In this document: one piece after another, positions 1-64,000 of the stretch
Position numbering within the stretch: the stretch's first letter is position 1
Layout of the letters: the number at the start of each line of letters is the position of its first letter
Source of the DNA: Patescibacteria group bacterium
GTDB lineage: Bacteria > Patescibacteriota > Patescibacteriia > Patescibacteriales > UBA12465
Length of the DNA stretch: 64,000 bases
Direction of reading: 5' to 3'
NCBI GenBank assembly: GCA_023229115.1
Contig: JALNZW010000004.1
Location: 40,197 to 104,196 of the forward strand
Notes under the pieces: generated by a model
What the model saw: the letters and a program-made list of their open reading frames with translations, nothing else
Database searches by the model: none
What the model was told of the DNA's origin: nothing
Position numbers and translations under genes: made by a program

Positions 1-1
1 T

Positions 2-511
2 AATGAGCCGTTTGTGGTTATTAAAACCGATCATCACAAAATGGGAAGGGGTGGAGCTGTTTTAAAAGTAAAGATGAAAAATCTTATTAATGGAAACGTG
101 TTGGAAAAAACTTATCAAGGAAATGATAAAGTGGATGAAGCTCGAACCGAAACCAAAAAAGCTAATTTTTTATACAAAGATCAAGACAATGCCTATTTCA
201 TGGACAACAATAGTTTTGAACAATTTTCCTTGTCGCTAGAAGATATCGGAGAACAAGAAAAATATTTAAAAGAAGAAACAAATGTTGACGTTTTACACTT
301 CAATGACAATCCCGTGGCAATAAACTTACCGATTAAAATGGAATTTAAAGTTGTCAGTGCTCCTCCAGGAGTAAAAGGAAATTCCAGTGGGAATGTTAAT
401 AAACAGGTTGAGCTTGAAACTGGAGCTATGGTAACTGTACCTCTGTTTATAAACGAAGGAGATGTTATAAGAATAAACACTGAAACTGGAGAATACGTAG
501 AAAGAGCTTAG
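2..511 (+). CDS. efp: Elongation factor P, 5'-truncated by window edge
   Basis: Frame is open to nt 2 (NEPFVVIKTDHHKMGRGGAVLKVKMKNL...). EF-P-like throughout, including the loop region and C-terminal GDVIRINTETGEYVERA. The true start lies upstream of the window. Confidence 0.9.
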   Translation, partial: NEPFVVIKTDHHKMGRGGAVLKVKMKNLINGNVLEKTYQGNDKVDEARTETKKANFLYKDQDNAYFMDNNSFEQFSLSLEDIGEQEKYLKEETNVDVLHFNDNPVAINLPIKMEFKVVSAPPGVKGNSSGNVNKQVELETGAMVTVPLFINEGDVIRINTETGEYVERA

Positions 512-520
512 TTTAAATAA

Positions 521-552
521 AAAAAGAAGTCTTCTTGAGAAGACTTCTTTTT
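521..552. terminator. Bidirectional rho-independent terminator between convergent genes
   Basis: Perfect 9-bp stem GAAGTCTTC/GAAGACTTC (526-534 / 539-547) with loop TTGA. An A-run lies upstream and a T-run downstream. Confidence 0.8.
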
Positions 553-565
553 TTTATTGTAAAAT

Positions 566-2203
566 CTATTCAATAATTAATGTTTCTGCTAAACCATCAC
601 TTCCACCGGAAGAAACAGAACCATCAGCTTCCATCGGTTCAGAAAGGTCAATTGGCAAAATTCTTGGTTGTCCTGGATAATTATAACGATTAAAAAAATC
701 TTTAACCGCCGGAATAACAATGTTTTTACGATAAAAATAATTAGGTTTAGATTGAGAAATTATCGGAAAAACATAAGCTGGAACATATAACTCCTGATTA
801 GTCATTTTAGTTTCATCATAATTCCAAATTTTTACCAACTCTAAACTTGGAGCACCCAATTCAATATCAACAGTTTCATATTCACCTTCAACAAAATAAT
901 CGTAATAAGGATAAGCCCCACCATTATAAACAAGCTCCATTATTTTTTCTCTATCGCCCTCTGTTTCATAAACAGAACTTTCATAGTTTTGATAAAACAT
1001 ACTATAAAGACCAGAAGCTTTTTTCTCTCTCATATCCACCTCAACGACAATACCAGATTTGTTACCATACTCTTCATAAACCATCTTGTCGTCAATTATT
1101 AAAGGATAAACAACACTAATAGATTCTGGTATATAATAATTACTTTTATCTTCTGTAGCAGCATAATCTCTTAACCAGTCATTTTGGACCTCTCCAGGAC
1201 CATAAGAACTTAAATCAACACCATACTCATTTAAAAAGTTATCAGCAATTGATAATGTTTCCTCATTAGACAAAATTTGATCAAAAGAAAGTCGATGGCT
1301 TTCTATACATTCATAGTTTTCCCAACCACCACAAAGCTCTTCAATTCGAGGCCATTTTTTCCAATTTTTATACAAAGAAACACTGCCGTCTTCAAAATAA
1401 AAAGAAATATTATAACCAAAGTCACGATCTTCCATTAAGCTAAAACTAGAAACTCCGGCATTGCTAAATTTATTAGTATTAATTAAAAGACCAGAGCTAG
1501 AAAAATTATTAGCAAATTGTTTAGAAATATCCAAAGGAACTCTTTTATAAACCTCTTCTTCAGATTCAAACATTTCAAATTCATCACCAGTATAAATGTA
1601 ATTATATTTAACAGGCATAGGCATTATGCTCATATCACTGCTAGCAATTTTACCTTCTTCAGCCTCCATTGTTGTCATATTACCATCTCCCATGCCCAAA
1701 ACCCTATCATCAGCCCTAGAGCTAAGCATAGAAGATTCAGTTCCAGCAGTTAATTGGGAGTAAAGATTACCAAAACTATTTTTACCCTTTTTAACAATTC
1801 TAGTTTCTTGCTCTATATTTAAAAAACTATTTTCTGGCTTATTTTGGTGAACAAATTTAGAAGCGTCCTTCTGAAGCCTAACAAAAGAAAAACTAACAAC
1901 CAAAAGCAATAAAACAGAAACAATCACAAATGACCGAGAAAGATCAAATAAAAAACTAAAAGAAGTAAAGTAATTTTTTGAAGTTTCTTCTTTTTTGTTT
2001 GCTTTAACTTTATTAATCTTTTTTTCTTCAGTTTTTAACATAAGCTTTAAATCCTCTGCAAACTTACTATCTGGCTTAATATCTGGTTGCAAAAGCAAAA
2101 GCTCTTTAATAATTTTAACCAATTTTTTTTCATGGCTTTTAAATTCTGGATCTATTTTATACAAATCATTCAGAATTTTTTTTATTTTTTTATCATCAAT
2201 CAT
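566..2203 (-). CDS. Putative anti-sigma factor / single-pass membrane protein with large extracytoplasmic domain
   Basis: Directly downstream (42-nt gap, same strand) of an ECF sigma gene. Short N-terminal cytoplasmic part, one TM (FVIVSVLLLLVVSFSFV), then about 430 aa outside. The ATG at 2203 is preceded by GAGGT; the track start at 2218 is TTG. Confidence 0.5.
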   Translation of the reverse strand: MIDDKKIKKILNDLYKIDPEFKSHEKKLVKIIKELLLLQPDIKPDSKFAEDLKLMLKTEEKKINKVKANKKEETSKNYFTSFSFLFDLSRSFVIVSVLLLLVVSFSFVRLQKDASKFVHQNKPENSFLNIEQETRIVKKGKNSFGNLYSQLTAGTESSMLSSRADDRVLGMGDGNMTTMEAEEGKIASSDMSIMPMPVKYNYIYTGDEFEMFESEEEVYKRVPLDISKQFANNFSSSGLLINTNKFSNAGVSSFSLMEDRDFGYNISFYFEDGSVSLYKNWKKWPRIEELCGGWENYECIESHRLSFDQILSNEETLSIADNFLNEYGVDLSSYGPGEVQNDWLRDYAATEDKSNYYIPESISVVYPLIIDDKMVYEEYGNKSGIVVEVDMREKKASGLYSMFYQNYESSVYETEGDREKIMELVYNGGAYPYYDYFVEGEYETVDIELGAPSLELVKIWNYDETKMTNQELYVPAYVFPIISQSKPNYFYRKNIVIPAVKDFFNRYNYPGQPRILPIDLSEPMEADGSVSSGGSDGLAETLIIE

Positions 2204-2245
2204 ATTCTTTGACCTCAATAAATCATAAAAATGACAAAGAGGTAG

Positions 2246-2821
2246 TTAATTTTTTAATATATTTAAAGCGAATAATAAAACAAAATATTCAATTGGCAAG
2301 TTTTCCTTTAGCTTTGAAACAGCTCTTGAAAAAATAACCTTGCAATTTTCCTCACTATCTCCACTTATCTCAGAAATCTCTTTATAAGAAAGCTCATCCC
2401 AAACTCTCATTATTACGACATCTCTTTGTTTAGGGCTTAAACAGGTCATTGCTTTTTTAATAAGCTCAATTTTTTTATTTTTATCAACTTTTTCCAATAA
2501 ATTTTCTTTTGCGGAAAGATCAAGAACTTTATCAAGCTCCACCTCTTTTTTGTCAGACCGATAATAATCAATTATTAGATTATAAGCTATCTTATATACC
2601 CAGGCAGAAAAATTTTTTTCAGAAAAATCAGCTGAATCGATAGCCTTTAAGGCCTTCAAAAATGTTTGACTACTCAAATCTTCGGCTGTTTCTTTGTGGC
2701 TAACACGATAATAAACAAAACGATATATTTTATCTAAATAAAAATCATAAAGCTTAGAAAAAGAAGCTAAATTACCATTTTGGCAATCTCTTATTAGACT
2801 TAATTCTTCTTGTGAGCTCAT
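2246..2821 (-). CDS. RNA polymerase sigma factor, ECF (sigma-70 group 4) family
   Basis: Region 2 (YRFVYYRV...AEDLSSQTFLKA, FSAWVYKIAYNLIIDYYR) and region 4 HTH (LSPKQRDVVIMRVWDELSYKEISEISG...). ATG at 2821 preferred over the TTG at 2830. Confidence 0.85.
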   Translation of the reverse strand: MSSQEELSLIRDCQNGNLASFSKLYDFYLDKIYRFVYYRVSHKETAEDLSSQTFLKALKAIDSADFSEKNFSAWVYKIAYNLIIDYYRSDKKEVELDKVLDLSAKENLLEKVDKNKKIELIKKAMTCLSPKQRDVVIMRVWDELSYKEISEISGDSEENCKVIFSRAVSKLKENLPIEYFVLLFALNILKN

Positions 2822-2932
2822 AGGAAACAAATAATTAATTATTCTACCTTATACAACGAGCCTAGCTCAAAAAGGTAACACTAAAAGTCAATCTCTGTTT
2901 ATATTTTAACATATAATTAATATAATTAAAAA

Positions 2933-2960
2933 TAAAAAACCCCTAGAATAGTCTAGGGGA
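2933..2960 (-). terminator. Rho-independent terminator after 2992-3561 gene
   Basis: Stem CCCCTAGA/TCTAGGGG (2940-2947 / 2952-2959) followed on the minus strand by a T-run (A-run 2934-2939 on plus). Confidence 0.75.
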
Positions 2961-2991
2961 AAATTATTTTAAAAGCTCTTTTTGAAGTCTT

Positions 2992-3561
2992 TCAACCTTC
3001 CTTAATCCCTAAAAAAAAGCATTTAGTCGACCAATTAGTATCTTCAATTTCTGAATTAAAGCTAATTTCCTTCTCAAAATTTAAAAAATCAATGCAAAAG
3101 AAACAACTCTCTTGAAAATCATTGATAAAAGAAGTCCCAAAAGCAAGAACAAAAGACTCCTCTGGCCAACTATTCTCTTTTTTTCCAAAAGACAATAACT
3201 CAAAAATGTTAGCGGGTCGATAATTATTTTTTTTCATTTCCAGGATAACATCCTGAGTAGAAATTTCAAAGCCAAAATGAAATAGCATGGCCTCAACTTC
3301 AATCTTTTTACCAATCAGATCGGATGGTAGAACAATTTGTTCCATTCCAAAATCTTCAACGCTTGAATATTTTCCGGCGTTAATCATTTCTGAGATACTT
3401 TTACTATAATCAATTTCTAAAACAAATTTTTTGCCATTTCTGGCAGCGATTTTTGCTGCTTCTTTTTGACAAAAATCAATAAGATTTTCGATGGAGAGTT
3501 CAGCCTCTTCCATAAATTTAAACAAATCAAAAAGATTGCTACTCGAGATTTGTATTCCCAT
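2992..3561 (-). CDS. Hypothetical cytoplasmic protein
   Basis: Uninterrupted 189-aa ORF with its own terminator. I recognise no motif. Confidence 0.6.
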   Translation of the reverse strand: MGIQISSSNLFDLFKFMEEAELSIENLIDFCQKEAAKIAARNGKKFVLEIDYSKSISEMINAGKYSSVEDFGMEQIVLPSDLIGKKIEVEAMLFHFGFEISTQDVILEMKKNNYRPANIFELLSFGKKENSWPEESFVLAFGTSFINDFQESCFFCIDFLNFEKEISFNSEIEDTNWSTKCFFLGIKEG

Positions 3562-3627
3562 TTTATTTAATTTTTAGTTAAACAATATTTAAAGTACAAC
3601 AAAAAACTATATAATATTTAAAAAAAA

Positions 3628-3656
3628 TTGTCAACTCAAGAACAAAATGTTATAAT
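3628..3656 (+). promoter_or_regulatory. Sigma-70-type promoter (TTGTCA-N17-TGtTATAAT)
   Basis: -35 TTGTCA at 3628-3633, 17-nt spacer, extended -10 TGTTATAAT ending at 3656. Lies 10 nt upstream of the ATG at 3666, implying a very short leader. Confidence 0.55.
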
Positions 3657-3665
3657 TTTAGAAAT

Positions 3666-5054
3666 ATGAATTTTTTAATCGCTTTATATTTTTTATTATT
3701 CTTATTTTTAAGCCGTTTAAACCTCAAAATGGCCGTGCTTGTTTTGATATTTTCTTTACCCAGCTATCTCATTAGATTTAATATCTTTTCAGTTCCCACC
3801 ACACTATTAGAAGTAATGATTTTAATTGTCTTTACTTTTTTTCTCTTTAATAAGAGAAAAGAAATATTCAAAAATACAACAAAAAAGTGGGCACAAAAAA
3901 TACCATACCCTTTTTCATGGGAAATAATTTTAATCTTAGCCCTGTCCTTTGTTGCCATTTTCATTGCTGATTTAAATTCTTCGGCTCTAGGTATTTTTAA
4001 GGCTTACTTTTTGGAGCCAATATTTTTATTTATTGTAATTGTTAATATTTTTAGAAGTGAAAAAGATATTAAAAAAATCTTTTATGCTTTATCTCTTTCG
4101 GCCTTAACTGTTTCTTTAGTTGCTATCTGGCAAAAAATAACCGGACAATTTATCTTTAATGAATTTTGGGCTAACCCTGAAAACCGTCGAGTTGTTTCCT
4201 TCTTTGGCTACCCCAATGCTGTCGCCCTATATCTCGGACCAATAATCCCTATAAGTATCGGACTGTTTATCTACAAAATAAAAGAAAGAGGAAGTTTAAA
4301 TTCCTTTTTAAAACAACTAATTCTTTTTATAACCATACTTTCTAGCTGTTTAGCTATATACTTTTCTAAATCCAAGGGCGCTATTTTAGCTATAGGCTTA
4401 TCATTTGTTTTTGTTATTTTTATTTTAATTAAAAGAAAATATAAAATTTACCTTCTAATTTTATTTTTGGCTTTAATACCATCATTTTATTTTTACAAAA
4501 AAGATTGGATAAATTTAAAATTATCATCTAGTCTTTCTTACCAAATAAGATTAGTCGGCTGGCAAGAAACGACCACAATGTTAAATGACGGCAATTTTTT
4601 ATGGGGAGCAGGACTGGCTAATTACCAAAACAAAATAAAAGATTATCACCAAGAGGGCTTGTTTTTTAACAAAGATGCTGATCCAGATTTTAGTAGAAAA
4701 ATAATAATTTTTGATGACAAATATCGAGTCGAGAGATGGCAACCTCTCGAAACTTATCTTTATCCTCATAATATATTTTTAAATTTCTGGACAGAAATTG
4801 GCTTAATTGGAGCAATAATATTTATGTTTTTAATATTTAAATCATTGTTTATATCATTAAAGGCCGGTCTTAAAGAAAAAAATAGTAAAGAAAGTTTTTT
4901 ATATTTAGGAATATTTTCTTCGCTTTTAATTATTATAATTCATGGCATCTTTGATGTGCCTTATTTTAAAAATGATTTATCAGTTCTTTTTTGGGTAATT
5001 TTGAGCATATTAGCCATCTACCAACTAAAACAGAAAACAAAAAAATATGAATAA
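3666..5054 (+). CDS. O-antigen ligase / Wzy-like polytopic membrane protein
   Basis: About 10-12 TM segments and a large external loop. The block YPHNIFLNFWTEIGLIGAIIFMFLI is typical of the O-antigen ligase (Wzy_C) family. Confidence 0.65.
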   Translation: MNFLIALYFLLFLFLSRLNLKMAVLVLIFSLPSYLIRFNIFSVPTTLLEVMILIVFTFFLFNKRKEIFKNTTKKWAQKIPYPFSWEIILILALSFVAIFIADLNSSALGIFKAYFLEPIFLFIVIVNIFRSEKDIKKIFYALSLSALTVSLVAIWQKITGQFIFNEFWANPENRRVVSFFGYPNAVALYLGPIIPISIGLFIYKIKERGSLNSFLKQLILFITILSSCLAIYFSKSKGAILAIGLSFVFVIFILIKRKYKIYLLILFLALIPSFYFYKKDWINLKLSSSLSYQIRLVGWQETTTMLNDGNFLWGAGLANYQNKIKDYHQEGLFFNKDADPDFSRKIIIFDDKYRVERWQPLETYLYPHNIFLNFWTEIGLIGAIIFMFLIFKSLFISLKAGLKEKNSKESFLYLGIFSSLLIIIIHGIFDVPYFKNDLSVLFWVILSILAIYQLKQKTKKYE

Positions 5055-5760
5055 AGAGAACTTAACTAAAGTAATTGCTGAAAATAGTAATTATTCTCGT
5101 CGCAAAGCCGAAGAATTAATAAAATTAAAAATGGTTTCAGTAAATGAGCAAGTGGCTCAACTAGGAGAAAAAGTTTTCGGTGAAGATAAAATAAAAATAA
5201 ATGGACAAAAACTAGTTCGTAATCAAAAAATATACATAAAATTAAATAAGCCAGTTGGCTATGTTTGCACTAACAGAAGCTTTAAGGGAGAAAAAAATAT
5301 TTTTTCTTTAATTAATATAAAAGAAAAAATAGTTTCTATTGGTCGCCTAGATAAGGATAGCTCTGGATTATTGATTTTAACTAATGATGGTGACTTAAAT
5401 TACAAATTAAGTCATCCCAAGTTTGAACATCAAAAAGTATATTTAGTAAAAATAAAAAATGACAATTTATTAAAAAACAACTGCTTTTTAAAAAAAATAA
5501 AAAATGAATTCATGAAAGGTGTGGACATAGAAGAAAAAACATTGGCTAAAGCAAAAAAATTAGAAATAATTAATGAACAAAATTTTAAAATTATTTTAAG
5601 TGAAGGTAAAAAAAGACAAATCAGAAGAATGTTCGGGTTTTTTGGTTTAAAAGTCGAAAGCTTGAAAAGAATTGAATTTGCTGGTATAAAATTAGACGAC
5701 CTAACAGAAGGAGAGTGGAAAAATTTAAACAAAGAAGAAATTAATATTTTAAAAAAATAA
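5047..5760 (+). CDS. Pseudouridine synthase, RsuA/RluB family (S4 domain + catalytic domain)
   Basis: N-terminal S4-like segment and the catalytic motif GRLDKDSSGLLILTNDGDL. Overlaps the upstream gene by 8 nt. Confidence 0.85.
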   Translation: MNKENLTKVIAENSNYSRRKAEELIKLKMVSVNEQVAQLGEKVFGEDKIKINGQKLVRNQKIYIKLNKPVGYVCTNRSFKGEKNIFSLINIKEKIVSIGRLDKDSSGLLILTNDGDLNYKLSHPKFEHQKVYLVKIKNDNLLKNNCFLKKIKNEFMKGVDIEEKTLAKAKKLEIINEQNFKIILSEGKKRQIRRMFGFFGLKVESLKRIEFAGIKLDDLTEGEWKNLNKEEINILKK

Positions 5761-5768
5761 AAGCAAAG

Positions 5769-5853
5769 GGAGAGATGGCCGAGTGGTTTAAGGCGACGGT
5801 CTCGAACACCGTTTGGGCGCAAGCTCTCTAGGGTTCAAATCCCTATCTCTCCG
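5769..5853 (+). tRNA. tRNA-Ser (anticodon CGA)
   Basis: Acceptor GGAGAGA/TCTCTCC, anticodon stem ACGGT/ACCGT with loop CTCGAAC, long variable arm, T-loop GGGTTCAAATCCC, discriminator G. Confidence 0.9.
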
Positions 5854-5864
5854 CAAATAAAAAT

Positions 5865-6929
5865 ATGAATAAAAAAATTATATTTATGCTATATTTTTTA
5901 ATGTTTTTGTTAGTCTATATAAGTCTTAACTTCTATGTTGTTATTAGGCTTGGAGGATATCTAGGAATAGAAAAAAATATTTTATATTTATTAATAATTT
6001 TAATTAATTTTTCTTTGCCAATATCTATGTATATGGAAAGAATTTTTCCGAACATTTTATCCAAAATATTTTATACAATATCAACATTTTGGCTAGGAAT
6101 CCTTCTTTTTGCCCTTTGCTTACTTTTAATATATGAAATAATAAGTTTGTTTTGGACAACATCTTACGCAGGGATAATAATTATCACCGGAATCGCTATA
6201 CTAAGCATTGCATCCGCAGTCAATGCCTCTAAAATAACAATAAAAGAAGTAAATATACCTATTAAAAATTTAAAAAAAAATATCAATATTGTTCAACTCT
6301 CAGATATTCATATTGGCACTATAAGAAACTCTAATTTTTTAAAAAAAATTATTAAAAAAACAAGCCAGTTAAACCCAGACATGATTATAATAACTGGTGA
6401 TATGGTTGATGCCAGTTCTAGGCTCAACAAGGAAATGTTTAAAGATTTTAACAAATTTAAATCTCCAATTTATTTTATCACCGGCAACCACGAAGTGATT
6501 GAAAACACAGAAAAAACATATTCTTTTTTAGAAGAAACAAATATACAAATACTAAAAAATGAAATTATTAGTTTTGAAAATGTTCAAATAATCGGAATTG
6601 AATTTTCTGAAGACAAAAATCACCTTGAAGAAAAACTTAAAAAAATAAATATAGACAAATCAAAGCCAAGCATCCTTATATATCATTCCCCTGAAGGATA
6701 TAATGAAGCAAAAAAACTAGGAATAAACCTTCAGCTTGCCGGGCACACACATTCAGGTCAAATATTTCCATTTAATTTCATAGTTAAAATAAAATATAAA
6801 TACATCAAAGGATTGTATGATTTGGGAAACATGTTTTTATATGTCTCGCCGGGCACTGGCACATGGGGGCCGTATATGAGACTTGGATCAAAAAACGAAA
6901 TAACGCTTTTAAAATTAATCCCCGGATAA
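5865..6929 (+). CDS. Membrane-anchored metallophosphoesterase (calcineurin-like)
   Basis: N-terminal TM segments followed by the motifs LSDIHIG, ITGDMVD, GNHE and GHTHSGQ. Confidence 0.85.
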   Translation: MNKKIIFMLYFLMFLLVYISLNFYVVIRLGGYLGIEKNILYLLIILINFSLPISMYMERIFPNILSKIFYTISTFWLGILLFALCLLLIYEIISLFWTTSYAGIIIITGIAILSIASAVNASKITIKEVNIPIKNLKKNINIVQLSDIHIGTIRNSNFLKKIIKKTSQLNPDMIIITGDMVDASSRLNKEMFKDFNKFKSPIYFITGNHEVIENTEKTYSFLEETNIQILKNEIISFENVQIIGIEFSEDKNHLEEKLKKINIDKSKPSILIYHSPEGYNEAKKLGINLQLAGHTHSGQIFPFNFIVKIKYKYIKGLYDLGNMFLYVSPGTGTWGPYMRLGSKNEITLLKLIPG

Positions 6930-7100
6930 AACTTCAAACATTTACTTTTTAAATTTCATTAAAAATAAACCCTTCAAATTCAATTTAAAACAATTTTATA
7001 ATTTCTAATAAATAAAATTAATGTTTCTTTAAACAATGCCTCAACTATTCAAACCATTGATTAAAATTGTTTTAGTTTTTTGAAAAAATTATTAAAAAAA

Positions 7101-7129
7101 GAAATAAAAAGGCCGCTTCTTTCGTATAA
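7101..7129 (+). promoter_or_regulatory. ECF-type promoter candidate GAAATAAAAA-N12-CGTATAA upstream of sigma gene
   Basis: GAAAT at 7101-7105, 17-nt spacer, CGTAT at 7123-7127, 13 nt before the ATG at 7142. The same 10-nt and 7-nt blocks with the same spacing recur at 8483-8511. Confidence 0.55.
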
Positions 7130-7141
7130 CTGATAACACCG

Positions 7142-7708
7142 ATGAATTTAAATAATCAAGAAAAATTAGAATATAGTGACGAAGAATTGCTTCAACTATC
7201 GCTAGAAAATACTGGCCATTTCTCTCTTCTTGTTAAAAGATACAAGGAGAAATTTTTTTATTATCTAAAAAGATTTACTGGTTTTAAAAACGACGACATT
7301 GAAGATGTTATTCAAAATTCTTTTATTAAAATATACAAAAATTTAAATAATTTTGACCCTAAACTTAAATTCTCTTCCTGGGCTTATCGCATAGTTCACA
7401 ATGAAGCCATAGATGAAATCAGGCGCCAAAAAAGAAGTAATTTGCCACTTTTACCAGAGCTAGAAATACCAGACGAAGATATTAACTTAAGCGAAGAATT
7501 GGATATAAAAATAGAAAAAGAAAAAGTATTAAAAACATTAAAAGAGTTAAAAGAAGAATATCGAGAAATAATAGTTTTAAGATTTTTTGAACACAAAGAA
7601 TATAAAGAAATTTCTGATATTTTAAAAAAACCAATAGGAACAATCTGCACTCAAATAAACAGGGCTAAAAAACAATTCAAGGATAAATATCAAAAATATG
7701 TTAAATAA
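7142..7708 (+). CDS. RNA polymerase sigma factor, ECF family
   Basis: Region 2 (DVIQNSFIKIYKNL..., FSSWAYRIVHNEAIDEIRR) and region 4 (EYREIIVLRFFEHKEYKEISDILKKPIGTICTQINRAKKQF). Confidence 0.85.
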   Translation: MNLNNQEKLEYSDEELLQLSLENTGHFSLLVKRYKEKFFYYLKRFTGFKNDDIEDVIQNSFIKIYKNLNNFDPKLKFSSWAYRIVHNEAIDEIRRQKRSNLPLLPELEIPDEDINLSEELDIKIEKEKVLKTLKELKEEYREIIVLRFFEHKEYKEISDILKKPIGTICTQINRAKKQFKDKYQKYVK

Positions 7709-8489
7709 TTTGGAAGATAAAATAATTAAAAAAATAGAAAAAGAAAAACTTAAACCGCTGAGTCGTTCATTTTTTGTTTTTAAAAAAATAATTTTTTGGA
7801 TTTTAACATCAATTTTTTTACTTTTCGCTGGACTGTCTTTGTCTGTTATGTTTTTAATAATTAAACATGGCGATTGGGATATTTACCATTTCCTAGGATC
7901 AAGCCCGGGCACCTTCTTTCTAAAAGCCTTTCCTTATTTTTGGCTCTTAGGGGTTCTAGTTTTCTTAATTTTAACCCTCATTAAAACAAAAAAAGCCGAC
8001 GGAACATATGCCTATCCCTTTATATATCAAAGCATTATAGGAATGCTTATTGTTACTATTTTAGCTAGCGGTTTTTATCTGTCTGGAATGAGCCAGAAAA
8101 CAGAAGCATACTTATCCTCCAACAAACTATATCGCAAAGCAAATTATATTCGTTCTTCTTGGGAAAATCCAGAAAAAGGACTGCTGGCCGGAACATTGAA
8201 AATTAAAAATAATGAATTTATTTTAAAAGATTTTTCAGAAATAGAATGGGTTTTGGTTTTACCAGAAAATAACCTCACCGGAAAAGAACTATTGATCGAC
8301 AATGATAAAATAAAAATAATAGGAAAAATAAATACAGAATCACAAAAAAATGAATTTATTGTGCAAGAAATAAGATCATGGAAATGTGGCTGTCCTCATT
8401 GCGCTAAAATGGAAGGGTCTTGCAACGGCTGTTCTGATGAAAATAGTTGTAACTCAGAAAACCAATGCCAAATTTATAAAATGAAATAA
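7698..8489 (+). CDS. Putative anti-sigma / multi-pass membrane protein with C-terminal Cys-rich tail
   Basis: 11-nt overlap with the sigma gene suggests translational coupling. About 3-4 TM segments, a roughly 130-aa soluble C-terminal domain, and a tail ending WKCGCPHCAKMEGSCNGCSDENSCNSENQCQ (7 Cys). Confidence 0.5.
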   Translation: MLNNLEDKIIKKIEKEKLKPLSRSFFVFKKIIFWILTSIFLLFAGLSLSVMFLIIKHGDWDIYHFLGSSPGTFFLKAFPYFWLLGVLVFLILTLIKTKKADGTYAYPFIYQSIIGMLIVTILASGFYLSGMSQKTEAYLSSNKLYRKANYIRSSWENPEKGLLAGTLKIKNNEFILKDFSEIEWVLVLPENNLTGKELLIDNDKIKIIGKINTESQKNEFIVQEIRSWKCGCPHCAKMEGSCNGCSDENSCNSENQCQIYKMK

Positions 8490-8511
8490 AAAAAGAGCCA
8501 ATAACGTATAA
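8483..8511 (+). promoter_or_regulatory. Second copy of ECF-type promoter motif GAAATAAAAA-N12-CGTATAA
   Basis: GAAAT at 8483-8487 overlaps the stop of the upstream gene. A 17-nt spacer precedes CGTAT at 8505-8509, about 40 nt upstream of the ATG at 8552. Confidence 0.55.
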
Positions 8512-8551
8512 GAGATAGAAAGCGCTTTTAATAATTAATTATTTTAAAACT

Positions 8552-8836
8552 ATGAAGAAAATTATTGCTTTAAGTGGTTTATCTTTAGCTCTTTTTATAG
8601 CTGGTTTAATATTTTTTACCAACTCTAGTGCTAACAATGCTTCAGCAAGCGATGTTGAGCAAAACACAAACAACAAAAGAAGCTCTTGTCCATATTTTGC
8701 TGAAAACGGAACATGTGGCTGTGTAGCTAATGGCGGAGAATGTAATTGTGGTCAAAAAGTAGCCAGCACTTGCACTGGGGACCCTATTAAACAGCAAGAA
8801 AAAAGAGCGACTTGTGGATGTCAAAATAATCAATAA
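8552..8836 (+). CDS. Small secreted Cys-rich protein (8 Cys; CGC / CNC motifs)
   Basis: Signal/TM segment IIALSGLSLALFIAGLIFF. The mature part is SSCPYFAENGTCGCVANGGECNCGQKVASTCTG...TCGCQNNQ. Followed by a terminator. Confidence 0.65.
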   Translation: MKKIIALSGLSLALFIAGLIFFTNSSANNASASDVEQNTNNKRSSCPYFAENGTCGCVANGGECNCGQKVASTCTGDPIKQQEKRATCGCQNNQ

Positions 8837-8850
8837 AATCAATTCACACA

Positions 8851-8883
8851 AAAACAGACCAAATTATTTTGGTCTGTTTTTTA
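8851..8883. terminator. Bidirectional terminator
   Basis: Stem CAGACC/GGTCTG (8855-8860 / 8871-8876), A-run before and T-run after. Sits between convergent genes. Confidence 0.7.
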
Positions 8884-8900
8884 TTTTACAAAAAAACTCT

Positions 8901-9305
8901 TTAGTTGCCCCCTTTTTTTAACTCATACAACTCCTTAGATTTTCTAGTTATAGCTAAAATAGTCAAAACAGCAATATAAGCTGAAATTATAGAACCAGAT
9001 AATTCATATAATTTTCCATACAACATATCTAAAATAAAAAGAATTCCAACCAAAACAGACCAAATAACAACAAAAACCTCCCCCGGATGACCATCTTTGT
9101 GTTGGTCGTACCAACGCTCAAACTCTTTATTACTAACATAAATAGCCAGAATACTAACATAAATGGTGGCCGTAGCACTAATTATCCCATCGTAAGCATT
9201 AAAATTAACAAAATCAATAATTATAATAGTAAAAAAGAAGAAAGACCAGGCATTTATTAGCTTGCGCCAAAAATTAAAATTGTTTTTCTGTTTATTTTTT
9301 TTCAT
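8901..9305 (-). CDS. Small integral membrane protein (4 TM), hypothetical
   Basis: ORF with four hydrophobic segments. ATG at 9305 (MKKNKQKNN...) preferred over the upstream start at 9320. Confidence 0.55.
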   Translation of the reverse strand: MKKNKQKNNFNFWRKLINAWSFFFFTIIIIDFVNFNAYDGIISATATIYVSILAIYVSNKEFERWYDQHKDGHPGEVFVVIWSVLVGILFILDMLYGKLYELSGSIISAYIAVLTILAITRKSKELYELKKGGN

Positions 9306-9338
9306 AAACAATACCTCCAAAAAAATATAATAAAAAAA

Positions 9339-10535
9339 TTACTTACTATCCTTAATAATATAAACAAAATAAAAACTAAATAAAAATATAGCAGCTAAAA
9401 ATAGAAATAAATATTGAACCTCATAAAAACTTAAAATTAAAACACCCAAACCAGAGCCAACTAAATAACCTAGAGGATATGATGTTCTCAAAAAATTTAT
9501 ATGACTAACATTTTCAGCGTCAACAATTTTAAAAAACCTTGATTCTCTCATCGCTTCAATTAAAGCAGCCCCAATTCTACTAAAAAATAAAATTCCGCCC
9601 CAGACAAAAATAGAGCTAGACTTTACAAAGAAAAACAAAAGTAAAGAAATCATTAATATTAACAATCCGGTAAACATTAATTCTTTTTCTCCCAAATATT
9701 TATCAGCTAAAAACCCAGCTGGTATTTCAAATAAAACAAAAGGTATAAGCATAATTGAGAACATAACACCCAAAACTGACCAATCAAAACCAATAACGCT
9801 ATGTAAATAAATAGGAATAAAAACAACGGCTGAATTGAAAAATAAATTTAAGAAAAAAGAAACAAAATAAACTCCTTTTAAGCTAGGATTTTTCCAAAAG
9901 TCAACAATTGTCTGCCAAAGATTCATTTTATCATAAGCAACAACCTTGCTAACCCTTTTTTCATTAAAAACAATTACAAAATAAAAAAACAAAAGTAAAA
10001 TAGCTGAAACTAAATAAACTAAATTATAATGATCATTGCCAATAACCAATCTAGAGGCTAGCATCGGAGAAAAAATCCAGCCTAAATTCATAAAAGTAAA
10101 ATAAATAGCCCTGGTTTTGCCAGTACTGGAATTATCAGTAAAACTCTCCACAAACAAATCCATGTTAATCCATAAAAGATTAGAAGTAATCCACATTCCA
10201 ATAAAAAACACAAAAAGCCAAATAGGCGCTGGACTCATCATTAAAATCATCAAAGAGACAATATTTAAAAGCATCACTAATTTTGAAGATAAAAGATTAC
10301 TAAACCTTCTAATCATGGCTGGAAAAAACAACATAGCAAAAAAAGTAGCAATATTGGCGGCCACAAAAAATAAACCAACCATTCTAGTATCAACAAAATT
10401 TTCTATAAAACTAGAATTTATATAAGCTGGAAAAGCAGAAGAAAGGGCTAAAACAAAACCAGCTAAATATAAAATGATTAAGCTTTTTTTAATTTTAAAA
10501 TTAGAAATTTTTCCAAAAAGATGAAATCTATACAT
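9339..10535 (-). CDS. MFS-type transporter
   Basis: 398 aa with about 12 TM segments in a 6+6 arrangement and a basic loop between TM2 and TM3 (FPAMIRRFSN). Confidence 0.6.
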   Translation of the reverse strand: MYRFHLFGKISNFKIKKSLIILYLAGFVLALSSAFPAYINSSFIENFVDTRMVGLFFVAANIATFFAMLFFPAMIRRFSNLLSSKLVMLLNIVSLMILMMSPAPIWLFVFFIGMWITSNLLWINMDLFVESFTDNSSTGKTRAIYFTFMNLGWIFSPMLASRLVIGNDHYNLVYLVSAILLLFFYFVIVFNEKRVSKVVAYDKMNLWQTIVDFWKNPSLKGVYFVSFFLNLFFNSAVVFIPIYLHSVIGFDWSVLGVMFSIMLIPFVLFEIPAGFLADKYLGEKELMFTGLLILMISLLLFFFVKSSSIFVWGGILFFSRIGAALIEAMRESRFFKIVDAENVSHINFLRTSYPLGYLVGSGLGVLILSFYEVQYLFLFLAAIFLFSFYFVYIIKDSK

Positions 10536-10588
10536 AAGTTTACAAGGCCAAAATTAAACAAAATAAGAGTTTTAAATTGGCATCTATA

Positions 10589-11431
10589 TTATTGTTTTTT
10601 ATAATAAAATTTAAAAATTAAAAAGAAAGATAATATAATTATCAACAAGCTCATCACCTGTGGGAATCTTAAACCTAAAAAAACAGGGGTAAAATCAATT
10701 CTAATAAATTCCAGAAAAAAACGCAAAACAGAATATAAAATTAAGTATGTAACACTTATTAAGAGCTTTGTTCTAAAATTTATTTTATTTTTCTTAAAAA
10801 AATAAAAATGGAGACAAATTAAAACAACAAATATAAAAATAGACCCCAGCGATTCATATAAAAAAGTTGGATGAAAAAAATCGTTGAAAATATACTCAAC
10901 CGGTCTATTTAAAATATTTATTGGTATTCCCCAAGATAAATCTGTCGGCCTACCGAAAAGCTCCTGATTGAAATAATTACCCCATCTACCAACAGCTTGA
11001 GCCAAGGCTAAACCAGGAACAATAATAAAAGATAAAGAAAAAAAATCGTCCCAAAAATTTTGTCCCTTTAAGCCTCTTATTTTTTTATTTTTTACAAAAA
11101 AATACAAAACAATAATTCCCGCTAAAATTCCGCCGTGAATAGCCAAGCCTCCTTGCCAAATTTTTAAAATATCTAGGGGATGCTTTATATAATACTCCCA
11201 TTCCAAAAAACCATCATAAATTCTAGCACCAATTATACCAAAAACAATTAAATAAAAAGACAGGTCAAAAAGATCGTCTCTGTTTATTTTATATTTTTTA
11301 GCTAAAAACAAAGAAACCAACAAAGCTAAGATAATCGCCAAAACAACAAAAACCCCATACCAATAAATTTTAACAAAACCGAGGGAGATTAAAACTGAAT
11401 TTGGTTCAAAGCTATGTAAAAACTTAAACAT
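10589..11431 (-). CDS. lgt: Prolipoprotein diacylglyceryl transferase
   Basis: Motifs GGLAIHGGILAG, GRWGNYFNQELFGRPT and HPTFLYESL, plus the expected polytopic membrane profile. Confidence 0.9.
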   Translation of the reverse strand: MFKFLHSFEPNSVLISLGFVKIYWYGVFVVLAIILALLVSLFLAKKYKINRDDLFDLSFYLIVFGIIGARIYDGFLEWEYYIKHPLDILKIWQGGLAIHGGILAGIIVLYFFVKNKKIRGLKGQNFWDDFFSLSFIIVPGLALAQAVGRWGNYFNQELFGRPTDLSWGIPINILNRPVEYIFNDFFHPTFLYESLGSIFIFVVLICLHFYFFKKNKINFRTKLLISVTYLILYSVLRFFLEFIRIDFTPVFLGLRFPQVMSLLIIILSFFLIFKFYYKKQ

Positions 11432-11474
11432 CTATAATCAATTAGAGTGACCAAAGTCTATTGGGTCAATAAAG

Positions 11475-11556
11475 TGCGGGCGGAGAGACTCGAACTCTCA
11501 TGGATTGCTCCGCTTGCTCCTAAGGCAAGTGCGTATACCAATTTCGCCACGCCCGC
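11475..11556 (-). tRNA. tRNA-Leu (anticodon TAG)
   Basis: Reverse complement folds as acceptor GCGGGCG/CGCCCGC, anticodon stem CTTGC/GCAAG with loop CTTAGGA, long variable arm, T-loop GAGAGTTCGAGTCTCTC. Confidence 0.9.
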
Positions 11557-11683
11557 AAAATATATAGACATATTAATATAAAGCAAAGATAATTTCAAGA
11601 GCAAATAAAAAAAGTTTTATTCAAAAATAAAAATATGTTATAATGAATTAAATTAAAAAATAAAAATTTAATATTTAAAAATT

Positions 11684-14092
11684 ATGGCCAAGCAAACTTT
11701 TATCAAGTTTTTTGATGAATTACGAATCAAAGACGTGCCTATGGTGGGCGGAAAAAATGCCTCATTAGGAGAAATGTATCAAAAACTTTCTAGTCAAAAT
11801 ATCAATGTTCCTTTTGGCTTCGCAACAACATCTTCTGCTTACAATTACTTCATGGAAAAAAGTGGTTTAAAAAACAAAATTAAAGAAATTTTAAAAGATT
11901 TAAACACAAAAAGCGTTCAAAATTTAATGACTAGAGGTGAAAAAGTGAGACAAGAAATATTAAAAACAGAACTACCAAAAGATTTAGAAAAAGAAATAAC
12001 AACTGCTTACAAAAAACTTTCTTCTTTTTATAAAAAAGAAAATGTTGACGTTGCTGTTAGATCTTCTGCTACAGCTGAAGACTTGCCAGATGCCTCTTTT
12101 GCAGGTCAACAAGAAACCTATTTAAATATTAGCGGCCCAGAAGATTTATTGATTGCTGTTAGAAAATGCATAGCTTCTCTTTTTACTAACAGGGCCATTT
12201 CCTATAGAACCGACAAAGGTTTTGACCACTTTAACATTGCTCTATCAGTTGGTGTTCAAAAAATGTCTCGATCTGACCTAGGTGCATCTGGTGTTATGTT
12301 TACTATTGATACAGAGTCAGGCTTTAAAAATGCCGTTTTGATTCATTCTATTTATGGCCTAGGAGAAAATATAGTTCAAGGGAAGGTTAATCCAGATCAA
12401 TTTTTTGTTTTTAAACCAACCAAAAAAATAATTTATCGTACTATTGGTAAAAAAGCGATTAAAATGATTTATAACAACGACCATAATAAACCAGTAAAAG
12501 ATGTCGCTGTTAGTCTTAAAGATCAAGCCAAACAATCAATTACTGACGAACAAGTAATTAAATTGGCTGAGTGGGGTATGGCGATTGAAAAACACTACGG
12601 CAAGGCCATGGATATTGAATGGGCTTATGATGGACAAGACAAAAAACTTTATATCATCCAAGCCAGACCAGAAACAGTAGAAAGTGCCAGAAATTTAAAT
12701 ATTTTAGAAAGATATCGATTAAGCAAAAGAGGTAAAATAGTTGTATCAGGACAAAGCGTTGGCAACAGAATCGGTTCAGGTGTAGCTAATAAAATAATGA
12801 GTGTTAAAGATATCAAGAAATTTAAACCTGGACAAGTATTGGTTACTGACATGACGGACCCTGATTGGGAGCCAATTATGAAAATTGCCTCAGCCATCGT
12901 TACTGATAAGGGTGGTCGAACTTGTCACGCTGCTATCATCTCCCGTGAAATGGGAATCCCTTGTGTAGTGGGCACAAATAATGGTAGTCAAAAAATAAAA
13001 AGCGGAGAAAGCTTTACTGTAAGTTGTGCTGAGGGAGAAGTTGGTTTTGTTTATCAAGGAAAAATTCCTTTTAAAATAGAAAAAACCGACATTGGTAAAA
13101 TAGCTAGACCAAAAACCAAAATAATGATGAATATTGCTGAACCAGACACCGCTTTTATGAACTCTTTTATACCCAATGATGGAGTTGGATTGGCTCGATT
13201 AGAATTTATTATTAATAACTTTATTAAAGTTCATCCTTTAGCTTTAATTAATTATAAAAAATTAAAAGATAAAAAGTTAAAAAATACAATAGATAAAATA
13301 ACCGAAGGATATAGTGATAAAAGCAAATTCTTTGTTGATAAATTGTCGGAAGGAGTTGCCATGTTAGCTGCTGCTTTTTATCCTAAAGACGTTATTGTTC
13401 GCTTATCAGACTTTAAAACTAACGAATATGCTAATTTAATAGGAGGAAAAGATTATGAACCAGTTGAATCTAACCCAATGATTGGTTGGCGTGGAGCTAG
13501 TCGTTATTATTCTAAAAGTTTCTTGCCAGCTTTTAAATTGGAATGTCAGGCATTAAAAAGAGTAAGAGATGAGCTTGGTTTAACCAATCTTAAAATAATG
13601 ATTCCTTTCTGTCGAACAGTTGAAGAAGGACAAAGAGTTTTAAAAATTATGGAAGAAAATGGTTTAAAGAGAGGTCAAAACGGATTAGAAGTTTATGTTA
13701 TGGCTGAGATTCCAGCTAATGTTATTTTAGCCGAAAAATTTGCTAAAATCTTTGATGGTTTTTCAATTGGATCAAATGACTTAACTCAATTAACATTAGG
13801 AATAGATCGTGACTCAGGCGGAACACTGGAGGTGGCCGGGATTTCTAATGAAAAGAATGAGGCCGTAAAAGAATTAGTCAGACAGTTAATCTCGGTTGCT
13901 AAAAAAACAAAAACTAAGGTTGGTATTTGTGGACAAGCTCCAAGCGATTTCCCGGACTTTGCTGAATTTCTAGTTGAATGTGGAATAGATAGTATTTCTT
14001 TAATTCCAGATTCAATTATTAAAACAACCATAGCTGTTAATGCTAAAGAAAAATCATTAAAATCCAAAGCTAGGTTTCTTGGTTTGTTCTAA
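11684..14092 (+). CDS. ppsA: Phosphoenolpyruvate synthase (pyruvate, water dikinase)
   Basis: 802 aa. N-terminal ATP-grasp region (VGGKNASLGEM), phosphohistidine swivel motif GGRTCHAAIISREMGIPCVVG, and a C-terminal PEP-utilising TIM domain. Confidence 0.92.
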   Translation: MAKQTFIKFFDELRIKDVPMVGGKNASLGEMYQKLSSQNINVPFGFATTSSAYNYFMEKSGLKNKIKEILKDLNTKSVQNLMTRGEKVRQEILKTELPKDLEKEITTAYKKLSSFYKKENVDVAVRSSATAEDLPDASFAGQQETYLNISGPEDLLIAVRKCIASLFTNRAISYRTDKGFDHFNIALSVGVQKMSRSDLGASGVMFTIDTESGFKNAVLIHSIYGLGENIVQGKVNPDQFFVFKPTKKIIYRTIGKKAIKMIYNNDHNKPVKDVAVSLKDQAKQSITDEQVIKLAEWGMAIEKHYGKAMDIEWAYDGQDKKLYIIQARPETVESARNLNILERYRLSKRGKIVVSGQSVGNRIGSGVANKIMSVKDIKKFKPGQVLVTDMTDPDWEPIMKIASAIVTDKGGRTCHAAIISREMGIPCVVGTNNGSQKIKSGESFTVSCAEGEVGFVYQGKIPFKIEKTDIGKIARPKTKIMMNIAEPDTAFMNSFIPNDGVGLARLEFIINNFIKVHPLALINYKKLKDKKLKNTIDKITEGYSDKSKFFVDKLSEGVAMLAAAFYPKDVIVRLSDFKTNEYANLIGGKDYEPVESNPMIGWRGASRYYSKSFLPAFKLECQALKRVRDELGLTNLKIMIPFCRTVEEGQRVLKIMEENGLKRGQNGLEVYVMAEIPANVILAEKFAKIFDGFSIGSNDLTQLTLGIDRDSGGTLEVAGISNEKNEAVKELVRQLISVAKKTKTKVGICGQAPSDFPDFAEFLVECGIDSISLIPDSIIKTTIAVNAKEKSLKSKARFLGLF

Positions 14093-14117
14093 AAGAATCA
14101 AATAAAACAAATAAAAA

Positions 14118-14148
14118 ACGAGGTCTAAACTAAAAGGCCTCGTTTTTT
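14118..14148 (+). terminator. Rho-independent terminator of ppsA
   Basis: Stem ACGAGG/CCTCGT followed by a T-run (14143-14148). Confidence 0.7.
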
Positions 14149-14209
14149 AAAAAAAACAAAATAAAACAAATAGAAAAAAATAAGCCAAAAACAAAGGAAA
14201 ACCCAACTC

Positions 14210-14238
14210 TTGACAAATATTTTCAAATATGATATAAT
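14210..14238 (+). promoter_or_regulatory. Consensus sigma-70 promoter TTGACA-N17-TGaTATAAT
   Basis: TTGACA at 14210-14215, 17-nt spacer, TG-extended TATAAT at 14233-14238. Lies about 115 nt upstream of the ATG at 14353, leaving a leader with a 10-bp inverted repeat TTAATATCTA/TAGATATTAA. Confidence 0.65.
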
Positions 14239-14352
14239 TATCTGTTAGAATATAGTTCTTTAAAAAAGTTTTGACGTAGTTAATATCTAAAAGATTCTTA
14301 TTATTAAGAGTTTTCTAGATATTAATTATGTTAAACTAAAAAAACAAAAATC

Positions 14353-15093
14353 ATGAAAAAAGTAGCCGTATTTTTAGCAGCCATTTTTGTGTCGATATCA
14401 ATGTTTGCACAAAACACTTTAGAGATTGTTAAAAATCTCAACGAAGCTCGTAAAACTGAATTAGAAATGATTAACACTAGAGCCGGAAGTCTTTTACCGA
14501 CCAAACAAGCCAAATTTATTAAAAAAGAGTCTAGGCTTGTTAATAAGCGTTATGACGAATTAATCGCTCAAGCATTAAAACAAGAAGGAAAACAAGAAGA
14601 ACAGAATCATGGCAGAAGAATCGCCGGAGCTAATATGGAAGTTCAAAATGGCCAAGGTAGTTTTTCAGCTAAAAGTCCAAGTATAACTAGGGGGGCCAAT
14701 GCTTATGCCACAGTAACTGTAGCAGATGCTAACGCTACTCTAATTAGATCTCTTTCTCAAAATGGTAATGGTAATGGAAATATTGTTTCAGCCAACTCTA
14801 TTAGAAACACTGGCCTAGAAGGTGTTGTAGCTAACAGAAATCGTTACGGAGAAATGAAAATAACAATAGAAGGAGTTAGCGCTGGCAACAGATTTAAAAA
14901 AACATACTTATTGAATCCTAGCCAAAGTATAAACGACTACTTATTACCTGGAAGGTACAAAGCTATAATCCAACAACCAGGAAAGACCCCTTTAACAGAA
15001 GAATTTGATGTTTTAGGAGGTCAAAACATGTCTCACAACTACGAGGGGCGACCAGTATTTTGGGCCGTTTGGGGTGGTACGAGAGGTTATTAA
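14353..15093 (+). CDS. Secreted hypothetical protein
   Basis: Signal peptide MKKVAVFLAAIFVSISMFAQN. The mature protein is N/G/Q-rich and has no motif I recognise. Visibly higher GC than its neighbours. Confidence 0.65.
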   Translation: MKKVAVFLAAIFVSISMFAQNTLEIVKNLNEARKTELEMINTRAGSLLPTKQAKFIKKESRLVNKRYDELIAQALKQEGKQEEQNHGRRIAGANMEVQNGQGSFSAKSPSITRGANAYATVTVADANATLIRSLSQNGNGNGNIVSANSIRNTGLEGVVANRNRYGEMKITIEGVSAGNRFKKTYLLNPSQSINDYLLPGRYKAIIQQPGKTPLTEEFDVLGGQNMSHNYEGRPVFWAVWGGTRGY

Positions 15094-15099
15094 AAAAAC

Positions 15100-15130
15100 A
15101 AAAAAGACACAAATAAACGTGTCTTTTTTT
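15100..15130. terminator. Bidirectional terminator (end of secreted-protein gene and of pilin operon)
   Basis: Stem AAGACAC/GTGTCTT (15104-15110 / 15119-15125) flanked by an A-run and a T-run. Confidence 0.75.
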
Positions 15131-15145
15131 CTTATACAAAAATAT

Positions 15146-15601
15146 TTAATTTTGAGTTCTAGTAGTTCCTCCCTGTGTTTGAGAACTACTTCCCGCTGGT
15201 AAATTTCTAAATACGAAAGCCGTTATAGCATAAGCCATAATAACAACCACAACCCCAATAACTGCATTCTTTATTCTGTTTTTAGCTTGATTGACTTGAT
15301 CCTCATTTCCACCGGCCGTCATCCACTGATAACCACTGAAAATCATTAAAACTAAAAAAACAATGCCCAACAAAGATAAAACAGTTTTAATAATACTACC
15401 TATTATACTATCGGCGCTAGCCCCCGAATAACCTGACTCCCTAAAAAAAGCACCTGTCTGCGAATCTCTACTGACAGTACCCGTGAACTGATCTGATTGG
15501 TTAGGTTCATTTTGTGCCTCTAGACTTAAAGGAGAAAAAAAGAGAAAGGAAAAAAGCAAAACAAAGGAAGTTTTAATAAAAAAATTTTTAACACTTTTCA
15601 T
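15146..15601 (-). CDS. VirB2/TrbC-like pilin paralog P1
   Basis: Signal peptide, helix 1, loop GYQWMTAGGNEDQVNQAKNRIKNAVIG, helix 2, and a Gly/Ser/Thr/Gln-rich C-terminal tail. Confidence 0.75.
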   Translation of the reverse strand: MKSVKNFFIKTSFVLLFSFLFFSPLSLEAQNEPNQSDQFTGTVSRDSQTGAFFRESGYSGASADSIIGSIIKTVLSLLGIVFLVLMIFSGYQWMTAGGNEDQVNQAKNRIKNAVIGVVVVIMAYAITAFVFRNLPAGSSSQTQGGTTRTQN

Positions 15602-15611
15602 ATTTATAAAA

Positions 15612-16010
15612 TTAAAGTAAATTTGTATTCAAAAGATATTGGTCAACCAATCTCCAAATAGCAAAGGCTGAAACAACTAAAATTAAACCAATAATTGCAT
15701 TTTTTATTCTACTTTTAGCTTGACTAACTTGTTCTTCATTGCCCCCGGCCGTCATCCACTGATAACCACCTAGAATAATAAGAATTACAAAAATTATTCC
15801 CAAAAAAGAAAGGGCCGTATTAACTATTCTTCCAATAGTTCCTGCCAAACTAGTTTCATCAGCGGCAGAAAAACCAGCCAAAGAACCAGTTCTCTCTAAA
15901 CGATTAGCAATAGTGCCATTACTTATCTGAGCTAAGGCCAAAAACGGCAAAGTTAACATAGCGGTTAAAATCAAGATAAAAGAAAATTGTTTAATAGTTT
16001 TTTTTAACAT
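15612..16010 (-). CDS. VirB2/TrbC-like pilin paralog P2
   Basis: Signal peptide ending LALAQ, followed by GGYQWMTAGGNEEQVSQAKSRIKNAIIG and a second helix. Confidence 0.75.
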   Translation of the reverse strand: MLKKTIKQFSFILILTAMLTLPFLALAQISNGTIANRLERTGSLAGFSAADETSLAGTIGRIVNTALSFLGIIFVILIILGGYQWMTAGGNEEQVSQAKSRIKNAIIGLILVVSAFAIWRLVDQYLLNTNLL

Positions 16011-16032
16011 AATAAGTATTTAAATTTTAATT

Positions 16033-16437
16033 TTAATTTGGAATATCGGGGCCAGCACTTACAAAAATATTCAAAACTAGCCAGCTTAAACCGTAAGAAA
16101 GTAAAACCACCACCAAACCAACAGCCGCATTTTTAATTATTTTTTTAGCTTTATCTACTTCTTGATCATTGCCGCCAGCCATCATCCATAAAAAACCGCC
16201 ATAAATAATCAAAATACCAAAAATAACACCCAAAAAACCAAGAATAGAGGAAATAACTATACCAACAACATCTTCAATCTGAGCACCGCCACTAGTATTA
16301 AAACCCATTTTGTTGGCTGAATTATTAAGATCAAAAGCATTTCCCAGGTTTTTAGCCGAAACAGGACCAAAAGTAAAAAAACTAATCAGAAAAACAAACA
16401 AAAGAAATAATATTTTATTTTTAAAAAAAGTAAACAT
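16033..16437 (-). CDS. VirB2/TrbC-like pilin paralog P3
   Basis: Signal peptide, then GGFLWMMAGGNDQEVDKAKKIIKNAAVG and a second helix. Confidence 0.75.
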   Translation of the reverse strand: MFTFFKNKILFLLFVFLISFFTFGPVSAKNLGNAFDLNNSANKMGFNTSGGAQIEDVVGIVISSILGFLGVIFGILIIYGGFLWMMAGGNDQEVDKAKKIIKNAAVGLVVVLLSYGLSWLVLNIFVSAGPDIPN

Positions 16438-16440
16438 ATT

Positions 16441-16833
16441 TTACTGAAAATTAAAAGCGCTAATAACTAATACACTTATAGAATAAGCACTAACCACTAT
16501 AAACAAACCTATAATCGACTGTACTATTATAGATTTAGCTTTTTCAACTTGTTGATCATTACCTCGAGCTGTCATCCATAACACACCTCCATAAACAAGC
16601 AAGACAACAAAAATAACACCAATAAAAGAAATTATAGTTTGAATAACTGATCCAATTGAAGATTCTAAATCGGCACTACTTTTAAAGATTTTAGAACTAG
16701 TATGTCCAGTCTTTTCACCAGCTGAGCTTAAACCAGTTTGCTCCGAAAAATTAAAAGCATTAACAAAAAAAGGACTAAAGAAAAAAAACAAACAAAAAAC
16801 AATTATAAACATTTTTATTTTTTTCTTTTTCAT
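16441..16833 (-). CDS. VirB2/TrbC-like pilin paralog P4
   Basis: GGVLWMTARGNDQQVEKAKSIIVQSIIG. The start at M13 (16833) avoids overlap with P5; the track start is 16869. Confidence 0.7.
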   Translation of the reverse strand: MKKKKIKMFIIVFCLFFFFSPFFVNAFNFSEQTGLSSAGEKTGHTSSKIFKSSADLESSIGSVIQTIISFIGVIFVVLLVYGGVLWMTARGNDQQVEKAKSIIVQSIIGLFIVVSAYSISVLVISAFNFQ

Positions 16834-16844
16834 AAAATTAAAAA

Positions 16845-17627
16845 TTATTCTCCATATAAAGTAAGACAATCAATCCCACTGCCGCCCTGAAGTTTATCAA
16901 TTTTTGATTCATGTTCGCACAACACACGACCACAATTTCTACCCCCCATCTTTCCTAAAAAACAAAGACATAGGTCTTGTGAAAATTGTATAAAATATTG
17001 AGAAGGTTCGCTAGTATTATCTCCCCAGTCCATATTGCCATCATCCCCAAAACCACTCCAACCATCTTCATAATCATCAAAATACTCTTCTGAGGTGTTA
17101 TTATTTACATAAACATACTCACCATCGTTAATACACATTTCAAGATATTCTTGCTCCCAGTCAGCAAGATCTAACTCTTCTTCACTATTTATTTGTTCTA
17201 CCGTTGTTCCAGTGGTTCCACCAATTGTATCTTCCTCAGTAAAAACACTTTTAGTAGACTGTTCTCCTATAAACTGAACAAGAGCAAAAGAAGCAAAAAT
17301 ACAAATAATGCCAATAACCGCCCAAATCATTGTTTTTTTTGATTTATCAATTTGTTGATCATTGCCAGAGGCAGTCATCCACATAATACCAGAATAAACC
17401 ATTAGTCCTAAAAAAATCAAACCAACAAAAGAAAGAAGAAATCCAACTGTTCCACCTAAACGATCAATTAGTCCGCCACTAGATTCATTAAAAACCGATG
17501 GTAAATTTCCTCGACCGACCGTTCTTGTTAATCCATAGCTACTTTCTCTAGCCATGCTTAAAATTGGAACAAAAAGAAAAACAAATAATAATATTAGAAA
17601 AACAAATTTATTTTTAGTAAATTTCAT
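16845..17627 (-). CDS. VirB2/TrbC-like pilin paralog P5 with ~130-aa acidic, Cys-containing C-terminal extension
   Basis: Pilin core SGIMWMTASGNDQQIDKSKKTMIWAVIG followed by a D/E/W/G-rich domain with 7 Cys. ATG at 17627 (MKFTKNKFVFL...) preferred over the track start at 17684. Confidence 0.7.
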   Translation of the reverse strand: MKFTKNKFVFLILLFVFLFVPILSMARESSYGLTRTVGRGNLPSVFNESSGGLIDRLGGTVGFLLSFVGLIFLGLMVYSGIMWMTASGNDQQIDKSKKTMIWAVIGIICIFASFALVQFIGEQSTKSVFTEEDTIGGTTGTTVEQINSEEELDLADWEQEYLEMCINDGEYVYVNNNTSEEYFDDYEDGWSGFGDDGNMDWGDNTSEPSQYFIQFSQDLCLCFLGKMGGRNCGRVLCEHESKIDKLQGGSGIDCLTLYGE

Positions 17628-17640
17628 AAACTTATAATTA

Positions 17641-18054
17641 TTAACCAGCCACAATAGGGCTATTTCCAGTAAACATATTTCCAATAAAATTAGTTATGAT
17701 ATAAGCGGATAAAACAATAATAAGGCCAATTATAGCCTGAATTATTAAATTTTTTGCCCGATCAACTTGTTGTTCGTTGCCTCTGGCTATCATCCACAAT
17801 ATCCCAGCATAAATAATCAAAATCATAAAAACAACAGCAATAAAAGAAAGAATTGCTCCGATTATAACACCAACCCTACTTGAAAGATAAAAACCAGAAT
17901 CACGAGTATTAACTTCTTCTACATTAAAAGCATCTTTAGATGTGTCAGTGACAACACTATTTAAACCCCAATCACCCTTGCCACCATCAGCTAAGGAAAA
18001 ATTAGCCAATAAAAACGAAGTAAAAATCAAGGAAATTATTAATATTTTTTTCAT
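17641..18054 (-). CDS. VirB2/TrbC-like pilin paralog P6
   Basis: Signal peptide, then AGILWMIARGNEQQVDRAKNLIIQAIIG and a second helix. Confidence 0.75.
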   Translation of the reverse strand: MKKILIISLIFTSFLLANFSLADGGKGDWGLNSVVTDTSKDAFNVEEVNTRDSGFYLSSRVGVIIGAILSFIAVVFMILIIYAGILWMIARGNEQQVDRAKNLIIQAIIGLIIVLSAYIITNFIGNMFTGNSPIVAG

Positions 18055-18079
18055 AAATAAATATCAAACAAGAAATTCA

Positions 18080-18170
18080 CCATGCTTCCTAAAACAATTG
18101 ATTATTTCAGGAAGCATGGCGCCTATTTACAATAGGGCGCCAATTTCTAAATTCGAGTTTAGAAACTAAA
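18080..18170 (-). terminator. Cluster of three hairpins between P7 and P6 (terminator / mRNA-stabilising or attenuating structure)
   Basis: Three stems: CCATGCTTCC/GGAAGCATGG (18080-18089 / 18110-18119), GGCGCCTATT/AATAGGGCGCC (18118-18141, one bulge) and TTTCTAAA/TTTAGAAA (about 18148-18170). This is unusually GC-rich for this genome. Confidence 0.55.
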
Positions 18171-18180
18171 ATAAAATATT

Positions 18181-18573
18181 CTAGTTGTTGGTTGCGTCCA
18201 TTAAAGTATTTAAAACGAAGGTTGTGATTCCCCAAGCAGCTAAGATGATTACTAAGCCGACAACTCCGGCTCCTAATAATTTTTTAGCTTCACCAATTTT
18301 ATCTTCGTTACCAGCAGCAGTCATCCATTTGAAACCTCCTAACAATACTATAACTACAGCTACGATACCAAGTAAAGTTAAAACTGTATTTATAATTTGA
18401 GCGGCCATTTCTCTTGGATCTTTTTGACCTAAAGCGATACCTTCATCACCATTTTTAACGTAGTTTAAACCAAAAACGTCATCTGATGCTTGAGCACCGT
18501 TAGTTAAAGCCAAAGAAATGATTGGGAAAACAAATAAAGAAACTAATAATAAACTAATAATTTTTTTTCTCAT
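18181..18573 (-). CDS. VirB2/TrbC-like pilin paralog P7 (candidate major subunit)
   Basis: GGFKWMTAAGNEDKIGEAKKLLGAGVVG. One of only two starts I inspected with an SD-like motif, and the stronger one (AGAAAGGTGGTGACTT-ATG). Higher GC than its neighbours and followed by its own hairpin cluster. Confidence 0.8.
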   Translation of the reverse strand: MRKKIISLLLVSLFVFPIISLALTNGAQASDDVFGLNYVKNGDEGIALGQKDPREMAAQIINTVLTLLGIVAVVIVLLGGFKWMTAAGNEDKIGEAKKLLGAGVVGLVIILAAWGITTFVLNTLMDATNN

Positions 18574-18664
18574 AAGTCACCACCTTTCTAGTTTTTAATT
18601 TTTACAATAAAATAATAACATATATTTGAAAAAATAACAATGTTTGCTATACTAAACAAGAGAT

Positions 18665-20305
18665 ATGAAAAAACCTAATTTCACTCAAATATTTACCATA
18701 GCCTTTTACCTGCTATTTTTTTTATTGCTTTTAAAAAACTCACTAGGCTACCTTGATCCAGACCTAGGCTGGCACCTTAAAGCTGGTGAAGAAGTTGTTA
18801 AAACAGGTCAAATAAACCAAATAAATCACTATAACTATGTTCTAGGAGAAAATAATACTTGGGTAAACCACGAATGGCTATCAGACTCAATTCTTTTTTT
18901 AATTTATAGCAATTATAATTATTTTACTCTAAATATTATATTTGCTCTTTTGATGTGTATAATTTTAGGAATTGCTCATAATTTTATTGTTAAAAATTTC
19001 ACCTTGGACAGAAAATCAATAGTCACTCTTCTCCCCTTTTTTACTTTAGGGCTAATAGCTTGTCAGCCAAGTTTAGGAGTGAGAGTACAAGAATTAACAA
19101 TTTTATTTTTATTATTAGAATTGATTGTTATTTATAAATTTGAAAATGAATCTCTTAAAAATAATAAAAAATCCTGGAAAAAACTAATACCACTGCCTAT
19201 AATAATTGGGCTCTGGGCAAACATGCACGGAGGCTTTTTGCTGGGCGTTTTTATACTTTACTTTTATTTAGCAATAAAAATAGCTGAATTAATTATTTTT
19301 AATTTAAAAAGTAAATACTTCTTTGTAAACAAGATTAGCTCTTTTTTTAATTTTAATAAAAAATTAAAAGCAAGAGAATTAAAAATGTTTTTATACTTTG
19401 CTGTTACTTCTTCACTTTTTACCCTAATTAATCCTTACGGATTGGAACTTTTTGATTTTTTATCTTCTTATAAAAATAATGCTTATCTTAAAATAATAGG
19501 AGAGTGGCTTCCTCAATACCAAGAACCCTTTCTTTATTGGCAAATATTATATATAGGAATTATAATTGCCTCTCTACTAGTTTCTTTTTTAATGTATAAA
19601 AATAAAAAAGAAATAAACTCTCTTTGGCACTTAGTTTTAATTTTATTTTTTATAGTACTAGCAATCAAATCCAGAAGACACTTTCCTTTATTATTTATTA
19701 GTTCTTTGCCCTTTTTATCATCTTTTATTTATGACGAAATCAAAGAAACAATTAGAAATATAAAGATTGGAAGAACCGTTATTGATGTTTTTATTAAAGC
19801 TTATTTGTCTTTTGTTTTTTTGTTTGTCTTTCTTCTTTTAGCTACTAGCATTAAGGTAATAAAAAATCCTTTTACCTATTATTGTCAAAAATACCCCTGC
19901 CAAGCACTAGAATTTATTAAAAATGATCCCAAAATATCAAGTGCCAGAATTTTCAATTCTTACGGATGGGGCGGATATCTAATTCATCAGTGGCCAGAAA
20001 AAAAGATTTTTATTGATGGACGACTTCCGCAAATTAAAATAAAAGATCACAGTTATTTAGAGGAATACCTGCTCTTTTTTAAAGATGAACAAAGTATTAA
20101 ACAAAAAATAGAAGAATACCAAATAGAATTATTTCTTTTAGAGAAAAGAAAAACAAAAAAAACAAAATGGCTAGACCAAAAACTCACAGGTTCAAAAGAA
20201 ACAAAAGATAAAAATAATCAACTAATAAATTATTTAGAGGCAAATTTTAATAAAATTTATGAAGATGATATTGCTTTAATTTATTTTAAAAGAAATGGAT
20301 TATAA
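18665..20305 (+). CDS. Large polytopic membrane protein, possible GT-C-type glycosyltransferase
   Basis: 546 aa with about 12 or more TM segments. The first external loop carries acidic residues (YLDPDLGWHLKAGEE) and there is a soluble C-terminal domain. Followed by methyltransferase and GT2 genes. The functional call is tentative. Confidence 0.4.
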   Translation: MKKPNFTQIFTIAFYLLFFLLLLKNSLGYLDPDLGWHLKAGEEVVKTGQINQINHYNYVLGENNTWVNHEWLSDSILFLIYSNYNYFTLNIIFALLMCIILGIAHNFIVKNFTLDRKSIVTLLPFFTLGLIACQPSLGVRVQELTILFLLLELIVIYKFENESLKNNKKSWKKLIPLPIIIGLWANMHGGFLLGVFILYFYLAIKIAELIIFNLKSKYFFVNKISSFFNFNKKLKARELKMFLYFAVTSSLFTLINPYGLELFDFLSSYKNNAYLKIIGEWLPQYQEPFLYWQILYIGIIIASLLVSFLMYKNKKEINSLWHLVLILFFIVLAIKSRRHFPLLFISSLPFLSSFIYDEIKETIRNIKIGRTVIDVFIKAYLSFVFLFVFLLLATSIKVIKNPFTYYCQKYPCQALEFIKNDPKISSARIFNSYGWGGYLIHQWPEKKIFIDGRLPQIKIKDHSYLEEYLLFFKDEQSIKQKIEEYQIELFLLEKRKTKKTKWLDQKLTGSKETKDKNNQLINYLEANFNKIYEDDIALIYFKRNGL

Positions 20306-21044
20306 AGACTACGAAAAAATAAGCAGTGATTATTTTTGGCATAAAGCTAGAAAAAACTTTATTAATTATTTATTATCAAAACATTTAAATGAGCCTAAGC
20401 AAGAACAAGAAAAAAAAGAGATTTTAGAAATAGGCTGTGGGACTGGTTATCAACAAGAAGTTATTGCCAAATACGGTAATTACACCGGAATTGATAAAAA
20501 CAAACAAGCAATAGAAGAAAATAAAAAAGGGAAAATAATTAATTCCAACCTAGAAGATTTTGAAACTGAAAAAAAATATAATGTTATTTGTCTTTTTGAT
20601 GTCTTAGAGCACATAGAAAAAGACTACCAAGCTCTTCAAAAAATAAACCATTTATTAGACAGTGATGGTTATCTTTTTTTAAGTATTCCAGCTAAAAAAA
20701 TCTTATTTGGAGAACATGACTTAGCCATGGAACACTATCGCCGATATGAAAAAAAAGAAATAGAAACATTGTTAGAAAAAAACAATTTTAATATAATAGA
20801 AATAATTTATTGGAACTCCTTTCTCTTTCCCTTAATTGCTTTAATTAGAATTCTCAAGAGAGCTTATCAAAAAAATAACTTAACCGAACAAAGACACAAA
20901 AGTGATATTAGAAAGATGCCAAAAATTATTAATAATCTTCTTTTTAAAATTTTAAATTTTGAAAATAGTTTGATTAAATTAGGAATAAAAATTCCTTTTG
21001 GACTAAGCTTATATATAGTTGCTCAAAAAAAATATGAAAATTGA
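20295..21044 (+). CDS. Class I SAM-dependent methyltransferase
   Basis: Motif I ILEIGCGTGY and post-I/II blocks (ICLFDVLEHI). Overlaps the upstream gene by 11 nt. Confidence 0.8.
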   Translation: MDYKDYEKISSDYFWHKARKNFINYLLSKHLNEPKQEQEKKEILEIGCGTGYQQEVIAKYGNYTGIDKNKQAIEENKKGKIINSNLEDFETEKKYNVICLFDVLEHIEKDYQALQKINHLLDSDGYLFLSIPAKKILFGEHDLAMEHYRRYEKKEIETLLEKNNFNIIEIIYWNSFLFPLIALIRILKRAYQKNNLTEQRHKSDIRKMPKIINNLLFKILNFENSLIKLGIKIPFGLSLYIVAQKKYEN

Positions 21045-21777
21045 TTTCATTATTCCGGTTTACAACGAAGAAAAATTACTTAAAGAAAGCATAACCAAAC
21101 TTTACAATTTTTTAAATTCCCAAAATTATTCTTTTTTTTGGCAAATAATAATTGCTATTAATGGATCAAGCGACAATTCAGAAAAAATAGCCAGAGAAAT
21201 AAGTGGGGATAAAATAAAAAATATAATTACCAAAAGACAAGGAAAAGCTCATGCAATTAGACTGGCAATTGATAAAAGCTCAGCTGATTATATTATATAT
21301 ATGGATGTAGATTTAGCCGTTTCCCTAGATAATATCAACGACTTATTGCCAAACATTTACTCTAATTATGATTTAGTAATCGGATCAAGGTTTCTTTCAT
21401 CTTCAAAAAGAAATCGATCAATAATAAAAGAGCTTAGTTCCAAGATTTACATATTATTGTCTAAGATAGTTTTAAAGCACAATTTTTCTGATCTACAATG
21501 CGGATTCAAAGCTATTAAAAGAAGTTCTTTTGATAAGGTGGCAGAATTAATAGAGGATAGAAACTGGTTTTTTGATACCGAACTTTTAATTTTTTTTCAA
21601 AGAAAAAACTTTAAAATTAAAGAGATACCCGTTGATTGGTCAGAAAATCGTTATATAAAAAGAAAAAGCAAGATTATTCTATTTAATGATTCAATAAAAT
21701 TTACTAAAAAATTATTTAAACTAAAGAAAAGATTAAAACAAGTCAATCCAAAATATTTTTATAATGAAAAGCCTTAA
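21034..21777 (+). CDS. Glycosyltransferase family 2 (polyprenol-phosphate sugar transferase-like)
   Basis: IIPVYNEE at the N-terminus and a DVD (DxD) motif in YMDVDLA. ATG at 21034 preferred over the TTG at 21019. Confidence 0.8.
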   Translation: MKIDFIIPVYNEEKLLKESITKLYNFLNSQNYSFFWQIIIAINGSSDNSEKIAREISGDKIKNIITKRQGKAHAIRLAIDKSSADYIIYMDVDLAVSLDNINDLLPNIYSNYDLVIGSRFLSSSKRNRSIIKELSSKIYILLSKIVLKHNFSDLQCGFKAIKRSSFDKVAELIEDRNWFFDTELLIFFQRKNFKIKEIPVDWSENRYIKRKSKIILFNDSIKFTKKLFKLKKRLKQVNPKYFYNEKP

Positions 21778-22102
21778 CCACCTTCATTTTCCGATTTAAA
21801 GAAATAAATATAAAATCAAGCCTGGAAAACTCTATATCAATTTTTCGAAAGCCACAATAAAAAAAGATGGCTTTTTTTAAATTTTTAATTTGCTTAATTT
21901 TTAAATTTTCCTCGGGAGAAGACAAGTTATTAAACCGAGTCTTTATTTCAAAAAAAACTAGCCTCCCTGCAAGGGAAGCTATTATATCAACTTCTAATTT
22001 TTTAAACCTCCAATTTTTTTCTAAAATAACAAAACCATTTTTTTCTAAATACTTTGAAGCTATTAATTCTCCTAAATAACCTAAATTTTTTTTATCATTC
22101 AT
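21743..22102 (-). CDS. yraN: YraN-family (UPF0102) endonuclease-like protein
   Basis: GYLGELIASKYLEKNGFVILEKNWRFKKLEVDIIA matches the YraN N-terminal signature. ATG at 22102. Confidence 0.8.
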   Translation of the reverse strand: MNDKKNLGYLGELIASKYLEKNGFVILEKNWRFKKLEVDIIASLAGRLVFFEIKTRFNNLSSPEENLKIKQIKNLKKAIFFYCGFRKIDIEFSRLDFIFISLNRKMKVVKAFHYKNILD

Positions 22103-22144
22103 TTTAGTATTATAGAACAAAGTCGATAAACTAAATATAAATTT

Positions 22145-22684
22145 TTATTTACTTAAAAGCATGCCGTAATGATATTCACCGGCTTGAAATTCATCTTCTA
22201 TTTTTATATTTAAAAATGAGCTCAAACGCTTTATTTCATCTCTAGAAACTTTATTAACAGAAGAGAGAATAAAGGGAGAATCTTTTTCGTTCCACTCAAC
22301 CAACAAAACCTTTCCACCTGGTTTTAAAATTCGCATACATTCTTTCAAAATATTTATTTTTTTTTCTGATTGATGCAGAACATTAATCAATAAAACAGAG
22401 TCTAAAGAATCTGATTTTATATTTGCACCGCCCACAACCTCTAAATCACTCCAAATAGTTTCTATTTGGCTTAAATTCTCAATTCTAGCTCTTTTCTTAA
22501 TTGCCTCTAAGCTATCCTTAATAATATCAACAGCATAAATCTTGCCACTTTTACCAACAAATTTTGCCAATAAAAAGGTAAAATAACCAAAAGCACCACA
22601 ACCCAAGTCAGCCACTCTAAACCCCTGTTCAAGGCCAAGTCTGGCAATCAAAGATTCTATATTTAATAAATTATTTTTTATCAT
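22145..22684 (-). CDS. Class I SAM-dependent methyltransferase
   Basis: Motif I VADLGCGAFGY, followed by the LKPGGKVLLVEW block. Confidence 0.75.
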   Translation of the reverse strand: MIKNNLLNIESLIARLGLEQGFRVADLGCGAFGYFTFLLAKFVGKSGKIYAVDIIKDSLEAIKKRARIENLSQIETIWSDLEVVGGANIKSDSLDSVLLINVLHQSEKKINILKECMRILKPGGKVLLVEWNEKDSPFILSSVNKVSRDEIKRLSSFLNIKIEDEFQAGEYHYGMLLSK

Positions 22685-22693
22685 ATAAATAAA

Positions 22694-23365
22694 TTATTTT
22701 TCAACTAATATTTGTTTAATTATTAAGTTTTGTTTGCTATATTTCTTTTTAGCAGATATATGAATAAAATTAATACCCGACTTTAAATAAATTACTTCCG
22801 AAAACTGACCACTAGCATCACTTAAAACAGCCTCTCCGTTTATAGAAACCTCACTTTCAGCGTCTGTTTTACCCTCTATTAAGACAGAGGAGGAGTTTAT
22901 TATTTGCCTATCTTCAACATTGTAAACCTCTAGAAAGGGCGGGGCAAAAATATTTTTTAAATAAAAAAATAAATAAAATAAACAAATCACTACTACTAAA
23001 AAAATTAAAAGATTGCGCAACACCCTTGGTAAAGAAACAAAACTTTTCCAACTAACAACTTTATTAAAAAATATGTTTTTTTCAAAATTTTGTGACCTAT
23101 CATATTCTTTAACGAAATCAGAGACAATGTTTTTATGTCTAATATCTAAAAAATCAACATACTTCTTGAAAAAAATTTTTGCGTAAACTCCTTTAGGCAA
23201 ATCTCGATAACTACTTTCTTCAATTGCCTTTAAATATTTAATATTTATTCCCGTTTTTAAAGAGGCCTCCTCTAAACTAATTGATTTCTTTTGTCTATTT
23301 TTTTTTATATAAGCCCCGACTGAATCCTGATCTAAAAATATATTTTTTTTAACAAAACCACTCAT
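22694..23365 (-). CDS. RodZ-like HTH membrane protein
   Basis: N-terminal Cro/C1-type HTH (ISLEEASLKTGINIKYLKAIEE), a single TM and a C-terminal beta-rich domain. Confidence 0.6.
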   Translation of the reverse strand: MSGFVKKNIFLDQDSVGAYIKKNRQKKSISLEEASLKTGINIKYLKAIEESSYRDLPKGVYAKIFFKKYVDFLDIRHKNIVSDFVKEYDRSQNFEKNIFFNKVVSWKSFVSLPRVLRNLLIFLVVVICLFYLFFYLKNIFAPPFLEVYNVEDRQIINSSSVLIEGKTDAESEVSINGEAVLSDASGQFSEVIYLKSGINFIHISAKKKYSKQNLIIKQILVEK

Positions 23366-23376
23366 TTTTTTGTATT

Positions 23377-23787
23377 TTAATCAAAAAGTCTAGTTATAAC
23401 AGATGATGTCCCTCCCCAATTAACACCCAAAGCACTCATGGCAAACTCAATAATGATGTAGCTTGTAAAAACAATTATTAAACCAATAGTGGCATTTATT
23501 ATAATTGTTTTAGCTTGTTGAACCTTGTCGCTACTGCCAGCCGAAATTAAAAACATAACGCCACCATAAACAAAAAACAATAAAGATAGAGATCCAACGA
23601 TACCCAATATAAATCTCGTGACCTGTATTCCAACCAACAAAATGTCATTTAATTCATAATTACCACTTTCATAATCAGCACTTCTTTGTCCAGCCCCAGG
23701 AACAATAGAGGCCATCACGGGAGTACTCATTAAAAAAATAGTAAAAAAAGAAATAATTAAAAGTACTAAAGATTTTTTGTTTTTCAT
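23377..23787 (-). CDS. VirB2/TrbC-like pilin paralog P8 (divergent, unlinked copy)
   Basis: Signal peptide, then GGVMFLISAGSSDKVQQAKTIIINATIG and a second helix. Same architecture but the WMTAGGN loop is degenerate. Confidence 0.65.
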   Translation of the reverse strand: MKNKKSLVLLIISFFTIFLMSTPVMASIVPGAGQRSADYESGNYELNDILLVGIQVTRFILGIVGSLSLLFFVYGGVMFLISAGSSDKVQQAKTIIINATIGLIIVFTSYIIIEFAMSALGVNWGGTSSVITRLFD

Positions 23788-23792
23788 AAAAT

Positions 23793-25160
23793 TTAATTAA
23801 CTGTTTGTTGTATTCTATTGGCGTAAAAATTCATTAACTCAATTGTTTTGTTTTCAGTATCAGCTAAAACAGCCTGTATCATGTCAGCTAAAAAGTTTTC
23901 AGCTAAAATAGGATTTTTACCTCTATACCAACTTTTAGCTGTTAAAACTTGATCAGCAAAGACACCTATCTCTGGGTCTTCTTTTTGAGTATTAATTAAC
24001 GATCTCAAGGCTGTCGGCTTGTTTGTTTTTTCTAAATAACTTGTTGCATTTTCAGAGCTAGTCATAAATTGTATAAAATTCCAGGCTTCATTTTTATATA
24101 AACTTTTTTTTGAAACCGCCTCCACCCAATAATTAGCCATATTAGTAGGAACAGTTGCTCCTTCTATTTGAGGTATGGGCTCTACTAGAAAATTAAGCTT
24201 AGGCGCTTTAGTTTTAATAGTTGGTAAATGATAAGAATAACCGAACATAATTGCCAATTTGCCAGAAGCAAAAAGATCGACAGAATTTTCCAGACCACTA
24301 TTCCAACAATAAACTTCTTTAATAGGATTAGCAAAATCAGTATAAAATCTCAAGGCCATTAGTCCCGGGTTATAGTTCTGACTTTGAAAAACGGCTGGAA
24401 CAGTCTGAAAAAGAACTTGCCCTGCATCACTCATCATACTAGCCCCGTTTTGCATCATTAAAATAGCTAAAATATCACTATATCGTTCTATATTTTTTCC
24501 ACCACCTAAAGCAACTCCTGACTGCAAGATATTGCCTTTCAAGTCTTGTTTGGTTAACTTTTTAACCATTTGTTGAAAATCACGGTTCCAATATCTTGGA
24601 ATTTCAGTAATTCCGGCTTGATCAAAAAGATCTTGATTGTAGTACATAGCCAAAGTGTCAACTGATAAAGGCAATCCATATATTTTATCATTTAAAACCA
24701 CGTCCGAATAAACAGCATCAACAAAGTTTTGCTTCAATTCTTTTAAACCCAAACTTTTCATGGTTCTAAATTCTGGAACAACTTCTTTTTTAAGAGAGCC
24801 TTGAGTTATTGGAAAAACCATTGTTGTTTGAGCCGGCATTGGCTCTAACTTGCTTTCATATTTCCTTATCCAAGTATTATGAATGGAAAAAATATCTGGG
24901 CCACGATCTTCGGCAAAAGCATTAAGGAGGGCTTCCTCATATTCATCATATCTTAATTTTCGGTAATTAATAGTAACATAAGGGTGCTGAGCATTATACT
25001 TAGCAATAATTTCAGCAAAAGCATCTTGGCCCTCATAAACTCTCCAAAAATTAAGAACAACAGGTTTAACTGCCTCCTGCATTGTTGGTTTTTTACAACC
25101 TGCCCCAGCAGTCAAGAAAAATACGAAAACCAAAAACAAAGAAATTAGCTTTTTTTTCAT
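23793..25160 (-). CDS. ABC transporter extracellular solute-binding lipoprotein (sugar-type, family 1)
   Basis: Lipobox LTAGAGC. Size and sequence pattern (WRVYEG..., GLPLSVDTLAMYYN) fit the family. No permease or ATPase gene lies adjacent. Confidence 0.7.
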   Translation of the reverse strand: MKKKLISLFLVFVFFLTAGAGCKKPTMQEAVKPVVLNFWRVYEGQDAFAEIIAKYNAQHPYVTINYRKLRYDEYEEALLNAFAEDRGPDIFSIHNTWIRKYESKLEPMPAQTTMVFPITQGSLKKEVVPEFRTMKSLGLKELKQNFVDAVYSDVVLNDKIYGLPLSVDTLAMYYNQDLFDQAGITEIPRYWNRDFQQMVKKLTKQDLKGNILQSGVALGGGKNIERYSDILAILMMQNGASMMSDAGQVLFQTVPAVFQSQNYNPGLMALRFYTDFANPIKEVYCWNSGLENSVDLFASGKLAIMFGYSYHLPTIKTKAPKLNFLVEPIPQIEGATVPTNMANYWVEAVSKKSLYKNEAWNFIQFMTSSENATSYLEKTNKPTALRSLINTQKEDPEIGVFADQVLTAKSWYRGKNPILAENFLADMIQAVLADTENKTIELMNFYANRIQQTVN

Positions 25161-25244
25161 ATGAGAAATTTATTTTATATCTATAAACATTATAACAAAT
25201 TAGAGAAAAAATAAAAGAGCTCTTAATTTTTAAATTAAATTGAG

Positions 25245-26747
25245 CTACAAGCCAGAATGATAAAAAAGAGCTTCATTTAAATCTTGCCTATTTATTTTTT
25301 CAGATTGTCTTAAATCAGCTAAGGTTCTAGCTAATTTTAAAATTTTAAAATAAGCCCTTGTGGACAAATCTAATTTTTCAACAATTTTTTTTAAAAAAAA
25401 TTGGTCTTTAACATCAAGAAAACAAAATTTATTTATTGTTTCATGATTAATTTCTGAATTAAAAAAAATATCTAAATTAGCAAACCTTGCTTTTTGCATT
25501 TTTTGAGCAATAATTATTCTTTTAACAACCGAGGAAGAACTCTCTGCCTCTTGAAAAGATGATAATTCATTAATATTCAATCTAGCTACATTTATCTTTA
25601 TGTCTATTCTGTCCTTAATTGGTCCAGAAATTTTTTTCTGATAATTATCTAATTGATTTTTAGAACAAACACAGGTTTTTGTTTTATCACCGAAGTAACC
25701 ACAAGGGCAAGGGTTCATTGCTCCAATCAACATAAATTTTGCCGGAAAAGAAAGAGAGCCAAAAACACGACAAATATTAATAACTCCATCTTCCAAGGGT
25801 TGTCTCAAATTTTCTAAAATTACTCTAGAAAACTCTGGTAATTCATCTAAAAACAAAATGCCTCTATGAGCCAAAGATATTTCCCCCGGACGAGGCCAAG
25901 AACCGCCACCAACGATTGAAGAAGGTGAGGCCGTATGGTGAGGAGATCTAAATGGTCTTGCATAAATTATTTTTTTATCTCCTAACTTACCAGCAACACT
26001 ATAAATTTTGGTAAGTTCTACAACCTCCCGACTATCCAGCGGAGGCATAATAGAAACAACCGATTTTGCCAATATTGTTTTTCCCGAACCAGGCGGACCA
26101 GACATTAAAATATTGTGAGCACCAGCCACTGCAAGCTCCAAGGCTCTTTTAGCCTGAAAATGACCTCTAATATTTTTAAAATCAAAAGGATAATAAATTT
26201 CTTTTTTTATTTCTGGAAAAATCTGTGTTTTTTTTAATTCAACTCCTTTTATCAAAAAATTAATAATATCTTTTAAATTTTTTATTGGGAAGATATTAAT
26301 ATTATTAACCAAACTAGCTTCTACAAAATTACTGAAAGGTAAATAAATATTTTTTATACCAATTTCTTGAGCAAAAGAAACTATTGGTAAAATTCCATTA
26401 ACATGACGAAGGTCTCCGTTTAAAGATAGCTCTCCAATAAAAAAAGAATCCTGAATATTTTTTTTAAAAGTGTAAAGATTAGATAAAACACTAATAGCAA
26501 TTGGTAGATCATAACTAGGTCCATACTTTTTAAAATCAGCTGGAGCTAAATTAACAACCACTTTTCTCTTGGGAAATTTTAAACCAAGATTAGAAATAGC
26601 TCCTCGAACTCTTTCCTTAGCCTCAGAAATAGATTTGTCCGGCAAACCAACAATTGAAAACAAACCCAACTCACCACCACCCAAACAAGACTCAATTTCT
26701 ATTACTTCGGCCTTAAGACCTAAAAGTCCAGCTGACAAAATTTTCAT
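25245..26747 (-). CDS. YifB/ComM-family Mg-chelatase-like ATPase
   Basis: N-terminal Lon-protease-like fold and AAA+ Walker A (GPPGSGKT). The C-terminal ChlI-like region includes the PCPCGY Cys cluster. Confidence 0.88.
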   Translation of the reverse strand: MKILSAGLLGLKAEVIEIESCLGGGELGLFSIVGLPDKSISEAKERVRGAISNLGLKFPKRKVVVNLAPADFKKYGPSYDLPIAISVLSNLYTFKKNIQDSFFIGELSLNGDLRHVNGILPIVSFAQEIGIKNIYLPFSNFVEASLVNNINIFPIKNLKDIINFLIKGVELKKTQIFPEIKKEIYYPFDFKNIRGHFQAKRALELAVAGAHNILMSGPPGSGKTILAKSVVSIMPPLDSREVVELTKIYSVAGKLGDKKIIYARPFRSPHHTASPSSIVGGGSWPRPGEISLAHRGILFLDELPEFSRVILENLRQPLEDGVINICRVFGSLSFPAKFMLIGAMNPCPCGYFGDKTKTCVCSKNQLDNYQKKISGPIKDRIDIKINVARLNINELSSFQEAESSSSVVKRIIIAQKMQKARFANLDIFFNSEINHETINKFCFLDVKDQFFLKKIVEKLDLSTRAYFKILKLARTLADLRQSEKINRQDLNEALFYHSGL

Positions 26748-26775
26748 ATTTATAATTTTAATTATTTTAGAAATT

Positions 26776-26800
26776 ATAAAAAAACAGGGATAAATCCCTG
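26776..26800 (-). terminator. Rho-independent terminator of smc
   Basis: Stem CAGGGA/TCCCTG (26785-26790 / 26795-26800) with loop TAAA, followed by a T-run on the minus strand. Confidence 0.75.
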
Positions 26801-26835
26801 CTAAAATAAAGTTAAATATACAATAATTTTAAAAT

Positions 26836-29800
26836 TTAAATATCATGAACATAATCGTCTAGCTTTATGCTCAGTAAATTACTAATACCATCGGAGCCCA
26901 TGCTTACTCCATACAAAATATTAGCTCTTTTCATGGTGGCCCTATTATGAGTAATAGCAATAAATTGAGTTTTATCCGACAAATCATCTAAAATCTGAGC
27001 CAATCTTTCAGAATTTGCTTCGTCTAAAGCTGCGTCTACTTCATCTAAAACAACAAAGGGGGCTGGATTAGCACTGATAATAGCACAAATTAAGGCGATA
27101 GCTGTTAAGGCTCTTTCTCCGCCAGACAACATATTCACTGAAGATATTTTTTTACCAGGAGGAACAGCTAAAATATCAACCCCCGATAAACCAATGGCAT
27201 TATATTTTTTTAAATATTTTATTTTCTTCAAATTTTTTGTTGATTGAGGTATAATACCTTCGCCACTCTTACTGATTTCGCCCTGCTCATTGTTTGTTTC
27301 ATCCATTTCTAGGGGCTCCTCTTTTATTGGGAATATTTTGGCTTGTCCGCCATTAAACAATATTTTAAAATATTCATTAAATTTTTCAGAAATAACTTTA
27401 AATTCACAATCAAAACGATCTTTAATCAAGGTGTCTAGTTCAACTATAACTCTTTCCAGGGATTTGATTGTTTTATTTAAATCTTCTGTTTGCTCAAATA
27501 AAAATTCATATCTTTTTTTTGTTTCAAAATATTCTTTTTCTACCTCTGGATCAATACCACCAATTTGTTCTAACTGATTTTTAATCTTATAAATTTCATT
27601 TTTTAAATACTCATAATTAATTTCCACATCCACTTCTTTTTTATAAGAATCAATAATTGATTTTTCAATTTTATCATTTAAAATATTATTTTCTAAGTCC
27701 TCCATGCGCGTTTCTTCTCTAGCCATCTCTACTTGTTTATTGTTTATTTTTTGATAAAAAGAGTGCATCTTTGATTCTAGTTCATGAACCTCTTTCTGCA
27801 AATTAAATAAATACTGTCTTTTTTCTTCCTGATTCTTATTAAAATTAGATAATTTTTCCTCCAAAGAACCCAAAATTTCTTTGGTTTTACTAATTTCTAG
27901 ATCTAAATAATTCCTTTCTTTAATAATAGCCTCTGTAAAAATAATATTTTTAAAATCAGAAAGAAAAGCATTGTCCCTAATTTCTTCTTCTAAATTTTCT
28001 ATTTTAGCTTGATTTTTAGAATCACTTGATTTAATAAAATTAATTTTATTTTCAAGATCAAGTAATTCATCTTTAAACTTTCTATACTCCGACTCTAGAC
28101 TTCTTCTCTTTTCTTGCCAATTTTCTTTTTCTATTTTTATTTTTTCTAAATCTAATTTAAAAGAAGATACTTCTCCTACTATTTTCTCTAAATTTAAGCT
28201 AGCCTTATCCTTTTCTTTCTTCAAGTCATCCAAGCTCTGTTCTTTGCTATTAGACTCTATTTTTCTATTGATTTCCAAGAACTCTCTTTCTAATTTATTT
28301 TTTTCGTTCTCTAATTGTTGTTTTTTATTTCTTAAAATTTGAAGTTCCAATTTAAAATTATTACGATCTTCATTTATTTTTTCCCTTTCTTTTTTAAGAT
28401 CAAGTATTTTTTTATTTACTCTCTCAATAGTGTTATCAAATTTTTGACCAGAAACAAAATTTAACAATTCACTTAAATCGTTTTTAATTTCTTGTATAAT
28501 TTTTTGGAAAAGAGATAAGTCGGAAGAATTTTCAAAATTACTAATTTTTTTAATCAAACTATTAATATCAGCATTTATTTTGTTAACATTACTAGGGTCA
28601 AATTCTTCTTTTATTTTTTTCAATTCACTCTCTAGTTTTTCTATTTTTTCTAAAAGCTCTTTTTCTTGCTCTGTTTTTGTAGAAAGTTTATCTTCTTTAT
28701 TTTTTTCTTCAGGATTTAATAAGCTAATTTCTTCTGATAATTGAGAAATGGTTTTTTGAATATCGTTTTGACGAGAAAATAAAAATGATATATCAAAATT
28801 GCCCGATTTTTCAAGCCTTAACTCCAACAAAGCCTCTAATTTCATCAGTTCTTTTTGCAATTCGCTTTGTTTTACCTCGGACTCTGTCAATTTTTTCTCT
28901 AAATCACTTATTTCTTCCTGTTTTAAAAACTCGGCTGATAAAGAATCTAATTTTTCTTTTATCTTTTCAGACTCTAATAATTTTTCCCCTTTCTCCTTGA
29001 TTAAATACTCAACTTCATTATTGTTTGTATTTTGAAACTTTAACTCTTCCCAAGAGTTAATAAGACTTTTTTGTTTTTCTAGTTTATTAAATTTGTCTCT
29101 ATTAGAGGATAAATTTTCTTGTAATTTTAAAAATTCATCGTTAAGGGATGATTCTTGGTTTATTTTATCCACTTCTTCTTTCTTGTTTTTTAAAATTATC
29201 TTTACTTTATCTTTATTTTCCTCATCTTCTTTGATTTCTTTATTTAAAGAATGAAGTTTTTCATTTATCTCTTGCCACAAAGAACCGTAATAATTTGTTT
29301 GATGCTCTCTCAATTCTTTTTCTAAATTTTCTCTTTTCTTTAATTTACTAACTTGCCTAGTCAAACTATTTAAACGAGGTTCAATCTCATTAAGAAGCAT
29401 TTCAACTTGGGATAAATTTTCTTGGCTCGTTTCTAGCTTTCCTAAAGACAAGTCTCTTTTAATTTGATATTGTTTAACACCAGTAGCCTCGTCAAAAAAA
29501 GCTTTTCTTTCGGCTGGACTGGTATTTAAAAAATTTTCTACCATTCCTTGTCCAATAACACTATATGTTTTTTGACCGAAACTAGCCTTGGCCAAAAAAA
29601 TTTGAACATCGCTCAAACGAACTTTATTATTATTAATAAGATATTCACTATTACCGTCACGATAAACCCTTCTAGTAATTACAATTTCTGGCAACATTAA
29701 AAAAGAATCAACAACATCTATTTCTGTTTTGTTATCTTTTTTTGATTCTTCTAAAGACTCCCTAGATTCGTCACTAATAGCGAACTCTTTAAATTTAAAG

Positions 29801-30090
29801 TTAGGATCTTGGTTATTTAAAAATAAGGAAACTTCAGCAAAATTAAGCCTAGCCTTTTTATCTGAACCAACAAAAATAACATCATCACTTTTTTTACTAC
29901 GAAGTAATTTAGAGCTCTGTTCACCTAAAACCCAACGAATAGCGTCAGCAATATTAGACTTGCCAGAACCATTAGGTCCGACCACAGAGGTTATACCTCT
30001 CTTTTGACCATCAACCATACCAGAAAAAACCAATTTATTTTTATTGGCAAAAGACTTGAATCCTTGTACTTCTAATTTTTCTAAATACAT
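26836..30090 (-). CDS. smc: Chromosome segregation protein SMC
   Basis: N-terminal MYLEKLEVQGFKSF...GPNGSGKSN, long coiled coils, C-terminal LSGGERALTAIAL...VLDEVDAALD. ATG at 30090 preferred over 30117. Confidence 0.92.
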   Translation of the reverse strand: MYLEKLEVQGFKSFANKNKLVFSGMVDGQKRGITSVVGPNGSGKSNIADAIRWVLGEQSSKLLRSKKSDDVIFVGSDKKARLNFAEVSLFLNNQDPNFKFKEFAISDESRESLEESKKDNKTEIDVVDSFLMLPEIVITRRVYRDGNSEYLINNNKVRLSDVQIFLAKASFGQKTYSVIGQGMVENFLNTSPAERKAFFDEATGVKQYQIKRDLSLGKLETSQENLSQVEMLLNEIEPRLNSLTRQVSKLKKRENLEKELREHQTNYYGSLWQEINEKLHSLNKEIKEDEENKDKVKIILKNKKEEVDKINQESSLNDEFLKLQENLSSNRDKFNKLEKQKSLINSWEELKFQNTNNNEVEYLIKEKGEKLLESEKIKEKLDSLSAEFLKQEEISDLEKKLTESEVKQSELQKELMKLEALLELRLEKSGNFDISFLFSRQNDIQKTISQLSEEISLLNPEEKNKEDKLSTKTEQEKELLEKIEKLESELKKIKEEFDPSNVNKINADINSLIKKISNFENSSDLSLFQKIIQEIKNDLSELLNFVSGQKFDNTIERVNKKILDLKKEREKINEDRNNFKLELQILRNKKQQLENEKNKLEREFLEINRKIESNSKEQSLDDLKKEKDKASLNLEKIVGEVSSFKLDLEKIKIEKENWQEKRRSLESEYRKFKDELLDLENKINFIKSSDSKNQAKIENLEEEIRDNAFLSDFKNIIFTEAIIKERNYLDLEISKTKEILGSLEEKLSNFNKNQEEKRQYLFNLQKEVHELESKMHSFYQKINNKQVEMAREETRMEDLENNILNDKIEKSIIDSYKKEVDVEINYEYLKNEIYKIKNQLEQIGGIDPEVEKEYFETKKRYEFLFEQTEDLNKTIKSLERVIVELDTLIKDRFDCEFKVISEKFNEYFKILFNGGQAKIFPIKEEPLEMDETNNEQGEISKSGEGIIPQSTKNLKKIKYLKKYNAIGLSGVDILAVPPGKKISSVNMLSGGERALTAIALICAIISANPAPFVVLDEVDAALDEANSERLAQILDDLSDKTQFIAITHNRATMKRANILYGVSMGSDGISNLLSIKLDDYVHDI

Positions 30091-30220
30091 AAAAATATCA
30101 ACAACATTGTCCATCAAAAAAACAACTAATTTATTATAGACATTTTAATAAACAAAATCAAATATTTTTTAAAAAAACAAAAGCGCTCATTTGAGAAGCG
30201 CCTTCGTTTTTTGAAAAAAA

Positions 30221-30472
30221 CTATTTCTTTTTTGAAACCTTTTTTGCAACTTTCTTTTTAGCTACTGGTTTCTTTGCAACTTTCTTAACAATCTTTTTTG
30301 CAACTTTCTTTTTAGCTACTGGTTTCTTTGCAACTTTCTTTTTAGCTACTGGTTTCTTTGCAACTTTCTTAACAATCTTTTTTACAACTTTCTTTTTAGC
30401 TACTGGTTTCTTTGCAACTTTCTTTTTAGCTACTGGTTTCTTTGCAACTTTCTTTTTAGCTACCTTTTTCAT
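30221..30472 (-). CDS. Histone H1-like Lys/Ala/Val/Pro repeat protein (putative nucleoid-associated)
   Basis: The 83-aa protein consists almost entirely of KKVAKKPVAK repeats. Has its own weak hairpin downstream and lies next to smc. Confidence 0.65.
   Translation of the reverse strand: MKKVAKKKVAKKPVAKKKVAKKPVAKKKVVKKIVKKVAKKPVAKKKVAKKPVAKKKVAKKIVKKVAKKPVAKKKVAKKVSKKK
30246..30443. repeat. Coding tandem repeat, 30-bp unit nested in 84-bp higher-order unit
   Basis: The unit GCAACTTTCTTTTTAGCTACTGGTTTCTTT is repeated and interleaved with the 24-bp variant GCAACTTTCTTAACAATCTTTTTT. The 30276-30359 block recurs almost exactly at 30360-30443 (one G/A difference at 30299 vs 30383). Confidence 0.85.
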
Positions 30473-30582
30473 AATTTTAAAAAATTATTTATTGCTTAAA
30501 ATAGGAACCGACCAATTCCTATATAATTTAAATTAAATCTAAGATAATTATAACATAAAAAAAATAAAACAACAACAAAAAA

Positions 30583-31083
30583 TCAAGGTTTATTGAAGTA
30601 AAAATTATCACCAACCGAAATTTTATTTTGATCACAAAAGCCCCCCTTAAGCTCCAAAACTTTATCAACCGGGACTGGCGATTTATAAAAAATATTTTGA
30701 TTAAATTCTTCAAAAGACAAATCTTTATAAATTTCCACAATTTCATTTTCATCAATAAAAACAATATCAAGATTAAATTTCATATCTCTCATGACAAAAG
30801 TTCTTATCTCTTTATCAAAAAACAAAAAAAGCATTCCAAAATCGTCGGGAATGTTTTCTCTGTGACTCAAACCTAAATATTTTTTTTCAGGAGAAATAGT
30901 TAATTCAACATTAATTTCTTTATCTTTTATTTTCGAAACAACAATATCTCCATTATTAAAATTAGTTTTATCCACAGACCTAATTTTTAAAATTAAAAAA
31001 AAGAAAAAAAGAAAAAAAGCAAAGAATAAAAATAAAAAACAAAAAAATACGAATCTTTTATTTTTTATATTTTTTTTAGACAT
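30583..31083 (-). CDS. DUF192-family protein (secreted/membrane-anchored)
   Basis: N-terminal TM followed by GLSHRENIPDDFGMLFLF...MRDMKFNLDIVFIDENEIVEI, the DUF192 (COG1430) pattern. Confidence 0.65.
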   Translation of the reverse strand: MSKKNIKNKRFVFFCFLFLFFAFFLFFFFLILKIRSVDKTNFNNGDIVVSKIKDKEINVELTISPEKKYLGLSHRENIPDDFGMLFLFFDKEIRTFVMRDMKFNLDIVFIDENEIVEIYKDLSFEEFNQNIFYKSPVPVDKVLELKGGFCDQNKISVGDNFYFNKP

Positions 31084-33793
31084 TTTTTTGTCTCCTTTTA
31101 ATAAATTTAAAAATTTCCATTATTAACAAAACGGAAGAGGCTATTAAAAGTAAATAAAACCATTCTTTTAGTCTTATTCTTTGGGTTTGAAGAGTTTTGC
31201 TCAAAAAGGGATTATAAATAGCAAAAATGTGCAATAGCTGAGCAGCAACTATTGCAAAAAGAATAAGCATGTTTTTCTTAAAAGAAATTTTAAAAATAGA
31301 AACAAGCTCTGAACGACAATTCAAAAGATGAATGTTTTGAAATAAAACCATCAACATTAAAAGGAAATTTCTAGCGTGTACCTCTTCCCAGTTTAAAACA
31401 TTAAGAAGATAATACCAAACAACAAAAACAACGAGACCAATAAACAAACCTGAAATTAAGGTTTGTTGTGTCATTAGTTTATCAAAAATATTTTCTTGTG
31501 GTGATCTTGGTGGTCTCTTCATAACACCGTCCTCACCAGCTTCAAACGCCAAGAATATATCTTGTATTCCATTAGTAACTAAATTTAACCATAAAAGTTG
31601 AGCAGCAAAAAAAGGAAGTGGTAAATTAAAGATAACTGCTAACAAAAAAATAAATATTTCAGCCGCTCCACTAGAAAGAACAAAATAAACAACCTTTCTA
31701 ATATTGTCATAGACAAAACGACCCTCTTCTACTCCTCCAACAATTGAAGCAAAATTATCATCAACAACTATCATGGTAGAAGTCTCTTTGGCTACATCAG
31801 TCCCAGAGCCCATAGCCACTCCAATGTTAGCTTGTTTAAGGGCCGGAGCATCATTTACCCCATCACCAGTAACGGCCACAAAATGACCCATTTTGACCAA
31901 AGCCTTCACTATCTTTAATTTTTGTAAAGGAGAAACTCCGGCAAAGACAGTCGTTCTATTAATTAAATCGACAAACTTGGGTGTAGTTTCTAAATCAGCT
32001 GAACCAAGCTTATCTCCGGTTATAACTTGATCACTAGAGCGAGCAATCCCCAGCTCTTTAGAAATAAACAAGGCAGTGGCCGGATGATCTCCAGTAACCA
32101 TTATAACTTTTATGCCCGCCTCCTTACATTTTTGGACAGCTTGTTTTGAATCTTTTCTTAAAGGATCTATAAAACAAACTAAAGAAAGGAAGTTAATATT
32201 TTTTATTTTTTTATCTTCAAATTTTTTAAAATCAAAATCACTTATATCTATTTTGCCATAAGCAACTGCTAACACTCTATAACCTAGAGAGGCTAAAGCC
32301 TCTCCTTCTTTTTTAATATTGGATTTATCTAAAGACATTGGAGATTCCAAGAACCCAGCCTGAGAACAAAAATCAAGAACACGATTTACGGAGCCCTTAA
32401 CAGCCACTCGAACTTCTTCTGTTTTTTTGTCTTTATAAATTTTGGCTGAAAATCTTTTTTCTGATTCATAAGGAATTCCTAACAAATGTTCAACTGAATT
32501 ATTTATTTCATCCAAAGATAATCCTGCTTTATAAGCCATGGCCAAAAAAGCAACATCCATAGAATCACCATGATGATGCCAAACCTTCTTTGATCTCCAC
32601 AATTTAGCTTCATTACTTAAAACAGAATTTTTTATTATCTCAAAAACAATATTTTTATCTTCCTGATTAAAGCCATCTTCATAATCTAAAGATCCAATTC
32701 CATTATATCCCTGCCCCGAGATATTTACTTTCTTAGAATTGGGAAGATAAATTAATTTGGCTGTTTGTTGATTAACAGTTAATGTCCCAGTTTTGTCGCT
32801 AGCAATCATAGTACAAGAGCCTAAACCCTCTACGGCTGTAAGTTGTCTAACAACAACATTTCTCTTCGACATTCTGGTTGTTGCTACAGATAGGGCCACA
32901 GTTAAGGCCACTGGCAAACCCTCTGGAATAGCTGAAACAGCCAAGGCCACAACTAAGAAAAAAACCTCCATCGGTTCTACTCCCTTCCAAATAGAGATGA
33001 TAGCCAAAACAAGACAAAGAAATAAAATAATAAAAGAAACCCTTTTAGTAAAGCTTTCCATTCTAATAATAAGAGGTGGTTTTGTTTTTTGAGAAGATGA
33101 AATAATATCAGCGATTTTACCAACTTCAGTATTTAAACCAGTTTCAATTACAATGCCCCAGGCACGACCAGAGATAACTGAAGCGCCAGCATAAGCAATA
33201 TTACTTCTCTTATTAAGAGGTGTATCTTTTTTTAATTTTTCCAAGCTCTTACTAACCGCCTCTGATTCTCCAGTTAAAAAAGATTCATCGATTGATAAAT
33301 TTTTGCAATCAAACAATCTTAAATCCGCCGGAACCTTAGATCCAGACTCTAAAAAAACAATATCACCAACCACCAGCTCTTCTGCATTAATATCTTTTTC
33401 AATCCCATGTCTTTTAACTCTAGCCTTTATCTTTAAAAGATTTTGTAAAGCAGCTGCATTTTTCTCAGCCTTATTTTCCTGCCAAGTACCGATGATAGCG
33501 TTAAAAACTATAACTCCAAAAATAAAAGAAGCATCTGTAAATTCTTTTAAAAACAAAGAGATAAGCCCAGCAAAAATCAAAACATAAATTAGAGGGCTTA
33601 AAAACTGGCTAAAAAAAATAATAAAAATATTGGGGACCTTACGACTGGGAAGTTTATTTAAGCCAAACTCTTTTTGCCTTGTAAAAACTTCATGAGAATC
33701 AAGGCCATCTTTGTTTGATTTTAATTGCTCAAAAATAGCTTTAATTTCTAAAGAGTGCCAATCCATTTTTTTATCGTTTGTTTTATTTTCCAT
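31076..33793 (-). CDS. Cation-transporting P-type ATPase (type II, Ca2+/Mg2+-like)
   Basis: Motifs TGES, DKTGTLT, MVTGDHPATA and GDGVNDAPALK, with 10 TM segments. ATG at 33793 (MENKTNDKK...) preferred over 33886. 8-nt overlap with the DUF192 gene. Confidence 0.9.
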   Translation of the reverse strand: MENKTNDKKMDWHSLEIKAIFEQLKSNKDGLDSHEVFTRQKEFGLNKLPSRKVPNIFIIFFSQFLSPLIYVLIFAGLISLFLKEFTDASFIFGVIVFNAIIGTWQENKAEKNAAALQNLLKIKARVKRHGIEKDINAEELVVGDIVFLESGSKVPADLRLFDCKNLSIDESFLTGESEAVSKSLEKLKKDTPLNKRSNIAYAGASVISGRAWGIVIETGLNTEVGKIADIISSSQKTKPPLIIRMESFTKRVSFIILFLCLVLAIISIWKGVEPMEVFFLVVALAVSAIPEGLPVALTVALSVATTRMSKRNVVVRQLTAVEGLGSCTMIASDKTGTLTVNQQTAKLIYLPNSKKVNISGQGYNGIGSLDYEDGFNQEDKNIVFEIIKNSVLSNEAKLWRSKKVWHHHGDSMDVAFLAMAYKAGLSLDEINNSVEHLLGIPYESEKRFSAKIYKDKKTEEVRVAVKGSVNRVLDFCSQAGFLESPMSLDKSNIKKEGEALASLGYRVLAVAYGKIDISDFDFKKFEDKKIKNINFLSLVCFIDPLRKDSKQAVQKCKEAGIKVIMVTGDHPATALFISKELGIARSSDQVITGDKLGSADLETTPKFVDLINRTTVFAGVSPLQKLKIVKALVKMGHFVAVTGDGVNDAPALKQANIGVAMGSGTDVAKETSTMIVVDDNFASIVGGVEEGRFVYDNIRKVVYFVLSSGAAEIFIFLLAVIFNLPLPFFAAQLLWLNLVTNGIQDIFLAFEAGEDGVMKRPPRSPQENIFDKLMTQQTLISGLFIGLVVFVVWYYLLNVLNWEEVHARNFLLMLMVLFQNIHLLNCRSELVSIFKISFKKNMLILFAIVAAQLLHIFAIYNPFLSKTLQTQRIRLKEWFYLLLIASSVLLIMEIFKFIKRRQKNV

Positions 33794-33812
33794 AAATTCT
33801 TTATTTAAAAAA

Positions 33813-35504
33813 TTAACTTTCACTAACAAAATAATTTTCTTGAATATATTGTTGAAGCATTCTTTCTGTATTAAAATAAGAAGCATTTATGGCAATTGTA
33901 TTTTGCATAGTTTCTTGCCATTTTTTAGGCACACCATAATAACGTGGCAATATTTTATTTTCCAAATTATAATACAAGCTTTCAGCATCTTTTTTGTTCA
34001 ATTCTAAAGAATTAAAACTTTTTCTTTTTTCTCCAATAGCCCAACCAGTTTTATCCTTAATATAGCCCTCAAGCCACCAACCATCCAAAGTACTAAAATG
34101 TGGAATGCCATTATGAGCAGCTTTCATACCGCTAGTTCCTGAAGCTTCATTAGGAGGAAGGGGAGTATTAAGCCAAATATCAACTCCAGAAGTCATTAAC
34201 TTTCCTAATTTCATTTCATAGCTCTCTAAAAAAACAATTTTTATTTCATCTTTATATTGCTCCTTCATTTTTAATATATCTTTAATTAATTTTTTTCCAT
34301 CTACATCGTTTGGATGAGCTTTGCCGGCATATATTATTTGAATTTGTCCAATATTATGATGAATATTTAAAAGCTTTTTAATATCATGAAAAAGAAGATT
34401 AGATCTCTTGTAACCAGTGAAACGACGAGCAAAGCCAATAGTAAAAACATTTAGATCTAATTTTATTTTTTGCTTTTTATAAATATAATCTATTAAATCT
34501 TTTTTTGATCTCTGATGGGCTTGCCAGATAACAGACAAAGGAATGTTAAAAACATTTCTCAAAGATAAATTTGAGTTTCTCCAATTAGGAATATATTTAT
34601 CATATATTTTTTGAAAATGAGGAGAAGTCCAAGTTTCTGAATGAATCCCGTTGGTTATAGCGTGAATTGGATATTCGGGAAACATTTTATTAGAAACTTT
34701 TTGATGACTTAAAGCCACTCCGTTTATAAAATTACTAAAAAATAAACCAATCTTTGTCATGTTGACTATCTTTTTATCAACCAACCCTTTTAATTTATAA
34801 GGAAAATCTTTTTGATACTCCAGAAAAAATTTTAAAGGAAAAACATCATGACCAGCATCAACTGGGGTGTGTGTTGTAAAAACACATTTTCGTCTAACAT
34901 CTCTAATTTTATCTTCATTTTTTCTTTTTTTAGAATTGAGAAATAATTCAACCGCAGCTAGACTTCCATGACCCTCATTTATATGAAATTTTTTTAAATA
35001 CTTATGACCTAAAGAATTTAAAATTTTAACTCCAGCTCGACCTAAAACAATTTCTTGCATCAAACGATAGTCTTTGCCAGAGCCATAAAGTTGTCCAGTT
35101 AAACTAGCATATTTAGGTAAGTTGCCAGCAATGTTTGTATCTAATAAATAAACAGGCACTGGATATTCACCACGTCCAGTAATTAAATATTGCCAAACAC
35201 CAACTAGAACATCATCTTTGCCAATTTTAATTTTAACTTTATTCGGTAATTTCTTTAATTTAGATAAATTATAATTTGATTTTAATTCTTCTTGACCATT
35301 TTTCCCTATTTTTTGTTTAAAATAACCCAGGTCGTTTAAAAGAGTCACTCCCAACATCGGCAAATCAAGATCAGCCGCCGACCTTAAAGTATCTCCGGCT
35401 AAAACACCCAAGCCACCAGCATAGGTTTTAATATCATTTTCCAAAGCTATTTCCATACTGAAATAAGCTATTTTGTATTTTCCATTCTTTTTTTCTTGAT
35501 TCAT
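33813..35504 (-). CDS. Alpha-glucan (glycogen/maltodextrin) phosphorylase family protein
   Basis: N-terminal AYFSMEIALENDIKTYAGGLGVLAGDTLRSAADL plus EASGTSGMKAAHNG (PLP-Lys region). Confidence 0.88.
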   Translation of the reverse strand: MNQEKKNGKYKIAYFSMEIALENDIKTYAGGLGVLAGDTLRSAADLDLPMLGVTLLNDLGYFKQKIGKNGQEELKSNYNLSKLKKLPNKVKIKIGKDDVLVGVWQYLITGRGEYPVPVYLLDTNIAGNLPKYASLTGQLYGSGKDYRLMQEIVLGRAGVKILNSLGHKYLKKFHINEGHGSLAAVELFLNSKKRKNEDKIRDVRRKCVFTTHTPVDAGHDVFPLKFFLEYQKDFPYKLKGLVDKKIVNMTKIGLFFSNFINGVALSHQKVSNKMFPEYPIHAITNGIHSETWTSPHFQKIYDKYIPNWRNSNLSLRNVFNIPLSVIWQAHQRSKKDLIDYIYKKQKIKLDLNVFTIGFARRFTGYKRSNLLFHDIKKLLNIHHNIGQIQIIYAGKAHPNDVDGKKLIKDILKMKEQYKDEIKIVFLESYEMKLGKLMTSGVDIWLNTPLPPNEASGTSGMKAAHNGIPHFSTLDGWWLEGYIKDKTGWAIGEKRKSFNSLELNKKDAESLYYNLENKILPRYYGVPKKWQETMQNTIAINASYFNTERMLQQYIQENYFVSES

Positions 35505-35585
35505 AAGATATATATAATATTTTTTATTTTAATAAATTTTAACATAATTTTATTTTTTTTAAAAACTTTGCTATTATATTTCTAT

Positions 35586-36284
35586 ATGATGAGCCGAATA
35601 CTAAAAAATAGCTTTGGAGAAAAAGAAAAAATATTAAAATATTTTTCTATTTGCAATCGTTATATAAAAATACAAATAGTTGCCCTTTTGTTAAAATGGC
35701 TAGCTATCTTTCTAGCTATCTCAGCTGGTCTTTTTTTTCTAGATCAAGCTCAGCTAATAGCACTGCCAGAAAGCAAGAAAATGGTAAACAAAGTTCAACA
35801 AACACCCTATGAAGAAATTCTTGGACAAAACAATTTTTCAAACAACCTATCAAAATATTTAAACATTATAAGTGTCGAAGACGTCAGTCAATGGATTGTT
35901 AGTATCTGGTTAATTTTAGCTATAATTTTCTTTTTAATAATAACGCCTGCCATAGTTTTTTATAATGTTTTTTATTTAAAAATATCAAACGAGTTTGTTT
36001 TTACTGATCAAAGAATAATAGTTAAAAGAGGATGGCTAGAAACTTCAGTTAAAACAATATATTATAATCAGATAACCGACATTGGCGTTAGCCAATCACT
36101 GCTAGAAAGGATAATTAAAAGTGGGACTCTTTCAATTAGCACTGCTGGAAGCGATGGCTATGAAGCTATTTTGTATCACGTAAGAAATCCTTATAAACTA
36201 AAAAAGGTTTTATATGATATAAAAATAAATTATCAGAAAAAAAATGGCAATAACAATCAAGAAGAAAATAACCAACAAAAATAA
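35586..36284 (+). CDS. Bacterial PH-domain (bPH_2 / YdbT-like) membrane protein
   Basis: Two TM regions followed by FTDQRIIVKRGWLETSVKTIYYNQITDIGVSQSLLERIIKSGTLSI. ATG at 35586 preferred over the track start at 35496. Confidence 0.7.
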   Translation: MMSRILKNSFGEKEKILKYFSICNRYIKIQIVALLLKWLAIFLAISAGLFFLDQAQLIALPESKKMVNKVQQTPYEEILGQNNFSNNLSKYLNIISVEDVSQWIVSIWLILAIIFFLIITPAIVFYNVFYLKISNEFVFTDQRIIVKRGWLETSVKTIYYNQITDIGVSQSLLERIIKSGTLSISTAGSDGYEAILYHVRNPYKLKKVLYDIKINYQKKNGNNNQEENNQQK

Positions 36285-37002
36285 AATAAAAAAAAACAAT
36301 GAGCCCGACCAAAATTCGGGCTTCATTTTAATAAACAAAGAAAGTGGTCCAACCTCCCATAATATTGTTAATAGATTAAGAAAAATAACTGGAATTAAAA
36401 AAATTGGTCATGCAGGGACACTAGATCCATTTGCTTCGGGATTAATGATTTTGGCAATAAGTCGAAGCTCAACCAAGCAAATAGAAAAATTTTTAAAGCT
36501 TGATAAAAAATATGAAGCTGAAGTGTTTTTAGGAAAGTCAACTGATACTTATGATCGTTGTGGCCAAATAAACTTTGAATATCAAGGAGAAAAAATTTTA
36601 CTAGAAAAAATAAAAAAAACAATAGAACAATTATCTAAAAAGAGAACTCAAATTCCTCCGATGTATAGCGCTAAAAAAGTAAATGGAAAAAAATTATATG
36701 AATTAGCCAGAAAAAATATAGAAATAAAAAGAAAGCCACAAAAAATAAATATATTTTATATAAAAGTAGTTAAATACAAGTGGCCTAGCCTTAAAATAAA
36801 AATTCACTGCTCTAGCGGAACTTATATTCGAACTATAGCCGACGATTTAGGCAAAAAATTAAAATGTGGCGCTCATCTTCAAGAATTAAAAAGAACAGAG
36901 ATTGGCAAATATAAATTAAAGAAAGCAACTAAAATTGAAAACTTAGATCAAAAAAATTGGAATAAATTTTTATTAAAAAACCCGAACAAATGCTCGGGTT
37001 AA
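36244..37002 (+). CDS. truB: tRNA pseudouridine(55) synthase
   Basis: Contains GHAGTLDPFASGLMILA and the YSAKKVNGKKLYELAR block. The start is uncertain; 36244 overlaps the upstream gene by 41 nt. Confidence 0.88.
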   Translation: MAITIKKKITNKNKIKKNNEPDQNSGFILINKESGPTSHNIVNRLRKITGIKKIGHAGTLDPFASGLMILAISRSSTKQIEKFLKLDKKYEAEVFLGKSTDTYDRCGQINFEYQGEKILLEKIKKTIEQLSKKRTQIPPMYSAKKVNGKKLYELARKNIEIKRKPQKINIFYIKVVKYKWPSLKIKIHCSSGTYIRTIADDLGKKLKCGAHLQELKRTEIGKYKLKKATKIENLDQKNWNKFLLKNPNKCSG

Positions 37003-37020
37003 AAAATAAATTTAATTTCG

Positions 37021-37398
37021 TTAAACCTCTGTTTCCAATTTAAAGTTGTAAAGCAAGAAAACGATTCCCGAGGTAATTAATAAAACCAAAAAGATTACAT
37101 CATCAGCCATTGGGCCAGAATAATAGCCTAGCTCCGAAAAAACAGCTAACAATATCGCACAAGAAAGAATAACCAGGCTAAAAATTGATAAAATAATCGG
37201 CAAAAATCTTCTTAATCTTGTTTGTAATAAAAGATTAAAAACAATCATTAAAGACAAAAAAGAAGAAAAAAGATAAAGATTTTCCGACTTATTATCTATA
37301 GTGACAGCAAAGCCATCATTAACAGACAAAAATTTAGCTCCATAAAATAAAGCAAAAATGAGAGCCACACCAAAAATACTTTTCAAAATTTTTTTCAT
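37021..37398 (-). CDS. Small integral membrane protein, hypothetical
   Basis: 125 aa with four hydrophobic segments. Confidence 0.55.
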   Translation of the reverse strand: MKKILKSIFGVALIFALFYGAKFLSVNDGFAVTIDNKSENLYLFSSFLSLMIVFNLLLQTRLRRFLPIILSIFSLVILSCAILLAVFSELGYYSGPMADDVIFLVLLITSGIVFLLYNFKLETEV

Positions 37399-37495
37399 GA
37401 TACAAACTATTTAGGTTAAACGTTGTTTTTTTAAAAGAACTTCTAAACATTTAATCACTAAATAATAAAAAAGTCAATAATAGACTTATAATTAC

Positions 37496-37524
37496 TTGAC
37501 AAAAACACAAAAACTTGATAAAAT
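37496..37524 (+). promoter_or_regulatory. Sigma-70 promoter TTGACA-N17-TGaTAAAAT
   Basis: TTGACA at 37496-37501, 17-nt spacer, TG-extended TAAAAT at 37519-37524, about 40 nt before the ATG at 37564. Confidence 0.6.
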
Positions 37525-37563
37525 CTAAAAATAATTAAACTTTAAATAATTAATATTAAATTT

Positions 37564-38547
37564 ATGAAAATTGGTGATTTTTTTAAGGCCCAAGGTCTAA
37601 AAATTGATAAAAACACAGGGAAAATAGATAAGGCTGTCAGTGAAGAAGAAAAAAGAACAGAAAGAGAAAAAGAGCTTAAAAAAATGGGCTATGGCCCAAA
37701 TGGAGAAATTTTAGATAAGAAAAAAATAAATTATGATCCAATAAACGAAAAAGATTATTCTTATTCTGGACAATATAAAAAATTTGAAAAAAAACATGAA
37801 GAACCTTATCCTAATAATGCCCCAAACAAAAAAGAAGACAAATTTGATGACTCATCTTATTTTTATGGAGAGCAAGATGATTTAGAAATAGAAAAAGAAA
37901 ATCAAAAATTTTTAGATAATTTTAGCAACCAAGAAAGTTTAGAAAATTTCATAAAAACTTACGAAGAAAATCAAGAAGAAAATGATTTTGAAAATGAAAA
38001 TATTTTACTAAACTCAGTTGAAAAAACTAAAAAACAAAAAGAAAAAGACCTAAAAGAATATGAAAAGAAAAAAAAGGAGCTTCCTGAATATTCTGAATTC
38101 GAAATAACCATGTTTAAAGAGGCTTTAAACAACAAGCTAGACAAAAAAGAAATTAAATTTGCCGATGGACAAAAAATGACCGAAAAACAAATAAATGAAT
38201 TAATTAATGAGTTTAAAAATGAAGTTCCAGAAGAATTTGTCAAAACAATTAATAGAAGATTAATTTCAGAAAATTTTCAATGGGAAAACGAAAACTTTAA
38301 AAATGAAAAACTTTTAGCCAGTTACTTTCCTAACAAAAAAAATCCCTCTATTAAATATATTTTAAAAGAAACAAACGACACTGATCTACAAACAATAAAT
38401 AAAGTTTTTGTAGATAGTTCTGTTAAAAAAAATAAAGAAGTAATTAGAGATAGAAATGGATGTTTATTGGTTTTCTGTTCTATGCCAATAAGATATAAAA
38501 ATAATGCAAATATCAAAAAACCAATTAAGAAATTTACTACGAAATAA
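37564..38547 (+). CDS. Hypothetical Lys/Glu/Asn-rich protein
   Basis: 327-aa ORF with its own promoter and terminator. Low-complexity sequence with no recognisable motif. Confidence 0.55.
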   Translation: MKIGDFFKAQGLKIDKNTGKIDKAVSEEEKRTEREKELKKMGYGPNGEILDKKKINYDPINEKDYSYSGQYKKFEKKHEEPYPNNAPNKKEDKFDDSSYFYGEQDDLEIEKENQKFLDNFSNQESLENFIKTYEENQEENDFENENILLNSVEKTKKQKEKDLKEYEKKKKELPEYSEFEITMFKEALNNKLDKKEIKFADGQKMTEKQINELINEFKNEVPEEFVKTINRRLISENFQWENENFKNEKLLASYFPNKKNPSIKYILKETNDTDLQTINKVFVDSSVKKNKEVIRDRNGCLLVFCSMPIRYKNNANIKKPIKKFTTK

Positions 38548-38585
38548 ACAAAAAGAAAGTTATTTACATTTTGACAAACAAAAAA

Positions 38586-38611
38586 AGAAGGGTTGAAAAG
38601 CCCTTCTTTTT
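38586..38611 (+). terminator. Rho-independent terminator
   Basis: Stem AGAAGGG/CCCTTCT (38586-38592 / 38601-38607) followed by a T-run. Confidence 0.75.
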
Positions 38612-38629
38612 GTTAATAAAAAATAGGTA

Positions 38630-38659
38630 TTGACACCCCCCTAGGGTATATGCTATTAC
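38630..38659 (+). promoter_or_regulatory. Promoter candidate (TTGACA-N18-TATTAC) with GC-rich CCCTAGGG palindrome in the spacer
   Basis: TTGACA at 38630-38635. The spacer reads CCCCCCTAGGGTATATGC, with the core palindrome CCCTAGGG at 38639-38646. The -10-like TATTAC is at 38654-38659, upstream of the DUF378 gene. Confidence 0.4.
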
Positions 38660-38687
38660 AACAATACTTATAATTAAATTTAATTTT

Positions 38688-38885
38688 ATGAAAAAAAATT
38701 TAGACTTAATCCTTTTAATACTAATAATTATTGGAGGATTAAACTGGGGACTAGTTGGGTTATTTAACTTTAATTTAGTTTCCTTCCTTTTCGGAGATTT
38801 TTCTATTATTTCTAGGATAGTTTATTCACTGGTTGGTATATCGGCTGCTTATTGGATAAGCTTAATACCAGAAAAGACAAAATAA
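38688..38885 (+). CDS. DUF378-family small membrane protein
   Basis: 65 aa with two TM segments and the signature GGLNWGLVGLFNFNLV. Confidence 0.75.
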   Translation: MKKNLDLILLILIIIGGLNWGLVGLFNFNLVSFLFGDFSIISRIVYSLVGISAAYWISLIPEKTK

Positions 38886-38900
38886 AAAATAGGTGAATTT

Positions 38901-38931
38901 AAAAAACAGCAATTTTGGTTGCTGTTTTTTT
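38901..38931 (+). terminator. Rho-independent terminator
   Basis: Stem CAGCAA/TTGCTG (38907-38912 / 38919-38924) followed by a T-run at 38925-38931. Confidence 0.75.
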
Positions 38932-39108
38932 ATTTATAATTTTTTAATTTTAACTTCTTTGTGAAGGATCTATAACAAAAAAGAATGTCATATTGATACG
39001 CTTTTGTCAATGGGCGCCCTCGTGAAGAACATTAGAACTAAAGTGATGGATGTAAAATACCTTCCAAAAACTTAAGCCACCGTGCAACTAAATATATAAT
39101 TATCATTC

Positions 39109-40080
39109 CTAAACCTCGCTTATTACATCAAAACCTTTAAAACTTCCTGTTATCGCTAGGCCGATGACATTTTTAGCTATTTTATTTTGTTTAATCTGTG
39201 CTGCTGTTTCATTCAAAGTTGCCCCTGATCCAACAGCATCATCTATTAACAAAACATTATTATACTGAAAACAATCTTCAACGACAATAGTTTTTTTAGC
39301 ATTATCTATACGATCATCAAGCTTATTTAATGTTTTTTGGGGGACCACAATACCAGTCTTAATTTTACTTATTTTTAAAGTTTTAACTTGCAACTTTAAA
39401 TAATTCTCTAATATTTTCATGAATTGAGTTTCTCTTTTTACTGTAGGAGGAATAAATCCAATTCCATCTATTTTGTATTTAATAATAATTTGAACAACTT
39501 GTGGCCTTATCACATCTATTAACTCTTTCATTAATTTTTTATTTTGACTTTGCTTAGCATAAAGCAATAATTGACCTAATTTGGTCTTTCCAAAGCGCTC
39601 AATACTGTAAAAATCTAAATAAAATAAATACTTTAAAGCTACTTCTTTAAAAGTAGACTTTATTTTTACTGTCCCATTTATTAATTCGTTTTTCTTAAAT
39701 TTTTTATATTTTTTTAAAGTTTCTACATATTTTTGAGCAGTTTTTTCAATTGGCAATTTGTTTTTATCACACCAATAAATAAATCCCTCCACCCCACTCT
39801 TGCGCTCACCAGAGGAAGTGATAATTAAATAATTTTTTTCAATAGTCTCTTTTGTTTTATTGTCTATATCAATTTCATTTTCTGCAACTTTTTCTTTTTT
39901 AATAAAATAAAAAACCTTAGGAGGAGTTCCAATTTTGTCTATTATTCCTTTGTGTATCAAATCTATCAAATGTCTATGTATCATTTGTCTAGACAAATCA
40001 AAATTATTAGACAATTGATTTACGCTAACCCGGCCATGTTTTTTTATATATTCTATAATTTTTATTTTTACATTATTCAT
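39109..40080 (-). CDS. Winged-HTH + phosphoribosyltransferase-domain fusion protein
   Basis: N-terminal wHTH (VSVNQLSNNFDLSRQMIHRHLIDLIHKGII), a middle domain of unknown type, and a C-terminal PRTase PRPP loop VLLIDDAVGSGATLNE. Confidence 0.65.
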   Translation of the reverse strand: MNNVKIKIIEYIKKHGRVSVNQLSNNFDLSRQMIHRHLIDLIHKGIIDKIGTPPKVFYFIKKEKVAENEIDIDNKTKETIEKNYLIITSSGERKSGVEGFIYWCDKNKLPIEKTAQKYVETLKKYKKFKKNELINGTVKIKSTFKEVALKYLFYLDFYSIERFGKTKLGQLLLYAKQSQNKKLMKELIDVIRPQVVQIIIKYKIDGIGFIPPTVKRETQFMKILENYLKLQVKTLKISKIKTGIVVPQKTLNKLDDRIDNAKKTIVVEDCFQYNNVLLIDDAVGSGATLNETAAQIKQNKIAKNVIGLAITGSFKGFDVISEV

Positions 40081-40307
40081 ATACTGTTATTATATATGGT
40101 TTACAGTTTACTGTCAACTGTAAACTTTTAATATTTTTTGAAAAAATATCACTGCATCATTAATATAGCCTTACAATCCTATTATATAACTATTATGGCA
40201 AAAAAAAAATTAAGGGCAAAAGATTTTTGGAGGTTAGAACTTTTATTTGTTGTTTTAAGTATATAAAAAGACCTATTTATTGAGATTTGAACAGGTCTTT
40301 ATTTCTG

Positions 40308-40380
40308 GGTGGCTAGAGGGAATCGAACCCTCACTACTGGTACCACAAACCAGTGTTCTAGCCGCTAAACTATAGCCACC
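40308..40380 (-). tRNA. tRNA-His (anticodon GTG) with encoded G-1
   Basis: Reverse complement reads G-GTGGCTA...TAGCCAC-C. Anticodon stem CTGGT/ACCAG with loop TTGTGGT, T-loop GGGTTCGATTCCC. Confidence 0.88.
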
Positions 40381-40401
40381 ATCAACCGAAATATTTAAAA
40401 A

Positions 40402-40932
40402 CTAAATTCGGTAAAAATAAATATTATCATTATTTTCCTTCAGGATTCTTTCTGGTTCAGAATTTGGTAATTTAAAATGATAACTTATAACCAATGTTCC
40501 TGGACGACACTCTGTTTTAAACTTTTTTTCTAATTTAATCATCATTTCTGGACTTAAAAAACAATAAAGTATATCCGCTTCTTTTAAATTAACTTTAAAC
40601 ATGTCCTTTCTAATAATTTTTATAGAACTACCAGAAAGAGCAATTTGAATTTTGGCTAAAATATAAGGAAAAAAAGAATATTCAACCCCAGTCAATTTTT
40701 TGTTACCAAATCTTTGTTCAACTGCCCTTAAAAATCCAGCCTTGCCAGACCCTAATTCGTAAACACATTCATCTCCTTTTAAATCTAAATCTTTCAAAAT
40801 AGTTAAAACAGCTTCAAACTTAGTAGAAATAAAAGGGGCAAATCCTCGAAAAACAATATTATAAAACTGAACAGAAGCTAAAATCAAAATCAAGATTAAA
40901 ACAAATAAAACGAAAAAGAAAAAATAAATCAT
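40402..40932 (-). CDS. Membrane-anchored class I SAM-dependent methyltransferase
   Basis: N-terminal TM, motif I VYELGSGKAGFL, then the DILYCFLSPEMM block. Confidence 0.7.
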   Translation of the reverse strand: MIYFFFFVLFVLILILILASVQFYNIVFRGFAPFISTKFEAVLTILKDLDLKGDECVYELGSGKAGFLRAVEQRFGNKKLTGVEYSFFPYILAKIQIALSGSSIKIIRKDMFKVNLKEADILYCFLSPEMMIKLEKKFKTECRPGTLVISYHFKLPNSEPERILKENNDNIYFYRI

Positions 40933-40962
40933 AAATTTGATTTGATTAAGAGCACTTAAATG

Positions 40963-41034
40963 TGTCCCCGCTAGGAATCGAACCTAGATATTCAGCTTAG
41001 AAGGCTGATGTTCTATCCATTGAACTACAGGGAC
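40963..41034 (-). tRNA. tRNA-Arg (anticodon TCT)
   Basis: Reverse complement GTCCCTG...CGGGGAC-A. The acceptor pairs GTCCCTG with CGGGGAC through a G·U wobble. Anticodon stem TCAGC/GCTGA with loop CTTCTAA, T-loop TAGGTTCGATTCCTA. Confidence 0.88.
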
Positions 41035-41170
41035 AAAAAATTTTAACAACAAAAACAAGTGAGCAAAAAGCTCAATATTTAATAATTTAACAAAGAGAAA
41101 AACAAAAGTCAACTAATAAATTTAATTCATTTTTATTAAATAAAAACAAAAAAATAACAAACAAATTCTA

Positions 41171-41641
41171 TTATTTTTCTCCAGCTTCTTTTTTAAAATA
41201 AAAGCTAAGCAAAAACAAAGAGCCAAAAAATATTAAAACATCAGCCAGATTAAAAACCGTAAAATAATAAAGATCTAAATAATCAACAACAAAAGAATGT
41301 TTTAAACGATCTATCAAATTGCTTAAAGCTCCACAAAAAATAGCTAAAAATCCTAAAAACTCATAATGTCTTTTTTTATAAAACAAAAAAGCCAAATAGA
41401 TTAAAATCAAAAACAAAATAAAAAAAATAAATAAATTTAAAATTAAACCACTAAGCGGCAAAGAAAAAGCTATATATTTATTAGCCGTAAAATTAAATTT
41501 TAAAATTTCACCTAAAATATTTTTGCTTTCCCAAGAATTTATTGCTAAATATTTTAAAACCCGATCTGCAATAAAAAATATAGCTATTAAAAAAATAGCT
41601 ATATTTATGATATTTTGTTTTTTTGAAAAAAATTTATTCAT
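41171..41641 (-). CDS. lspA: Lipoprotein signal peptidase (signal peptidase II)
   Basis: Contains GALSNLIDRL, VVDYL and FNLADV with four TM segments. ATG at 41641 overlaps the upstream gene by 8 nt. Confidence 0.85.
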   Translation of the reverse strand: MNKFFSKKQNIINIAIFLIAIFFIADRVLKYLAINSWESKNILGEILKFNFTANKYIAFSLPLSGLILNLFIFFILFLILIYLAFLFYKKRHYEFLGFLAIFCGALSNLIDRLKHSFVVDYLDLYYFTVFNLADVLIFFGSLFLLSFYFKKEAGEK

Positions 41642-42035
41642 TTTCTTCCTGAAGTTTTGTTTTACATTCAATACAAGAACTGGCAGTTGGCCTAGCTTCT
41701 AATCTTTTTTCGCTTATTTCTCCCCCACAATATTTACAAATATTATAAGTTCCTTTTTCGATTCTGTTTAAAGTAGAGTCAATTTCTTCTAATGTTTTTT
41801 CTAAAACTTTTTCGGCCACAACAGTGGTTGAATATTCACTAATTTCTTGAGCATTCTCATCTGGTTTGTCGCCATACTCAGGAAACTTAGCCACTCTATT
41901 ATCAGCTTCATGTAAATCTTCTTTTGACAAATCATTAAAGTCAGCCAAAATTTGTTTTTTTCTTTCCAAAAGATCCTTCTTTATTTTTTCAACTTTTTTT
42001 ACGTCCAACATACTTTTGAAAAATTTTAATTTCAA
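41634..42035 (-). CDS. DksA/TraR-family C4 zinc-finger protein
   Basis: Coiled-coil N-terminal part plus CKYCGGEISEKRLEARPTASSCIECK (CxxC-N17-CxxC). Confidence 0.8.
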   Translation of the reverse strand: MKLKFFKSMLDVKKVEKIKKDLLERKKQILADFNDLSKEDLHEADNRVAKFPEYGDKPDENAQEISEYSTTVVAEKVLEKTLEEIDSTLNRIEKGTYNICKYCGGEISEKRLEARPTASSCIECKTKLQEENE

Positions 42036-42169
42036 TTAAAATCTTCTAATAAATTCTAAAAATAAGGCCTTTTAAAGGCTTTTACTATTGCTTAGTATAT
42101 ACCAAAAAAATGTTTTTGACAAGCCTAATTTTTTTTGTTATTATTTTCTTGCTTTAAAGCAAAACTAAA

Positions 42170-42243
42170 GGAGCGGTAGTTCAGTTGGTTAGAATGCCTG
42201 CCTGTCACGCAGGAGGTCGCGGGTTCGAGTCCCGTCCGCTCCG
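42170..42243 (+). tRNA. tRNA-Asp (anticodon GTC)
   Basis: Acceptor GGAGCGG/CCGCTCC, anticodon stem CCTGC/GCAGG with loop CTGTCAC, T-arm GCGGGTTCGAGTCCCGT, discriminator G. Confidence 0.92.
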
Positions 42244-42245
42244 CA

Positions 42246-42442
42246 GAGAATGAACGAAGTGAATAAACGAAGGAGTGGCATCAAACCAATTTATTGGTTT
42301 GATGAGGGCTCGAATGCCGGAGCGATGTGCGGAGCTAAGGCGACGCACCGCGAGGCGGGGTCGAGAGTTCTTTGTGAGCGCAACCACGTAAAACGTGGTA
42401 AGCGAACTTAGAAACTCGTGACCGAGTCCCGTCCGCTCCGCA
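42246..42442 (+). other. GC-rich 197-bp element A bounded by a 20-bp direct repeat of the tRNA-Asp 3' end (candidate structured RNA / miniature integrative-element remnant)
   Basis: CGAGTCCCGTCCGCTCCGCA occurs at 42226-42245 (inside the tRNA) and again at 42423-42442. The interior has a 12-bp hairpin CATCAAACCAAT/ATTGGTTTGATG and stems GTGCG/CGCAC and ACCACG/CGTGGT. It is homologous to 52726-52908. Confidence 0.6.
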
Positions 42443-42506
42443 AGTAAGTGGATAAAAAAATAACAAAAATATTTTACGTGACAAGTTATTTCCACTCCGC
42501 ATTTTG

Positions 42507-42578
42507 GCGGGTATCGTATAATGGCTTTTATATCAGCCTTCCAAGCTGAGGATGGGGGTTCGATTCCCCCTACCCGCT
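42507..42578 (+). tRNA. tRNA-Gly (anticodon TCC)
   Basis: Acceptor GCGGGTA/TACCCGC, anticodon stem TCAGC/GCTGA with loop CTTCCAA, T-arm GGGGGTTCGATTCCCCC. Confidence 0.9.
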
Positions 42579-42583
42579 CAAAT

Positions 42584-42616
42584 AAAAAAACAGCTACTTT
42601 CTAGCTGTTTTTTTTA
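42584..42616. terminator. Bidirectional terminator after tRNA-Gly / YibE-F-like gene
   Basis: Stem CAGCTA/TAGCTG (42591-42596 / 42602-42607) flanked by an A-run and a T-run. Confidence 0.75.
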
Positions 42617-42617
42617 T

Positions 42618-43763
42618 TTAATTAAGTCTATCTTTTTTTCTCTTATAGACAAACCACCAAGAAGCAAAGAAAGTAGACAAAGGAACAGACAAGATTATTC
42701 CTATGCTTCCGCTTAGGGCTCTTACTATTTCAGTACTAATTGCCTCACTACTAATCATTTGCTCAACACTAGTAAATGGATTTTCTGGACTAACAAATAA
42801 TATTAAAACTGGCAAAGAAACTCCGGCATAAGCTAGAAAAAGAGTATTGGTCATTGAAGCAATGTGAGAAACCCCGATTTTATGAGCCTTATTAAAAACA
42901 TCTTTCCAGTCTTGATGAGGATTAGCTTCAACTATTTGTTCAACCGCTGCAATTTGAGCTATTATTATATCATCTATTACCCCCAAAGTTCCAATAATTA
43001 CTCCCGCCAATAAAAAACCTTTAAAATTTATAACACTTTGTCCAATATTTAAAAGTATAAAAATATCTTCATTAAAGGCGCCCGACAATTTAGCTAAATT
43101 AATAAAAAGCCAAGAAAAACCTATAACTAAAGATAAACTTAAAAAAATAGACAAAGCAGATATATGAGACTTGGCATTAAAACCCTCTGTTAAATAAACG
43201 ATAAATAATAGTATTAAAAAAGAGCCAACAGAAGTAATCAAAACTGGATTAGCACCATTTAATATTTTAGGAACAATAAAAAATATTATTATTAAAAAGG
43301 TTAAAAAAAGAGAAACTACAGATCTTAAGCCCTTAAACCTACCAACCAAAATTAAAAGTAAAAAAAACAAAGACCCGATTATAATTAAAATATTTTTTCT
43401 AGAATAATCTGTTATATAATAATTATATGAATTTTCGGTCTGATTCCAAGAAGCTAAAACAAAAACTTTTTGCCCTTCTTTATAAATTTTGTTTTCTAGA
43501 ACTTCAATATTGCCAATTCCTGTAAAAATAATCTCCTTATCTTTAAACTCTTTTTCTAAGCCTAACAGGCGAACATTTTGTTGATTTATTATTCGACCAT
43601 CATCTCCTTTCTTTTCTTCCTCATCCATAATTTCCAAAACCTCAGCTTTAAAAACTATATTAGAGTTTTCTTTTGAAGAGTCGCTAGCCAAAACAGGCCT
43701 ATTAACTATAAAAAATACAAAAAATACAAAGGTAAAAACAAATACTTTTCTAATATTATCCAT
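42618..43763 (-). CDS. YibE/F-like polytopic membrane protein
   Basis: Signal/anchor, an external domain of about 110 aa, then 7-8 TM segments. The layout is typical of the YibE/F family; the family call is by architecture only. Confidence 0.5.
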   Translation of the reverse strand: MDNIRKVFVFTFVFFVFFIVNRPVLASDSSKENSNIVFKAEVLEIMDEEEKKGDDGRIINQQNVRLLGLEKEFKDKEIIFTGIGNIEVLENKIYKEGQKVFVLASWNQTENSYNYYITDYSRKNILIIIGSLFFLLLILVGRFKGLRSVVSLFLTFLIIIFFIVPKILNGANPVLITSVGSFLILLFIVYLTEGFNAKSHISALSIFLSLSLVIGFSWLFINLAKLSGAFNEDIFILLNIGQSVINFKGFLLAGVIIGTLGVIDDIIIAQIAAVEQIVEANPHQDWKDVFNKAHKIGVSHIASMTNTLFLAYAGVSLPVLILFVSPENPFTSVEQMISSEAISTEIVRALSGSIGIILSVPLSTFFASWWFVYKRKKDRLN

Positions 43764-43875
43764 AATATTTGGAATAAAATCTATTGCGAAACTAGCCTTA
43801 TTTTGCTAATATTATTTTATCTTCGTATTCTAACAAATTTTTTAAGTTTTGAAAAACAAAAAAACAAACAAAAAA

Positions 43876-46761
43876 ATGATAAAAAAAGATTTAAAAAAAA
43901 GAGCATCAAGCTCTCAATATTACAGACCAAAAAAAATAAAAATGGTTTATAAAAAAGGAGCTAATATTGGTAATCCAAGAAAAAAGAAAAAAAATATTTT
44001 TATCTCTTTTCTGTTTAACAGAAAAACTATTAGAGCTTTTATTCTTCTATTTTTAATAGGAGTTATTATTTCTTTATCAACCATCTTTTTTCTTTCTAAA
44101 GACTTGCCTAATCCCAATCAACTTATTGAAAGAGAGATCGCTCAAAGTACAATTATTTATGATAGAACTGGAGAAAACATATTATATGAATTTCACGGAG
44201 AAGAAAAAAGAACATTAGTAAACTTATCCGAAATTCCGGATCATGCCGAACAAGCAACCATAGCCATTGAAGATAAAAACTTTTACAAACACAAGGGCGT
44301 TAGTTTTTTGGCTATTGCTAGAACCATAATAACCAATGTTTTATATGGTAAAAAAGCTGGGGCGTCAACCTTGACCCAACAATTTGTTAAAAATTCCCTA
44401 TTAACTTCTGAAAAAAAATATTCTCGAAAGATAAAAGAAATGATTATTGCCCAAAGAATAGAAAAAAAATTCCGTAAAGATGAAATTTTACAAATGTATT
44501 TAAATGAAATCCCCTACGGATCTAATGCTTATGGCATCGAAGCCGCTAGCCAAAAATATTTCGGTAAGACTGCCAAAGATTTAGTCTTAGCCGAAAGTGC
44601 TGTTTTGGCAGCCCTGCCACAAGCCCCTAGCAGATATTCTCCTTATGGACCAAACAAAGATCTTTTAATTGGCAGACAACAGTATATTTTAGACTTAATG
44701 CAAGAACAAGGATATATTAATCAAGAAGAAAAAGAAGAAGCCAAAAATTATCAATTAATATTTAAGGGTCCAGAAACAAATATAATAGCTCCTCATTTTG
44801 TAATGCATGTTAAAGAAATATTATCAGAAAAATATGGAACAAAAGAAGTAGAACAAGGTGGTTTAAAAATATATACAACCCTTGATCTAGAAAAACAAAA
44901 AACAGCAGAAGAAGCTATAAAAAATAGAGTCGAAGAAAACGCTTCAAGATTTAATGCCAACAATGCCTCTTTAGTAGCCATTAATCCTGAAAACGGACAA
45001 GTTTTAGCCATGGTTGGTTCAAAAGATTATTTTAATCAAGAAATAGACGGGCAAGTAAACGTTGCTTTAAGATTAAGACAACCAGGATCATCAATGAAGC
45101 CATTAGTTTATGCTACTTTATTCAAAAAAGGTTTTAATCCCAATTCAATTTTGTATGATGTAATTACTAATTTTTCTGCCTCTGGCAAAACCTATGAACC
45201 AAACAATTATAATGGCCAAGAAAGTGGACCAATCTCCATTAGAAAGGCCTTGGCTGGCTCCTTAAACATCCCAGCCGTAAAGGCCTTATATTTGGCAGGA
45301 ATAAATAATGTTATTGAACTAGCTAAAGAAGCGGGCTATACTAGTTTAACCAATCCTGATAATTATGGTCTATCTCTTGTTTTGGGTGGGGCCGAGGTTA
45401 GACTCTTAGAACATGTTAACGCTTACAGTATCTTTGCTCGAGAAGGAGAGATAAGCCCCGTGAGTATAATTTTAAAAGTAGAAGATAAGGATGGTAAAAT
45501 TTTAGAAGAGTTTCAAGAAAGGAAGAAAAAAGTTTTAGAACCAAATATAGCCAAAATGATTAACAGCATTCTATCGGATAATGCTGCCAGGTCTTTTGTT
45601 TTTGGAAAAAGAAATACTTTAATTTTAGAAAACAGACCAGTGGCCGCAAAAACCGGAACAACTAATAACTTTAGAGATGCTTGGACAATAGGCTATACAC
45701 CATCCCTCGTCGCTGGCGTTTGGGTTGGAAATAATGACAATACAGAAATGAAAAGAGGGGCAGACGGCAGTGTAATTGCCGCTCCAATTTGGAACGAATT
45801 TATGAAAAATGCTCTCAAAGATACACCCGTAGAAAATTTTTCTGAGCCAGAAATAGAAAAAACTGGCAAAGCTTTAATTGACGGAGAACCAGTTGGCAAA
45901 ACAATTAAAATTAACAAAGAAACAGGAGATATAGCGACGGAAACCACCCCAGCCGAACTAATAGAAGAAATATTTTTTGCCGATCATCATTCTATCTTAT
46001 ATTATATTGACAAAGAAAATCCCCTAGAGCCAATTCCAAGCAATCCAGAAAATGATCCTCAGTTTAAATTATGGGAAGACCGAGTTTTAGAGTGGGCAAA
46101 AAAACAAGACGAACATTATAATCCCGACATTTTAAATCAAGCTGAAAATATTTATGACCCAGAAAATATCCCCGTCTTTTCTATTAAAAATATAGAAGAT
46201 AATTCAACCATAACTACCGAAGATTTTTCTGTAGAACTACAAGCAACTGCTCCTCGAGGAATATACAAAGTGGATTACTATATAAACGGAAATTTGCTAG
46301 ACAGAAAAACATCTTATCCCTTTGATTTAAACAAAAATATTTCCTTCTTAAATAACGGCTACTATAATTTAAAAGTTGTAGTTTGTGATGATGTTTTGAA
46401 TTGTGCTGAAAAGTCTTTAGAGTTTAATCTAGTTCTAAACAAAAACAACGAAAGGCTTCCCTCTAACCTAAACATTATTTATCCAACCAGTGGACTGGCT
46501 TTAAATTCTATAGACTTTCCTTTAAAAGTTGAAATGATTATTACTAACCCTGATCAAATAATAAAAGTTGATTTATTTACTAAAAACGAAAAAACAGGAG
46601 ATGTTAACAAAGTAAAAACAATAAACAATGTTTTAAATAAAACTATTGAAAGTGAATGGGAAATGCTACCAGAAAGCGGAACATATAAACTTTATGCTGA
46701 ATTTTATGATTGGAATGGTCTTATTAAAAAAAGCAACCAAGTAACTATTAACATAAACTAA
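43876..46761 (+). CDS. Class A penicillin-binding protein (transglycosylase + transpeptidase) with long C-terminal extension
   Basis: GT51 motifs IAIEDKNFYKHKGV, GASTLTQQ and RKIKE. Transpeptidase motifs SSMKP, SLN and KTGTT. About 300 extra C-terminal residues. ATG at 43876 preferred over the TTG at 43849. Confidence 0.9.
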   Translation: MIKKDLKKRASSSQYYRPKKIKMVYKKGANIGNPRKKKKNIFISFLFNRKTIRAFILLFLIGVIISLSTIFFLSKDLPNPNQLIEREIAQSTIIYDRTGENILYEFHGEEKRTLVNLSEIPDHAEQATIAIEDKNFYKHKGVSFLAIARTIITNVLYGKKAGASTLTQQFVKNSLLTSEKKYSRKIKEMIIAQRIEKKFRKDEILQMYLNEIPYGSNAYGIEAASQKYFGKTAKDLVLAESAVLAALPQAPSRYSPYGPNKDLLIGRQQYILDLMQEQGYINQEEKEEAKNYQLIFKGPETNIIAPHFVMHVKEILSEKYGTKEVEQGGLKIYTTLDLEKQKTAEEAIKNRVEENASRFNANNASLVAINPENGQVLAMVGSKDYFNQEIDGQVNVALRLRQPGSSMKPLVYATLFKKGFNPNSILYDVITNFSASGKTYEPNNYNGQESGPISIRKALAGSLNIPAVKALYLAGINNVIELAKEAGYTSLTNPDNYGLSLVLGGAEVRLLEHVNAYSIFAREGEISPVSIILKVEDKDGKILEEFQERKKKVLEPNIAKMINSILSDNAARSFVFGKRNTLILENRPVAAKTGTTNNFRDAWTIGYTPSLVAGVWVGNNDNTEMKRGADGSVIAAPIWNEFMKNALKDTPVENFSEPEIEKTGKALIDGEPVGKTIKINKETGDIATETTPAELIEEIFFADHHSILYYIDKENPLEPIPSNPENDPQFKLWEDRVLEWAKKQDEHYNPDILNQAENIYDPENIPVFSIKNIEDNSTITTEDFSVELQATAPRGIYKVDYYINGNLLDRKTSYPFDLNKNISFLNNGYYNLKVVVCDDVLNCAEKSLEFNLVLNKNNERLPSNLNIIYPTSGLALNSIDFPLKVEMIITNPDQIIKVDLFTKNEKTGDVNKVKTINNVLNKTIESEWEMLPESGTYKLYAEFYDWNGLIKKSNQVTININ

Positions 46762-46780
46762 AAACATTTTCTTCTTCTAT

Positions 46781-46810
46781 AAAAAAACAATCTATTAAGA
46801 TTGTTTTTTT
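46781..46810. terminator. Bidirectional terminator
   Basis: Stem ACAATCT/AGATTGT (46787-46793 / 46798-46804) with loop ATTA, flanked by an A-run and a T-run. Confidence 0.75.
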
Positions 46811-46828
46811 ATTACACATGAAATATTT

Positions 46829-47617
46829 TTACTTAAAAGATTTTTGTTTTTTTAGTTCTTCTTGCCTTGTCTCCTCTTTTTTAGCATCAATTTTTTCTCC
46901 AATCAAATCAATAATATCTTTAGAAAATATTTTTATCATTTCTTTATTTTTTTCTTTTTTTCGATCATAATTTTCTTCTTCAATAAACAATGTTATATCT
47001 GTTAAAGATTTTCCTCCATTTTTAATTTTTTCATTTCTAATTTGATTTTTATTTTCTAAAGTATTGCTAGTTAAATCTAAACAAATTCTAATAAAATTCT
47101 TTTGATTATTTTCATCTAAATAATAAAATTTAAAAAAGGCATCAACACCACAATAATCAAGATGCGACCCTCGGGCTGAATAGTATTCCAAATCAGAATA
47201 TTCACCACCCATTTCATCTACTATAGTCGCATGTAAATCATTAGCGAAATCAGTTGCTGGGTCACAAGAATCAAAACCTCCCAATTGGCTTTCTTCAATA
47301 ATTTCAAATTGAATGTCCTCACTAATTTCTCTTAAAAAAATATGCCTATTTTTAATAACTCTATTTTCCATTATATTTTGCAATTTTGGTTTTATCTCAC
47401 TCTTTAAACGCTCAAACATTTCCTTTTTTTCTAATTTAATCCATGACAAAAAAGACTTAGGATCTTTACAGCTCTTATTGTTTATTAAATATTCAGTAGC
47501 CAAAAAATCAATCAATCTACTTTCAATATTTTCTACATACCTACGATTATTAATAGAACCTAAATAATTTATTTCTTGCTCCACCCCTTTTTTATTTTCA
47601 AAATTTAAATTGTCCAT
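46829..47617 (-). CDS. Hypothetical protein
   Basis: 262-aa ORF with no signal peptide and a Lys/Glu-rich C-terminus. I recognise no motif. Confidence 0.55.
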   Translation of the reverse strand: MDNLNFENKKGVEQEINYLGSINNRRYVENIESRLIDFLATEYLINNKSCKDPKSFLSWIKLEKKEMFERLKSEIKPKLQNIMENRVIKNRHIFLREISEDIQFEIIEESQLGGFDSCDPATDFANDLHATIVDEMGGEYSDLEYYSARGSHLDYCGVDAFFKFYYLDENNQKNFIRICLDLTSNTLENKNQIRNEKIKNGGKSLTDITLFIEEENYDRKKEKNKEMIKIFSKDIIDLIGEKIDAKKEETRQEELKKQKSFK

Positions 47618-47622
47618 ATAAT

Positions 47623-47694
47623 AAAATTAAAGTGTTCCCACCACGAATCGAACGTGGATCTAGAACTTAGGAGGTTCTTGTTTTATCCATTAAA
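47623..47694 (-). tRNA. tRNA-Arg (anticodon CCT)
   Basis: Reverse complement GTTCCCA...TGGGAAC-A. Anticodon stem AGAAC/GTTCT with loop CTCCTAA, T-arm CCACGTTCGATTCGTGG. Confidence 0.88.
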
Positions 47695-47763
47695 CTATGG
47701 GAACATTGCTAATATTTATAAATTTAACAAGCTCAAAAACAAAAGTCAAACTATTTTTTTTCT

Positions 47764-47792
47764 TTGACAAAAGGATAATATTTACTTAAAAT
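47764..47792 (+). promoter_or_regulatory. Sigma-70 promoter TTGACA-N17-TAAAAT
   Basis: TTGACA at 47764-47769, 17-nt spacer, TAAAAT at 47787-47792, about 50 nt before the bactofilin gene. Confidence 0.55.
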
Positions 47793-47843
47793 TAAAATAG
47801 AAGATAAACTCAAAAATTTAATTAATAAATTAAATCAAATCTT

Positions 47844-48254
47844 ATGTTTAAAAAAGATCAAAAATTTGAAAATTTTACTGAAGCAGAAACTATTATTGGA
47901 GAATCTGTCTTGGTAAAAGGGAATTTTGAAAGCAATGGAAATTTAATAATAAATGGTTCACTTGAAGGAGAAATAAAGACCAAAGGTGCTGTTTTAATTG
48001 GAGAAAAATCAAAAATAAATGCTAACATTTCCGCTCAAGAAATGATGGTTAAGGGTAATGTAGTTGGTAATTTAAATATATCTGACTACTTAGCCATCGG
48101 CGAAAATGCTAAAATACTAGGAGATATTAAATGTTCTCAAATATCTATAGAAAGAGGAGCTGAAATAAATGGACAAGTTTCAATCAGTAATCAAGGAAAT
48201 AAAAAAGAAAAAAATATTGAAATTGAAAAAATAGAAATCAATAATTCTCTATAA
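47844..48254 (+). CDS. Bactofilin (polymer-forming cytoskeletal protein)
   Basis: Repetitive beta-helix pattern (VKGNFESNGNLIINGSLEGEIKTKGAVLIGEKSKINANISAQEMMVKGNVVGNLN...). Confidence 0.85.
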   Translation: MFKKDQKFENFTEAETIIGESVLVKGNFESNGNLIINGSLEGEIKTKGAVLIGEKSKINANISAQEMMVKGNVVGNLNISDYLAIGENAKILGDIKCSQISIERGAEINGQVSISNQGNKKEKNIEIEKIEINNSL

Positions 48255-48274
48255 AAATCAAAATAAAAACAATT

Positions 48275-48997
48275 ATGAACGTTTTTATTTATGACGCTGT
48301 TACTGAAAAATATAAAAAAACAACCAGGAGATTTGAAGAAAAAATTAACACTCTAGGCTTGCAAGGTAAAATTGTATATCTTCAATCTATTAAAAATCAT
48401 CGGGAAACAATAGAACAAGAGATAAGAAACGGCGCCAAAACAATAATAATACTGGGAAATGACCAAACTGTTAATAATGTTATAAATATTTTAGCTAATA
48501 TTAGCGAAAATGTTCCTGTTTTTATTGTGCCTATAGGAACTAATAACAGTATAGCAGAATCAATGGGCATAAAAAATGAAAAAGAAGCCGCCTTTATTCT
48601 TTCTGCTCGAAGAATGGAAAATATTAAAATAGCAAAAGCCAACCATCTCTTTTTTATAAACAACTGCCAAATTAGCAATAAATCAACTAACCTAAAAATA
48701 GATAACTCTTACTCAGTTTATTCTCAAAAAGAAACAAAATATAAAGTAGTAAATCTCACAGACAAAGAGTCTTTTTTAAAAGAAATTAAATCGTCCCCTC
48801 AAGACAATATTTTAGAACTTATTATAAAAAACAAAGGAAATGATATAAGCGTTTTTCCAATCAAGAAAAACTTGGAAATAAACAATGATCAAGAAAAAAT
48901 ATTATTAGATAACTCAATTAAAATAGATTCTCCGGCTAGCATATCAATCAGCGATAAAACGATGTCTTTTATAGTTGGGAAAGAAAGACTTTTCTAA
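48275..48997 (+). CDS. Diacylglycerol/lipid kinase-like protein with degenerate nucleotide motif
   Basis: The DAGK-cat-like N-terminal half has IIILGNDQTVNNVINIL in place of the usual GGDGT, followed by VPIGTNNSIAESMGI. Confidence 0.5.
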   Translation: MNVFIYDAVTEKYKKTTRRFEEKINTLGLQGKIVYLQSIKNHRETIEQEIRNGAKTIIILGNDQTVNNVINILANISENVPVFIVPIGTNNSIAESMGIKNEKEAAFILSARRMENIKIAKANHLFFINNCQISNKSTNLKIDNSYSVYSQKETKYKVVNLTDKESFLKEIKSSPQDNILELIIKNKGNDISVFPIKKNLEINNDQEKILLDNSIKIDSPASISISDKTMSFIVGKERLF

Positions 48998-49013
48998 TGT
49001 TCTACGTAGAACA
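48998..49013. repeat. Palindrome copy 1 (TGTTCTACGTAGAACA)
   Basis: Perfect 16-bp palindrome starting 1 nt after the stop codon of the kinase-like gene. Confidence 0.9.
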
Positions 49014-49167
49014 ATTTAAAAACATTAAAAAATCTTAAAAACAACTAAAACCAGCATAAAAAAACTCTAACTATATAATAAGCCCAAAAAAACATAAATA
49101 TTAAAAACTACAAATAACTTTTTGAATTACTAGTAAAACACAAGAACTAATAAATATTTTAAAAATA

Positions 49168-49191
49168 AAAATGTTCTACGTAGAACATTTT
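49168..49191. repeat. Palindrome copy 2 (AAAATGTTCTACGTAGAACATTTT)
   Basis: Perfect 24-bp palindrome with the same core. It ends 7 nt before the ATG of the GNAT gene and abuts TATAAT (49191-49196). Confidence 0.9.
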
Positions 49192-49198
49192 ATAATTT

Positions 49199-49762
49199 AT
49201 GAAAAGATTTAAAGAGATTATAAAAGGCCAAAGAATTGTTTTAAAAAGAAATAAGCCAAAAATAAAAATCGCTAAAAAAATATTTGAAACAATTAATACA
49301 AATAGAAAACACTTAAGGCCATGGTTAGAATGGGAAAAAAATACACTAAGAGAGGAAGATTCACTAAAATACTTGTTTAACGAAGAAGAAAAAACAAAAA
49401 AAAGAGAAAAGATCCAGTATGGAATATATTTAAAAAATAAATATATTGGAAATATTGGTATTTTTGACATAGACAAAATAAACAAGTCAGCAGAAATAGG
49501 ATATTGGCTTTCTCATGAATTTACTAGAAATGGCTATACAACAGAAGCCTTAAAATTAATAGAAAAAGAACTTTTTTATTCTTTAGGTTTAAACAGAATA
49601 CAAATAAAATGTGATGAAAAAAATATTGCTTCCAGTTTTGTTGCCAAAAAATGCAATTATAAATTTGAAGGGATGTTAAGACAAAACAATTATAGCTATC
49701 ATTTTAAAGCTTTTCGAAATACCTTAATTTTTTCTAAACTAAAATCAGACACTAAAAAATAA
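49199..49762 (+). CDS. GNAT N-acetyltransferase, RimJ/RimL-like
   Basis: GNIGIFDID...AEIGYWLSHEFTRNGYTTEALKLIEKELFYSLGLNRIQIKCDEKNIASSFVAKKCNYKFEGMLRQ. Confidence 0.85.
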   Translation: MKRFKEIIKGQRIVLKRNKPKIKIAKKIFETINTNRKHLRPWLEWEKNTLREEDSLKYLFNEEEKTKKREKIQYGIYLKNKYIGNIGIFDIDKINKSAEIGYWLSHEFTRNGYTTEALKLIEKELFYSLGLNRIQIKCDEKNIASSFVAKKCNYKFEGMLRQNNYSYHFKAFRNTLIFSKLKSDTKK

Positions 49763-49770
49763 ATTAAACT

Positions 49771-49820
49771 AAAAATAATAAAAAAAATGTTCTACGTAGA
49801 ACATTTTTTTTATTATTTTT
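49771..49820. repeat. Palindrome copy 3: perfect 50-bp palindrome, probable bidirectional terminator
   Basis: AAAAATAATAAAAAAAATGTTCTAC|GTAGAACATTTTTTTTATTATTTTT. Both halves checked base by base. Lies between the convergent GNAT and yidC genes. Confidence 0.9.
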
Positions 49821-49841
49821 ATTAATCAATTATTTGAGATT

Positions 49842-50579
49842 TTAATTAATAACCTTAACCTCTGGAATGTCATCACCATTTTCTTTCTTTTTAAAAACAA
49901 TTTTTTGTTGTAAAGCTGTAAATAAAGTAGTTAAAAACCAATAAAGAGTTAGTCCGGCCGGCATAGTCATTCCGATAAAAACAGTAACCGCTGGCATTAC
50001 ATATAACATTTGCTTATTCATTATGGCCGTCATGCTTTCATCTTTAGAGCCTTTTACATCTATAGCTGGTTTTTTAGTAGTCATCATCTTGGCTTGCCAA
50101 AATTGGGCCAAACCAGCCAAAACAGCTAAAACAATGCTTTTTTCGGACAAATTAAAAAACCCTAGAGAAATTGCATTTATAGTTTCCGGGTTTTTTATGA
50201 ATGGATATAAAAGATCTAAATGATTTTGAGCAAAACCATCTCTAAAAACTCTAAAAATGGCTATAAAAAAGGGCAATTGAATTAAAAGAGGAAAACAGGA
50301 AGAAAAAGGATTAACTTTATTCTCTTTATAAAGAGCCATTAATTCTAAGCTTAAAGCTTGTTGATCTCCTTTGTGCTTCTTTTTTAGCTCATCTATTTTA
50401 GGTTGTAAGTCTTGTAATGCTTTTTGAGATTTTATGGATTTTTTAGATAAAGGAAATAATATTAATTTAACAATTAGTGTTAAAAAAATAATAGCGATAC
50501 CAAGGTCACCAAAAATATTATACAAGAAAACCAAAAGATTTAATATTGGTTGATAAAAAAAAGTTTGAAAAATTTCCAT
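49842..50579 (-). CDS. yidC: Membrane protein insertase YidC (short form)
   Basis: YidC/Oxa1 core blocks (LFPLSKKSIKSQKALQDLQPKIDELKKKHKGDQQ, NPFSSCFPLLIQLPFFIA, GLTLYWFLTTLFTALQQ). Sits in the rnpA-yidD-yidC context. Confidence 0.9.
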   Translation of the reverse strand: MEIFQTFFYQPILNLLVFLYNIFGDLGIAIIFLTLIVKLILFPLSKKSIKSQKALQDLQPKIDELKKKHKGDQQALSLELMALYKENKVNPFSSCFPLLIQLPFFIAIFRVFRDGFAQNHLDLLYPFIKNPETINAISLGFFNLSEKSIVLAVLAGLAQFWQAKMMTTKKPAIDVKGSKDESMTAIMNKQMLYVMPAVTVFIGMTMPAGLTLYWFLTTLFTALQQKIVFKKKENGDDIPEVKVIN

Positions 50580-50599
50580 ATTTTTAATTATTTTATAAT

Positions 50600-50869
50600 T
50601 TATTTAACAGGATCATGTCCTCCCTTATTAAATGGATTACATCTAATAATTCTCCAACAAGTCATTAATCCACCTTTTATAAATCCATACTTAGAAAGAG
50701 CATCAACCCCATATTGAGAGCAGGTTGGCGTAAATCGACAAAAACCATGAGGATAAAAAGATTTTAGTGGACCATGATCAAAGGAAAGCGTTTTTTGATA
50801 AATCTTTATCAAAAAAATAGCAATCCTTCTTGGCAAAAAATATATATTCCTAAAAAAACTAATTATCAT
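50600..50869 (-). CDS. yidD: Membrane protein insertion efficiency factor YidD
   Basis: [48 protein letters not shown] at 50869 preferred over the TTG at 50878. Confidence 0.9.
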
Positions 50870-51203
50870 AAACGCCAATCTTTTTAAAAGAATCTTCCAC
50901 CTCTTGGCTTAAACCAGAAAATTCTAAATTTATAATATTTTTAGTAACTATTATTATTATATCAAACCCCTTTTTTATTTGCTTTAAATCTCTATTTACA
51001 ATAGCCCTAATTCTTCTTTTTATTTTATTTCTTTCTACCGCTTTTTTGCTAATTTTAGCGGAAATTATCACGCAAAAACGACTCTCATTTAGGTCGTTTT
51101 TAAGAACTTTAAAGCCTAGGACATTACTATAAAAACTCTTGCCATTTTTAAAGGTTTTTTCTATTTCCTTGGTTTTTCTCAATCTATTGTTTTGATTAAA
51201 CAT
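50859..51203 (-). CDS. rnpA: Ribonuclease P protein component
   Basis: 114-aa basic protein ([16 protein letters not shown]...[12 protein letters not shown]) directly downstream of rpmH. Confidence 0.85.
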
Positions 51204-51227
51204 CTTGTTTATGTTTAATCTTAAAAT

Positions 51228-51365
51228 TTATTTGGTCAATTTTTTTCTCCCTTTTTGTTTTCTTCTTTTAATAATATCCTGACCATCCTTAGTTTTCATT
51301 CTCTTTAAAAATCCATGTTTTCTTTTAGCTCTTTTAGCATTTGGTTGATATGTTCTCTTTGGCAT
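51228..51365 (-). CDS. rpmH: 50S ribosomal protein L34 (not in supplied ORF track)
   Basis: Manual translation gives [45 protein letters not shown], 45 aa. This is the canonical L34 sequence pattern in the canonical position upstream of rnpA. Confidence 0.9.
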
Positions 51366-51532
51366 ACTTTTATATAAAATTATATTTTATTTTGTAAATA
51401 TCAAAACGAGACGATGTTTTCGTCTTAATTTTAATTATATGGTAAAGTTATTTTTTTGTCAATTAGTTTATTTTCTTGTTATTTTTTTATAAATAATATA
51501 AAATATTCATAATATAAAATAATTATAAACAA

Positions 51533-52114
51533 ATGATTATATCAATTAGCGGATTTCATGGATCGGGCAAGAGCACTATAGCCGAAATGTTGGCCAAAAA
51601 ATTAAATTGGCCGAGATATTATATGGGAGGACTAAGAAGAGAGGCGGCACTAAAAAGAGGAATGACCTTGGCTGAATATAACAAATTGGGAGAAACAGAT
51701 CCTTCAACAGACCTAGAGGTGGACAATTATCAAAAAGAGCTTGGGCAAATAAAAGATAATTTTATAATTGAGGGAAGAACCTCTTGGCACTTTATACCTC
51801 ACTCTTTAAAAATATATATTAACGTTGATCATAAAATAGGAGCTGAAAGAATTTTTAAAAGTTTACAGAAAAAAAATAATCGAAACGAAGACAACAATTT
51901 AAACACACTAGAAGATGTTATAAAAAGCGTTGAAGAAAGATATAAAAGTGATAAATTAAGATATAAAAAATATTTTAATATAGATGTTTATGATTTAAAA
52001 AATTACGATTTTGTTATTAATACTGACAAAATAAGCATTGATCAAGTTTTTGAAAATGTTTATTCTTTTATCAAGAAGGAGTTAGAAAAAGAGGCATTGA
52101 CAAAAAATAAATAA
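51533..52114 (+). CDS. Cytidylate kinase-like P-loop NMP kinase
   Basis: P-loop ISGFHGSGKSTIAEMLAKKL. About 190 aa, resembling archaeal-type/putative cytidylate kinases. Confidence 0.65.
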   Translation: MIISISGFHGSGKSTIAEMLAKKLNWPRYYMGGLRREAALKRGMTLAEYNKLGETDPSTDLEVDNYQKELGQIKDNFIIEGRTSWHFIPHSLKIYINVDHKIGAERIFKSLQKKNNRNEDNNLNTLEDVIKSVEERYKSDKLRYKKYFNIDVYDLKNYDFVINTDKISIDQVFENVYSFIKKELEKEALTKNK

Positions 52115-52192
52115 ACACATATTATATAGACAAGGAAAATTTTTTCCTTATTTTTTAGTGAATACTTATTTTGAGTTTATAAAAATAAATAT

Positions 52193-52537
52193 ATGCAAGA
52201 TTTAAAAGAAGTTATTAAGGAGTTAAAACCTGGAATGACTATCAGGGTTTATCAAAAAATCAAAGAATTAAACACCAAAGGAGAGGAAAAAGAAAGAGTT
52301 CAATATTTTGAAGGTATTATTATTGCCAAAAAACACGGAAGTGAAGCTGGTGGAACAATTACTGTTAGAAAGGTTTCTGATGGAATTGGAGTTGAAAAAA
52401 TATTTCCATTAAACTTACCAACCATAACCAAAATAGAAATTAAAAAAGAAGCAACTGTTAGAAGGGCAAAGCTTTCTTTCTTAAAGAAAAAGGGTTATAA
52501 AAGAAAATTAAAAGAAAGGGTTGTTAAAAAATCATAG
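52193..52537 (+). CDS. rplS: 50S ribosomal protein L19
   Basis: LKPGMTIRVYQKIKE...RVQYFEGIIIAKKHGSEAGGTITVRKVSDGIGVEKIFPLNLPTITKIEI. Confidence 0.92.
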   Translation: MQDLKEVIKELKPGMTIRVYQKIKELNTKGEEKERVQYFEGIIIAKKHGSEAGGTITVRKVSDGIGVEKIFPLNLPTITKIEIKKEATVRRAKLSFLKKKGYKRKLKERVVKKS

Positions 52538-52552
52538 TTAGTATCCCTTGGC

Positions 52553-52637
52553 GGGCGAGTGGTGAAATTGGTAGACACGCAAGCTTGAGGGGTTTGTGGC
52601 CATTGTGGCCGTGGAAGTTCAAATCTTCTCTCGCCCA
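52553..52637 (+). tRNA. tRNA-Leu (anticodon GAG)
   Basis: Acceptor GGGCGAG/CTCGCCC, anticodon stem CAAGC/GTTTG (one G-U pair) with loop TTGAGGG, long variable arm TGGCCATTGTGGCCG, T-loop TTCAAAT, discriminator A. Confidence 0.85.
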
Positions 52638-52650
52638 CAAAACACATTTA

Positions 52651-52724
52651 GGGCGCATAGCTCAGTTGGCTAGAGCACTTCGTTTACACCGAAGGGGTCC
52701 AGGGTTCGAGTCCTTGTGCGCCCA
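52651..52724 (+). tRNA. tRNA-Val (anticodon TAC)
   Basis: Acceptor GGGCGCA/TGCGCCC, anticodon stem CTTCG/CGAAG with loop TTTACAC, T-arm CAGGGTTCGAGTCCTTG. Confidence 0.9.
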
Positions 52725-52725
52725 C

Positions 52726-52908
52726 TACACAAAAATCATCCAAATTTATTTGGATGATTTTTGTTTTATGTTTATTTGTACAAGGACTCGAAAGCCGGAG
52801 GCAATGCACCCTTGTACACCGCCGATCGGGCCGGAGAGCTTAGCGAGCGCAAACTACAAAGAAGTTAGGCGAAGCTTAGTTACCGTAACCGAGTCTTTAT
52901 ACACCAAC
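52726..52908 (+). other. GC-rich element B, homolog of element A, ending in an AT-decayed copy of the tRNA-Val 3' end
   Basis: Hairpin ATCATCCAAAT/ATTTGGATGAT at about 52735-52760. Core blocks GGACTCGAAAGCCGGAGG, CACCGCC...GGAGAG, GAGCGCAA and ACCGAGTC are shared with element A. CGAGTCTTTATACACCAAC (52890-52908) matches the tRNA's CGAGTCCTTGTGCGCCCAC (52707-52725) at 14 of 19 positions, and all mismatches are GC to AT. Confidence 0.55.
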
Positions 52909-52938
52909 ATAAAAAAGACGGAAAATTTCCATCTTTTT
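52906..52938. terminator. Imperfect bidirectional terminator hairpin
   Basis: AAAAAAGACGGAAAATTTCCATCTTTTTT, with stem GGAAA/TTTCC extended by AGA/TCT, flanked by A and T runs. Lies downstream of the minus-strand pilin-FISUMP gene. Confidence 0.5.
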
Positions 52939-52953
52939 TATGTGTATGTTTAT

Positions 52954-54087
52954 TTAATCTTTTAAACAGCGAATCGAAAGAGCAAAACCATCAAGATGAA
53001 AATATCTACTAAGATTAGAATAAGTAGCCATAAAACTACGGAACCAAGAATCATCAACACCGTTTTTAGAAGATGACCAAATAATTGAAGTCGTCCCAAT
53101 ATTAAAAAAACTACCATTAGTATTAAAATAACCGGCTGGCAAAACATTAAATTCACTAACGCCAAAATTTATATGACTTTTTAAAGGTCCATCGTTCCAC
53201 AAGTCATAATTACCCACTAATTTAGAAGCAACATCCTCCCCTCTCAAGTTTGTATTATCCCAGATAGGATCGTTTAAACCATAAAAAGAGTCTGTGTTCC
53301 CTTCAATAATTTTCCATTCTTCATCTGTCGGCACATGCCAACCATCAGGACATAGCCCTTGGCTTCCTTCAGTTATAGATCCATTCATTGCAGCACTCCA
53401 CTGATAAAGCAAACCATATATATCACAATTACTAAAATCATTATTATAACAATCACACCAGCCTTCATCTGAATCATTTACCCAAGTAACAGAAGAACAA
53501 CCATTGTCATAATTTAGATTCTCAGCCATCCAAATTTGATCTCCTATTTTTACCCAATCATATTCTTGACTATCCCTTGCATCTATAAAAGTGCCTGATA
53601 TGCCAGAGAATGGATCTTGTGGTTCTTCTTCTCCGCCTGATTCACTGCTACCAAATATTATTCCTCCCGGAGTCATTTGTTTAGCTCCTTCTGGTAGGTC
53701 GGATACTTGTTTACCAGTACAGAAATCAATAGTGTAAGTAGCTCCATTATTTTGAGGTATGTAGGTATAAGTATTAGAAGCTTCTAGACAATCTCCATCA
53801 GCGGGGGTAGGGGCAGTTGGAATAGAGTACATAAATGTTTCTTGAGAAGTAGAAGAAACTATAGAGCCACTATTCCATTCTTCTTGAGTGGGATATCTTC
53901 CATACTTATTAGCAAATAATTCCAGAGCTGTATGTATTTGTTTCATGTCAGCCATTCTTTTGGCATCTCTAGCATTTTGTCGTGCTTGCTGTAGAGCGAC
54001 AACAGCTAAAGTAGCCAGTATACCAATAATAGCGATTACCACTAAGAGCTCAATTAATGTAAAGGCTCTTTTCTTAGTGACTAACAT
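52954..54087 (-). CDS. Type IV pilin-like protein (prepilin N-terminal methylation motif) fused to a FISUMP (Fibrobacter succinogenes major paralogous) domain
   Basis: N-terminus [27 protein letters not shown] (class III signal with E+5). C-terminal half [22 protein letters not shown]...[10 protein letters not shown]...[17 protein letters not shown] matches the FISUMP/TIGR02145 pattern. Confidence 0.8.
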
Positions 54088-54304
54088 AATGTTTGATTTA
54101 TTTTTTTAAGTGCCAGTGTCTAAAAGAGGTGTTGTTTATATTTATATTATAGCAGAAAAATAGATTAATAAAAAATTATTTTCTATAAAAAAGAAAAATA
54201 AATTTATTCACATCTTATAAACAATTGCTAAACAAAAAAAGTGATTGTTCAAACTTGTTTTTTTTACTATAATAGGATTAATTTTTAAACTTAAGAAAAG
54301 AACT

Positions 54305-55681
54305 ATGACCAACGATCAAATTTGGCAAGCCGTTCTTGGCGAACTAGAGATAGGAATATCCAGGGCTAACTTTATTACCTGGTTTAAAAACACTTTTATA
54401 TACAGTATAGAAGAAGAAATAGTCACAATCTCTGTGCCCAATGATTTTGCCAAAAGATGGTTGGAACAAAAATATTGCAAAGCCATAAAATCTTCTCTCG
54501 AAAAAATAACTGAAAAAAAAATAAAAGAAATTATTTATAAAATAAATTTAGAAAAAAAAGAAGAGTCAAAAGAAGATAAAAAAAACCCAGGAGAAATTAA
54601 AACAAAAATTAAAGAAGAAATTAACAACACCCCTTGTGAACAAAAAACAAATTTGGGAAATTCTGGCCTTAACCCAAAATATTCTTTTAATAGTTTTATT
54701 ATAGGAAAAGCCAACGAATTAGCCTGCGCTGCTTGCCAAGCAATTATTAAAAACCCGGGGAAGTCATATAATCCTCTTTTTATTTATGGTGGAGTTGGTT
54801 TAGGAAAAACTCATTTATTACAAGCAGTTGGAAATGAGTTTATAATAATGAACAAAAAAGTTTTATATACGACCAGCGAACAATTTACCAATAATTATAT
54901 TGACTCCATTAAAAGTGGGCGTGCCAAAGAGTTTAAAAATTTATATAGAAATGTAGATCTTCTTTTAATAGATGATGTTCAATTCATGGGCGGAAAAGAT
55001 GGAACTCAAGAAGAATTTTTTCACACTTTTAATCAATTACAACAAGGAGATAAACAAATTATATTATCTTCCGATAGACCACCCAAAGCCATCCCAGCTA
55101 TTGAAAAAAGACTTATCTCTAGATTTGAATCTGGAATGGTGGCTGATATTGGAAAACCAGATGTTGAAACTAAAATAGCTATATTAGAAAAAAAGGCCAG
55201 AGAAAGAAATTATATATTAGAGGAAGAAATATTAAAATATATTTCTAATAGTATTCAAAACAACATCAGAGAATTAGAAGGCGCCCTTAACAAAGTTATT
55301 GCTTATCATGAATTTCACAACATAAGCCCAAACATAAAAACAGTAAAAAACATTTTAAATGATTTAACAAATAACAACCAAATTAAACCAATAATACCAA
55401 AAGATATAATTGAAGTTGTTTGCCAATATTATAATATAAGCAACAAAGACATGCTGGGAGAAAAAAGAAAAAAAGAATTAGTACTTCCCAGACAAGTGGC
55501 TATTTTCTTAATGAGAGAAGAACTCAGCACCTCTTATCCAAGCATTGGTGAAGAATTAGGGGGAAGAGACCACACAACCGCGATTCACTCTTACAACAAA
55601 ATAAATAAAGAAAAAGAAGAAAACGAAAAATTAAACCAAGAAATAATATCTATTAAACAACTTTTATATGGATCACTTTAG
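54305..55681 (+). CDS. dnaA: Chromosomal replication initiator protein DnaA
   Basis: Contains IWQAVLGELE..., Walker A GGVGLGKTHLLQA, box VII/sensor regions, and the C-terminal DNA-binding helix GGRDHTTAIHSYNKI. ATG at 54305 preferred over the track start at 54245. Confidence 0.93.
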   Translation: MTNDQIWQAVLGELEIGISRANFITWFKNTFIYSIEEEIVTISVPNDFAKRWLEQKYCKAIKSSLEKITEKKIKEIIYKINLEKKEESKEDKKNPGEIKTKIKEEINNTPCEQKTNLGNSGLNPKYSFNSFIIGKANELACAACQAIIKNPGKSYNPLFIYGGVGLGKTHLLQAVGNEFIIMNKKVLYTTSEQFTNNYIDSIKSGRAKEFKNLYRNVDLLLIDDVQFMGGKDGTQEEFFHTFNQLQQGDKQIILSSDRPPKAIPAIEKRLISRFESGMVADIGKPDVETKIAILEKKARERNYILEEEILKYISNSIQNNIRELEGALNKVIAYHEFHNISPNIKTVKNILNDLTNNNQIKPIIPKDIIEVVCQYYNISNKDMLGEKRKKELVLPRQVAIFLMREELSTSYPSIGEELGGRDHTTAIHSYNKINKEKEENEKLNQEIISIKQLLYGSL

Positions 55682-55968
55682 CTGTTATTAAAATCTTAAA
55701 AACTAAAATTAATCTGTTGATATCTGGTTTATAAATAATAATTTTTTTGTGTAAAAGATATTTAAAACTTCTAACAACTTGTTAACAAAAAAAGTAAAAA
55801 AATTTTTATCAACAAAAAGTCATAGTTAAGTAAGAAATAAAACACAAGCAAGTTAACAGCCAAAATTTAAAAAAAGACCAATTAAAAGAAACAAAATTAA
55901 CAAAAACAAAAGTTATTAACAGGCCTTATTATTATTATTAGTTTATATATATAAATTATACAAAAAAT
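55682..55968. other. Candidate oriC (dnaA-dnaN spacer with DnaA-box-like repeats and AT-rich unwinding region)
   Basis: Box-like 9-mers: TGTTGATAT (55715-55723, reverse orientation), TTGTTAACA (55779-55787), TTATCAACA (55806-55814), AAGTTAACA (55850-55858), AAATTAACA (55894-55902), TTATTAACA (55913-55921). An ATTATTATTATTAGTTTATATATATAAATTATA tract follows at 55928-55960. Confidence 0.5.
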
Positions 55969-57093
55969 ATGAAGCTAACCAGTTTGAAAGAAAATTTAAA
56001 ACAAGGTTTATCTATTGTTGGACATCTAACAACCAAAAATATAAATTTACCAATTCTTAATAATATTCTTTTTAGAGCAAAAAAAGAAGGACTAGAACTA
56101 ATTTCAACTAATTTAGAAATAAGTATTGTTCATTTTTTAAGATCCAAGGTTGATCAAGAAGGTGAAATAGCAATTGATTCTAAAATAATAAACGATTATG
56201 TTTCTTTGTTGCCAGAAGAAAAAATAGAAATAGAAACTGTTAATGACGAGTTAAAAATAAAATGTAAAAACTATAAAACAAAAATAAACACTCAAAACAG
56301 TAAAGACTTTCCACTTATTCCGGTTGTTGAAAATGAAAATTGTTTTTATGTAAAAACAGATGAATTTAAAAAAGCCGTAGGAAGTGTTTCTTTTGCAGTT
56401 GCCCCTAGTGATGGTCGGCCAGAGATATCGGGAATATTTTTTTCTTTAATAAATAAAAATATTTTTTTAGTTGCGACCGATAGTTATCGTTTAGCCGAAA
56501 AAAGTATTTCTTTTACTTCTGATAAAAATTTAGATGACAAAAAATTTATAGTTCCAGCTAAAACAATTCAAGAGGTTATTAGAGTGTTAAATAATTTTAA
56601 AGATGATGAACAAATAGAAAATGTGGATAATATAAAAATTTGTTTTAATGAAAATCAAATTTCTTTTTCCTTTGGTTCTTCTTTTTTGATTTCTAGATTG
56701 ATCATTGGAAGTTATCCAGATTATAAACAAATAATTCCAAACAATAAAAAAACTGAGATTTTAGTTAATAGGTCTGAAATTATTAGAGCAATAAAAGCGG
56801 CTGGACTTTTTTCTAAAACAGGAATAAATGATGTTGGTTTATCAAGTAAAAAAGATAAATTAATTGTTTTCTCTAATTCCTCTCAACTTGGAGAAAACTT
56901 TGTTGAAATTGATTGTAAAACAAAAGGAGAAGAAATGGAATTGTTTATAAATTATAAATATCTTTTAGACGGTTTAAATAATATTTCAGAAGAAGAAATT
57001 CTTTTATCTTTTTTAGATAGAAATACTCCCTGTAAAATAGAGACAAAGAAAGATGATAAGTTTTTATATATTGTTATGCCGATAAGACAATAA
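55969..57093 (+). CDS. dnaN: DNA polymerase III beta sliding clamp
   Basis: 374 aa directly after dnaA with a three-domain clamp pattern (LPILNNILF..., ATDSYRLAE, YIVMPIR C-terminus). Confidence 0.9.
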   Translation: MKLTSLKENLKQGLSIVGHLTTKNINLPILNNILFRAKKEGLELISTNLEISIVHFLRSKVDQEGEIAIDSKIINDYVSLLPEEKIEIETVNDELKIKCKNYKTKINTQNSKDFPLIPVVENENCFYVKTDEFKKAVGSVSFAVAPSDGRPEISGIFFSLINKNIFLVATDSYRLAEKSISFTSDKNLDDKKFIVPAKTIQEVIRVLNNFKDDEQIENVDNIKICFNENQISFSFGSSFLISRLIIGSYPDYKQIIPNNKKTEILVNRSEIIRAIKAAGLFSKTGINDVGLSSKKDKLIVFSNSSQLGENFVEIDCKTKGEEMELFINYKYLLDGLNNISEEEILLSFLDRNTPCKIETKKDDKFLYIVMPIRQ

Positions 57094-57175
57094 ATGTATT
57101 GCTAAGTTGTAGTAAATAATGTATAATTTAATTGTTAGAACATTTTAAAAACTAATAAAAATTAATTTAATTTTT

Positions 57176-57313
57176 ATGAGCGAAAAAAAAGAAATTAAAA
57201 TTGGTAAAGATTTTGCCTCTTTAGTAACTGGTTTTGTTTTGGGATTTTTAATCGCATTTGCGATTTGTTGGAACACAATCTCTTACATTATTAGAGTTGC
57301 AATGGAAAAATAA
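57176..57313 (+). CDS. Small hydrophobic protein candidate (45 aa; not in ORF track)
   Basis: Manual translation gives MSEKKEIKIGKDFASLVTGFVLGFLIAFAICWNTISYIIRVAMEK, with one TM. Followed by hairpin AGCCGT/ACGGCT (57320-57336). Confidence 0.3.
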   Translation: MSEKKEIKIGKDFASLVTGFVLGFLIAFAICWNTISYIIRVAMEK

Positions 57314-57339
57314 TCTCTAGCCGTTTTTAAACGGCTAAA

Positions 57340-57413
<74 letters not shown>

Positions 57414-57542
57414 CTAATGATTGTCTATAATAGTGTGGACATAAATCACTTTTATTCTTTATTTTTGTTAATATTAGCAAAAATTTTTTAGTTGATAAAG
57501 TGTGGAGAATATTGCTTAAAACATTAATATTTTCTTAAAAAA

Positions 57543-58880
57543 ATGAAAGACATCCAAAAACTAAAAAAAGAAAAAGGGTTTTACCTAGTTTCGGTCGATA
57601 TGGGTTATGGTCATCAAAGGGCGGCTTATCCTTTTTTAGATCTAGCGGAGGGTGGTATTATAACAGTTAACAACTATCCTGAGGCTAGTGATGAAGAAAA
57701 AGAAATTTGGAAAAAAGATAGGGTTAACTATGAGGCAATTTCAAAATTTAAGGCAGTTCCAATATTTGGAAGTGCTGTTTTTTCTATAATGGATTATTTT
57801 CAAAAGATAGATCCATTTTATCCTCGAAGAGATTTGTCAGAAAACAGCATTCAACAAAAACATTTTTTTAAGAAGGTTAAAAAGGGTGTGGGAAAAAATT
57901 TAATTGAAAAATTAAATAAAAATCCATTACCGATGGTAACAACTTTTTTTGTTGCTGCTTATTTTGCAGAACATTATAATTATCAAGGAAAAATATATTG
58001 TATAATTTGTGATGCTGATATTTCTCGAGCTTGGGCACCAATAAAGCCAAAAAGCAGTAGAGTTATTTATTTGGCGCCAAACCTAAGAGTTAAAGAAAGG
58101 CTTATTCTTTATGGTGTTAAACAAGAAAATATTTATGTCACTGGTTTTCCTCTTCCCAAGGAAAATATAGGAGATAGTCAAAAAATTTTAAAGAATGATC
58201 TCAAAAAAAGATTAGCTGTTTTAGACCCCTTTTTGTTTTATAGAAATAAATATAAAAAATTAATAGAGGCTTATCTTTGCCCTAAATGTGAAATTAAAAA
58301 AGCTGACCGTCCTTTAACTTTAACTTTTGCTATTGGAGGAGCTGGAGCTCAAAAGGAGGTTGGCAAGACAATTCTTAAAAAATTAAAAAATAAAATAATT
58401 GAAAAAAAAATAAAATTAAATTTAGTCGCTGGTTCTCGTAAAGATGTTTATGATTTTTATCTTAAGGTTTTAAAAGAAGAGTTTCTTAATAATAATGATT
58501 TTGTTTCTTTGATATATAATTCTGATAAAATGAAATATTTTAAAGAATTTAATTTAAAACTTAGAACAACTGATATTTTATGGACCAAGCCTTCAGAATT
58601 AAGCTTTTACGCAGGACTTGGAATTCCTATTATAATGTCAGAACCAATTGGATCTCAGGAGCACTATAATAGAAGATGGCTTTTGGGTATTGGCGCTGGC
58701 GTTGATAGCAAAAATCCTCAATATGTTGACGAGTGGCTATTTGATTTTTTAAATTCTGGTTGGTTAGCAGAGGCTGCTATGAGTGGCTTTTTAAATGCTC
58801 CAAAAATGGGAACTTATAATATCGAAAATATAGTTCTCTATAATAAGATTAACGAAATAGATCAAACTAGAATAATGTAA
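57543..58880 (+). CDS. Putative GT-B-fold glycosyltransferase (MGDG-synthase/GT28-like)
   Basis: N-terminal SVDMGYGHQRAAYP resembles the G-x-G-H motif of diacylglycerol glycosyltransferases, and a mid-protein GGAGAQKE is present. The call is tentative. Confidence 0.4.
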   Translation: MKDIQKLKKEKGFYLVSVDMGYGHQRAAYPFLDLAEGGIITVNNYPEASDEEKEIWKKDRVNYEAISKFKAVPIFGSAVFSIMDYFQKIDPFYPRRDLSENSIQQKHFFKKVKKGVGKNLIEKLNKNPLPMVTTFFVAAYFAEHYNYQGKIYCIICDADISRAWAPIKPKSSRVIYLAPNLRVKERLILYGVKQENIYVTGFPLPKENIGDSQKILKNDLKKRLAVLDPFLFYRNKYKKLIEAYLCPKCEIKKADRPLTLTFAIGGAGAQKEVGKTILKKLKNKIIEKKIKLNLVAGSRKDVYDFYLKVLKEEFLNNNDFVSLIYNSDKMKYFKEFNLKLRTTDILWTKPSELSFYAGLGIPIIMSEPIGSQEHYNRRWLLGIGAGVDSKNPQYVDEWLFDFLNSGWLAEAAMSGFLNAPKMGTYNIENIVLYNKINEIDQTRIM

Positions 58881-58896
58881 TTTATTAAAAAATAAA

Positions 58897-59847
58897 ATGA
58901 ACTGGTTATTTCTAACAATTATTTCTTATTTAATGCTGGCTCTTGTTAATTTGGGTGATAAGTTTGTGATTGATAAACTTTTAAAAAGCAGCAAGGCTTA
59001 CGCTTTCTCAATTGGAGTTCTTGGTTCTTTGGTTTTTTTAGCTGCCCCCTGGTTTTTAGAATGGCCAGGATTTTTATTATTATTGATTAACTTTTTAGCG
59101 GGCGCTTTTTTTGTTTTTGCTCTTTGGTTGATGTACGAGGCTTTAAAGCAGGGAGAAGCTTCTAGAGTGGTAATTGTTATTGGAGGTATTATTCCTATTT
59201 TTACAATTACTTTTTCTGTTTTTTTTCTAAAGGAACAATTTTCTTCTCATCAGTGGTTAGGATTTTTGCTTCTAATAGTTGGAACTTTAATAATCTCTTT
59301 TATAGTTAGTAAAAAGAAAAAATTTTTAATCTTTATTGAAAAATTAAAATTATTATTTAAGGGGAATTATAAAAAAAAATGGATTATTTTATCTATAGTT
59401 GCTGCTCTTTTTTATTCTTTGTTTTTTATAACAACTAAACATGCCTATGAACAACAAAGCTTTCTAAGTTCTTTTCTTTGGATTAGATTGGGGGGTCTTT
59501 TTGTTTCTCTTCTTTTTTTGATAGACAAAGATAGCCGAAAAGAAATTATAAAAAGCTTTACTAAAAAATCAAAAAACAAGGCTAAGATTGGAAAGGGCTT
59601 TGTTGTTATAAATCAGGCTTTAGGATCATTGGCTTTTATAATACAAAATTATGCTATCTATCTTGGCCCAGTGGCTCTAATAAATGCTTTACAAGGAATT
59701 CAGTATGCTTTTTTATTAATAATTGGAATATTTTTTTCTTTATTTTTTCCTAAAGTATTAAAAGAGGATATTTCCCAAAAAACATTGTTTAAGAAAGTTT
59801 TAGCAATCTTAATTATTGGTTTTGGTTTATATTTCATAACAATATGA
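58897..59847 (+). CDS. EamA/DMT-superfamily-like membrane protein
   Basis: 316 aa with about 10 TM segments in two similar halves. Confidence 0.5.
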   Translation: MNWLFLTIISYLMLALVNLGDKFVIDKLLKSSKAYAFSIGVLGSLVFLAAPWFLEWPGFLLLLINFLAGAFFVFALWLMYEALKQGEASRVVIVIGGIIPIFTITFSVFFLKEQFSSHQWLGFLLLIVGTLIISFIVSKKKKFLIFIEKLKLLFKGNYKKKWIILSIVAALFYSLFFITTKHAYEQQSFLSSFLWIRLGGLFVSLLFLIDKDSRKEIIKSFTKKSKNKAKIGKGFVVINQALGSLAFIIQNYAIYLGPVALINALQGIQYAFLLIIGIFFSLFFPKVLKEDISQKTLFKKVLAILIIGFGLYFITI

Positions 59848-60857
59848 TTTCTTTTTTTAAAAAGACTATAAATTTATTTATTTTTTTTATTATTATTTTA
59901 TCTCTCGCTTTTTTTGCTATAAAAGTTCCAGATTATTATCCTAAAAATATAGAAGAGCCCTTACCTAAAAATTTTTTTGGAGTTACTTATTCAAAAAAAT
60001 ATGCCACAGAATTGGGGTTGGATTGGAAGGAGATTTATTTAAAAATGTTAAATGATTTAAATGTGAAGTATGTGCGCCTACCTGTTTATTGGGATGATAT
60101 AGAAAAAGTGGAGGGAATTTTTGATTTTAGTGATTATCTTTTTATGATTGAAGAAGGGGAAAAAAGAAATGTTGAATTTATATTAAGTTTTGGCATGAAA
60201 ACTCCCAGATGGCCAGAGTGTCATATTCCTGAATGGATAAATATTGCTGACGAAGATTTTTTACAAGAAAAAACTCTTGTTATGATCGAACAAACTGTTA
60301 AAACTTTTCAAGACTTCAGTTCAATATATTATTTTCAAGTAGAGAATGAACCACTTTTAAATACTTTTGGCATTTGTCCTAAATCTGATTATAATTTTTT
60401 AAAAAAAGAAGTGGAGCTAGTTAGAAACCTTAATAATCGTCCAATAATTATATCTGCCACGGGAGAGCTTAGTTTTTGGTCACGTGAATCAGGTTTAGCA
60501 GATGTCTTTGGAACAACTATGTACCGAATAGTTCATAATCCTTTTTTGGGCTATATTAAGTATCCATACTTTGAAAGTTTTTATAAAAGCAAAGCCAAAG
60601 CTCTAAAGCTTCAACTGGAAAATGTTTTTATAGTAGAATTGCAAGCAGAACCATGGATTTCTTTAGGGGAAATTTTGAAAACCGACGGAACAGAGCATTT
60701 AAAATCATTTAGTATTGATCAATTTAGAGCTAATTTGAGATTTGCGGCTAATACTGGTTTTGCTAGAACTTATCTATGGGGCGTTGAGTGGTGGTATTTT
60801 AGAGACATAATTGTAGGTGATTCAAGCTATTTGGATTTAGCCAAAGAACTATTTTAA
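59844..60857 (+). CDS. Membrane-anchored clan GH-A (GH5/GH42-like) glycoside hydrolase-like protein
   Basis: N-terminal TM followed by a TIM-barrel-like pattern (VKYVRLPVYWDDIEKVEGIFDFSDY..., FQVENEP catalytic-acid-type motif). 4-nt overlap with the upstream gene. Confidence 0.5.
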   Translation: MISFFKKTINLFIFFIIILSLAFFAIKVPDYYPKNIEEPLPKNFFGVTYSKKYATELGLDWKEIYLKMLNDLNVKYVRLPVYWDDIEKVEGIFDFSDYLFMIEEGEKRNVEFILSFGMKTPRWPECHIPEWINIADEDFLQEKTLVMIEQTVKTFQDFSSIYYFQVENEPLLNTFGICPKSDYNFLKKEVELVRNLNNRPIIISATGELSFWSRESGLADVFGTTMYRIVHNPFLGYIKYPYFESFYKSKAKALKLQLENVFIVELQAEPWISLGEILKTDGTEHLKSFSIDQFRANLRFAANTGFARTYLWGVEWWYFRDIIVGDSSYLDLAKELF

Positions 60858-60864
60858 TAAATTT

Positions 60865-61575
60865 ATGCTATCAATAGTTATCCCAACTTTAAATGAAGAA
60901 AAATATTTAGGAGCTTTATTAGATTTAATTAAAAAACAGTCTTTTTTGGATTATGAAATAATAGTTTCTGATGGGTTGTCTGAAGATAAAACCTTGGAAA
61001 TTGCTCAAAAATATAACTGTAAGATTGTTATTGGAGAAAAAGATAAAAGACATCCATCTATTCAGAGAAATCTCGGCGCTAAAATAGCTGCTGAAAAATA
61101 CATTCTTTTTTTAGATGCTGATACCAGATTTTATGATCAAAATTTTTTTCAAAAAATAATTAGCGATTTTGAAAAAAGAAGATTGGGGGTCGCCGGGTTT
61201 TATATGGATTTTGAATCTAAAAAATTTTTTTATAAATTTTATTATTGTTTTTATAATTTTTTTACATTTTTAGCTCAATACATAAGGCCAATAGGTTTGG
61301 GGGCAGCAATTATTGTTAAAAAAGAAATACATGATAAAATTGGCGGTTTTAGAGAAGATTTGTTTATTGGAGAAGATCAATATTATTGTGATCAGGCTGC
61401 TAGAACTTCTAAATTTAGATTAATTAAAAAAACAAAAATATTTTTCTCTATTAGAAGGTTTGAAAAAGATGGGAGATGGAAATTGTTTTTTAAGATTTTA
61501 TATGGCACTCTTTATGTTTTGCTTTTTGGACCTATTAAAAAGAAAATAATGCAATATGATTTTGGAAAATATTAA
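60865..61575 (+). CDS. Glycosyltransferase family 2
   Basis: LSIVIPTLNEEKYL at the N-terminus and a DAD motif (FLDADTRF). Confidence 0.8.
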   Translation: MLSIVIPTLNEEKYLGALLDLIKKQSFLDYEIIVSDGLSEDKTLEIAQKYNCKIVIGEKDKRHPSIQRNLGAKIAAEKYILFLDADTRFYDQNFFQKIISDFEKRRLGVAGFYMDFESKKFFYKFYYCFYNFFTFLAQYIRPIGLGAAIIVKKEIHDKIGGFREDLFIGEDQYYCDQAARTSKFRLIKKTKIFFSIRRFEKDGRWKLFFKILYGTLYVLLFGPIKKKIMQYDFGKY

Positions 61576-61592
61576 AGCAAATTATTTGTAAT

Positions 61593-61625
61593 AAAAAAAA
61601 CGAGCTTTTGGCTCGTTATTTTTTT
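61593..61625. terminator. Bidirectional terminator
   Basis: Stem ACGAGC/GCTCGT (61600-61605 / 61611-61616) with loop TTTTG, flanked by an A-run and a T-run. Confidence 0.75.
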
Positions 61626-61876
61626 AATAGAAAAAACAAATAGTAACCAATTAAAGTTGTTACTCCAATAGTTGCTATAAATTTTAACCCGAAACCACTT
61701 CCCAGAGAAATTCTAGCGATGCTTGTTATTATTATTGCAATAACAAGTGCATTATCTCCTTTTTTGGTAAGATTTATTGATATGAGTGGTAGCAAGTGCT
61801 CTATTAAAAAAGATGTTAGAAAGCCGGAACTAAAACCGATAGCTCCTAAAGCTAAAAAAACATTTAAATTTTCCAT
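61616..61876 (-). CDS. Small membrane protein, hypothetical
   Basis: 86 aa with three hydrophobic segments. Confidence 0.5.
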   Translation of the reverse strand: MENLNVFLALGAIGFSSGFLTSFLIEHLLPLISINLTKKGDNALVIAIIITSIARISLGSGFGLKFIATIGVTTLIGYYLFFLLKK

Positions 61877-61896
61877 TTTAAAGAACTTTTTTGTTT

Positions 61897-63273
61897 CTAA
61901 TTCTCGATTATTTTTATTATTTCTTTTTTTCTTTCTTCCATTACTTTTTTGTTTATAGCTTCTAGATTTAATCTCATTTTGTTTTCAGTATTAGACGCCC
62001 TGACATTAAACCAAAAATCATTAAAAACAACACTCAGTCCATCTAGTTTATTAATTTTACCTTTTTTATATTTTTTTTCAAGAGACTTAAATATTTTTTC
62101 TTTGTTTTTAACTTCTTTGTTTATTTCTCCTGAATGAAAATATTTTTTATATTTTTTAATTTGTTCAGAAATATCTTCTTGTTTATTGGAAAATTCTTCT
62201 AATAATTTTAAAATAACTATGTTTGGTATTTCAAAACAACCAATAGCCATATTTAAAAAGAAGTGACCTGAAGACTCTCCAGAAAAATAAATATTTTCTT
62301 TCAACATTTGTTCTTTGATTAAAGAGTGGCCCACCCTAGTTTTTACTGGTTTTCCTTTATTCTCTAAAATTAAATCTTCAGTTATTTTTCCAGGCCTGAC
62401 ATCAAAGCCAATTTTTGATTTAGGCTTTTCTTTTAGAAACAGTTTTGCTAACAAGCCCCTAATAATTGCCTGATCAATTAATTCACCCTTGTTGTCTATA
62501 AAGAATATTCGATCACCATCACCATCAGTGGTTATTCCTAGATCGGCTTTTTGTTTTAAAACTTCTTTTTTTATTTCTTTTATGTTTTCTTCTTTAAGTG
62601 GGTCAGCTTCGTGAGCCGGAAAATTTCCATCTAATTTAAAATTTATTTTAATCAATTTTACTGGTAAGTATTTAAAAAGTTCATTTATAAATAGAGAGCC
62701 AACAGCATTGGCTGGATCAGCTACTATTTTAAATGGTTTTATTTTCTTTATTTTGACATGTTTTAAGTCATGTTTGATTTGATCTTGCAAAACATTCTTT
62801 TTCTTAGTTAGTAGGCCTTTTTTATTTGCTTTTTTTAATTTAGAGTTCAATATTTTTTCTTTTAAAAATTCTATTCCAGTGTTTCCGCTAATTGGAATAG
62901 CTTTTTCTCTGGTTAATTTAAAACCATTCCATTCTTTAGGATTGTGTGAAGCACTAACCATTATTCCTCCATCATATTTATACTTAGCTACGGCAAAATA
63001 AAAAGTAGGAGTTGCATTCATTCCAATGTCTATAACGTCAGCTCCAGCATCAAGTAAGCCATTTATTAAATGTTTTTTCAAAGACGGGGATGATAGTCTC
63101 ATGTCCGAAGAAACAACTATTTTTAATTTCTTTATTTGTTTTTTATTTTTTAAATCTTTTTTTCGAAGCTCAATATAGGCTAATCCCAAATCGTAAGCAG
63201 TTTTTTCATCTAAATCTTTTTTATATATTCCTCTAATATCATAAGCTTTGAATATTGATGGATTTGTTTGCAT
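61897..63273 (-). CDS. Phosphomannomutase/phosphoglucomutase
   Basis: Active-site loop GIMVSASHNPKEWNGFK, metal loop TTDGDGDR and sugar-binding GESSGH. Confidence 0.9.
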   Translation of the reverse strand: MQTNPSIFKAYDIRGIYKKDLDEKTAYDLGLAYIELRKKDLKNKKQIKKLKIVVSSDMRLSSPSLKKHLINGLLDAGADVIDIGMNATPTFYFAVAKYKYDGGIMVSASHNPKEWNGFKLTREKAIPISGNTGIEFLKEKILNSKLKKANKKGLLTKKKNVLQDQIKHDLKHVKIKKIKPFKIVADPANAVGSLFINELFKYLPVKLIKINFKLDGNFPAHEADPLKEENIKEIKKEVLKQKADLGITTDGDGDRIFFIDNKGELIDQAIIRGLLAKLFLKEKPKSKIGFDVRPGKITEDLILENKGKPVKTRVGHSLIKEQMLKENIYFSGESSGHFFLNMAIGCFEIPNIVILKLLEEFSNKQEDISEQIKKYKKYFHSGEINKEVKNKEKIFKSLEKKYKKGKINKLDGLSVVFNDFWFNVRASNTENKMRLNLEAINKKVMEERKKEIIKIIEN

Positions 63274-63281
63274 AAGCTTAA

Positions 63282-64000
63282 TTATTTATTTTTAATTATA
63301 AAATAGAAGGCCCCTAGCCCAACTATTATTGAAATTAAAGAAAAAAACCAACCAACAAATGATAATGAAAAAATTAAAAAAGAAACGAAAACTCCACCCA
63401 ATATTTTTAAGTAATCAGATATTTTTTCTTTTTTTATTAATTTAAAAATATAATCTCCAACTAAAATAGCAATTAATATCCTACTTAAGAAAATAGCCAA
63501 AAGCCAAATCACTAAACTGATAAGAGCTACTGGGAAGGCTATTATTGTGATTGCTATTAAGAAAAAGGCTATTGGTCCTAATAATAAAATAATTGAGCCT
63601 GGCAATATTAAGTTTTGTTTTTTTTCTAAAATTATTTTTTTAAATTTATCTACTTTATTTTTAAATAATTTATTTAAAAGAATGGCCACTAAAAATGATG
63701 ATAAAATTAAATAAATAGTTTTGCTTGTTTTGTTGGTTGATTGATTTTGTTTTTCTGGTAGTCTGTGTGTTGTTTTCCCTTTAACAACTTCATCTTTTAA
63801 TTTGGCTGGGTTTCCACTTTTATATTCTAAGTTTCCGCTGACAATGGCTGATTCTCCGAACTCTAAACTACTAGAATATTTTTTTCTTTTAATATTGTCG
63901 GTGACTAAATTAATATTTTTTTCTACTTGACCATTTATTAATGAGTTATAAGATCCTCCGTGAACACTTCCTCCAATTTTTCCGTTTAATTCTAGCCCAA
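63282..64000 (-). CDS. Beta-helix-repeat (bactofilin-like) domain + 4-TM membrane protein, 5'-truncated by window edge
   Basis: The frame stays open from 63689 to nt 64000 (my translation: GLELNGKIGGSVHGGSYNSLINGQVEKNINLVTDNIK...GESAIVSGNLEYKSGNPAKL...). The track ORF at 63282-63689 is only the GTG-initiated C-terminal membrane part. Confidence 0.55.
   Translation of the reverse strand, partial: GLELNGKIGGSVHGGSYNSLINGQVEKNINLVTDNIKRKKYSSSLEFGESAIVSGNLEYKSGNPAKLKDEVVKGKTTHRLPEKQNQSTNKTSKTIYLILSSFLVAILLNKLFKNKVDKFKKIILEKKQNLILPGSIILLLGPIAFFLIAITIIAFPVALISLVIWLLAIFLSRILIAILVGDYIFKLIKKEKISDYLKILGGVFVSFLIFSLSFVGWFFSLISIIVGLGAFYFIIKNK

Follow-up and report, generated by a model that had tools for sequence, protein, structure and literature searches.

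The locus described here lies within a 64,000-nucleotide stretch of contig JALNZW010000004.1, from a Patescibacteria group bacterium, which was analysed as a whole and is called the window below. It carries three genes on the forward strand. The first (7142..7708, +) encodes an ECF (group 4) sigma-70 family sigma factor of 188 aa. The second (7698..8489, +) overlaps the sigma ORF by 11 nt and encodes a membrane protein of 263 aa, a putative anti-sigma factor and sensor, called the sensor for short. The third (8552..8836, +) encodes a secreted Cys-rich peptide of 94 aa, with a predicted Sec signal and no Pfam or NCBIfam family. One promoter motif stands ahead of the first gene (P1) and again ahead of the third (P2), and an intrinsic terminator, a 14-bp stem followed by a T-run, closes the unit (8850..8881, +). 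No comparable terminator was found from P1 to 8850. An Rfam search of the whole window returned tRNAs only, with no match in 7000-9000.

The sigma ORF matches the Pfam families Sigma70_r2 (3.2e-17) and Sigma70_r4_2 (3.1e-12) and has no region 3. Its domain content and its length of 188 aa are those of ECF (group 4) sigma factors (regions 2 and 4, no region 3, about 180-200 aa), and it scores 103.5 bits against the NCBIfam model TIGR02937, for which the cutoff is 42.9. Among specific NCBIfam models SigW scores best, with 93.8 bits where 209 are required. Since both SigW equivalog models (NF007223 / TIGR02948) are missed by a wide margin (93.8 vs 209 bits and 86.5 vs 243 bits), the protein is no SigW orthologue. 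The best PDB match is nevertheless Bacillus subtilis SigW (5wuq, E=1.5e-19); CnrH is also among the PDB matches (E=4.2e-9).

The exact motif GAAATAAAAA-N12-CGTATAA occurs twice in the 64 kb, at 7101-7129 and 8483-8511, both on the + strand. P1, a putative autoregulatory ECF promoter (7101..7129, +), consists of a -35 element GAAAT(AAAA) at 7101-7109, a 17-nt gap and a -10 element CGTATA at 7123-7128. P2, the putative ECF promoter of the peptide gene (8483..8511, +), has its -35 element GAAAT(AAAA) at 8483-8491 and its -10 element CGTATA at 8505-8510. The -35 element of P2 overlaps the final sensor codons (ATG AAA TAA), including the stop. Our window scan thus recovers both copies where the original prediction had placed them, the second lying over the stop of the membrane-protein gene. 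The position of P1 just upstream of the sigma gene stands as well, but the distance given as 13 nt is really 12 nt, 13 being the difference between the coordinates of the motif end (7129) and the sigma ATG (7142). Because only 12 nt separate P1 from that ATG, the predicted mRNA would be nearly leaderless. P1, as a putative promoter, has an AAC-type -35 and a CGT-type -10 ahead of the sigma factor's own gene, the arrangement used to recognize autoregulatory promoters. The sigma-W type promoter has -35 TGAAAC and -10 CGTA (PMC5758882), and the P1/P2 motif resembles it, SigW being also the best sequence match of the window sigma factor.

The genome has 29% G+C and the -35 block is A-rich, so the repeated motif might be a chance repeat with no promoter function. 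No third match was found on either strand even with two mismatches allowed (expected number 0.19), and two or more matches arose in 0 of 100 shuffles. A looser pattern, GAAAT-N17-CGTA, matched the P1 and P2 sites only in the window scan. A weight matrix trained solely on the promoters of other loci was then applied to the whole window. Its top two sites were 8483 (score 20.3) and 7101 (14.5), with the third-best at 11.5; in random windows the mean maximum was 14.1 and the highest value 18.1. P2 exceeds the highest random value and is therefore significant by itself. P1 is significant only jointly with its position and conservation; taken alone, it does not outscore the top site that a random window can yield. 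The motif had been predicted to be rare, and in the 128 kb of scanned strand the two sites are its sole occurrences as well as the top two matrix matches.

The three genes and both promoter copies are kept in about 15 related metagenomic loci, in which the flanking genes differ and the membrane proteins have 29-86% identity. A P1 equivalent is found at the same place in L001-L006, L013, L014, L016, L017, L019, L020, L023 and L024, and P2 is conserved in all related loci compared. The -35 elements of the two promoters match within a genome: the pair is GAAAT/GAAAT in most loci, GAAAC/GAAAC in L003 and GAAAG/GAAAG in L013, L016, L017 and L020. The -10 element is CGTAAT in both copies of L016 and CGTT in both copies of L021, and the spacer is 16 nt in both copies of L016 and L020 and 17 nt elsewhere. 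The two promoters therefore change together within each genome, in the fifth -35 base, the -10 variant and the spacer length. Taken with the shuffles and the matrix ranking, the conserved positions and this co-variation effectively refute a chance repeat.

A Cys-rich ORF with a signal peptide occupies the same position in L001-L006, L013, L014, L019 and L024 (the sequences of L022 and L023 stop before the target gene). The Cys-rich ORF and both motif copies are thus retained beside orthologous and distant sigma genes alike, with differing flanks, as the original prediction required. Its proposal of an autoregulated ECF sigma factor with a translationally coupled, anti-sigma-like membrane partner and the peptide gene as second target gains support from this conservation and from the promoter co-variation. 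On this comparative evidence, the locus is very probably a self-contained three-gene ECF module of a Patescibacteria (CPR) bacterium.

The sensor begins with a conserved cytoplasmic helix (aa 3-16), followed by transmembrane helices at aa 23-57, 80-100 and 106-129. After the third come juxtamembrane helices, then an OB-fold and, last, a Cys tail. According to both the AF2 model and the distribution of charges, the N-terminus lies inside and, after three TM helices, the C-terminus outside. The five-stranded OB-fold (aa 162-227; 8181..8378, +), identified with AF2 and Foldseek and predicted to be extracytoplasmic, has pLDDT of about 90 or more. Foldseek searches of the PDB with the sensor returned generic OB-folds only (RMI2, IF1 and YgiW 1nnx), none of them an informative relative. 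The Pfam family BOF (PF04076) falls below its gathering threshold on the sensor (16.6 bits vs 25.8, E=0.008) and matches just 2 of 33 family members; similarity to YgiW 1nnx is at the level of fold only. No Pfam or NCBIfam family is above threshold anywhere in the membrane protein. It is a member of a large CPR family that lacks annotation and comprises at least 2,462 clusters at 50% identity, in which the first 30 residues rank with the best conserved stretches.

The C-terminal tail (aa 229-263; 8382..8486, +) has 7 Cys and was delimited from a homologue alignment and the AF2 model, in which it is disordered (pLDDT <50). Its sequence is WKCGCPHCAKMEGSCNGCSDENSCNSENQCQIYKMK, with the Cys pattern C-x-C-x2-C-x6-C-x2-C-x5-C-x5-C, and its Cys columns are at least 90% conserved in 22 of 23 close homologues. 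Across the wider family the tail is the variable module, and 58 of 92 family tails contain no Cys; thiol chemistry therefore cannot be a family-wide signal. The tetrad CPHC had been likened to the DsbA active site. We rejected a DsbA or thioredoxin-fold site here: CPHC sits in a disordered tail directly after the OB-fold, there is no thioredoxin fold and no Trx Pfam match, and homologues have CSHC, CLHC, CQKC, CRHC or CPRC in its place, so that P-H is not conserved.

The case for an anti-sigma role is one of position, coupling and topology. An ECF sigma gene lies directly upstream of the family member in 13 of 13 loci with a readable position, and in the window the membrane protein is the +1 gene with its 11-nt overlap, which is the adjacency and co-conservation expected of an anti-sigma factor. 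Pfam and NCBIfam detect no zf-HC2, RskA or other anti-sigma domain in the protein. Class I anti-sigma factors have an N-terminal anti-sigma domain of about 70-90 aa, to which ZAS members add an HxxxCxxC zinc motif; the cytoplasmic N-terminus of the sensor is about 20-30 aa long, without His or Cys, and places it outside this class. Both features would suit a protein that is no anti-sigma factor at all and is instead a co-transcribed effector or transporter-like protein, the sigma factor being controlled otherwise, for example by transcription alone. We regard this as very improbable, because as sampled across the family of 2,462 clusters the gene is always at +1, adjoining or overlapping the ECF sigma gene, and because the N-terminal helix is strongly conserved. 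Short anti-sigma factors outside class I also exist, CnrY being an example. From its obligate adjacency, translational coupling and topology, the 3-TM protein is probably the cognate anti-sigma factor, and its short conserved cytoplasmic N-terminal helix would hold the sigma factor. Our literature search for OB-fold anti-sigma factors, and for ECF sigma or anti-sigma factors in CPR/Patescibacteria, found no relevant paper. The ECF classification lists CnrY-like anti-sigma factors and reports a single ECF group with a 3-TM anti-sigma factor (PMC7826278).

The peptide has a predicted Sec signal at aa 1-32 (8552-8647), with cleavage after A-S-A, and a mature part of about 62 aa with CxC-type motifs and 13% Cys. 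The eight Cys are C46, 55, 57, 64, 66, 74, 88 and 90; this count, the length of 94 aa, the 11-nt overlap of the upstream ORFs and the sequence of the sensor tail all agree with the original prediction. AF2 gives the peptide a pLDDT of 42.7 and no fold, with an N-terminal helix only and the remainder disordered. Its composition is metallothionein-like (8 Cys in about 62 aa, CxC motifs, disorder), with no family match and with a signal peptide that is atypical for metallothioneins. Neither Pfam nor NCBIfam has anything above threshold for the peptide or for the helical-type targets of other loci. Across 48-86% identity, the Cys positions of both sensor and peptide are under purifying selection. 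A RiPP or bacteriocin precursor was considered and rejected, as the neighbourhood of the module holds no conserved genes for modification, export or immunity; among the loci examined, a Peptidase_C39 gene lies near L019 only.

Around the predicted transcript start, about 10 nt 3′ of the P2 -10 element, is a conserved GC-rich palindrome, AAGCGCTT (8520..8527, +), in its sole copy in the window. A palindrome is found at the same offset in L001-L007, L014, L019 (as GAGCGCTC) and L022 (as TGAGCGCTCA), while L018, L020 and L021 have a small hairpin with compensatory arms that replaces it. An RNA hairpin at AAGCGCTT in this window was rejected as not stable (0.0 kcal/mol).

A further regularity appears when sensor tails are compared with the proteins encoded behind P2. 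Cys-tailed sensors go with Cys-rich secreted targets in the W clade, L013, L014, L019, L020 and L024, and Gly/Arg-tailed sensors with helical, Gly/Arg-tailed targets in L017, L018 and L021. The targets of L018 and L020 are homologous, yet their tails switch in step with the sensor tail. The match is seen in every locus examined that bears a target, about eight lineages that are partly related. L016 has lost the target ORF but keeps P2 and the Cys-tailed sensor. A PDB sequence search with the L021 target gave chance matches only. This covariation, which is new here, speaks for a sensor and effector that are matched to each other. Alternatively, it may have arisen through local duplication of low-complexity stretches from one gene into its neighbour. 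The Cys spacing differs between sensor tail and peptide, so that the resemblance is compositional and not homologous. As a general rule for the family, a CPR-specific one, an anti-sigma factor whose disordered tail, behind an extracytoplasmic OB-fold, chemically mimics the tail of the single secreted protein under its control would be an undescribed design; we put this forward as a possibility about which we remain doubtful. If true, what the sensor reads would be whether the chemistry of its own effector is free or occupied, either in the manner of a tethered pseudo-ligand or by matched-buffer feedback, and the Cys-rich version would amount to a metallothionein-like or thiol-buffer system that works outside the cell and is controlled directly by an ECF sigma factor.

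In one form of such a match the peptide is a signal: its Cys-rich region would be the ligand of the sensor OB-fold, and the similar tail of the sensor would occupy that site in cis. The peptide might then displace the tail, giving autoinduction with quorum-like positive feedback, or act as a feedback inhibitor in the manner of CpxP or ZraP. The co-varying tails would suit this, as would an OB-fold, typically a ligand- or peptide-binding module, immediately ahead of the tail, and the predicted sharing of one sigma factor by P1 and P2, hence a feedback topology. The signal/TM region of the peptide is also more conserved than the mature part (25 of 32 against 27 of 62 invariant columns). The tails, however, are low-complexity and disordered and their Cys spacings are mismatched, which favours shared chemistry over a specific docking interface, and an obligate ligand fits poorly with L016, which has no target, or with one relative in which a Fe/Mn superoxide dismutase gene stands at +1 after the sensor, in the target position. 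Peptide signalling of this kind therefore seems unlikely.

Another reading is a generic envelope-stress module. Here the sensor would react to damaged membrane or cell wall, perhaps by regulated proteolysis of the kind known for RsiW and RsiV, and the peptide would be an unrelated effector, a structural, adhesive or antimicrobial disulfide-rich product, its resemblance to the tail having come about by duplication or gene conversion of adjacent low-complexity sequences. SigW serves envelope stress in Bacillus, and it is the SigW type that the sigma factor and promoter most resemble. Sequence could plausibly have been exchanged locally, the tail being less than 100 nt from the target gene and P2 overlapping its last codons. 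The conserved module also includes no metal or redox gene. Against these points stand the purifying selection on Cys positions in both proteins (over 48-86% identity), the joint switch of tail types in L018 and L020 while the rest of the target stays homologous, and the lack of linked bacteriocin, immunity, export or modification genes. We hold this explanation to be improbable.

The most likely reading, in which we place moderate confidence, is an autoregulated sigma/anti-sigma/effector loop that senses and buffers extracytoplasmic thiol-reactive stress, whether a metal or an oxidant. The sigma factor would transcribe its own operon from P1 and the downstream peptide gene from P2. With no terminator between the genes, read-through from P1 and initiation at P2 would combine to make the peptide the main output. 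The anti-sigma factor would expose its OB-fold and disordered Cys-rich tail outside the cell, the tail being the sensing element and the stimulus perhaps soft metal ions (Cu, Zn or Cd, for instance) or oxidants. Once loaded with metal or oxidized, the tail would cause the anti-sigma factor to lose activity or stability, which would set the sigma factor free. The induced peptide, with the same CxC-rich chemistry, would then chelate or quench the stimulus outside the cell and reset the sensor, for an overall logic of negative feedback through a matched sensor and effector. A stress theme also runs through the wider family, with the Fe/Mn superoxide dismutase gene of one relative at +1 after the sensor gene and, in L020, a downstream glutaredoxin-like/CcdA-like fusion; the conserved module itself includes neither a metal transporter nor a redox enzyme. 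That the signal itself is a metal or redox one is only a tentative part of this scheme.

Patescibacteria (CPR) have tiny genomes with few regulators and, to our knowledge, almost nothing is known of how they sense their surroundings. The module brings to light a large family of putative anti-sigma factors that lacks annotation (about 2,462 clusters when grouped at 50% identity, without a model in Pfam or NCBIfam), and gives in addition a promoter motif that can be recognized computationally and a minimal regulon of one secreted protein. These properties make it one of the group's most tractable regulatory circuits, small enough to be rebuilt in E. coli or B. subtilis, and the circuit looks widespread among these bacteria. 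Should the tail matching be borne out, it would show a new means by which an ECF pathway acquires its specificity, and extracellular Cys-rich peptides would become candidates for metal or redox buffers in organisms that attach to other cells. Should it fail, the module still stands as a well-delimited new ECF/anti-sigma group for classification.

Several known systems share parts of this design. Apo-metallothioneins are disordered and CxC-rich, as in MymT, SmtA and the plant-type CxC proteins. The window peptide is likewise small, predicted to be disordered, and built on repeated CxC/CGC motifs. The bacterial metallothioneins known to us are cytoplasmic and have no signal peptides, whereas the peptide has a predicted one. 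In CpxP-CpxA, ZraP-ZraS and Spy, as would be the case here, the main induced product is a small secreted protein with properties that match the stimulus of the sensor, and the non-Cys targets of L017, L018 and L021 recall the Gly/Met/His-rich tail of ZraP. CpxP-CpxA and ZraP-ZraS are, however, two-component and not ECF systems, and no sequence similarity to them was found.

CnrH/CnrY/CnrX of Cupriavidus is a metal-sensing ECF system whose anti-sigma factor is short and of class II; sensing falls to a periplasmic protein of its own, CnrX, and the induced product is an efflux pump. As proposed for the window module, sensing outside the cytoplasm is coupled to an ECF sigma factor by a membrane anti-sigma factor that binds sigma with a very short cytoplasmic stretch. 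In the window, by contrast, the sensor domain and tail are fused to the putative anti-sigma factor, and a secreted Cys-rich peptide would be the output; no homology between the systems was found. In CorE2 (ECF238), ECF287 and ECF288, a Cys-rich C-terminal extension on the ECF sigma factor is the metal or redox input (PMC7826278). In the CorE2 type this extension is on the cytoplasmic sigma factor; here it is the membrane partner that bears the Cys tail, at its extracytoplasmic end, and the sigma factor is without an extension.

A close comparison is with B. subtilis sigma-W and RsiW, of original group ECF01 (PMC5758882), which give the best sequence and structure match, have the same promoter type and place the anti-sigma gene at +1 in an autoregulated operon. 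RsiW belongs to the zinc-binding class I anti-sigma factors and crosses the membrane once, whereas the window protein has three TM helices, together with an OB-fold and a Cys tail and no anti-sigma domain. The window -35 element is followed by an A-tract rather than the T-tract of sigma-W promoters, and the apparent regulon is the module alone.

The original prediction described three forward-strand ORFs, and these were found as described: an ECF sigma gene (7142-7708; 188 aa, with only Pfam regions 2 and 4), a membrane-protein gene (7698-8489; 263 aa) overlapping the sigma ORF by 11 nt, and the gene for a secreted Cys-rich peptide (8552-8836; 94 aa, 8 Cys). A strong intrinsic terminator on the same strand (8850-8881) ends the unit, with none comparable found inside it. 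The window also holds ten tRNA genes (5769-5853, 11475-11556, 40308-57413) and no other Rfam family. Its sole other Cys-rich small ORF (32847-33017, minus strand; 56 aa, 8 Cys) has no promoter motif nearby and may be spurious.

The motif GAAATAAAAA-N12-CGTATAA occurs on the forward strand at 7101-7129 (P1, before the sigma gene) and 8483-8511 (P2, before the peptide gene). This pair, already predicted, proved unique in the window, a scan allowing two mismatches giving no third site on either strand; the reduced form GAAAT-N17-CGTA finds the identical two sites. In this DNA of 29% G+C, whose encoded proteins find matches in MAGs labelled Patescibacteria group bacterium, 0.19 sites were expected, and none of 100 dinucleotide shuffles contained two. 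A weight matrix, from whose construction the window's own sites were left out, ranked 8483 first in the whole window (20.3) and 7101 second (14.5), the next site scoring 11.5; since the motif sites take the top two scores, the regulon within these 64 kb would be the module itself. A second ECF sigma gene (2246-2830, minus strand), followed by that of a 550-aa single-TM protein (566-2218; the pair spans 566-2830), lacks a GAAAT/CGTA motif upstream; because both its partner and its upstream sequence differ, the motif appears specific to the module's sigma. The promoter type is that of Bacillus sigma-W (-35 TGAAAC, -10 CGTA; PMC5758882). SigW is also the top NCBIfam and PDB match of the module's sigma, at a score far under the equivalog cutoff; sigma and promoter thus look like an ordinary SigW type, the sigma not being a SigW orthologue.

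Related loci (L001-L024) were drawn from GTDB genomes, JGI metagenomes and other assemblies; among 5.8 billion proteins the membrane protein has 24 close homologues and the peptide 6. Every locus covering the respective position has an ECF sigma gene directly 5' of the membrane-protein gene, a GAAA[T/C/G]AAA-N12/13-CGTA element just 5' of the sigma gene, and a second copy at or just past the membrane-protein stop codon, followed, except in L016, where the ORF is lost, by a small signal-peptide ORF. Flanking genes are unlike among L003, L004, L005, L006, L014, L017-L021 and L024 while the three genes persist, which argues that they move together as one unit. The promoters find their strongest support in the covariation of P1 and P2 within each genome. 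The -35 is GAAAT at both in most loci, GAAAC at both in L003 and GAAAG at both in L013, L016, L017 and L020; the -10 reads CGTAAT at each in L016 and CGTT at each in L021; the spacer is 16 nt at each in L016 and L020 and 17 nt at each in the remaining loci. Such a pattern is expected if a single co-evolving sigma reads both sites. Shuffles, matrix ranking and within-genome covariation together exclude a chance repeat as origin of the pair. The comparison shows a three-gene unit with two putative sigma-specific promoters, and the conserved, covarying pair supports the idea of an autoregulated sigma whose second target is the peptide gene. Several GTDB contigs bearing the CPR-type module (among L002-L008) are labelled 'uncultured Gammaproteobacteria bacterium', and other relatives Atribacteria, Actinobacteria or Saprospiraceae; wrong labels or contaminated bins are the probable cause.

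The promoters have further features. From the P1 -10 hexamer to the sigma start codon is only 5-15 nt in many loci (L002, L006, L013, L017, L019), and 12 nt separate motif end and start codon in the window (7129-7142), so that sigma mRNA from P1 would be leaderless or nearly so, without a Shine-Dalgarno sequence. Just upstream of P1 lie a tRNA gene in L013 and L014 and, in L024 (1256-1395), a 14-codon micro-ORF, MCNQIGGGCGCCGC, that has a strong terminator and a separate promoter of sigma-70-like type (TTGACA-N17-TATAAT). The P2 -35 (ATGAAATAA; window 8481-8489, also L002, L006 and L019) doubles as the code for the membrane protein's final Met-Lys-stop, and in L024 P2 lies entirely within the 3' end of that ORF. 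A GC-rich palindrome, (A)AGCGCT(T), about 10 nt 3' of the P2 -10 (8520-8527), keeps its offset in L001-L007, L014, L019 and L022 and is missing from P1. It forms no stable RNA hairpin in the window (0.0 kcal/mol); stable small hairpins stand in its place in L018 and L020 (GAAAC-CGGCC-GTTTC) and in L021 (AGAGC-CGGCC-GCTCT), with compensatory arms. It may be an operator, or else a 5'-end element.

An AlphaFold2 model of the membrane protein, built on a 23-sequence alignment (mean pLDDT 76.5), starts with a short helix at aa 3-16 and continues through three long TM helices, at aa 23-57, 80-100 and 106-129, and short juxtamembrane helices to a barrel of five strands at aa 162-227 (pLDDT about 90 or more); from aa 229 on, the tail is disordered. 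Lys and Arg are abundant at the N-terminus and in the loop between TM2 and TM3, indicating an N-in, C-out topology that would place barrel and tail outside the cytoplasm. Foldseek matches the barrel to OB-folds only (RMI2, IF1, YgiW), and a Pfam BOF match is below threshold. Class I/ZAS anti-sigma, DsbA/thioredoxin and BOF were each rejected as assignments, every membership test being negative. The family is not small, with 2462 representatives of 50%-identity clusters at E<=1e-3 and 588 at E<=1e-30 in an exhaustive profile search; all are 'hypothetical', none carries a Pfam domain, and hosts are Pacebacteria, Moranbacteria, Parcubacteria, CPR3 and similar groups. Alignment of most members is confined to profile positions 1-230, tails diverging beyond the conserved barrel end E-I-R-P-W. 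At least four Cys occur in 19 of 92 representative tails, nearly always starting within 3 residues of the Trp; 58 tails are Cys-free and Gly/Arg/Lys-rich. Among the best-conserved parts are the N-terminal ~30 residues (K-x-L-x-K-I-x-K-x-x-I-x-P-x-P-K-W-x-F), as is expected of a sigma-binding segment. The protein might not be an anti-sigma factor at all, no anti-sigma domain being detectable with Pfam or NCBIfam; we take it as the putative cognate anti-sigma because of this conserved N-terminus and its invariable +1 position.

Across the family at large, P2 precedes genes for different proteins, and the C-terminal chemistry of the protein tracks the tail of this putative sensor. Cys-rich tails accompany wholly Cys-rich secreted peptides in the window clade, L013, L014, L019 and L024, and in L020 a helical secreted protein ending ...GGENCSCGEGAGSCAMK; Gly/Arg-rich tails (L017, L018, L021) accompany homologues of that helical protein with Gly/Arg(/Met)-rich tails. 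Most telling are L018 and L020: their target cores are homologous, and a switch of the sensor tail goes with a switch of the target tail. L016 (3298-3560), with a Cys-tail sensor, retains an 8-codon remnant of the target ORF, P2 and the downstream terminator. The resemblance is compositional, Cys spacings of sensor tail and peptide being different, and the sample comprises about eight, partly related lineages; we regard the covariation as real, though still preliminary.

We infer a module in which the membrane protein would sequester sigma and its extracytoplasmic tail would be the input. For the Cys type, the input would most likely be a thiol-reactive stimulus, soft metals or oxidants, and the secreted peptide, once induced, would serve as a matching chelator or sink outside the cell, resetting the sensor. 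Supporting context comes from three relatives. The family member P0221, which has no Cys tail, is followed 20 nt on by an Fe/Mn superoxide dismutase gene (PF02777) in place of the small secreted protein. Neighbours related to thiols and metals occur in L020, where a glutaredoxin-like domain and a CcdA/DsbD-like membrane domain are fused downstream (2814-4076), and in L017, with an adjoining cluster of ArsP-type permease, Thioredoxin_3 and ArsR-type HTH (4436-5750). Alternatively, the module may respond to envelope stress of a generic kind, the peptide being an unrelated effector. The peptide carries a Sec-type signal, in which an A-x-A site after residue 32 is conserved, and a mature part of ~62 aa bearing CxC motifs, and AlphaFold2 predicts its N-terminal helix alone. 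Among close homologues 25 of 32 signal-region columns are invariant versus 27 of 62 mature ones, which looks unusual for a plain signal peptide; this region (8552-8647; consensus LSGxSxALFxAGLIFFANS) may stay in the membrane or contact the sensor. A further rival makes the tail a tethered pseudo-ligand and the peptide the true OB-fold ligand, an autoinducer or CpxP-like feedback inhibitor.

The ECF sigma/anti-sigma scheme is known; what is new is a module with a putative anti-sigma architecture found CPR-wide and a sensor/effector tail match. A literature search on ECF systems in CPR found no paper. As far as the available text of the ECF classification goes, the architecture is undescribed; one single group there has a 3-TM anti-sigma factor and may be the same family (PMC7826278). 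The Cys-rich inputs to ECF signalling described there are all carried by the sigma, as extensions on its cytoplasmic side (CorE2/ECF238, ECF287, ECF288; PMC7826278), whereas in the window module the Cys-rich tail is on the membrane partner and would be extracytoplasmic.

Follow-up and report, generated by a model that had tools for sequence, protein, structure and literature searches.

Our analysis indicates that the GC-rich segment E1 (42246-42442), located directly 3' of a tRNA-Asp gene in the window, i.e. the whole 64,000-nucleotide stretch of Patescibacteria DNA analysed here, is probably an intact copy, acquired recently, of a family of insertion elements of ~100-200 nt that encode no protein and in which an RNA fold may serve as the mobility module. 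The family is widespread and apparently undescribed, resides at the 3' ends of tRNA and tmRNA genes and duplicates the last ~19 nt of the tRNA. Its units share a layout in which a linker and/or a hairpin is followed by X', a three-way-junction core and X, the latter being the second copy of tRNA positions 56 to ~74. A miniature non-autonomous integrative element and a structured ncRNA propagating with a tRNA 3' end had been put forward as separate options in the first-pass annotation. Each was partly borne out, in view of insertion with exact empty sites, a large tRNA/tmRNA-linked family, no integrase in or near the unit and a covariation-supported fold on the tRNA strand, and they are probably one and the same thing.

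Anatomy and insertion history of the unit 3' of tRNA-Asp

The host gene, tRNA-Asp(GTC), lies on the plus strand at 42170-42244 (ARAGORN; 72 bits with the Rfam tRNA model), and all features described below are on the same strand. The exact 20-bp repeat of its 3' end, recognised from the outset, was confirmed: the 20-mer CGAGTCCCGTCCGCTCCGCA occurs exactly twice, at 42226-42245 within tRNA-Asp and at 42423-42442, and gave 0 matches in 100 shuffled sequences even with 3 mismatches tolerated. The first copy, X1 (42226-42245), comprises tRNA positions 56-75, from T-loop C56 to G73 and then CA, its boundary at position 56 being shared by 47 of 53 family members. The second and identical copy, X2 (42423-42442), covers the same tRNA positions and provides the 3' strand of both P1 and an acceptor-like helix. 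The 197 bp originally said to lie between the copies is correct as the repeat period; the intervening sequence is 177 bp. The element is indeed far richer in GC than its surroundings (0.50-0.61 vs. 0.15-0.39), and its minimum-free-energy fold on the plus strand (-85.2 kcal/mol, z = -6.6; minus strand -68.8, z = -4.9) contains the 12-bp hairpin CATCAAACCAAT/ATTGGTTTGATG as well as the stems GTGCG/CGCAC and ACCACG/CGTGGT, on which the claim of self-complementarity had been based. These stems are real; what had been missed is that the helix closing the element has a 5' strand able to pair with the host tRNA.

E1 begins with a linker (42246-42271) carrying at 42252-42264 the recurrent motif GAACGAAGTGAAT, which was also found 3' of the tRNA in loci L130, L131, L133, L148, L176, L180, L192, L229 and others. 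It is followed by GGAGTGG (42272-42278), a mimic of the tRNA 5' acceptor strand that pairs with CCGCTCC (42433-42439) in the outer 7-bp helix of the minimum-free-energy fold, and by the P0 hairpin CATCAAACCAAT/ATTGGTTTGATG (42279-42304; seen in the sequence and in the same fold), which is not a terminator, because no U-tract comes after it. The P0 loop, AACUGCUU, may engage in a kissing interaction with the AGCA tetraloops. X' (GGGCTCG, 42306-42312), the 5' strand of P1, is complementary to tRNA positions 56-59 and 61-63. The fold and the alignment place J1/2 (AAT), P2 (GCC...GGC) and J2/3 (GG) at 42313-42358, P2 having the invariant GGA/GA internal loop and the inner stem GTGCG/CGCAC. P3 (42359-42423), a long hairpin supported by fold and covariation, has the base GGTCG/TGACC with a conserved G.U, internal loops GAGCGCAA/AAGCGAA, the apical stem ACCACG/CGTGGT and the 3' end GTGAC, after which C56 of X2 follows. 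The same long-P3 subtype is present in loci L146, L171, L207, L225, L241, and L260.

As regards transcription, a sigma-70-like promoter of the tRNA-Asp/tRNA-Gly unit (TTGACA-17-TATTAT; 11 of 12 matches, extended -10 TG) was located at 42116-42144, tRNA-Gly(TCC) at 42507-42579 (ARAGORN), and the sole plus-strand terminator at 42584-42614. E1 thus lies within a tRNA-Asp/tRNA-Gly transcription unit and, judging from these consensus promoter and terminator matches, should be co-transcribed with the tRNAs. In many units of the family a terminator-like hairpin separates the tRNA from the core, so that transcription of the core should drop in these cases.

The relatives L250 and L254 carry an empty site, in which tRNA-Asp ending in CCGCA is followed by TTTTA and tRNA-Gly, and the window has 256 bp more. 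The segment 42246-42501 is therefore a 256-bp insertion, consisting of the intact unit and the stump of an older one. This stump (42443-42501) has the original flank TTTT(G/A) and tRNA-Gly directly 3', as in the relatives' empty sites, and comprises a linker relic, AAGTGGAT (42446-42453), the core end GTGAC (42478-42482) and a decayed X3 (42483-42501). The description of X3 as a decayed third copy of the tRNA end held, with 11 of 16 positions matching and all 5 mismatches being changes from G/C to A/T, and its full extent is 19 nt. Since GTGAC, the conserved last helix strand of the core, precedes it, the third copy represents the 3' stump of an older unit.

A homologue had also been noted after a second tRNA. 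This paralogue, E2 (52707-52908), located 3' of tRNA-Val(TAC), is real and degraded, scoring 23 bits with the covariance model vs. 70.7 bits for E1. It includes X1 (52707-52725), a terminator-like hairpin (52729-52764), X' (GTACAAGGACTCG, 52773-52785), a core extending up to 52889 and a decayed X2 (52890-52908). E1 and E2 belong to the same subtype, and they account for 2 of the 10 tRNAs in the window. Thus, both the third copy and E2 stood as first described, although their nature as the stump of an earlier unit and as a decaying pseudo-element, respectively, had gone unnoticed. The E2 site holds an intact orthologue in a 75% relative (L260), in which X2 is identical to X1, and is empty, with the original terminator present, in a 90% relative (L257). 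The intact orthologue could alternatively mean selection at the level of the host. A filled site differs from an empty one by the units and nothing else. Element insertion is polymorphic among close relatives and a unit can be precisely lost; new units enter adjacent to the tRNA, and older ones are displaced downstream and decay from GC to AT, as in 42443-42501 and E2. The differences between X1 and X2 (L142, L155, and C69 in the window) did not separate Campbell-type integration from a staggered-cut duplication.

A family at tRNA and tmRNA genes with a conserved fold

The search for further copies proposed in the first-pass annotation was carried out by pattern scan, which gave at least 120 loci, and a covariance model was then built. 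Together these revealed more than 120 further copies, nearly all of them located 33-74 nt 3' of tmRNA or of a tRNA on the same strand. The pattern-scan loci (at least 120) derive almost entirely from CPR genome bins, and the hosts comprise many Patescibacteria lineages as well as Elusimicrobia. The covariance model returned 116 matches in 100 loci, and 97 of the 115 that are clear of locus ends lie 6-74 nt 3' of a tRNA on the same strand. The tRNAs involved represent 18 amino-acid specificities, and in 3 loci the element is found 3' of tmRNA. A first loose pattern (GCCGGAG...GAGCGCAA...GCGAA) had given 120 chance matches in GC-rich viral contigs, with 0 nhmmer matches, and a stricter one applied in a metagenome scan gave 6 matches, including 1 true homologue (L124). 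Most members were collected via a pattern that fixed TCGAANGCCGGAG, so the apparent invariance of this block is inflated; the 9 off-pattern copies among the 87 aligned vary there.

Among 53 copies, the first repeated tRNA position is 56 in 47, 57 in 5 and 55 in 1; in most of them the last is 74-77, and the junction between core and repeat is GTGAC followed by CGA. The smallest unit (L156) is ~100 nt, with a linker of only 4 nt. Tandem arrays with distal decay and mixed subtypes were observed in L177, L133/L138, and L200, and GGTGCCCAG marks a further subtype of the family. Paralogues within one genome reside at different tRNAs, each with its own X'/X, and copies differ from one another at several X' positions. 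In L199 the Gly and Pro copies have nearly identical P3 (1 mismatch in ~45 nt, by eye). In a composite at L227, X2 is separated from a degenerate core with X3 by a gene for a 208-aa NYN-domain protein, showing that larger X-bounded segments exist.

The core is a three-way junction with J1/2 GAA, P2 with the GGA/GA loop and P3 with the conserved G.U, closed by the helix P1, in which X', the complement of the host tRNA T-loop and of the 3' strand of its T-stem, is paired with the downstream tRNA copy X2. Covariation, named early on as a test of a functional reading, gave clear support: in an alignment of 87 copies (A5), itself fitted to the covariance model, paired cells amounted to 93.6% vs. 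70.9% in shuffled alignments and 22-48% in slid registers, and the covariation score was 0.557 vs. 0.151 in shuffles, none of 500 reaching 0.557. Double changes were seen in 15 of 24 pairs, and P3, with 14 pairs, shows them in all. The P1 pair opposite T-loop N59 co-varies (UA 33, AU 24, CG 14, GC 6), P1 following N59 and, in TTCAAAT tRNAs, also R57, and P2 switches from GCC/GGC to GAC/GTC and GGC/GCC. One P3 pair is G.U in 65 of the 76 copies having letters at both positions, and in 71 of 75 copies the fold is better on the plus than on the minus strand. Conservation is also strong at the junction nucleotides in the 87-copy alignment, most copies of which were collected with TCGAANGCCGGAG fixed. 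The fold is conserved through covariation, on the tRNA strand.

In some copies X' complements all 20 nt of the tRNA 3' end, and a 7/7 acceptor complement, typically 25-26 nt upstream of P1, is present in 25% of copies vs. 3.7% in shuffles; E1 has this 7-bp acceptor mimic. A tRNA-like structure (tmRNA TLD, viral TLS, Y-RNA-like) was considered and rejected, given that the element has no T-arm, because T-loop nucleotides 56-60 are base-paired in P1, and that the acceptor mimic occurs in only ~25-40% of copies. Regarding capture of mature tRNA ends, CCA was found after X2 in 16 of 53 copies, after X1 in 13 of 53 and in 30 of 135 element-free tRNA genes. The lack of CCA enrichment after X2 argues against a simple RNA-capture route.

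Database searches did not connect the element to a known RNA or protein. The Rfam comparison recommended for E1 gave no Rfam 15 match at the gathering threshold in a search of the whole window, and at E values up to 10 over 42100-42650 only chance-level matches below 14 bits overlapped it. [quoted passage not shown] The hammerhead ribozyme was considered on account of the element's three-way junction with GAA and UGA and was rejected, as J2/3 is GG, CUGANGA is absent, and the residue after P2, which must be non-G, is G in 84 of 87 copies (alignments A2 and A5, by inspection). Resemblance to hairpin and HDV-like ribozymes is compositional only. The 96-aa antisense ORF across E1 had been regarded as spurious, in agreement with which neither it nor two other ORFs overlapping E1 had a Pfam match. 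The 53-aa plus-strand ORF starting from ATGAACGAAGTG was rejected as coding, since in other copies of the element the reading frame from this motif is interrupted by stop codons.

The annotation of E1 as lacking an integrase was upheld for the unit itself and for the surroundings of the 120 listed loci. Pfam analysis of 46 ORFs from the window revealed no integrase, recombinase, reverse transcriptase, transposase or HUH protein, and the genes neighbouring E1 are housekeeping. All-against-all clustering of 1723 ORFs from the 120 listed loci gave no family in more than 12 of 120, the recurrent ones being housekeeping, and the NYN-domain gene of L227 was not recurrent among the loci. In viral contigs, a pattern anchored in the tRNA T-arm gave 3 chance matches, and two core patterns gave 92 loci with a single marginal model match (24 bits); BLASTN of E1 against plasmids and phages gave no match. 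No autonomous transposase-encoding partner was found in the collected loci, viral contigs, phages and plasmids. A MITE or non-autonomous DDE transposon fits poorly: the repeat is 19-20 nt rather than a fixed 2-10 bp at many unrelated sites and always corresponds to tRNA/tmRNA positions 56-74 on the tRNA strand. X'/X is an inverted repeat that is target-derived and differs between copies. Full-text literature searches returned no description of the element family, the nearest paper being one on group I introns at position 35/36 in Patescibacteria tRNAs (PMC13011429).

Proposed mechanism and competing explanations

We tentatively propose, with a little less than even confidence, that the RNA fold acts in cis as the mobility module, with X' as guide and a trans-acting enzyme performing the crossover at 55/56. 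The guide role of X' is suggested purely by its complementarity. X' would select a tRNA or tmRNA whose positions 56-6x can pair with it, and the crossover at T-loop position 55/56 would be made by an enzyme acting in trans from an unlinked gene or, with lower probability, by the RNA itself. The insert would thereby be flanked by segment 56-74 at each end, and recombination of the two X copies with each other would remove the unit again. The moving intermediate may be DNA, as a circle or a folded single strand, or RNA. After insertion, the pairing of X' with X2 in P1 would sequester X' and thereby spare the neighbouring tRNA from unfolding. That the RNA both picks its target through X' pairing and joins in the insertion chemistry, as a recombinase guide or cofactor or as a ribozyme, is a more doubtful proposal, for which we would claim roughly one chance in three. 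Observations that speak against this reading include the variation of X' at several positions across copies, which would call for X' and X to be re-specified on movement to another tRNA, and the terminator-like hairpins upstream of many cores.

Among the alternatives, a miniature att element operating at the DNA level is the foremost, yet we regard it as unlikely. According to it, a small circle carrying one copy of tRNA positions 56-74 would be integrated and excised by a T-loop-class tyrosine integrase encoded elsewhere, be it in the genome or on a phage or plasmid, and the fold would be incidental or secondary, e.g. a terminator or processing signal. A repeat spanning T-loop and 3' end, insertion at tRNA as well as tmRNA genes, precise empty sites and reversibility constitute the classical footprint that tyrosine integrases of the T-loop class reportedly leave, and in many units the terminator for the tRNA is supplied by the element. 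Mycobacteriophage Ms6, at a tRNA-Ala T-loop, exemplifies this class (PMC1762012). However, a single core at 18 tRNA specificities and tmRNA would require a very promiscuous integrase or many integrases, and if a Campbell-type crossover at 55/56 took place in a non-cognate tRNA, the product would be a chimeric and probably dead tRNA. Moreover, no integrase was found near the ~120 listed loci or in the window, and 0 copies were found in the viral contigs, phages and plasmids searched. Finally, the G.U pairs, the plus-strand asymmetry, the invariant purine-rich junctions and the covariation point to selection on a single strand and not on duplex arm sites. The idea that the segment is the conserved arm of a larger genomic island, since excised or deleted, which had been listed in the first-pass annotation, fared worse and is now very improbable. 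Although the duplicated tRNA 3' end and the NYN-gene composite of L227 would fit it, a uniform, compact layout of 100-200 nt, devoid of island genes, is found in more than 100 copies, a minimal ~100-nt unit with a 4-nt linker exists (L156), arrays mix subtypes, and filled sites differ from empty ones by just the units.

Two further explanations appear improbable to a similar degree, both less likely than the att element. One is retroelement-like, the element RNA with its tRNA-like 3' end being joined to or primed on tRNA and the cDNA recombining via the tRNA body and X2. X' does resemble a primer-binding site, complementing the tRNA 3' end over all 20 nt in some copies, the acceptor/T minihelix mimic would draw tRNA-processing enzymes, and the order tRNA-spacer-X'-core-X is what tRNA-primed cDNA might be expected to look like. 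This is opposed by the failure to find a reverse transcriptase in the window or near any copy, by the lack of a CCA excess after X2 and by the terminator-like hairpins 5' of many cores. In addition, Patescibacteria are reported to lack group II introns (PMC13011429), and hence the reverse transcriptases of these introns. The other explanation is a cis-acting RNA beneficial to the host, duplicated and selected, in which a module with alternative X1/X'/X2 pairing would control how the upstream tRNA folds, is processed or decays, or would act as a tRNA-like decoy. Its three mutually exclusive partners (X1, X', and X2) are compatible with the logic of a switch, the strong conservation of the junction nucleotides recalls ligand- or protein-binding RNAs, and an intact E2 orthologue persists in the 75% relative. 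Nevertheless, presence and absence vary between 90%-identical relatives, only those 2 of the 10 window tRNAs have an element, different subtypes form tandem arrays at a single tRNA, and the rapid GC to AT decay of E2 and of the older stump indicates no constraint in this genome.

Significance and relation to known systems

Few mobile elements are recognised in the tiny genomes of Patescibacteria, and the family is present in a large share of their lineages, often with several copies per genome. It has escaped annotation pipelines, as neither an Rfam model nor an ORF gives it away and its size is below what island finders pick up. The element combines the footprint of tRNA-site integration with an RNA fold that covaries and includes a segment complementary to the element's own target. 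Should insertion be guided or catalysed by the RNA, this would be a very compact, naturally programmable insertion system, widespread in Patescibacteria, and a new class of ribozyme or RNA cofactor. Even if an ordinary recombinase is responsible, the family may serve as a marker for recent recombination in uncultured lineages, is a source of mis-annotated ORFs and tRNA 3' pseudo-fragments, and constitutes a presumably transcribed spacer in tRNA operons that tRNA-processing enzymes have to handle. The existence of cultivable Saccharibacteria opens the question to experiment.

The element resembles integrative elements of the T-loop class at tRNA and tmRNA genes (phages, ICEs, islands, CIME-like) in the repeat from the T-loop to the 3' end, the intact tRNA, the use of both tRNA and tmRNA as targets, the precise empty sites, the reversible loss and the arrays at a single gene. 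It differs from them in its size of 100-200 nt, the absence of an integrase in cis or nearby and the occurrence of a single core at 18 or more specificities, as well as in its core, a single-strand fold that covaries and has G.U pairs and invariant junctions, and in the inverted copy of the target, X', that the element carries. With integron attC sites and the use of Xer by CTX phage, which exploits folded single strands, it shares a stem whose structure is conserved over its sequence and an imperfect inverted repeat closing the element. As in integron cassettes, new units join an array on the side next to the primary site, the mobile unit usually contains no recombinase gene, and one unit (L227) possibly bears cargo. 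An integron cassette was rejected, though, as no integrase, IntI or attI is present at the arrays, GTTRRRY is absent and the junction is GTGAC followed by CGA. Unlike attC, the element has a tRNA T-loop as its primary site, a junction conserved in sequence and a duplicated target segment of 19-20 nt.

Similarities also exist with REP/REPIN sequences (RAYT) and the miniature elements of IS200/IS605, which are small, GC-rich, hairpin-forming and protein-less and lie downstream of genes; as with REP/REPIN, one enzyme encoded at an unlinked place presumably moves the element. In IS200/IS605 the cleavage sites are chosen via pairing with a guide segment inside the element, to which X' may be compared. 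REPs, however, are 20-40 nt, not tRNA-specific and free of target duplication, whereas the element has a three-way-junction core, and neither RAYT nor TnpA was seen here. The group I introns of Patescibacteria tRNAs (PMC13011429) are likewise protein-less, structured and GC-rich, with an internal segment that pairs with the flanking tRNA; unlike the element, they occupy the anticodon loop (35/36), undergo splicing and leave no target duplication. The core of the element is, moreover, far too small for a group I intron and gave no group I match, and the upstream tRNA is already complete. Lastly, an analogy may be drawn with the bridge RNA of IS110 and the EBS/IBS pairing of group II introns, in which a structured non-coding RNA segment is complementary to the target and a change in it could retarget the element. 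The analogy would be functional only, given that the element has no recombinase or intron-encoded protein, a non-homologous fold and a flanking repeat of 19-20 nt.

Insertion and decay at two tRNA sites

The window is AT-rich (GC 0.15-0.39 around the site), and the element between tRNA-Asp(GTC) (42170-42244, + strand) and tRNA-Gly(TCC) (42507-42579, + strand) stands out with a GC of 0.50-0.61, as the first-pass annotation had described. The 20-mer CGAGTCCCGTCCGCTCCGCA, which in tRNA numbering runs from T-loop C56 to the discriminator G73 followed by CA, has only two exact occurrences, at 42226-42245 and 42423-42442, and not even approximate matches arose in shuffles of the sequence. The reported duplication of the tRNA-Asp 3' end around the insert is thus confirmed. 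The decayed third copy is also real and longer than had been stated: AAGTTATTTCCACTCCGCA occupies 42483-42501, directly after GTGAC (42478-42482), and every difference from the tRNA end is a change of G/C to A/T.

Judged by a YibE/F-family gene in the flank, the organism belongs with the Falkowbacteria-like Patescibacteria, and two relatives, with 90% and 75% identity of the YibE/F protein, could be compared at the tRNA-Asp locus. In both the site is empty, with the ...CCGCA end of tRNA-Asp followed by TTTTA and tRNA-Gly and nothing between. The window carries 256 additional bases (42246-42501) precisely at the CCGCA/TTTTA point, and the original flank resumes right after the third tRNA-end copy. 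The site therefore consists of one intact 197-bp unit (E1, 42246-42442, + strand) and the 59-bp stump of an older unit, which retains the linker-motif relic AAGTGGAT and the core-terminal GTGAC.

The homologue noticed after another tRNA proved to be a second element (E2, 52707-52908), which follows tRNA-Val(TAC). In the 75% relative (L260 among the collected loci, 1492-1908) an intact element lies at the same place, with its second tRNA-end copy (X2) identical to the first (X1) and a score of 58 bits against the covariance model of the family. E2 is a GC-to-AT-decayed version of it scoring 23 bits; nearly all differences between the two are G/C to A/T, and the adjacent AT-rich hairpin is almost unchanged. 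The 90% relative (L257, 977-1223) has a precise empty tRNA-Val site with the original terminator and, by parsimony, this comparison points to precise loss of the unit in its lineage.

E2 lies about 1.3 kb upstream of dnaA (54245-55681), in a replication-origin neighbourhood (49842-57093) that also includes yidC, an rnpA/yidD-like pair and dnaN (55969-57093). Elsewhere in the window, small ORFs follow one another at 15146-18573 (- strand), and a T4SS_pilin domain in one of them (16845-17684) suggests a possible gene cluster for pilins or secretion. An island in the 90% relatives (L257, 13157-16761) encodes an AAA_25 protein and two serine recombinases (Resolvase/Recombinase/Zn_ribbon_recom); it is located in the vicinity of tRNA-His and tRNA-Arg, just past a gene for a 176-aa methyltransferase-like protein, and is missing from the window at the corresponding place (about 40.1-40.4 kb).

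Architecture and distribution of the family

A unit begins after X1 with a spacer, which holds either a terminator-like hairpin or a GAACGAAGUGA linker and the P0 hairpin (loop often AACUGCUU), and which in L156 measures 4 nt only. It is followed by X', the complement of tRNA positions from about 54-56 to 62-65, although some copies cover the entire 3' end with an interruption by P0. The three-way-junction core comprises J1/2 (G-A-A-N), P2 (GCC/GGC closing an invariant GGA/GA internal loop, with a variable stem-loop beyond), J2/3 (GG) and P3 (base GGUCG/UGACC with a conserved G.U, and a variable hairpin often tipped by an A-N-Y-A tetraloop), while X2 forms the last part. In a second subtype the P3 base is replaced by GGUGCCCAG...CGAGGG(A), and a subtype with a long P3 is made up of E1, E2 and the Falkowbacteria copies. 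A hammerhead ribozyme was ruled out by inspection, given that J2/3 is GG and CUGANGA is absent.

In E1, GGAGUGG (42272-42278) pairs with CCGCUCC (42433-42439) in a 7-bp acceptor-like stem stacked on P1 (the X'-X2 helix), a predicted mimic of the tRNA "top half" with G73-CA single-stranded. Perfect acceptor complements, most often placed 25-26 nt upstream of P1, are found in 25% of copies vs 3.7% of shuffles. Over 53 repeat pairs, the repeat starts at tRNA position 56 in 47, at 57 in five and at 55 in one, and it ends at positions 74-77. Its actual right boundary probably lies at N73 or C74, because tRNA genes of the same genomes that lack the element mostly read N73-C-A: among 135 such genes (loci L130-L249) the discriminator is followed by C-A-N in 77 and by CCA in 30. 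A one-C "CA" tail seems to be the norm among these tRNA genes of the candidate phyla radiation (CPR). One ARAGORN call in the collection, a 92-nt "tRNA-???" with a four-base anticodon (ccag; L160, 3962-4053), might be a false call, or else a quadruplet-type tRNA or one with an intron.

The P0 loop AACUGCUU contains UGCU at many loci (e.g., L130, L131, L148, L157, L176, and L180), the complement of the AGCA tetraloop that caps P2/P3 in many copies; a loop-loop (kissing) contact may form, and L145 has an ACUACU loop alongside AGCA. A recurrent mini-insert of 10-12 nt, (A/G)GTGTACTCAC, stands between GTGAC-CGA(N) and the remaining downstream tRNA-end copy in L151, L167 and L177 (unit 2), with related forms in L143, L132 and L205, and resembles either an additional small hairpin or an insertion of second order.

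E1 and E2 have the blocks TCGAA-N-GCCGGAG, GAGCGCAA, GCGAA and ACCGAGTC in common. A first metagenome scan returned one true homologue (L124, 3' of tRNA-Ser), and the pattern GTTCGANTCC-N60-90-TCGAANGCCGGAG, scanned over one genome per species, matched at least 120 loci. The matches listed include Saccharibacteria, Paceibacteria/Parcubacteria groups, Gracilibacteria, Woesebacteria, Uhr-, Kaiser-, Falkow- and Magasanikbacteria and other Patescibacteria, as well as seven Elusimicrobia bins and some bins carrying a Gammaproteobacteria label; three to four of the listed loci are chance matches (L144, L150, L228). An exact tRNA-end repeat of at least 15 nt follows the core in 45 of the loci listed, and a recognisable one in 83. 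A covariance model built from 29 cores recovered only E1 and E2 in the window, and 116 matches at 100 of the collected loci, many of them unselected by the pattern. The search for further copies suggested in the first-pass annotation has yielded a large family.

Among the 115 model matches clear of locus ends, 97 are located 6-74 nt beyond the 3' end of a tRNA on the same strand, with 18 amino-acid specificities represented among the hosts, and the remainder are mostly second or third units in tandem arrays. Three "orphan" matches sit 3' of tmRNA genes (L200 1168-1871, two tandem units; L220 89-674), as does a pattern match at the 3' end of ssrA in L247 (4813-5342), so the target is any gene ending in a T-arm and acceptor strand rather than tRNAs alone. 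Insertion and precise loss occur at a fixed point of tRNA and tmRNA genes. Arrays mix subtypes and decay distally (L177, L133, L138), in agreement with the intact E1 and decayed distal stump of the window; they grow at the tRNA-proximal end, and displaced units decay. Within one genome, paralogues of one subtype occupy different tRNAs, each with its own X' and X, as do E1 at tRNA-Asp and E2 at tRNA-Val; the P3 of the Gly copy in L199 is almost the same as that of the Pro copy (one mismatch in about 45 nt, by eye).

No integrase, reverse transcriptase, transposase or HUH protein was found among the 46 window ORFs scanned with Pfam, and no element-linked family emerged among neighbour proteins (maximum 12 of 120 loci, all housekeeping), which upholds the view that the element has no integrase. 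A composite behind tRNA-Ala (L227, 900-2160, - strand) begins with a normal unit, continues for about 900 bp with a reverse-oriented gene for a 208-aa NYN-domain (PIN-like nuclease) protein, and closes with a scrambled core that ends in GTGAC, followed by an incomplete third copy of the tRNA end. The arrangement may represent a cassette-like form of the element with cargo; at other element copies the NYN gene does not recur. ORFs across the unit are unsupported, including the antisense one already suspected to be spurious, and the ATGAACGAAGTG "start" is a nucleotide motif that meets stops in other copies.

Searches of viral contigs, phage genomes and plasmids turned up no copy of the element. 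Many viral contigs (L261-L340) match GCCGGAG-N6-GAGGCNGGGTCG over the same 25-nt span but fail the element model; the match probably reflects a coding motif conserved in some GC-rich phage gene. With Rfam 15, no family matched E1 whether the gathering threshold or an E-value limit of 10 was applied, and none overlapped an element copy in 18 other loci. Our literature searches found no published description of the element; the nearest work deals with group I introns that interrupt the anticodon loop of tRNAs in Patescibacteria (PMC13011429).

Fold, strand and transcription

E1 folds at -85.2 kcal/mol (z = -6.6), compared with -68.8 kcal/mol (z = -4.9) for the reverse strand, and the computed fold contains the hairpin and stems that had been noticed by eye. 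Across 87 model-aligned copies, standard pairs fill 93.6% of cells vs 70.9% in shuffles, and the covariation score of 0.557 (vs 0.151) was reached by 0 of 500 shuffles. Pairing falls to 22-48% when the partners are slid by 1-3 columns. Double changes occur at 20 of the 24 pairs, and at 15 of 24 in a MAFFT alignment independent of the model, so the covariation test proposed earlier gives support. The invariance of the TCGAANGCCGGAG block is overstated, as the collecting pattern fixed it for most copies.

P1 tracks the host tRNA: the pair opposite N59 is UA in 33 copies, AU in 24, CG in 14 and GC in six, and GGAUUUG appears in copies behind TTCAAAT T-loops. P2 alternates from GCC/GGC to GAC/GUC or GGC/GCC. 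The plus (tRNA) strand folds better in 71 of 75 copies, and of the 76 copies with letters at both positions of one P3 pair, 65 have G.U there. The covarying fold, the plus-strand asymmetry and the G.U bear the mark of selection acting on one strand, in the orientation of the tRNA, with RNA as the simplest reading. Judging from consensus matches, E1 should be transcribed: the only good promoter (42116-42144, + strand) lies ahead of tRNA-Asp, and tRNA-Gly is followed by the only plus-strand terminator (42584-42614), whereas the hairpin of E1 lacks a U-tract.

Proposed mode of insertion and related systems

The element has a conserved plus-strand fold whose closing helix joins X' to the duplicated tRNA segment. 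Displaced copies decay, whereas intact ones show high conservation even between distant lineages. The target of selection thus seems to be propagation, and the fold would be a cis-acting mobility module. Two observations weaken a host function: 90% relatives differ in the presence of the element, and E2 and the stump decay freely. A retro-route is weakened, as no reverse transcriptase was found in the window or near any copy and CCA is not enriched after X2. The repeat, the tmRNA targets and the reversibility can all be accounted for by a classical tyrosine integrase of the T-loop class that acts on duplex DNA. However, it fails to explain how one core serves at least 18 specificities, the signature of single-strand selection, or the viability of tRNA-to-tRNA jumps, which would result in a chimeric acceptor stem.

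X' is the obvious candidate for the specificity determinant; it matches host-specific T-stem bases beyond the universal T-loop. We thus favour insertion guided by X', which would pair with positions 56-6x of the target, the executor being an unlinked enzyme or, less likely, the RNA itself. A crossover at 55/56 would leave the 56-74 segment on both sides of the insert; X'-X2 pairing would then stop X' from invading the neighbouring tRNA, and recombination of X1 with X2 would give precise loss. That the element is categorically new, by RNA-directed insertion or as a new ribozyme class, is a tentative proposal that we consider somewhat improbable.

The genomic footprint is that of T-loop-class tRNA/tmRNA integration, but the defining integrase of such elements is absent. 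In its economy (small, protein-less and presumably moved in trans) the element resembles REPIN/RAYT systems, MITEs and attC cassettes, although it lacks the short generic target-site duplication of MITEs and the attI and IntI of cassettes. Having a segment complementary to the target within a structured RNA is reminiscent of EBS/IBS pairing in group II introns and of the bridge RNAs of IS110; however, the splicing of introns and the recombinase gene of IS110 systems are both missing. We file it among non-autonomous site-specific insertion elements, as one that lacks a defining feature of every family compared.

Follow-up and report, generated by a model that had tools for sequence, protein, structure and literature searches.

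Two short segments of a 64-kb window (the whole stretch of DNA that was analysed, with a GC content of about 28% and, to judge from the relatives of its DnaA, part of a genome of the Patescibacteria or candidate phyla radiation), here called A and B, belong to an apparently undescribed family of gene-less elements of about 190 bases that lie at the 3' ends of tRNA genes. Members of this family share a conserved three-way junction fold, and the helix that closes this fold is matched to the adjoining tRNA. The preliminary description of this DNA had grouped A and B into one element family; this concept is right, it reaches far beyond these two copies, and the underlying observation is statistically solid. 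The literature searched contains no account of an element of this kind. With about even chances of being right, we interpret A and B as non-coding, non-autonomous elements of about 190 bp that integrate site-specifically in the 3' ends of tRNA genes and use the tRNA-matched fold as their cis-acting part.

Copy B follows the gene of tRNA-Val(TAC), which occupies positions 52651-52725 (this and all other features of A and B are on the + strand), is predicted by ARAGORN and Rfam, and is identical to the tRNA of the relative L017. The last 19 nucleotides of this gene, from T-loop C56 onward, form the proximal repeat CGAGTCCTTGTGCGCCCAC (52707-52725). Downstream lies a leader hairpin with a 16-bp stem and a TTTA loop, followed by a T-run (52729-52764), which looks like an intrinsic terminator and has near-identical counterparts at unrelated loci. 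The 5' strand of the closing helix P1, TGTACAAGGACTCG (52777-52790), is antisense to the start of the tRNA 3'-end copy and is supported by the sequence, by the folds and by family-wide covariation of P1. The core (52791-52889) is a degraded copy recognized through covariance-model matches, and consists of the junction AAAGCC, the hairpin P2 and the long hairpin P3. The element ends in a decayed copy of the tRNA-Val 3' end, CGAGTCTTTATACACCAAC (52890-52908), which doubles as the 3' strand of P1. As originally reported, 14 of the 19 nucleotides of this copy are identical to the tRNA, and the other five have all changed from GC to AT. P1 of B (52777-52790 against 52890-52903) is paired at 13 of 14 positions, compared with 14 of 14 for the same helix in L017.

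The sequence blocks that had been listed for 52726-52908, namely the hairpin, GGACTCGAAAGCCGGAGG, CACCGCC, GAGAG, GAGCGCAA (52845-52852) and CGAAGCTTAGTTACCGTAACCGAGTC, are all present. The internal stem of 52777-52785 and 52810-52818 exists as well, but the second tRNA-Val fragment that it was said to contain does not; its 3' arm is part of the P2 hairpin of the family (..CTTGTGCAC..), and the same P2 sequence occurs in members attached to tRNA-Ala. The nearness of B to dnaA, to which attention had also been drawn, appears incidental, since relatives keep the order rplS-tRNA-Leu-tRNA-Val-dnaA with or without the element.

Copy A adjoins the predicted gene of tRNA-Asp(GTC) (42170-42245), which ends in the proximal repeat CGAGTCCCGTCCGCTCCGCA (42226-42245). 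In the MFE fold the 5' side of its closing helix extends over 42272-42312, and it comprises GGAGTGG (42272-42278), a mimic of the acceptor 5' strand that is paired at 7 of 7 positions with CCGCTCC of the tRNA copy, a small hairpin (42279-42304), and AGGGCTCG (42305-42312), which mimics the 5' strand of the T-stem and is antisense to the T-loop. The core, with the junction, P2 and P3 (42313-42422), has a fold z-score of -6.6 and matches the covariance model, and a perfect 20-nt copy of the tRNA-Asp 3' end (42423-42442) doubles as the 3' strand of P1. Judged by this perfect repeat, by the fold score and by the compensated differences relative to its nearest relatives, L102 and L057, copy A looks intact. 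The tRNA-Asp 3' end recurs a third time as a decayed fragment, TCCACTCCGCA (42491-42501, matching at 10 of 11 positions), which abuts the native junction of TTTTG and tRNA-Gly and is probably either the displaced original end of tRNA-Asp or the end of an older unit. Spurious ORFs at 42205-42495 and 52585-52965 overlap the two elements.

That A and B are related is supported by their common block order and by local alignment, which yields a z-score of 10.2 when the elements are aligned in full and of 4.6 when the GC-rich cores are aligned, each relative to 1000 dinucleotide shuffles. Furthermore, both copies are recovered by an independent covariance model, R2, which was built from metagenomic members only and contains neither window sequence nor an ortholog of B. 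R2 detects A at 42301-42434 (73.8 bits, E 2.5e-17) and B at 52779-52901 (59.7 bits, E 1.2e-13), and nothing else in the window at E <= 1. A metagenome scan with a pattern of three shared core blocks yielded at least 118 stretches and a family size of at least 76 non-redundant units. As GAA.GCCGGAG, ATGTGC and CGAGGC are part of the search pattern, their invariance within this set is partly a matter of ascertainment. R2 has 81 matches in 85 fetched loci, and none in the GC-rich loci that had been matched by chance or in the empty sites of L019 and L020.

Other collections were searched as well. A scan of genome contigs with a strict two-block pattern gave 16 matches, all due to chance in GC-rich coding DNA; of two scans of viral contigs, one gave 20 chance matches and the other none, and BLAST of an intact unit against plasmid and phage collections detected no similar DNA. 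When the window and intact members were searched against Rfam 15 at gathering and permissive thresholds, the core found no match even at E <= 10, and in the window only the tRNAs reached the gathering score.

The association with tRNA genes extends well beyond the window. A tRNA gene on the same strand lies at most 120 nt upstream of 38 of the 76 non-redundant units listed; eight are too near a contig end for a call, and about 30 are not beside a tRNA and are preceded by other tRNA-like ends or by cargo genes. The tRNA-adjacent units sit just 3' of the tRNA and are always co-oriented with it. They cover at least 22 anticodons, and each copy bears the 3' end of its own host tRNA, as had been proposed on the basis of A and B. 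The repeat starts 19 nt before the end of the tRNA, at T-loop C56 and immediately 3' of GGTT, in 27 of these 38 units. Perfect direct repeats of 19-20 nt, the mark of tRNA-integrating elements, are present in A, L017, L021 and most of the tRNA-adjacent units.

The consensus structure, derived with RNAalifold from a MAFFT alignment of 32 members, is a three-way junction of P1, P2 and P3 with the purine-rich junction GAAAGCC after P1. The P2 hairpin contains the segment AUGUGC..GCAC and an internal loop, GGAG/CGAG, which is conserved, and P3 is a long hairpin with GGUCG../..CGUGACC, GCGCUUAG/CUUAGCGAC and a variable tip. In this alignment 88.9% of the cells are paired, compared with 27-38% in slid controls, and 24 of the 43 consensus pairs have changed on both sides. 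On four of five measures no shuffle out of 500 attains the value of the real alignment, and on the fifth, further pair types, three of 500 do. The compensatory changes, which are spread across contigs of 28-62% GC, and the preference for one strand are those expected of a structured RNA. One pair is G.U in 24 of the 32 sequences, and in P2 and P3 together G.U exceeds A.C by 42 to 19. The fold belongs to the tRNA-sense strand.

The cores have a GC content of 57-68% inside loci of about 30%. Selection on the core, which the preliminary description had deduced from copy B, is upheld at the level of the family by a base-paired structure with covariation, but not by B, the core of which has drifted. 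Among 64 terminal loops, 41 are triloops and 25 are of the C(GNA)G type (20 C(GAA)G and 5 C(GUA)G), whereas hardly any are of the GNRA or UNCG type. C(GNA)G triloops are typical of very stable DNA mini-hairpins.

The closing helix P1 is the most remarkable part of the structure. Its 3' strand is the copy of the tRNA 3' end and its 5' strand is a complementary segment borne by the element, so P1 covaries with the identity of the tRNA; one of its pairs, for example, is AU in 17 cases, UA in seven, GC in four and CG in three. The P1 helix of L017 is perfect over 14 bp, TGCACAAGGACTCG / CGAGTCCTTGTGCG. Where a small hairpin interrupts the 5' strand of P1, as in A and a subclass of members, the segment before this hairpin reproduces the 5' acceptor strand of the tRNA. 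In a position-specific test, at least six of the seven acceptor pairs can form in 13 of 37 hairpin-type units, compared with 11% in controls; an unpositioned search of the leaders for acceptor-complementary 7-mers gave 43% in both real and control sets. Only the T-stem and three to four acceptor bases are paired in B and in many other members. As modelled, P1 thus reproduces the T-stem, to which A and about a third of comparable members add the acceptor stem. It would imitate the coaxial T-stem/acceptor helix of the adjoining tRNA, with a domain of about 100 nt in place of the T-loop. Different P1 helices and different tRNA copies can go with cores that share 92-100% identity, which suggests that retargeting or module exchange is fairly frequent.

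Copy B had been thought to combine a drifting repeat with a stable core, and a comparison with its ortholog in L017, taken as the reference, contradicts this contrast. The two tRNAs of the locus are unchanged (0 of 161 positions) and the leader differs at 1 of 53, whereas the core has 17 substitutions in 100 positions and a 2-nt deletion, with 12 of the changes going from GC to AT, and the 19-nt copy differs at 5 of 19 positions, all GC to AT. The core has therefore drifted about as much as the repeat. R2 scores B at about 60 bits and L017 at 123 bits. Blocks conserved in the family are lost in B (ATGTGC has become ATGCAC, and CGAGGC has become CGA--TC), the tip hairpin is broken (CTGCGAAGCAG to CTACAAAGAAG), and the covariance-model alignment contains many non-canonical pairs. 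A change from C to T in the 5' strand of P1 compensates a G to A change in the copy, a single event that is not significant. Judging from these differences, B is an old relic copy in which the whole element is eroding under GC-to-AT pressure.

Close relatives differ in whether a unit is present at a given tRNA gene. L017 and L018, the DnaA proteins of which are both 92% identical, carry B with a perfect repeat of 19 nt. In L019 (DnaA 83%) tRNA-Val is followed directly by a terminator, so that the B site is empty. Similarly, the A site is empty in L020 and L021 (DnaA 77-78%), in which tRNA-Asp is separated from tRNA-Gly by 5 nt. L021 has a third member, 3' of tRNA-Ala(GGC), which is absent from L020. 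At this apparent empty site, about 22 nt after tRNA-Ala are common to L020 and the leader of the filled site in L021, which fits either an imprecise loss or a native origin of the start of the leader.

In most members a long, terminator-like hairpin with flanking A- and T-runs stands between the tRNA and P1. Unrelated loci, among them L046, L097 and L109, have leader hairpins that are almost the same, which indicates that the hairpin is part of the element and that the element begins right after the tRNA. In addition, tandem and mixed arrays are found at L054, L120, L102 and L095. Together with the identical boundaries at many tRNAs and the third fragment at the A locus, the arrays and the pattern of presence and absence represent the classical signature of site-specific integration at tRNA 3' ends.

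The genes around the units do not reveal a recurrent partner. A Pfam search of 148 neighbouring ORFs and of selected large ORFs detected no recurrent recombinase, RT, TnpA/TnpB or Cas protein among the 25 most frequent families listed. The neighbours are scattered accessory or defence-like genes, including AAA_21, 23S_rRNA_IVP, Bro-N, Fic, RhuM and a restriction enzyme, and the scans of neighbouring ORFs found a large serine recombinase at two loci only. In the window itself, no recombinase was present among 20 ORFs scanned singly with Pfam or among the 25 most frequent NCBIfam families of another 52 ORFs, a set in which a single integrase could hide. As the units of about 190 bp lack an ORF and a recurrent integrase nearby, the element is non-autonomous at best. 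The case for its mobility is one of comparative anatomy, as the analysis turned up neither a recombinase nor an excised circle or an autonomous relative.

Several known kinds of element were considered in this context and rejected. Retrons do not apply, as no RT is adjacent: none occurs in the 25 most frequent families of the neighbouring ORFs or among 30 window and neighbour ORFs scanned singly. A group I or II intron or a tRNA intron is ruled out by the complete upstream tRNA, and a tmRNA or permuted tmRNA by the lack of a match. A T-box or another cis-regulatory leader is likewise ruled out, since what follows the element is a tRNA, or a terminator and then a gene on the opposite strand.

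The anatomy of the units suggests how integration might proceed. Recombination would take place within the 19 nt between T-loop C56, just after GGTT, and the base past the discriminator. The element would then supply a new tRNA 3' end followed by its hairpin, and the other 19-nt copy would land at the far side. The tRNA-matched P1 and the conserved core would together be the cis-acting working part, which may serve as a mimic of the target site or of the tRNA and may be read by a recombinase or a tRNA-binding protein encoded elsewhere. If the element passes through a single-stranded DNA circle, pairing of the copy with its antisense segment would yield a duplex of exactly the target-site sequence, with the leader hairpin as a cap at one end and the core at the other.

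The working folded molecule may be a transcript or a single-stranded DNA intermediate. On the side of RNA are the fact that units run in the same direction as the tRNA, the G.U pair and G.A-type internal loop that are conserved, and the operon context of A. On the side of single-stranded DNA are the terminator-like hairpin before most cores, the scarcity of GNRA and UNCG loops, the C(GNA)G triloops and the target-like duplex in the circle.

The same features bear on the strongest rival explanation, which we consider possible, if on balance unlikely. The units could be genes of a stable, tRNA-like non-coding RNA that is co-transcribed with the tRNA and has a core function at the RNA level, such as that of a decoy or sponge for tRNA-end-binding proteins, with mobility being secondary. 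The closing helix would then act as an acceptor/T-arm minihelix, cut by RNase P on its 5' side and processed by RNase Z and CCA addition on its 3' side. Pattern scans predict a promoter-tRNA-Asp-A-tRNA-Gly-terminator unit in which no terminator precedes A, and a tRNA-like RNA would agree with the invariable co-orientation, the acceptor-stem mimicry, the conserved G.U pair and the tandem G.A-type internal loop (GGAG/CGAG). The scans that favour transcription of A disfavour that of B, however, and most members, including B, have the terminator-like hairpin and a T-run before the core and no detected promoter, which argues against strong co-transcription. The near absence of GNRA/UNCG loops and the dominance of C(GNA)G triloops also weigh against an RNA, and full acceptor pairing is confined to about a third of the testable members.

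A more specific version of the mobile-element reading would make the units a new kind of mobile element, with the target written in base pairing. The tRNA-complementary segment and the core, as a mimic of the target site or tRNA in an RNA or single-stranded DNA intermediate, would programme an enzyme acting in trans to recombine at C56 of the tRNA gene that the mimic matches, and a changed segment would retarget the element to another tRNA. We regard this proposal as doubtful.

It is very unlikely that the units are guide RNAs, in which a scaffold of about 110 nt would carry a 19-nt 3' guide equal to the tRNA gene 3' end, the conserved T-loop GGTT would serve as a 5' PAM/TAM, and the protein would be encoded elsewhere. 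The arrangement itself is suggestive, as the scaffold is followed by a 19-nt match that starts directly after GGTT (at C56 in 27 of 38 units), and near-identical cores (92-100%) are combined with different closing helices and tRNA copies. There is also a precedent for homing to tRNA genes in type V-K elements, which have 17-nt tRNA-matching spacers and a GTN PAM, and the att sites of which differ even among close elements (PMC11406308; bioRxiv 10.1101/2021.02.06.429022). Nevertheless, the protospacers of type V-K elements lie at varied positions of tRNA genes and not at one fixed position, the presumed guide is sequestered in P1, and an att duplication explains the 19-nt copy more simply. Moreover, no Cas12, TnpB or Tn7-like genes are among the 25 most frequent families of the 148 neighbouring ORFs, and a search for guide-RNA effectors (Cas12k, TnpB, IscB, Tns) found none in these families or in 40 neighbours scanned singly, a coverage in which singletons could hide.

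Least likely of all is that the units are inert, functionless scars, the leftover ends of larger islands once integrated at these tRNA genes: some units do have cargo or defence-like genes as neighbours, two are next to large serine recombinases and B is visibly decaying, but dozens of independent loci have the same boundaries and fold, GC-rich cores stand in loci of about 30% GC, every tRNA has a closing helix fitted anew to it, and the compensatory changes across contigs of 28-62% GC already contradict such a reading.

If the site-specific integration of these elements is confirmed, they would make up a large and possibly unrecognized class of mobile elements without genes, or of mobile structured RNAs, among uncultivated bacteria such as the Patescibacteria with their tiny genomes. 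The family would exploit tRNA genes in a new manner, through an element that carries copies of both strands of the T-arm/acceptor helix, and it raises the question of how a protein-less element of 190 bp reaches at least 22 tRNA genes at exactly the same nucleotide. It is also relevant to annotation, as the 19-nt tRNA fragments and the GC-rich cores can be mistaken for pseudo-tRNAs or ORFs, and the units mark sites where accessory genes accumulate. As an apparently undescribed family, it is worth following up.

Among known systems, the proteobacterial small RNA sX4 (RF02223), which overlaps a tRNA 3' end, gives a weak partial match of 25.7 bits, compared with a gathering score of 70. In the aligned model the 3' strand of the tRNA is likewise paired with a downstream complementary segment. 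The match is confined to the tRNA part and the leader and does not involve the core, and membership in sX4 is therefore rejected. Imitation of an acceptor/T-arm helix by a molecule other than a tRNA is shared with the tRNA-like domain of tmRNA, viral TLS, mascRNA and YrlA. The present element has no Rfam match to these families, and it differs from them in that its mimic copies the neighbouring tRNA's own sequence and has a domain of about 100 nt where the T-loop would be.

The att-targeting crRNAs of type V-K CAST and the omega-RNAs of TnpB/IscB resemble the present units in having a structured scaffold that precedes a match of 17-20 nt to a tRNA gene, located beside GTN or GGTT, and in an apparently dynamic retargeting among tRNAs. 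Unlike them, the present units lack effector or transposase genes nearby, their match is base-paired internally, and it occupies one position of the tRNA, from C56 to the 3' end (27 of 38). Integron attC sites and the attP(+) site of CTX phage, which is used by XerCD, also have a conserved strand-specific structure in which a stem recreates a target-like duplex; they too form arrays of short units at one chromosomal site, and ORF-less units exist among them. The present element differs in that it targets a tRNA gene, has strongly conserved core blocks and is not known to be associated with IntI or Xer, and in that its single-stranded DNA form is only suggested by the loop types.

The closest parallels in anatomy are offered by tRNA-integrating islands and their derivatives that lack an integrase (cis-mobilizable elements, CIMEs), including arrays of the tycheposon type at tRNA genes. 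In these, as in the present family, the repeat equals the tRNA 3' end from the T-loop, the tRNA is regenerated, copies are present or absent between close relatives, and units accumulate in tandem at one tRNA. The present element departs from them in being gene-less, only about 190 bp long and devoid of an integrase in cis, and in carrying both a covarying, strand-specific fold and an additional segment complementary to its own copy of the tRNA.

In two of the loci fetched from relatives and metagenomes, a large serine recombinase gene on the minus strand directly adjoins the unit (L062, 127-1665; L060, 3122-4465), and in L062 the 3' end of this gene overlaps the 3' part of the unit, including its distal tRNA copy. 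Such adjoining and overlapping recombinase genes suggest that other islands integrate beside or into the tRNA copies of the units. Accessory genes seem to gather just past the distal tRNA copy of element B, judging from the variable gene content of the interval between B and dnaA among relatives. In the window this interval holds a gene for a pilin-like protein with N_methyl and Fib_succ_major domains (52954-54087, minus strand), in L017, the relative with a 92%-identical DnaA, this gene is replaced by one for a DUF4325 protein (8563-9588), and in the 77-83% relatives no gene is found there.

Upstream of the units in L058, L080 and L097 lies a second conserved segment, non-coding and roughly 130 nt long (TGTGTCACTTTTGTCAC...GGTTCCAGCCCGAGGTAGCCCGC; about 200-330 in L058), whose tRNA-3'-like terminus abuts the leader of the unit. 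Different genes precede this segment: one is a 929-aa ORF without a Pfam match, one encodes a Macro-domain protein, and one is an ORF of 150 aa. Ends resembling ...GTAGCCCGC are also present in L057, L060 and L064, and the segment may represent the end of another element family that exploits the same tRNA ends. In several units the place of the upstream tRNA is taken by AGTTCGAATAGCGTCCCGTACTCTCCGC-like sequences (L042 at about 1060, L116 at about 2390, L068, L049, and L095 at about 4200), which look like a T-loop plus a tRNA 3' end carrying approximately four additional bases, and which themselves follow small cargo ORFs. At the tRNA-Ala site, the 77-78% relatives L020 (2700-2725, minus strand) and L021 (2685-2710, minus strand) have about 22 nt in common (AAAATAAATTGCGYTAGCRAT). 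In L021 this sequence is the leader start of a filled site; the L020 site is apparently empty, and its copy is either a deletion remnant or native flank.

Two mechanically called ORFs, of 96 aa (42205-42495, minus strand) and 126 aa (52585-52965, plus strand), cross elements A and B, respectively, together with the adjacent tRNAs. Both almost certainly arise as artefacts of the GC-rich cores, and an annotation could mistake them for genes.

Elsewhere in the window, a run of small minus-strand ORFs (15146-18570) has hits to a family of 'pilin-like conjugal transfer protein' (seven window proteins) and to T4SS_pilin/TrbC, and lies next to very large minus-strand ORFs (26836-35501). Together they probably form a cluster for type IV secretion or a conjugation-like process. 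The cumulative GC skew reaches its minimum at about 50000-54000, where rpmH-rnpA-yidD-yidC (minus strand) diverge from cmk-rplS-tRNAs-dnaA-dnaN (plus strand), which together place the replication origin probably near 51200-51530 or around dnaA.

Among the terminal loops of P2 and P3 in the family alignment of 32 members, triloops of the type C(GNA)G predominate (20 of 64 tips are C[GAA]G and 5 of 64 C[GUA]G; for example CTGCGAAGCAG at L017 8444-8454), and GNRA and UNCG tetraloops are almost missing. Such a set of loops is odd for a structured RNA and resembles stable DNA mini-hairpins. Finally, one locus (L115, 1043-1130, minus strand) matches the Rfam family sX4 weakly and over part of its length, at 25.7 bits against a gathering score of 70. 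Since a downstream complementary segment pairs with the tRNA 3' strand in the sX4 model, Proteobacteria may also carry tRNA-trailing antisense segments.
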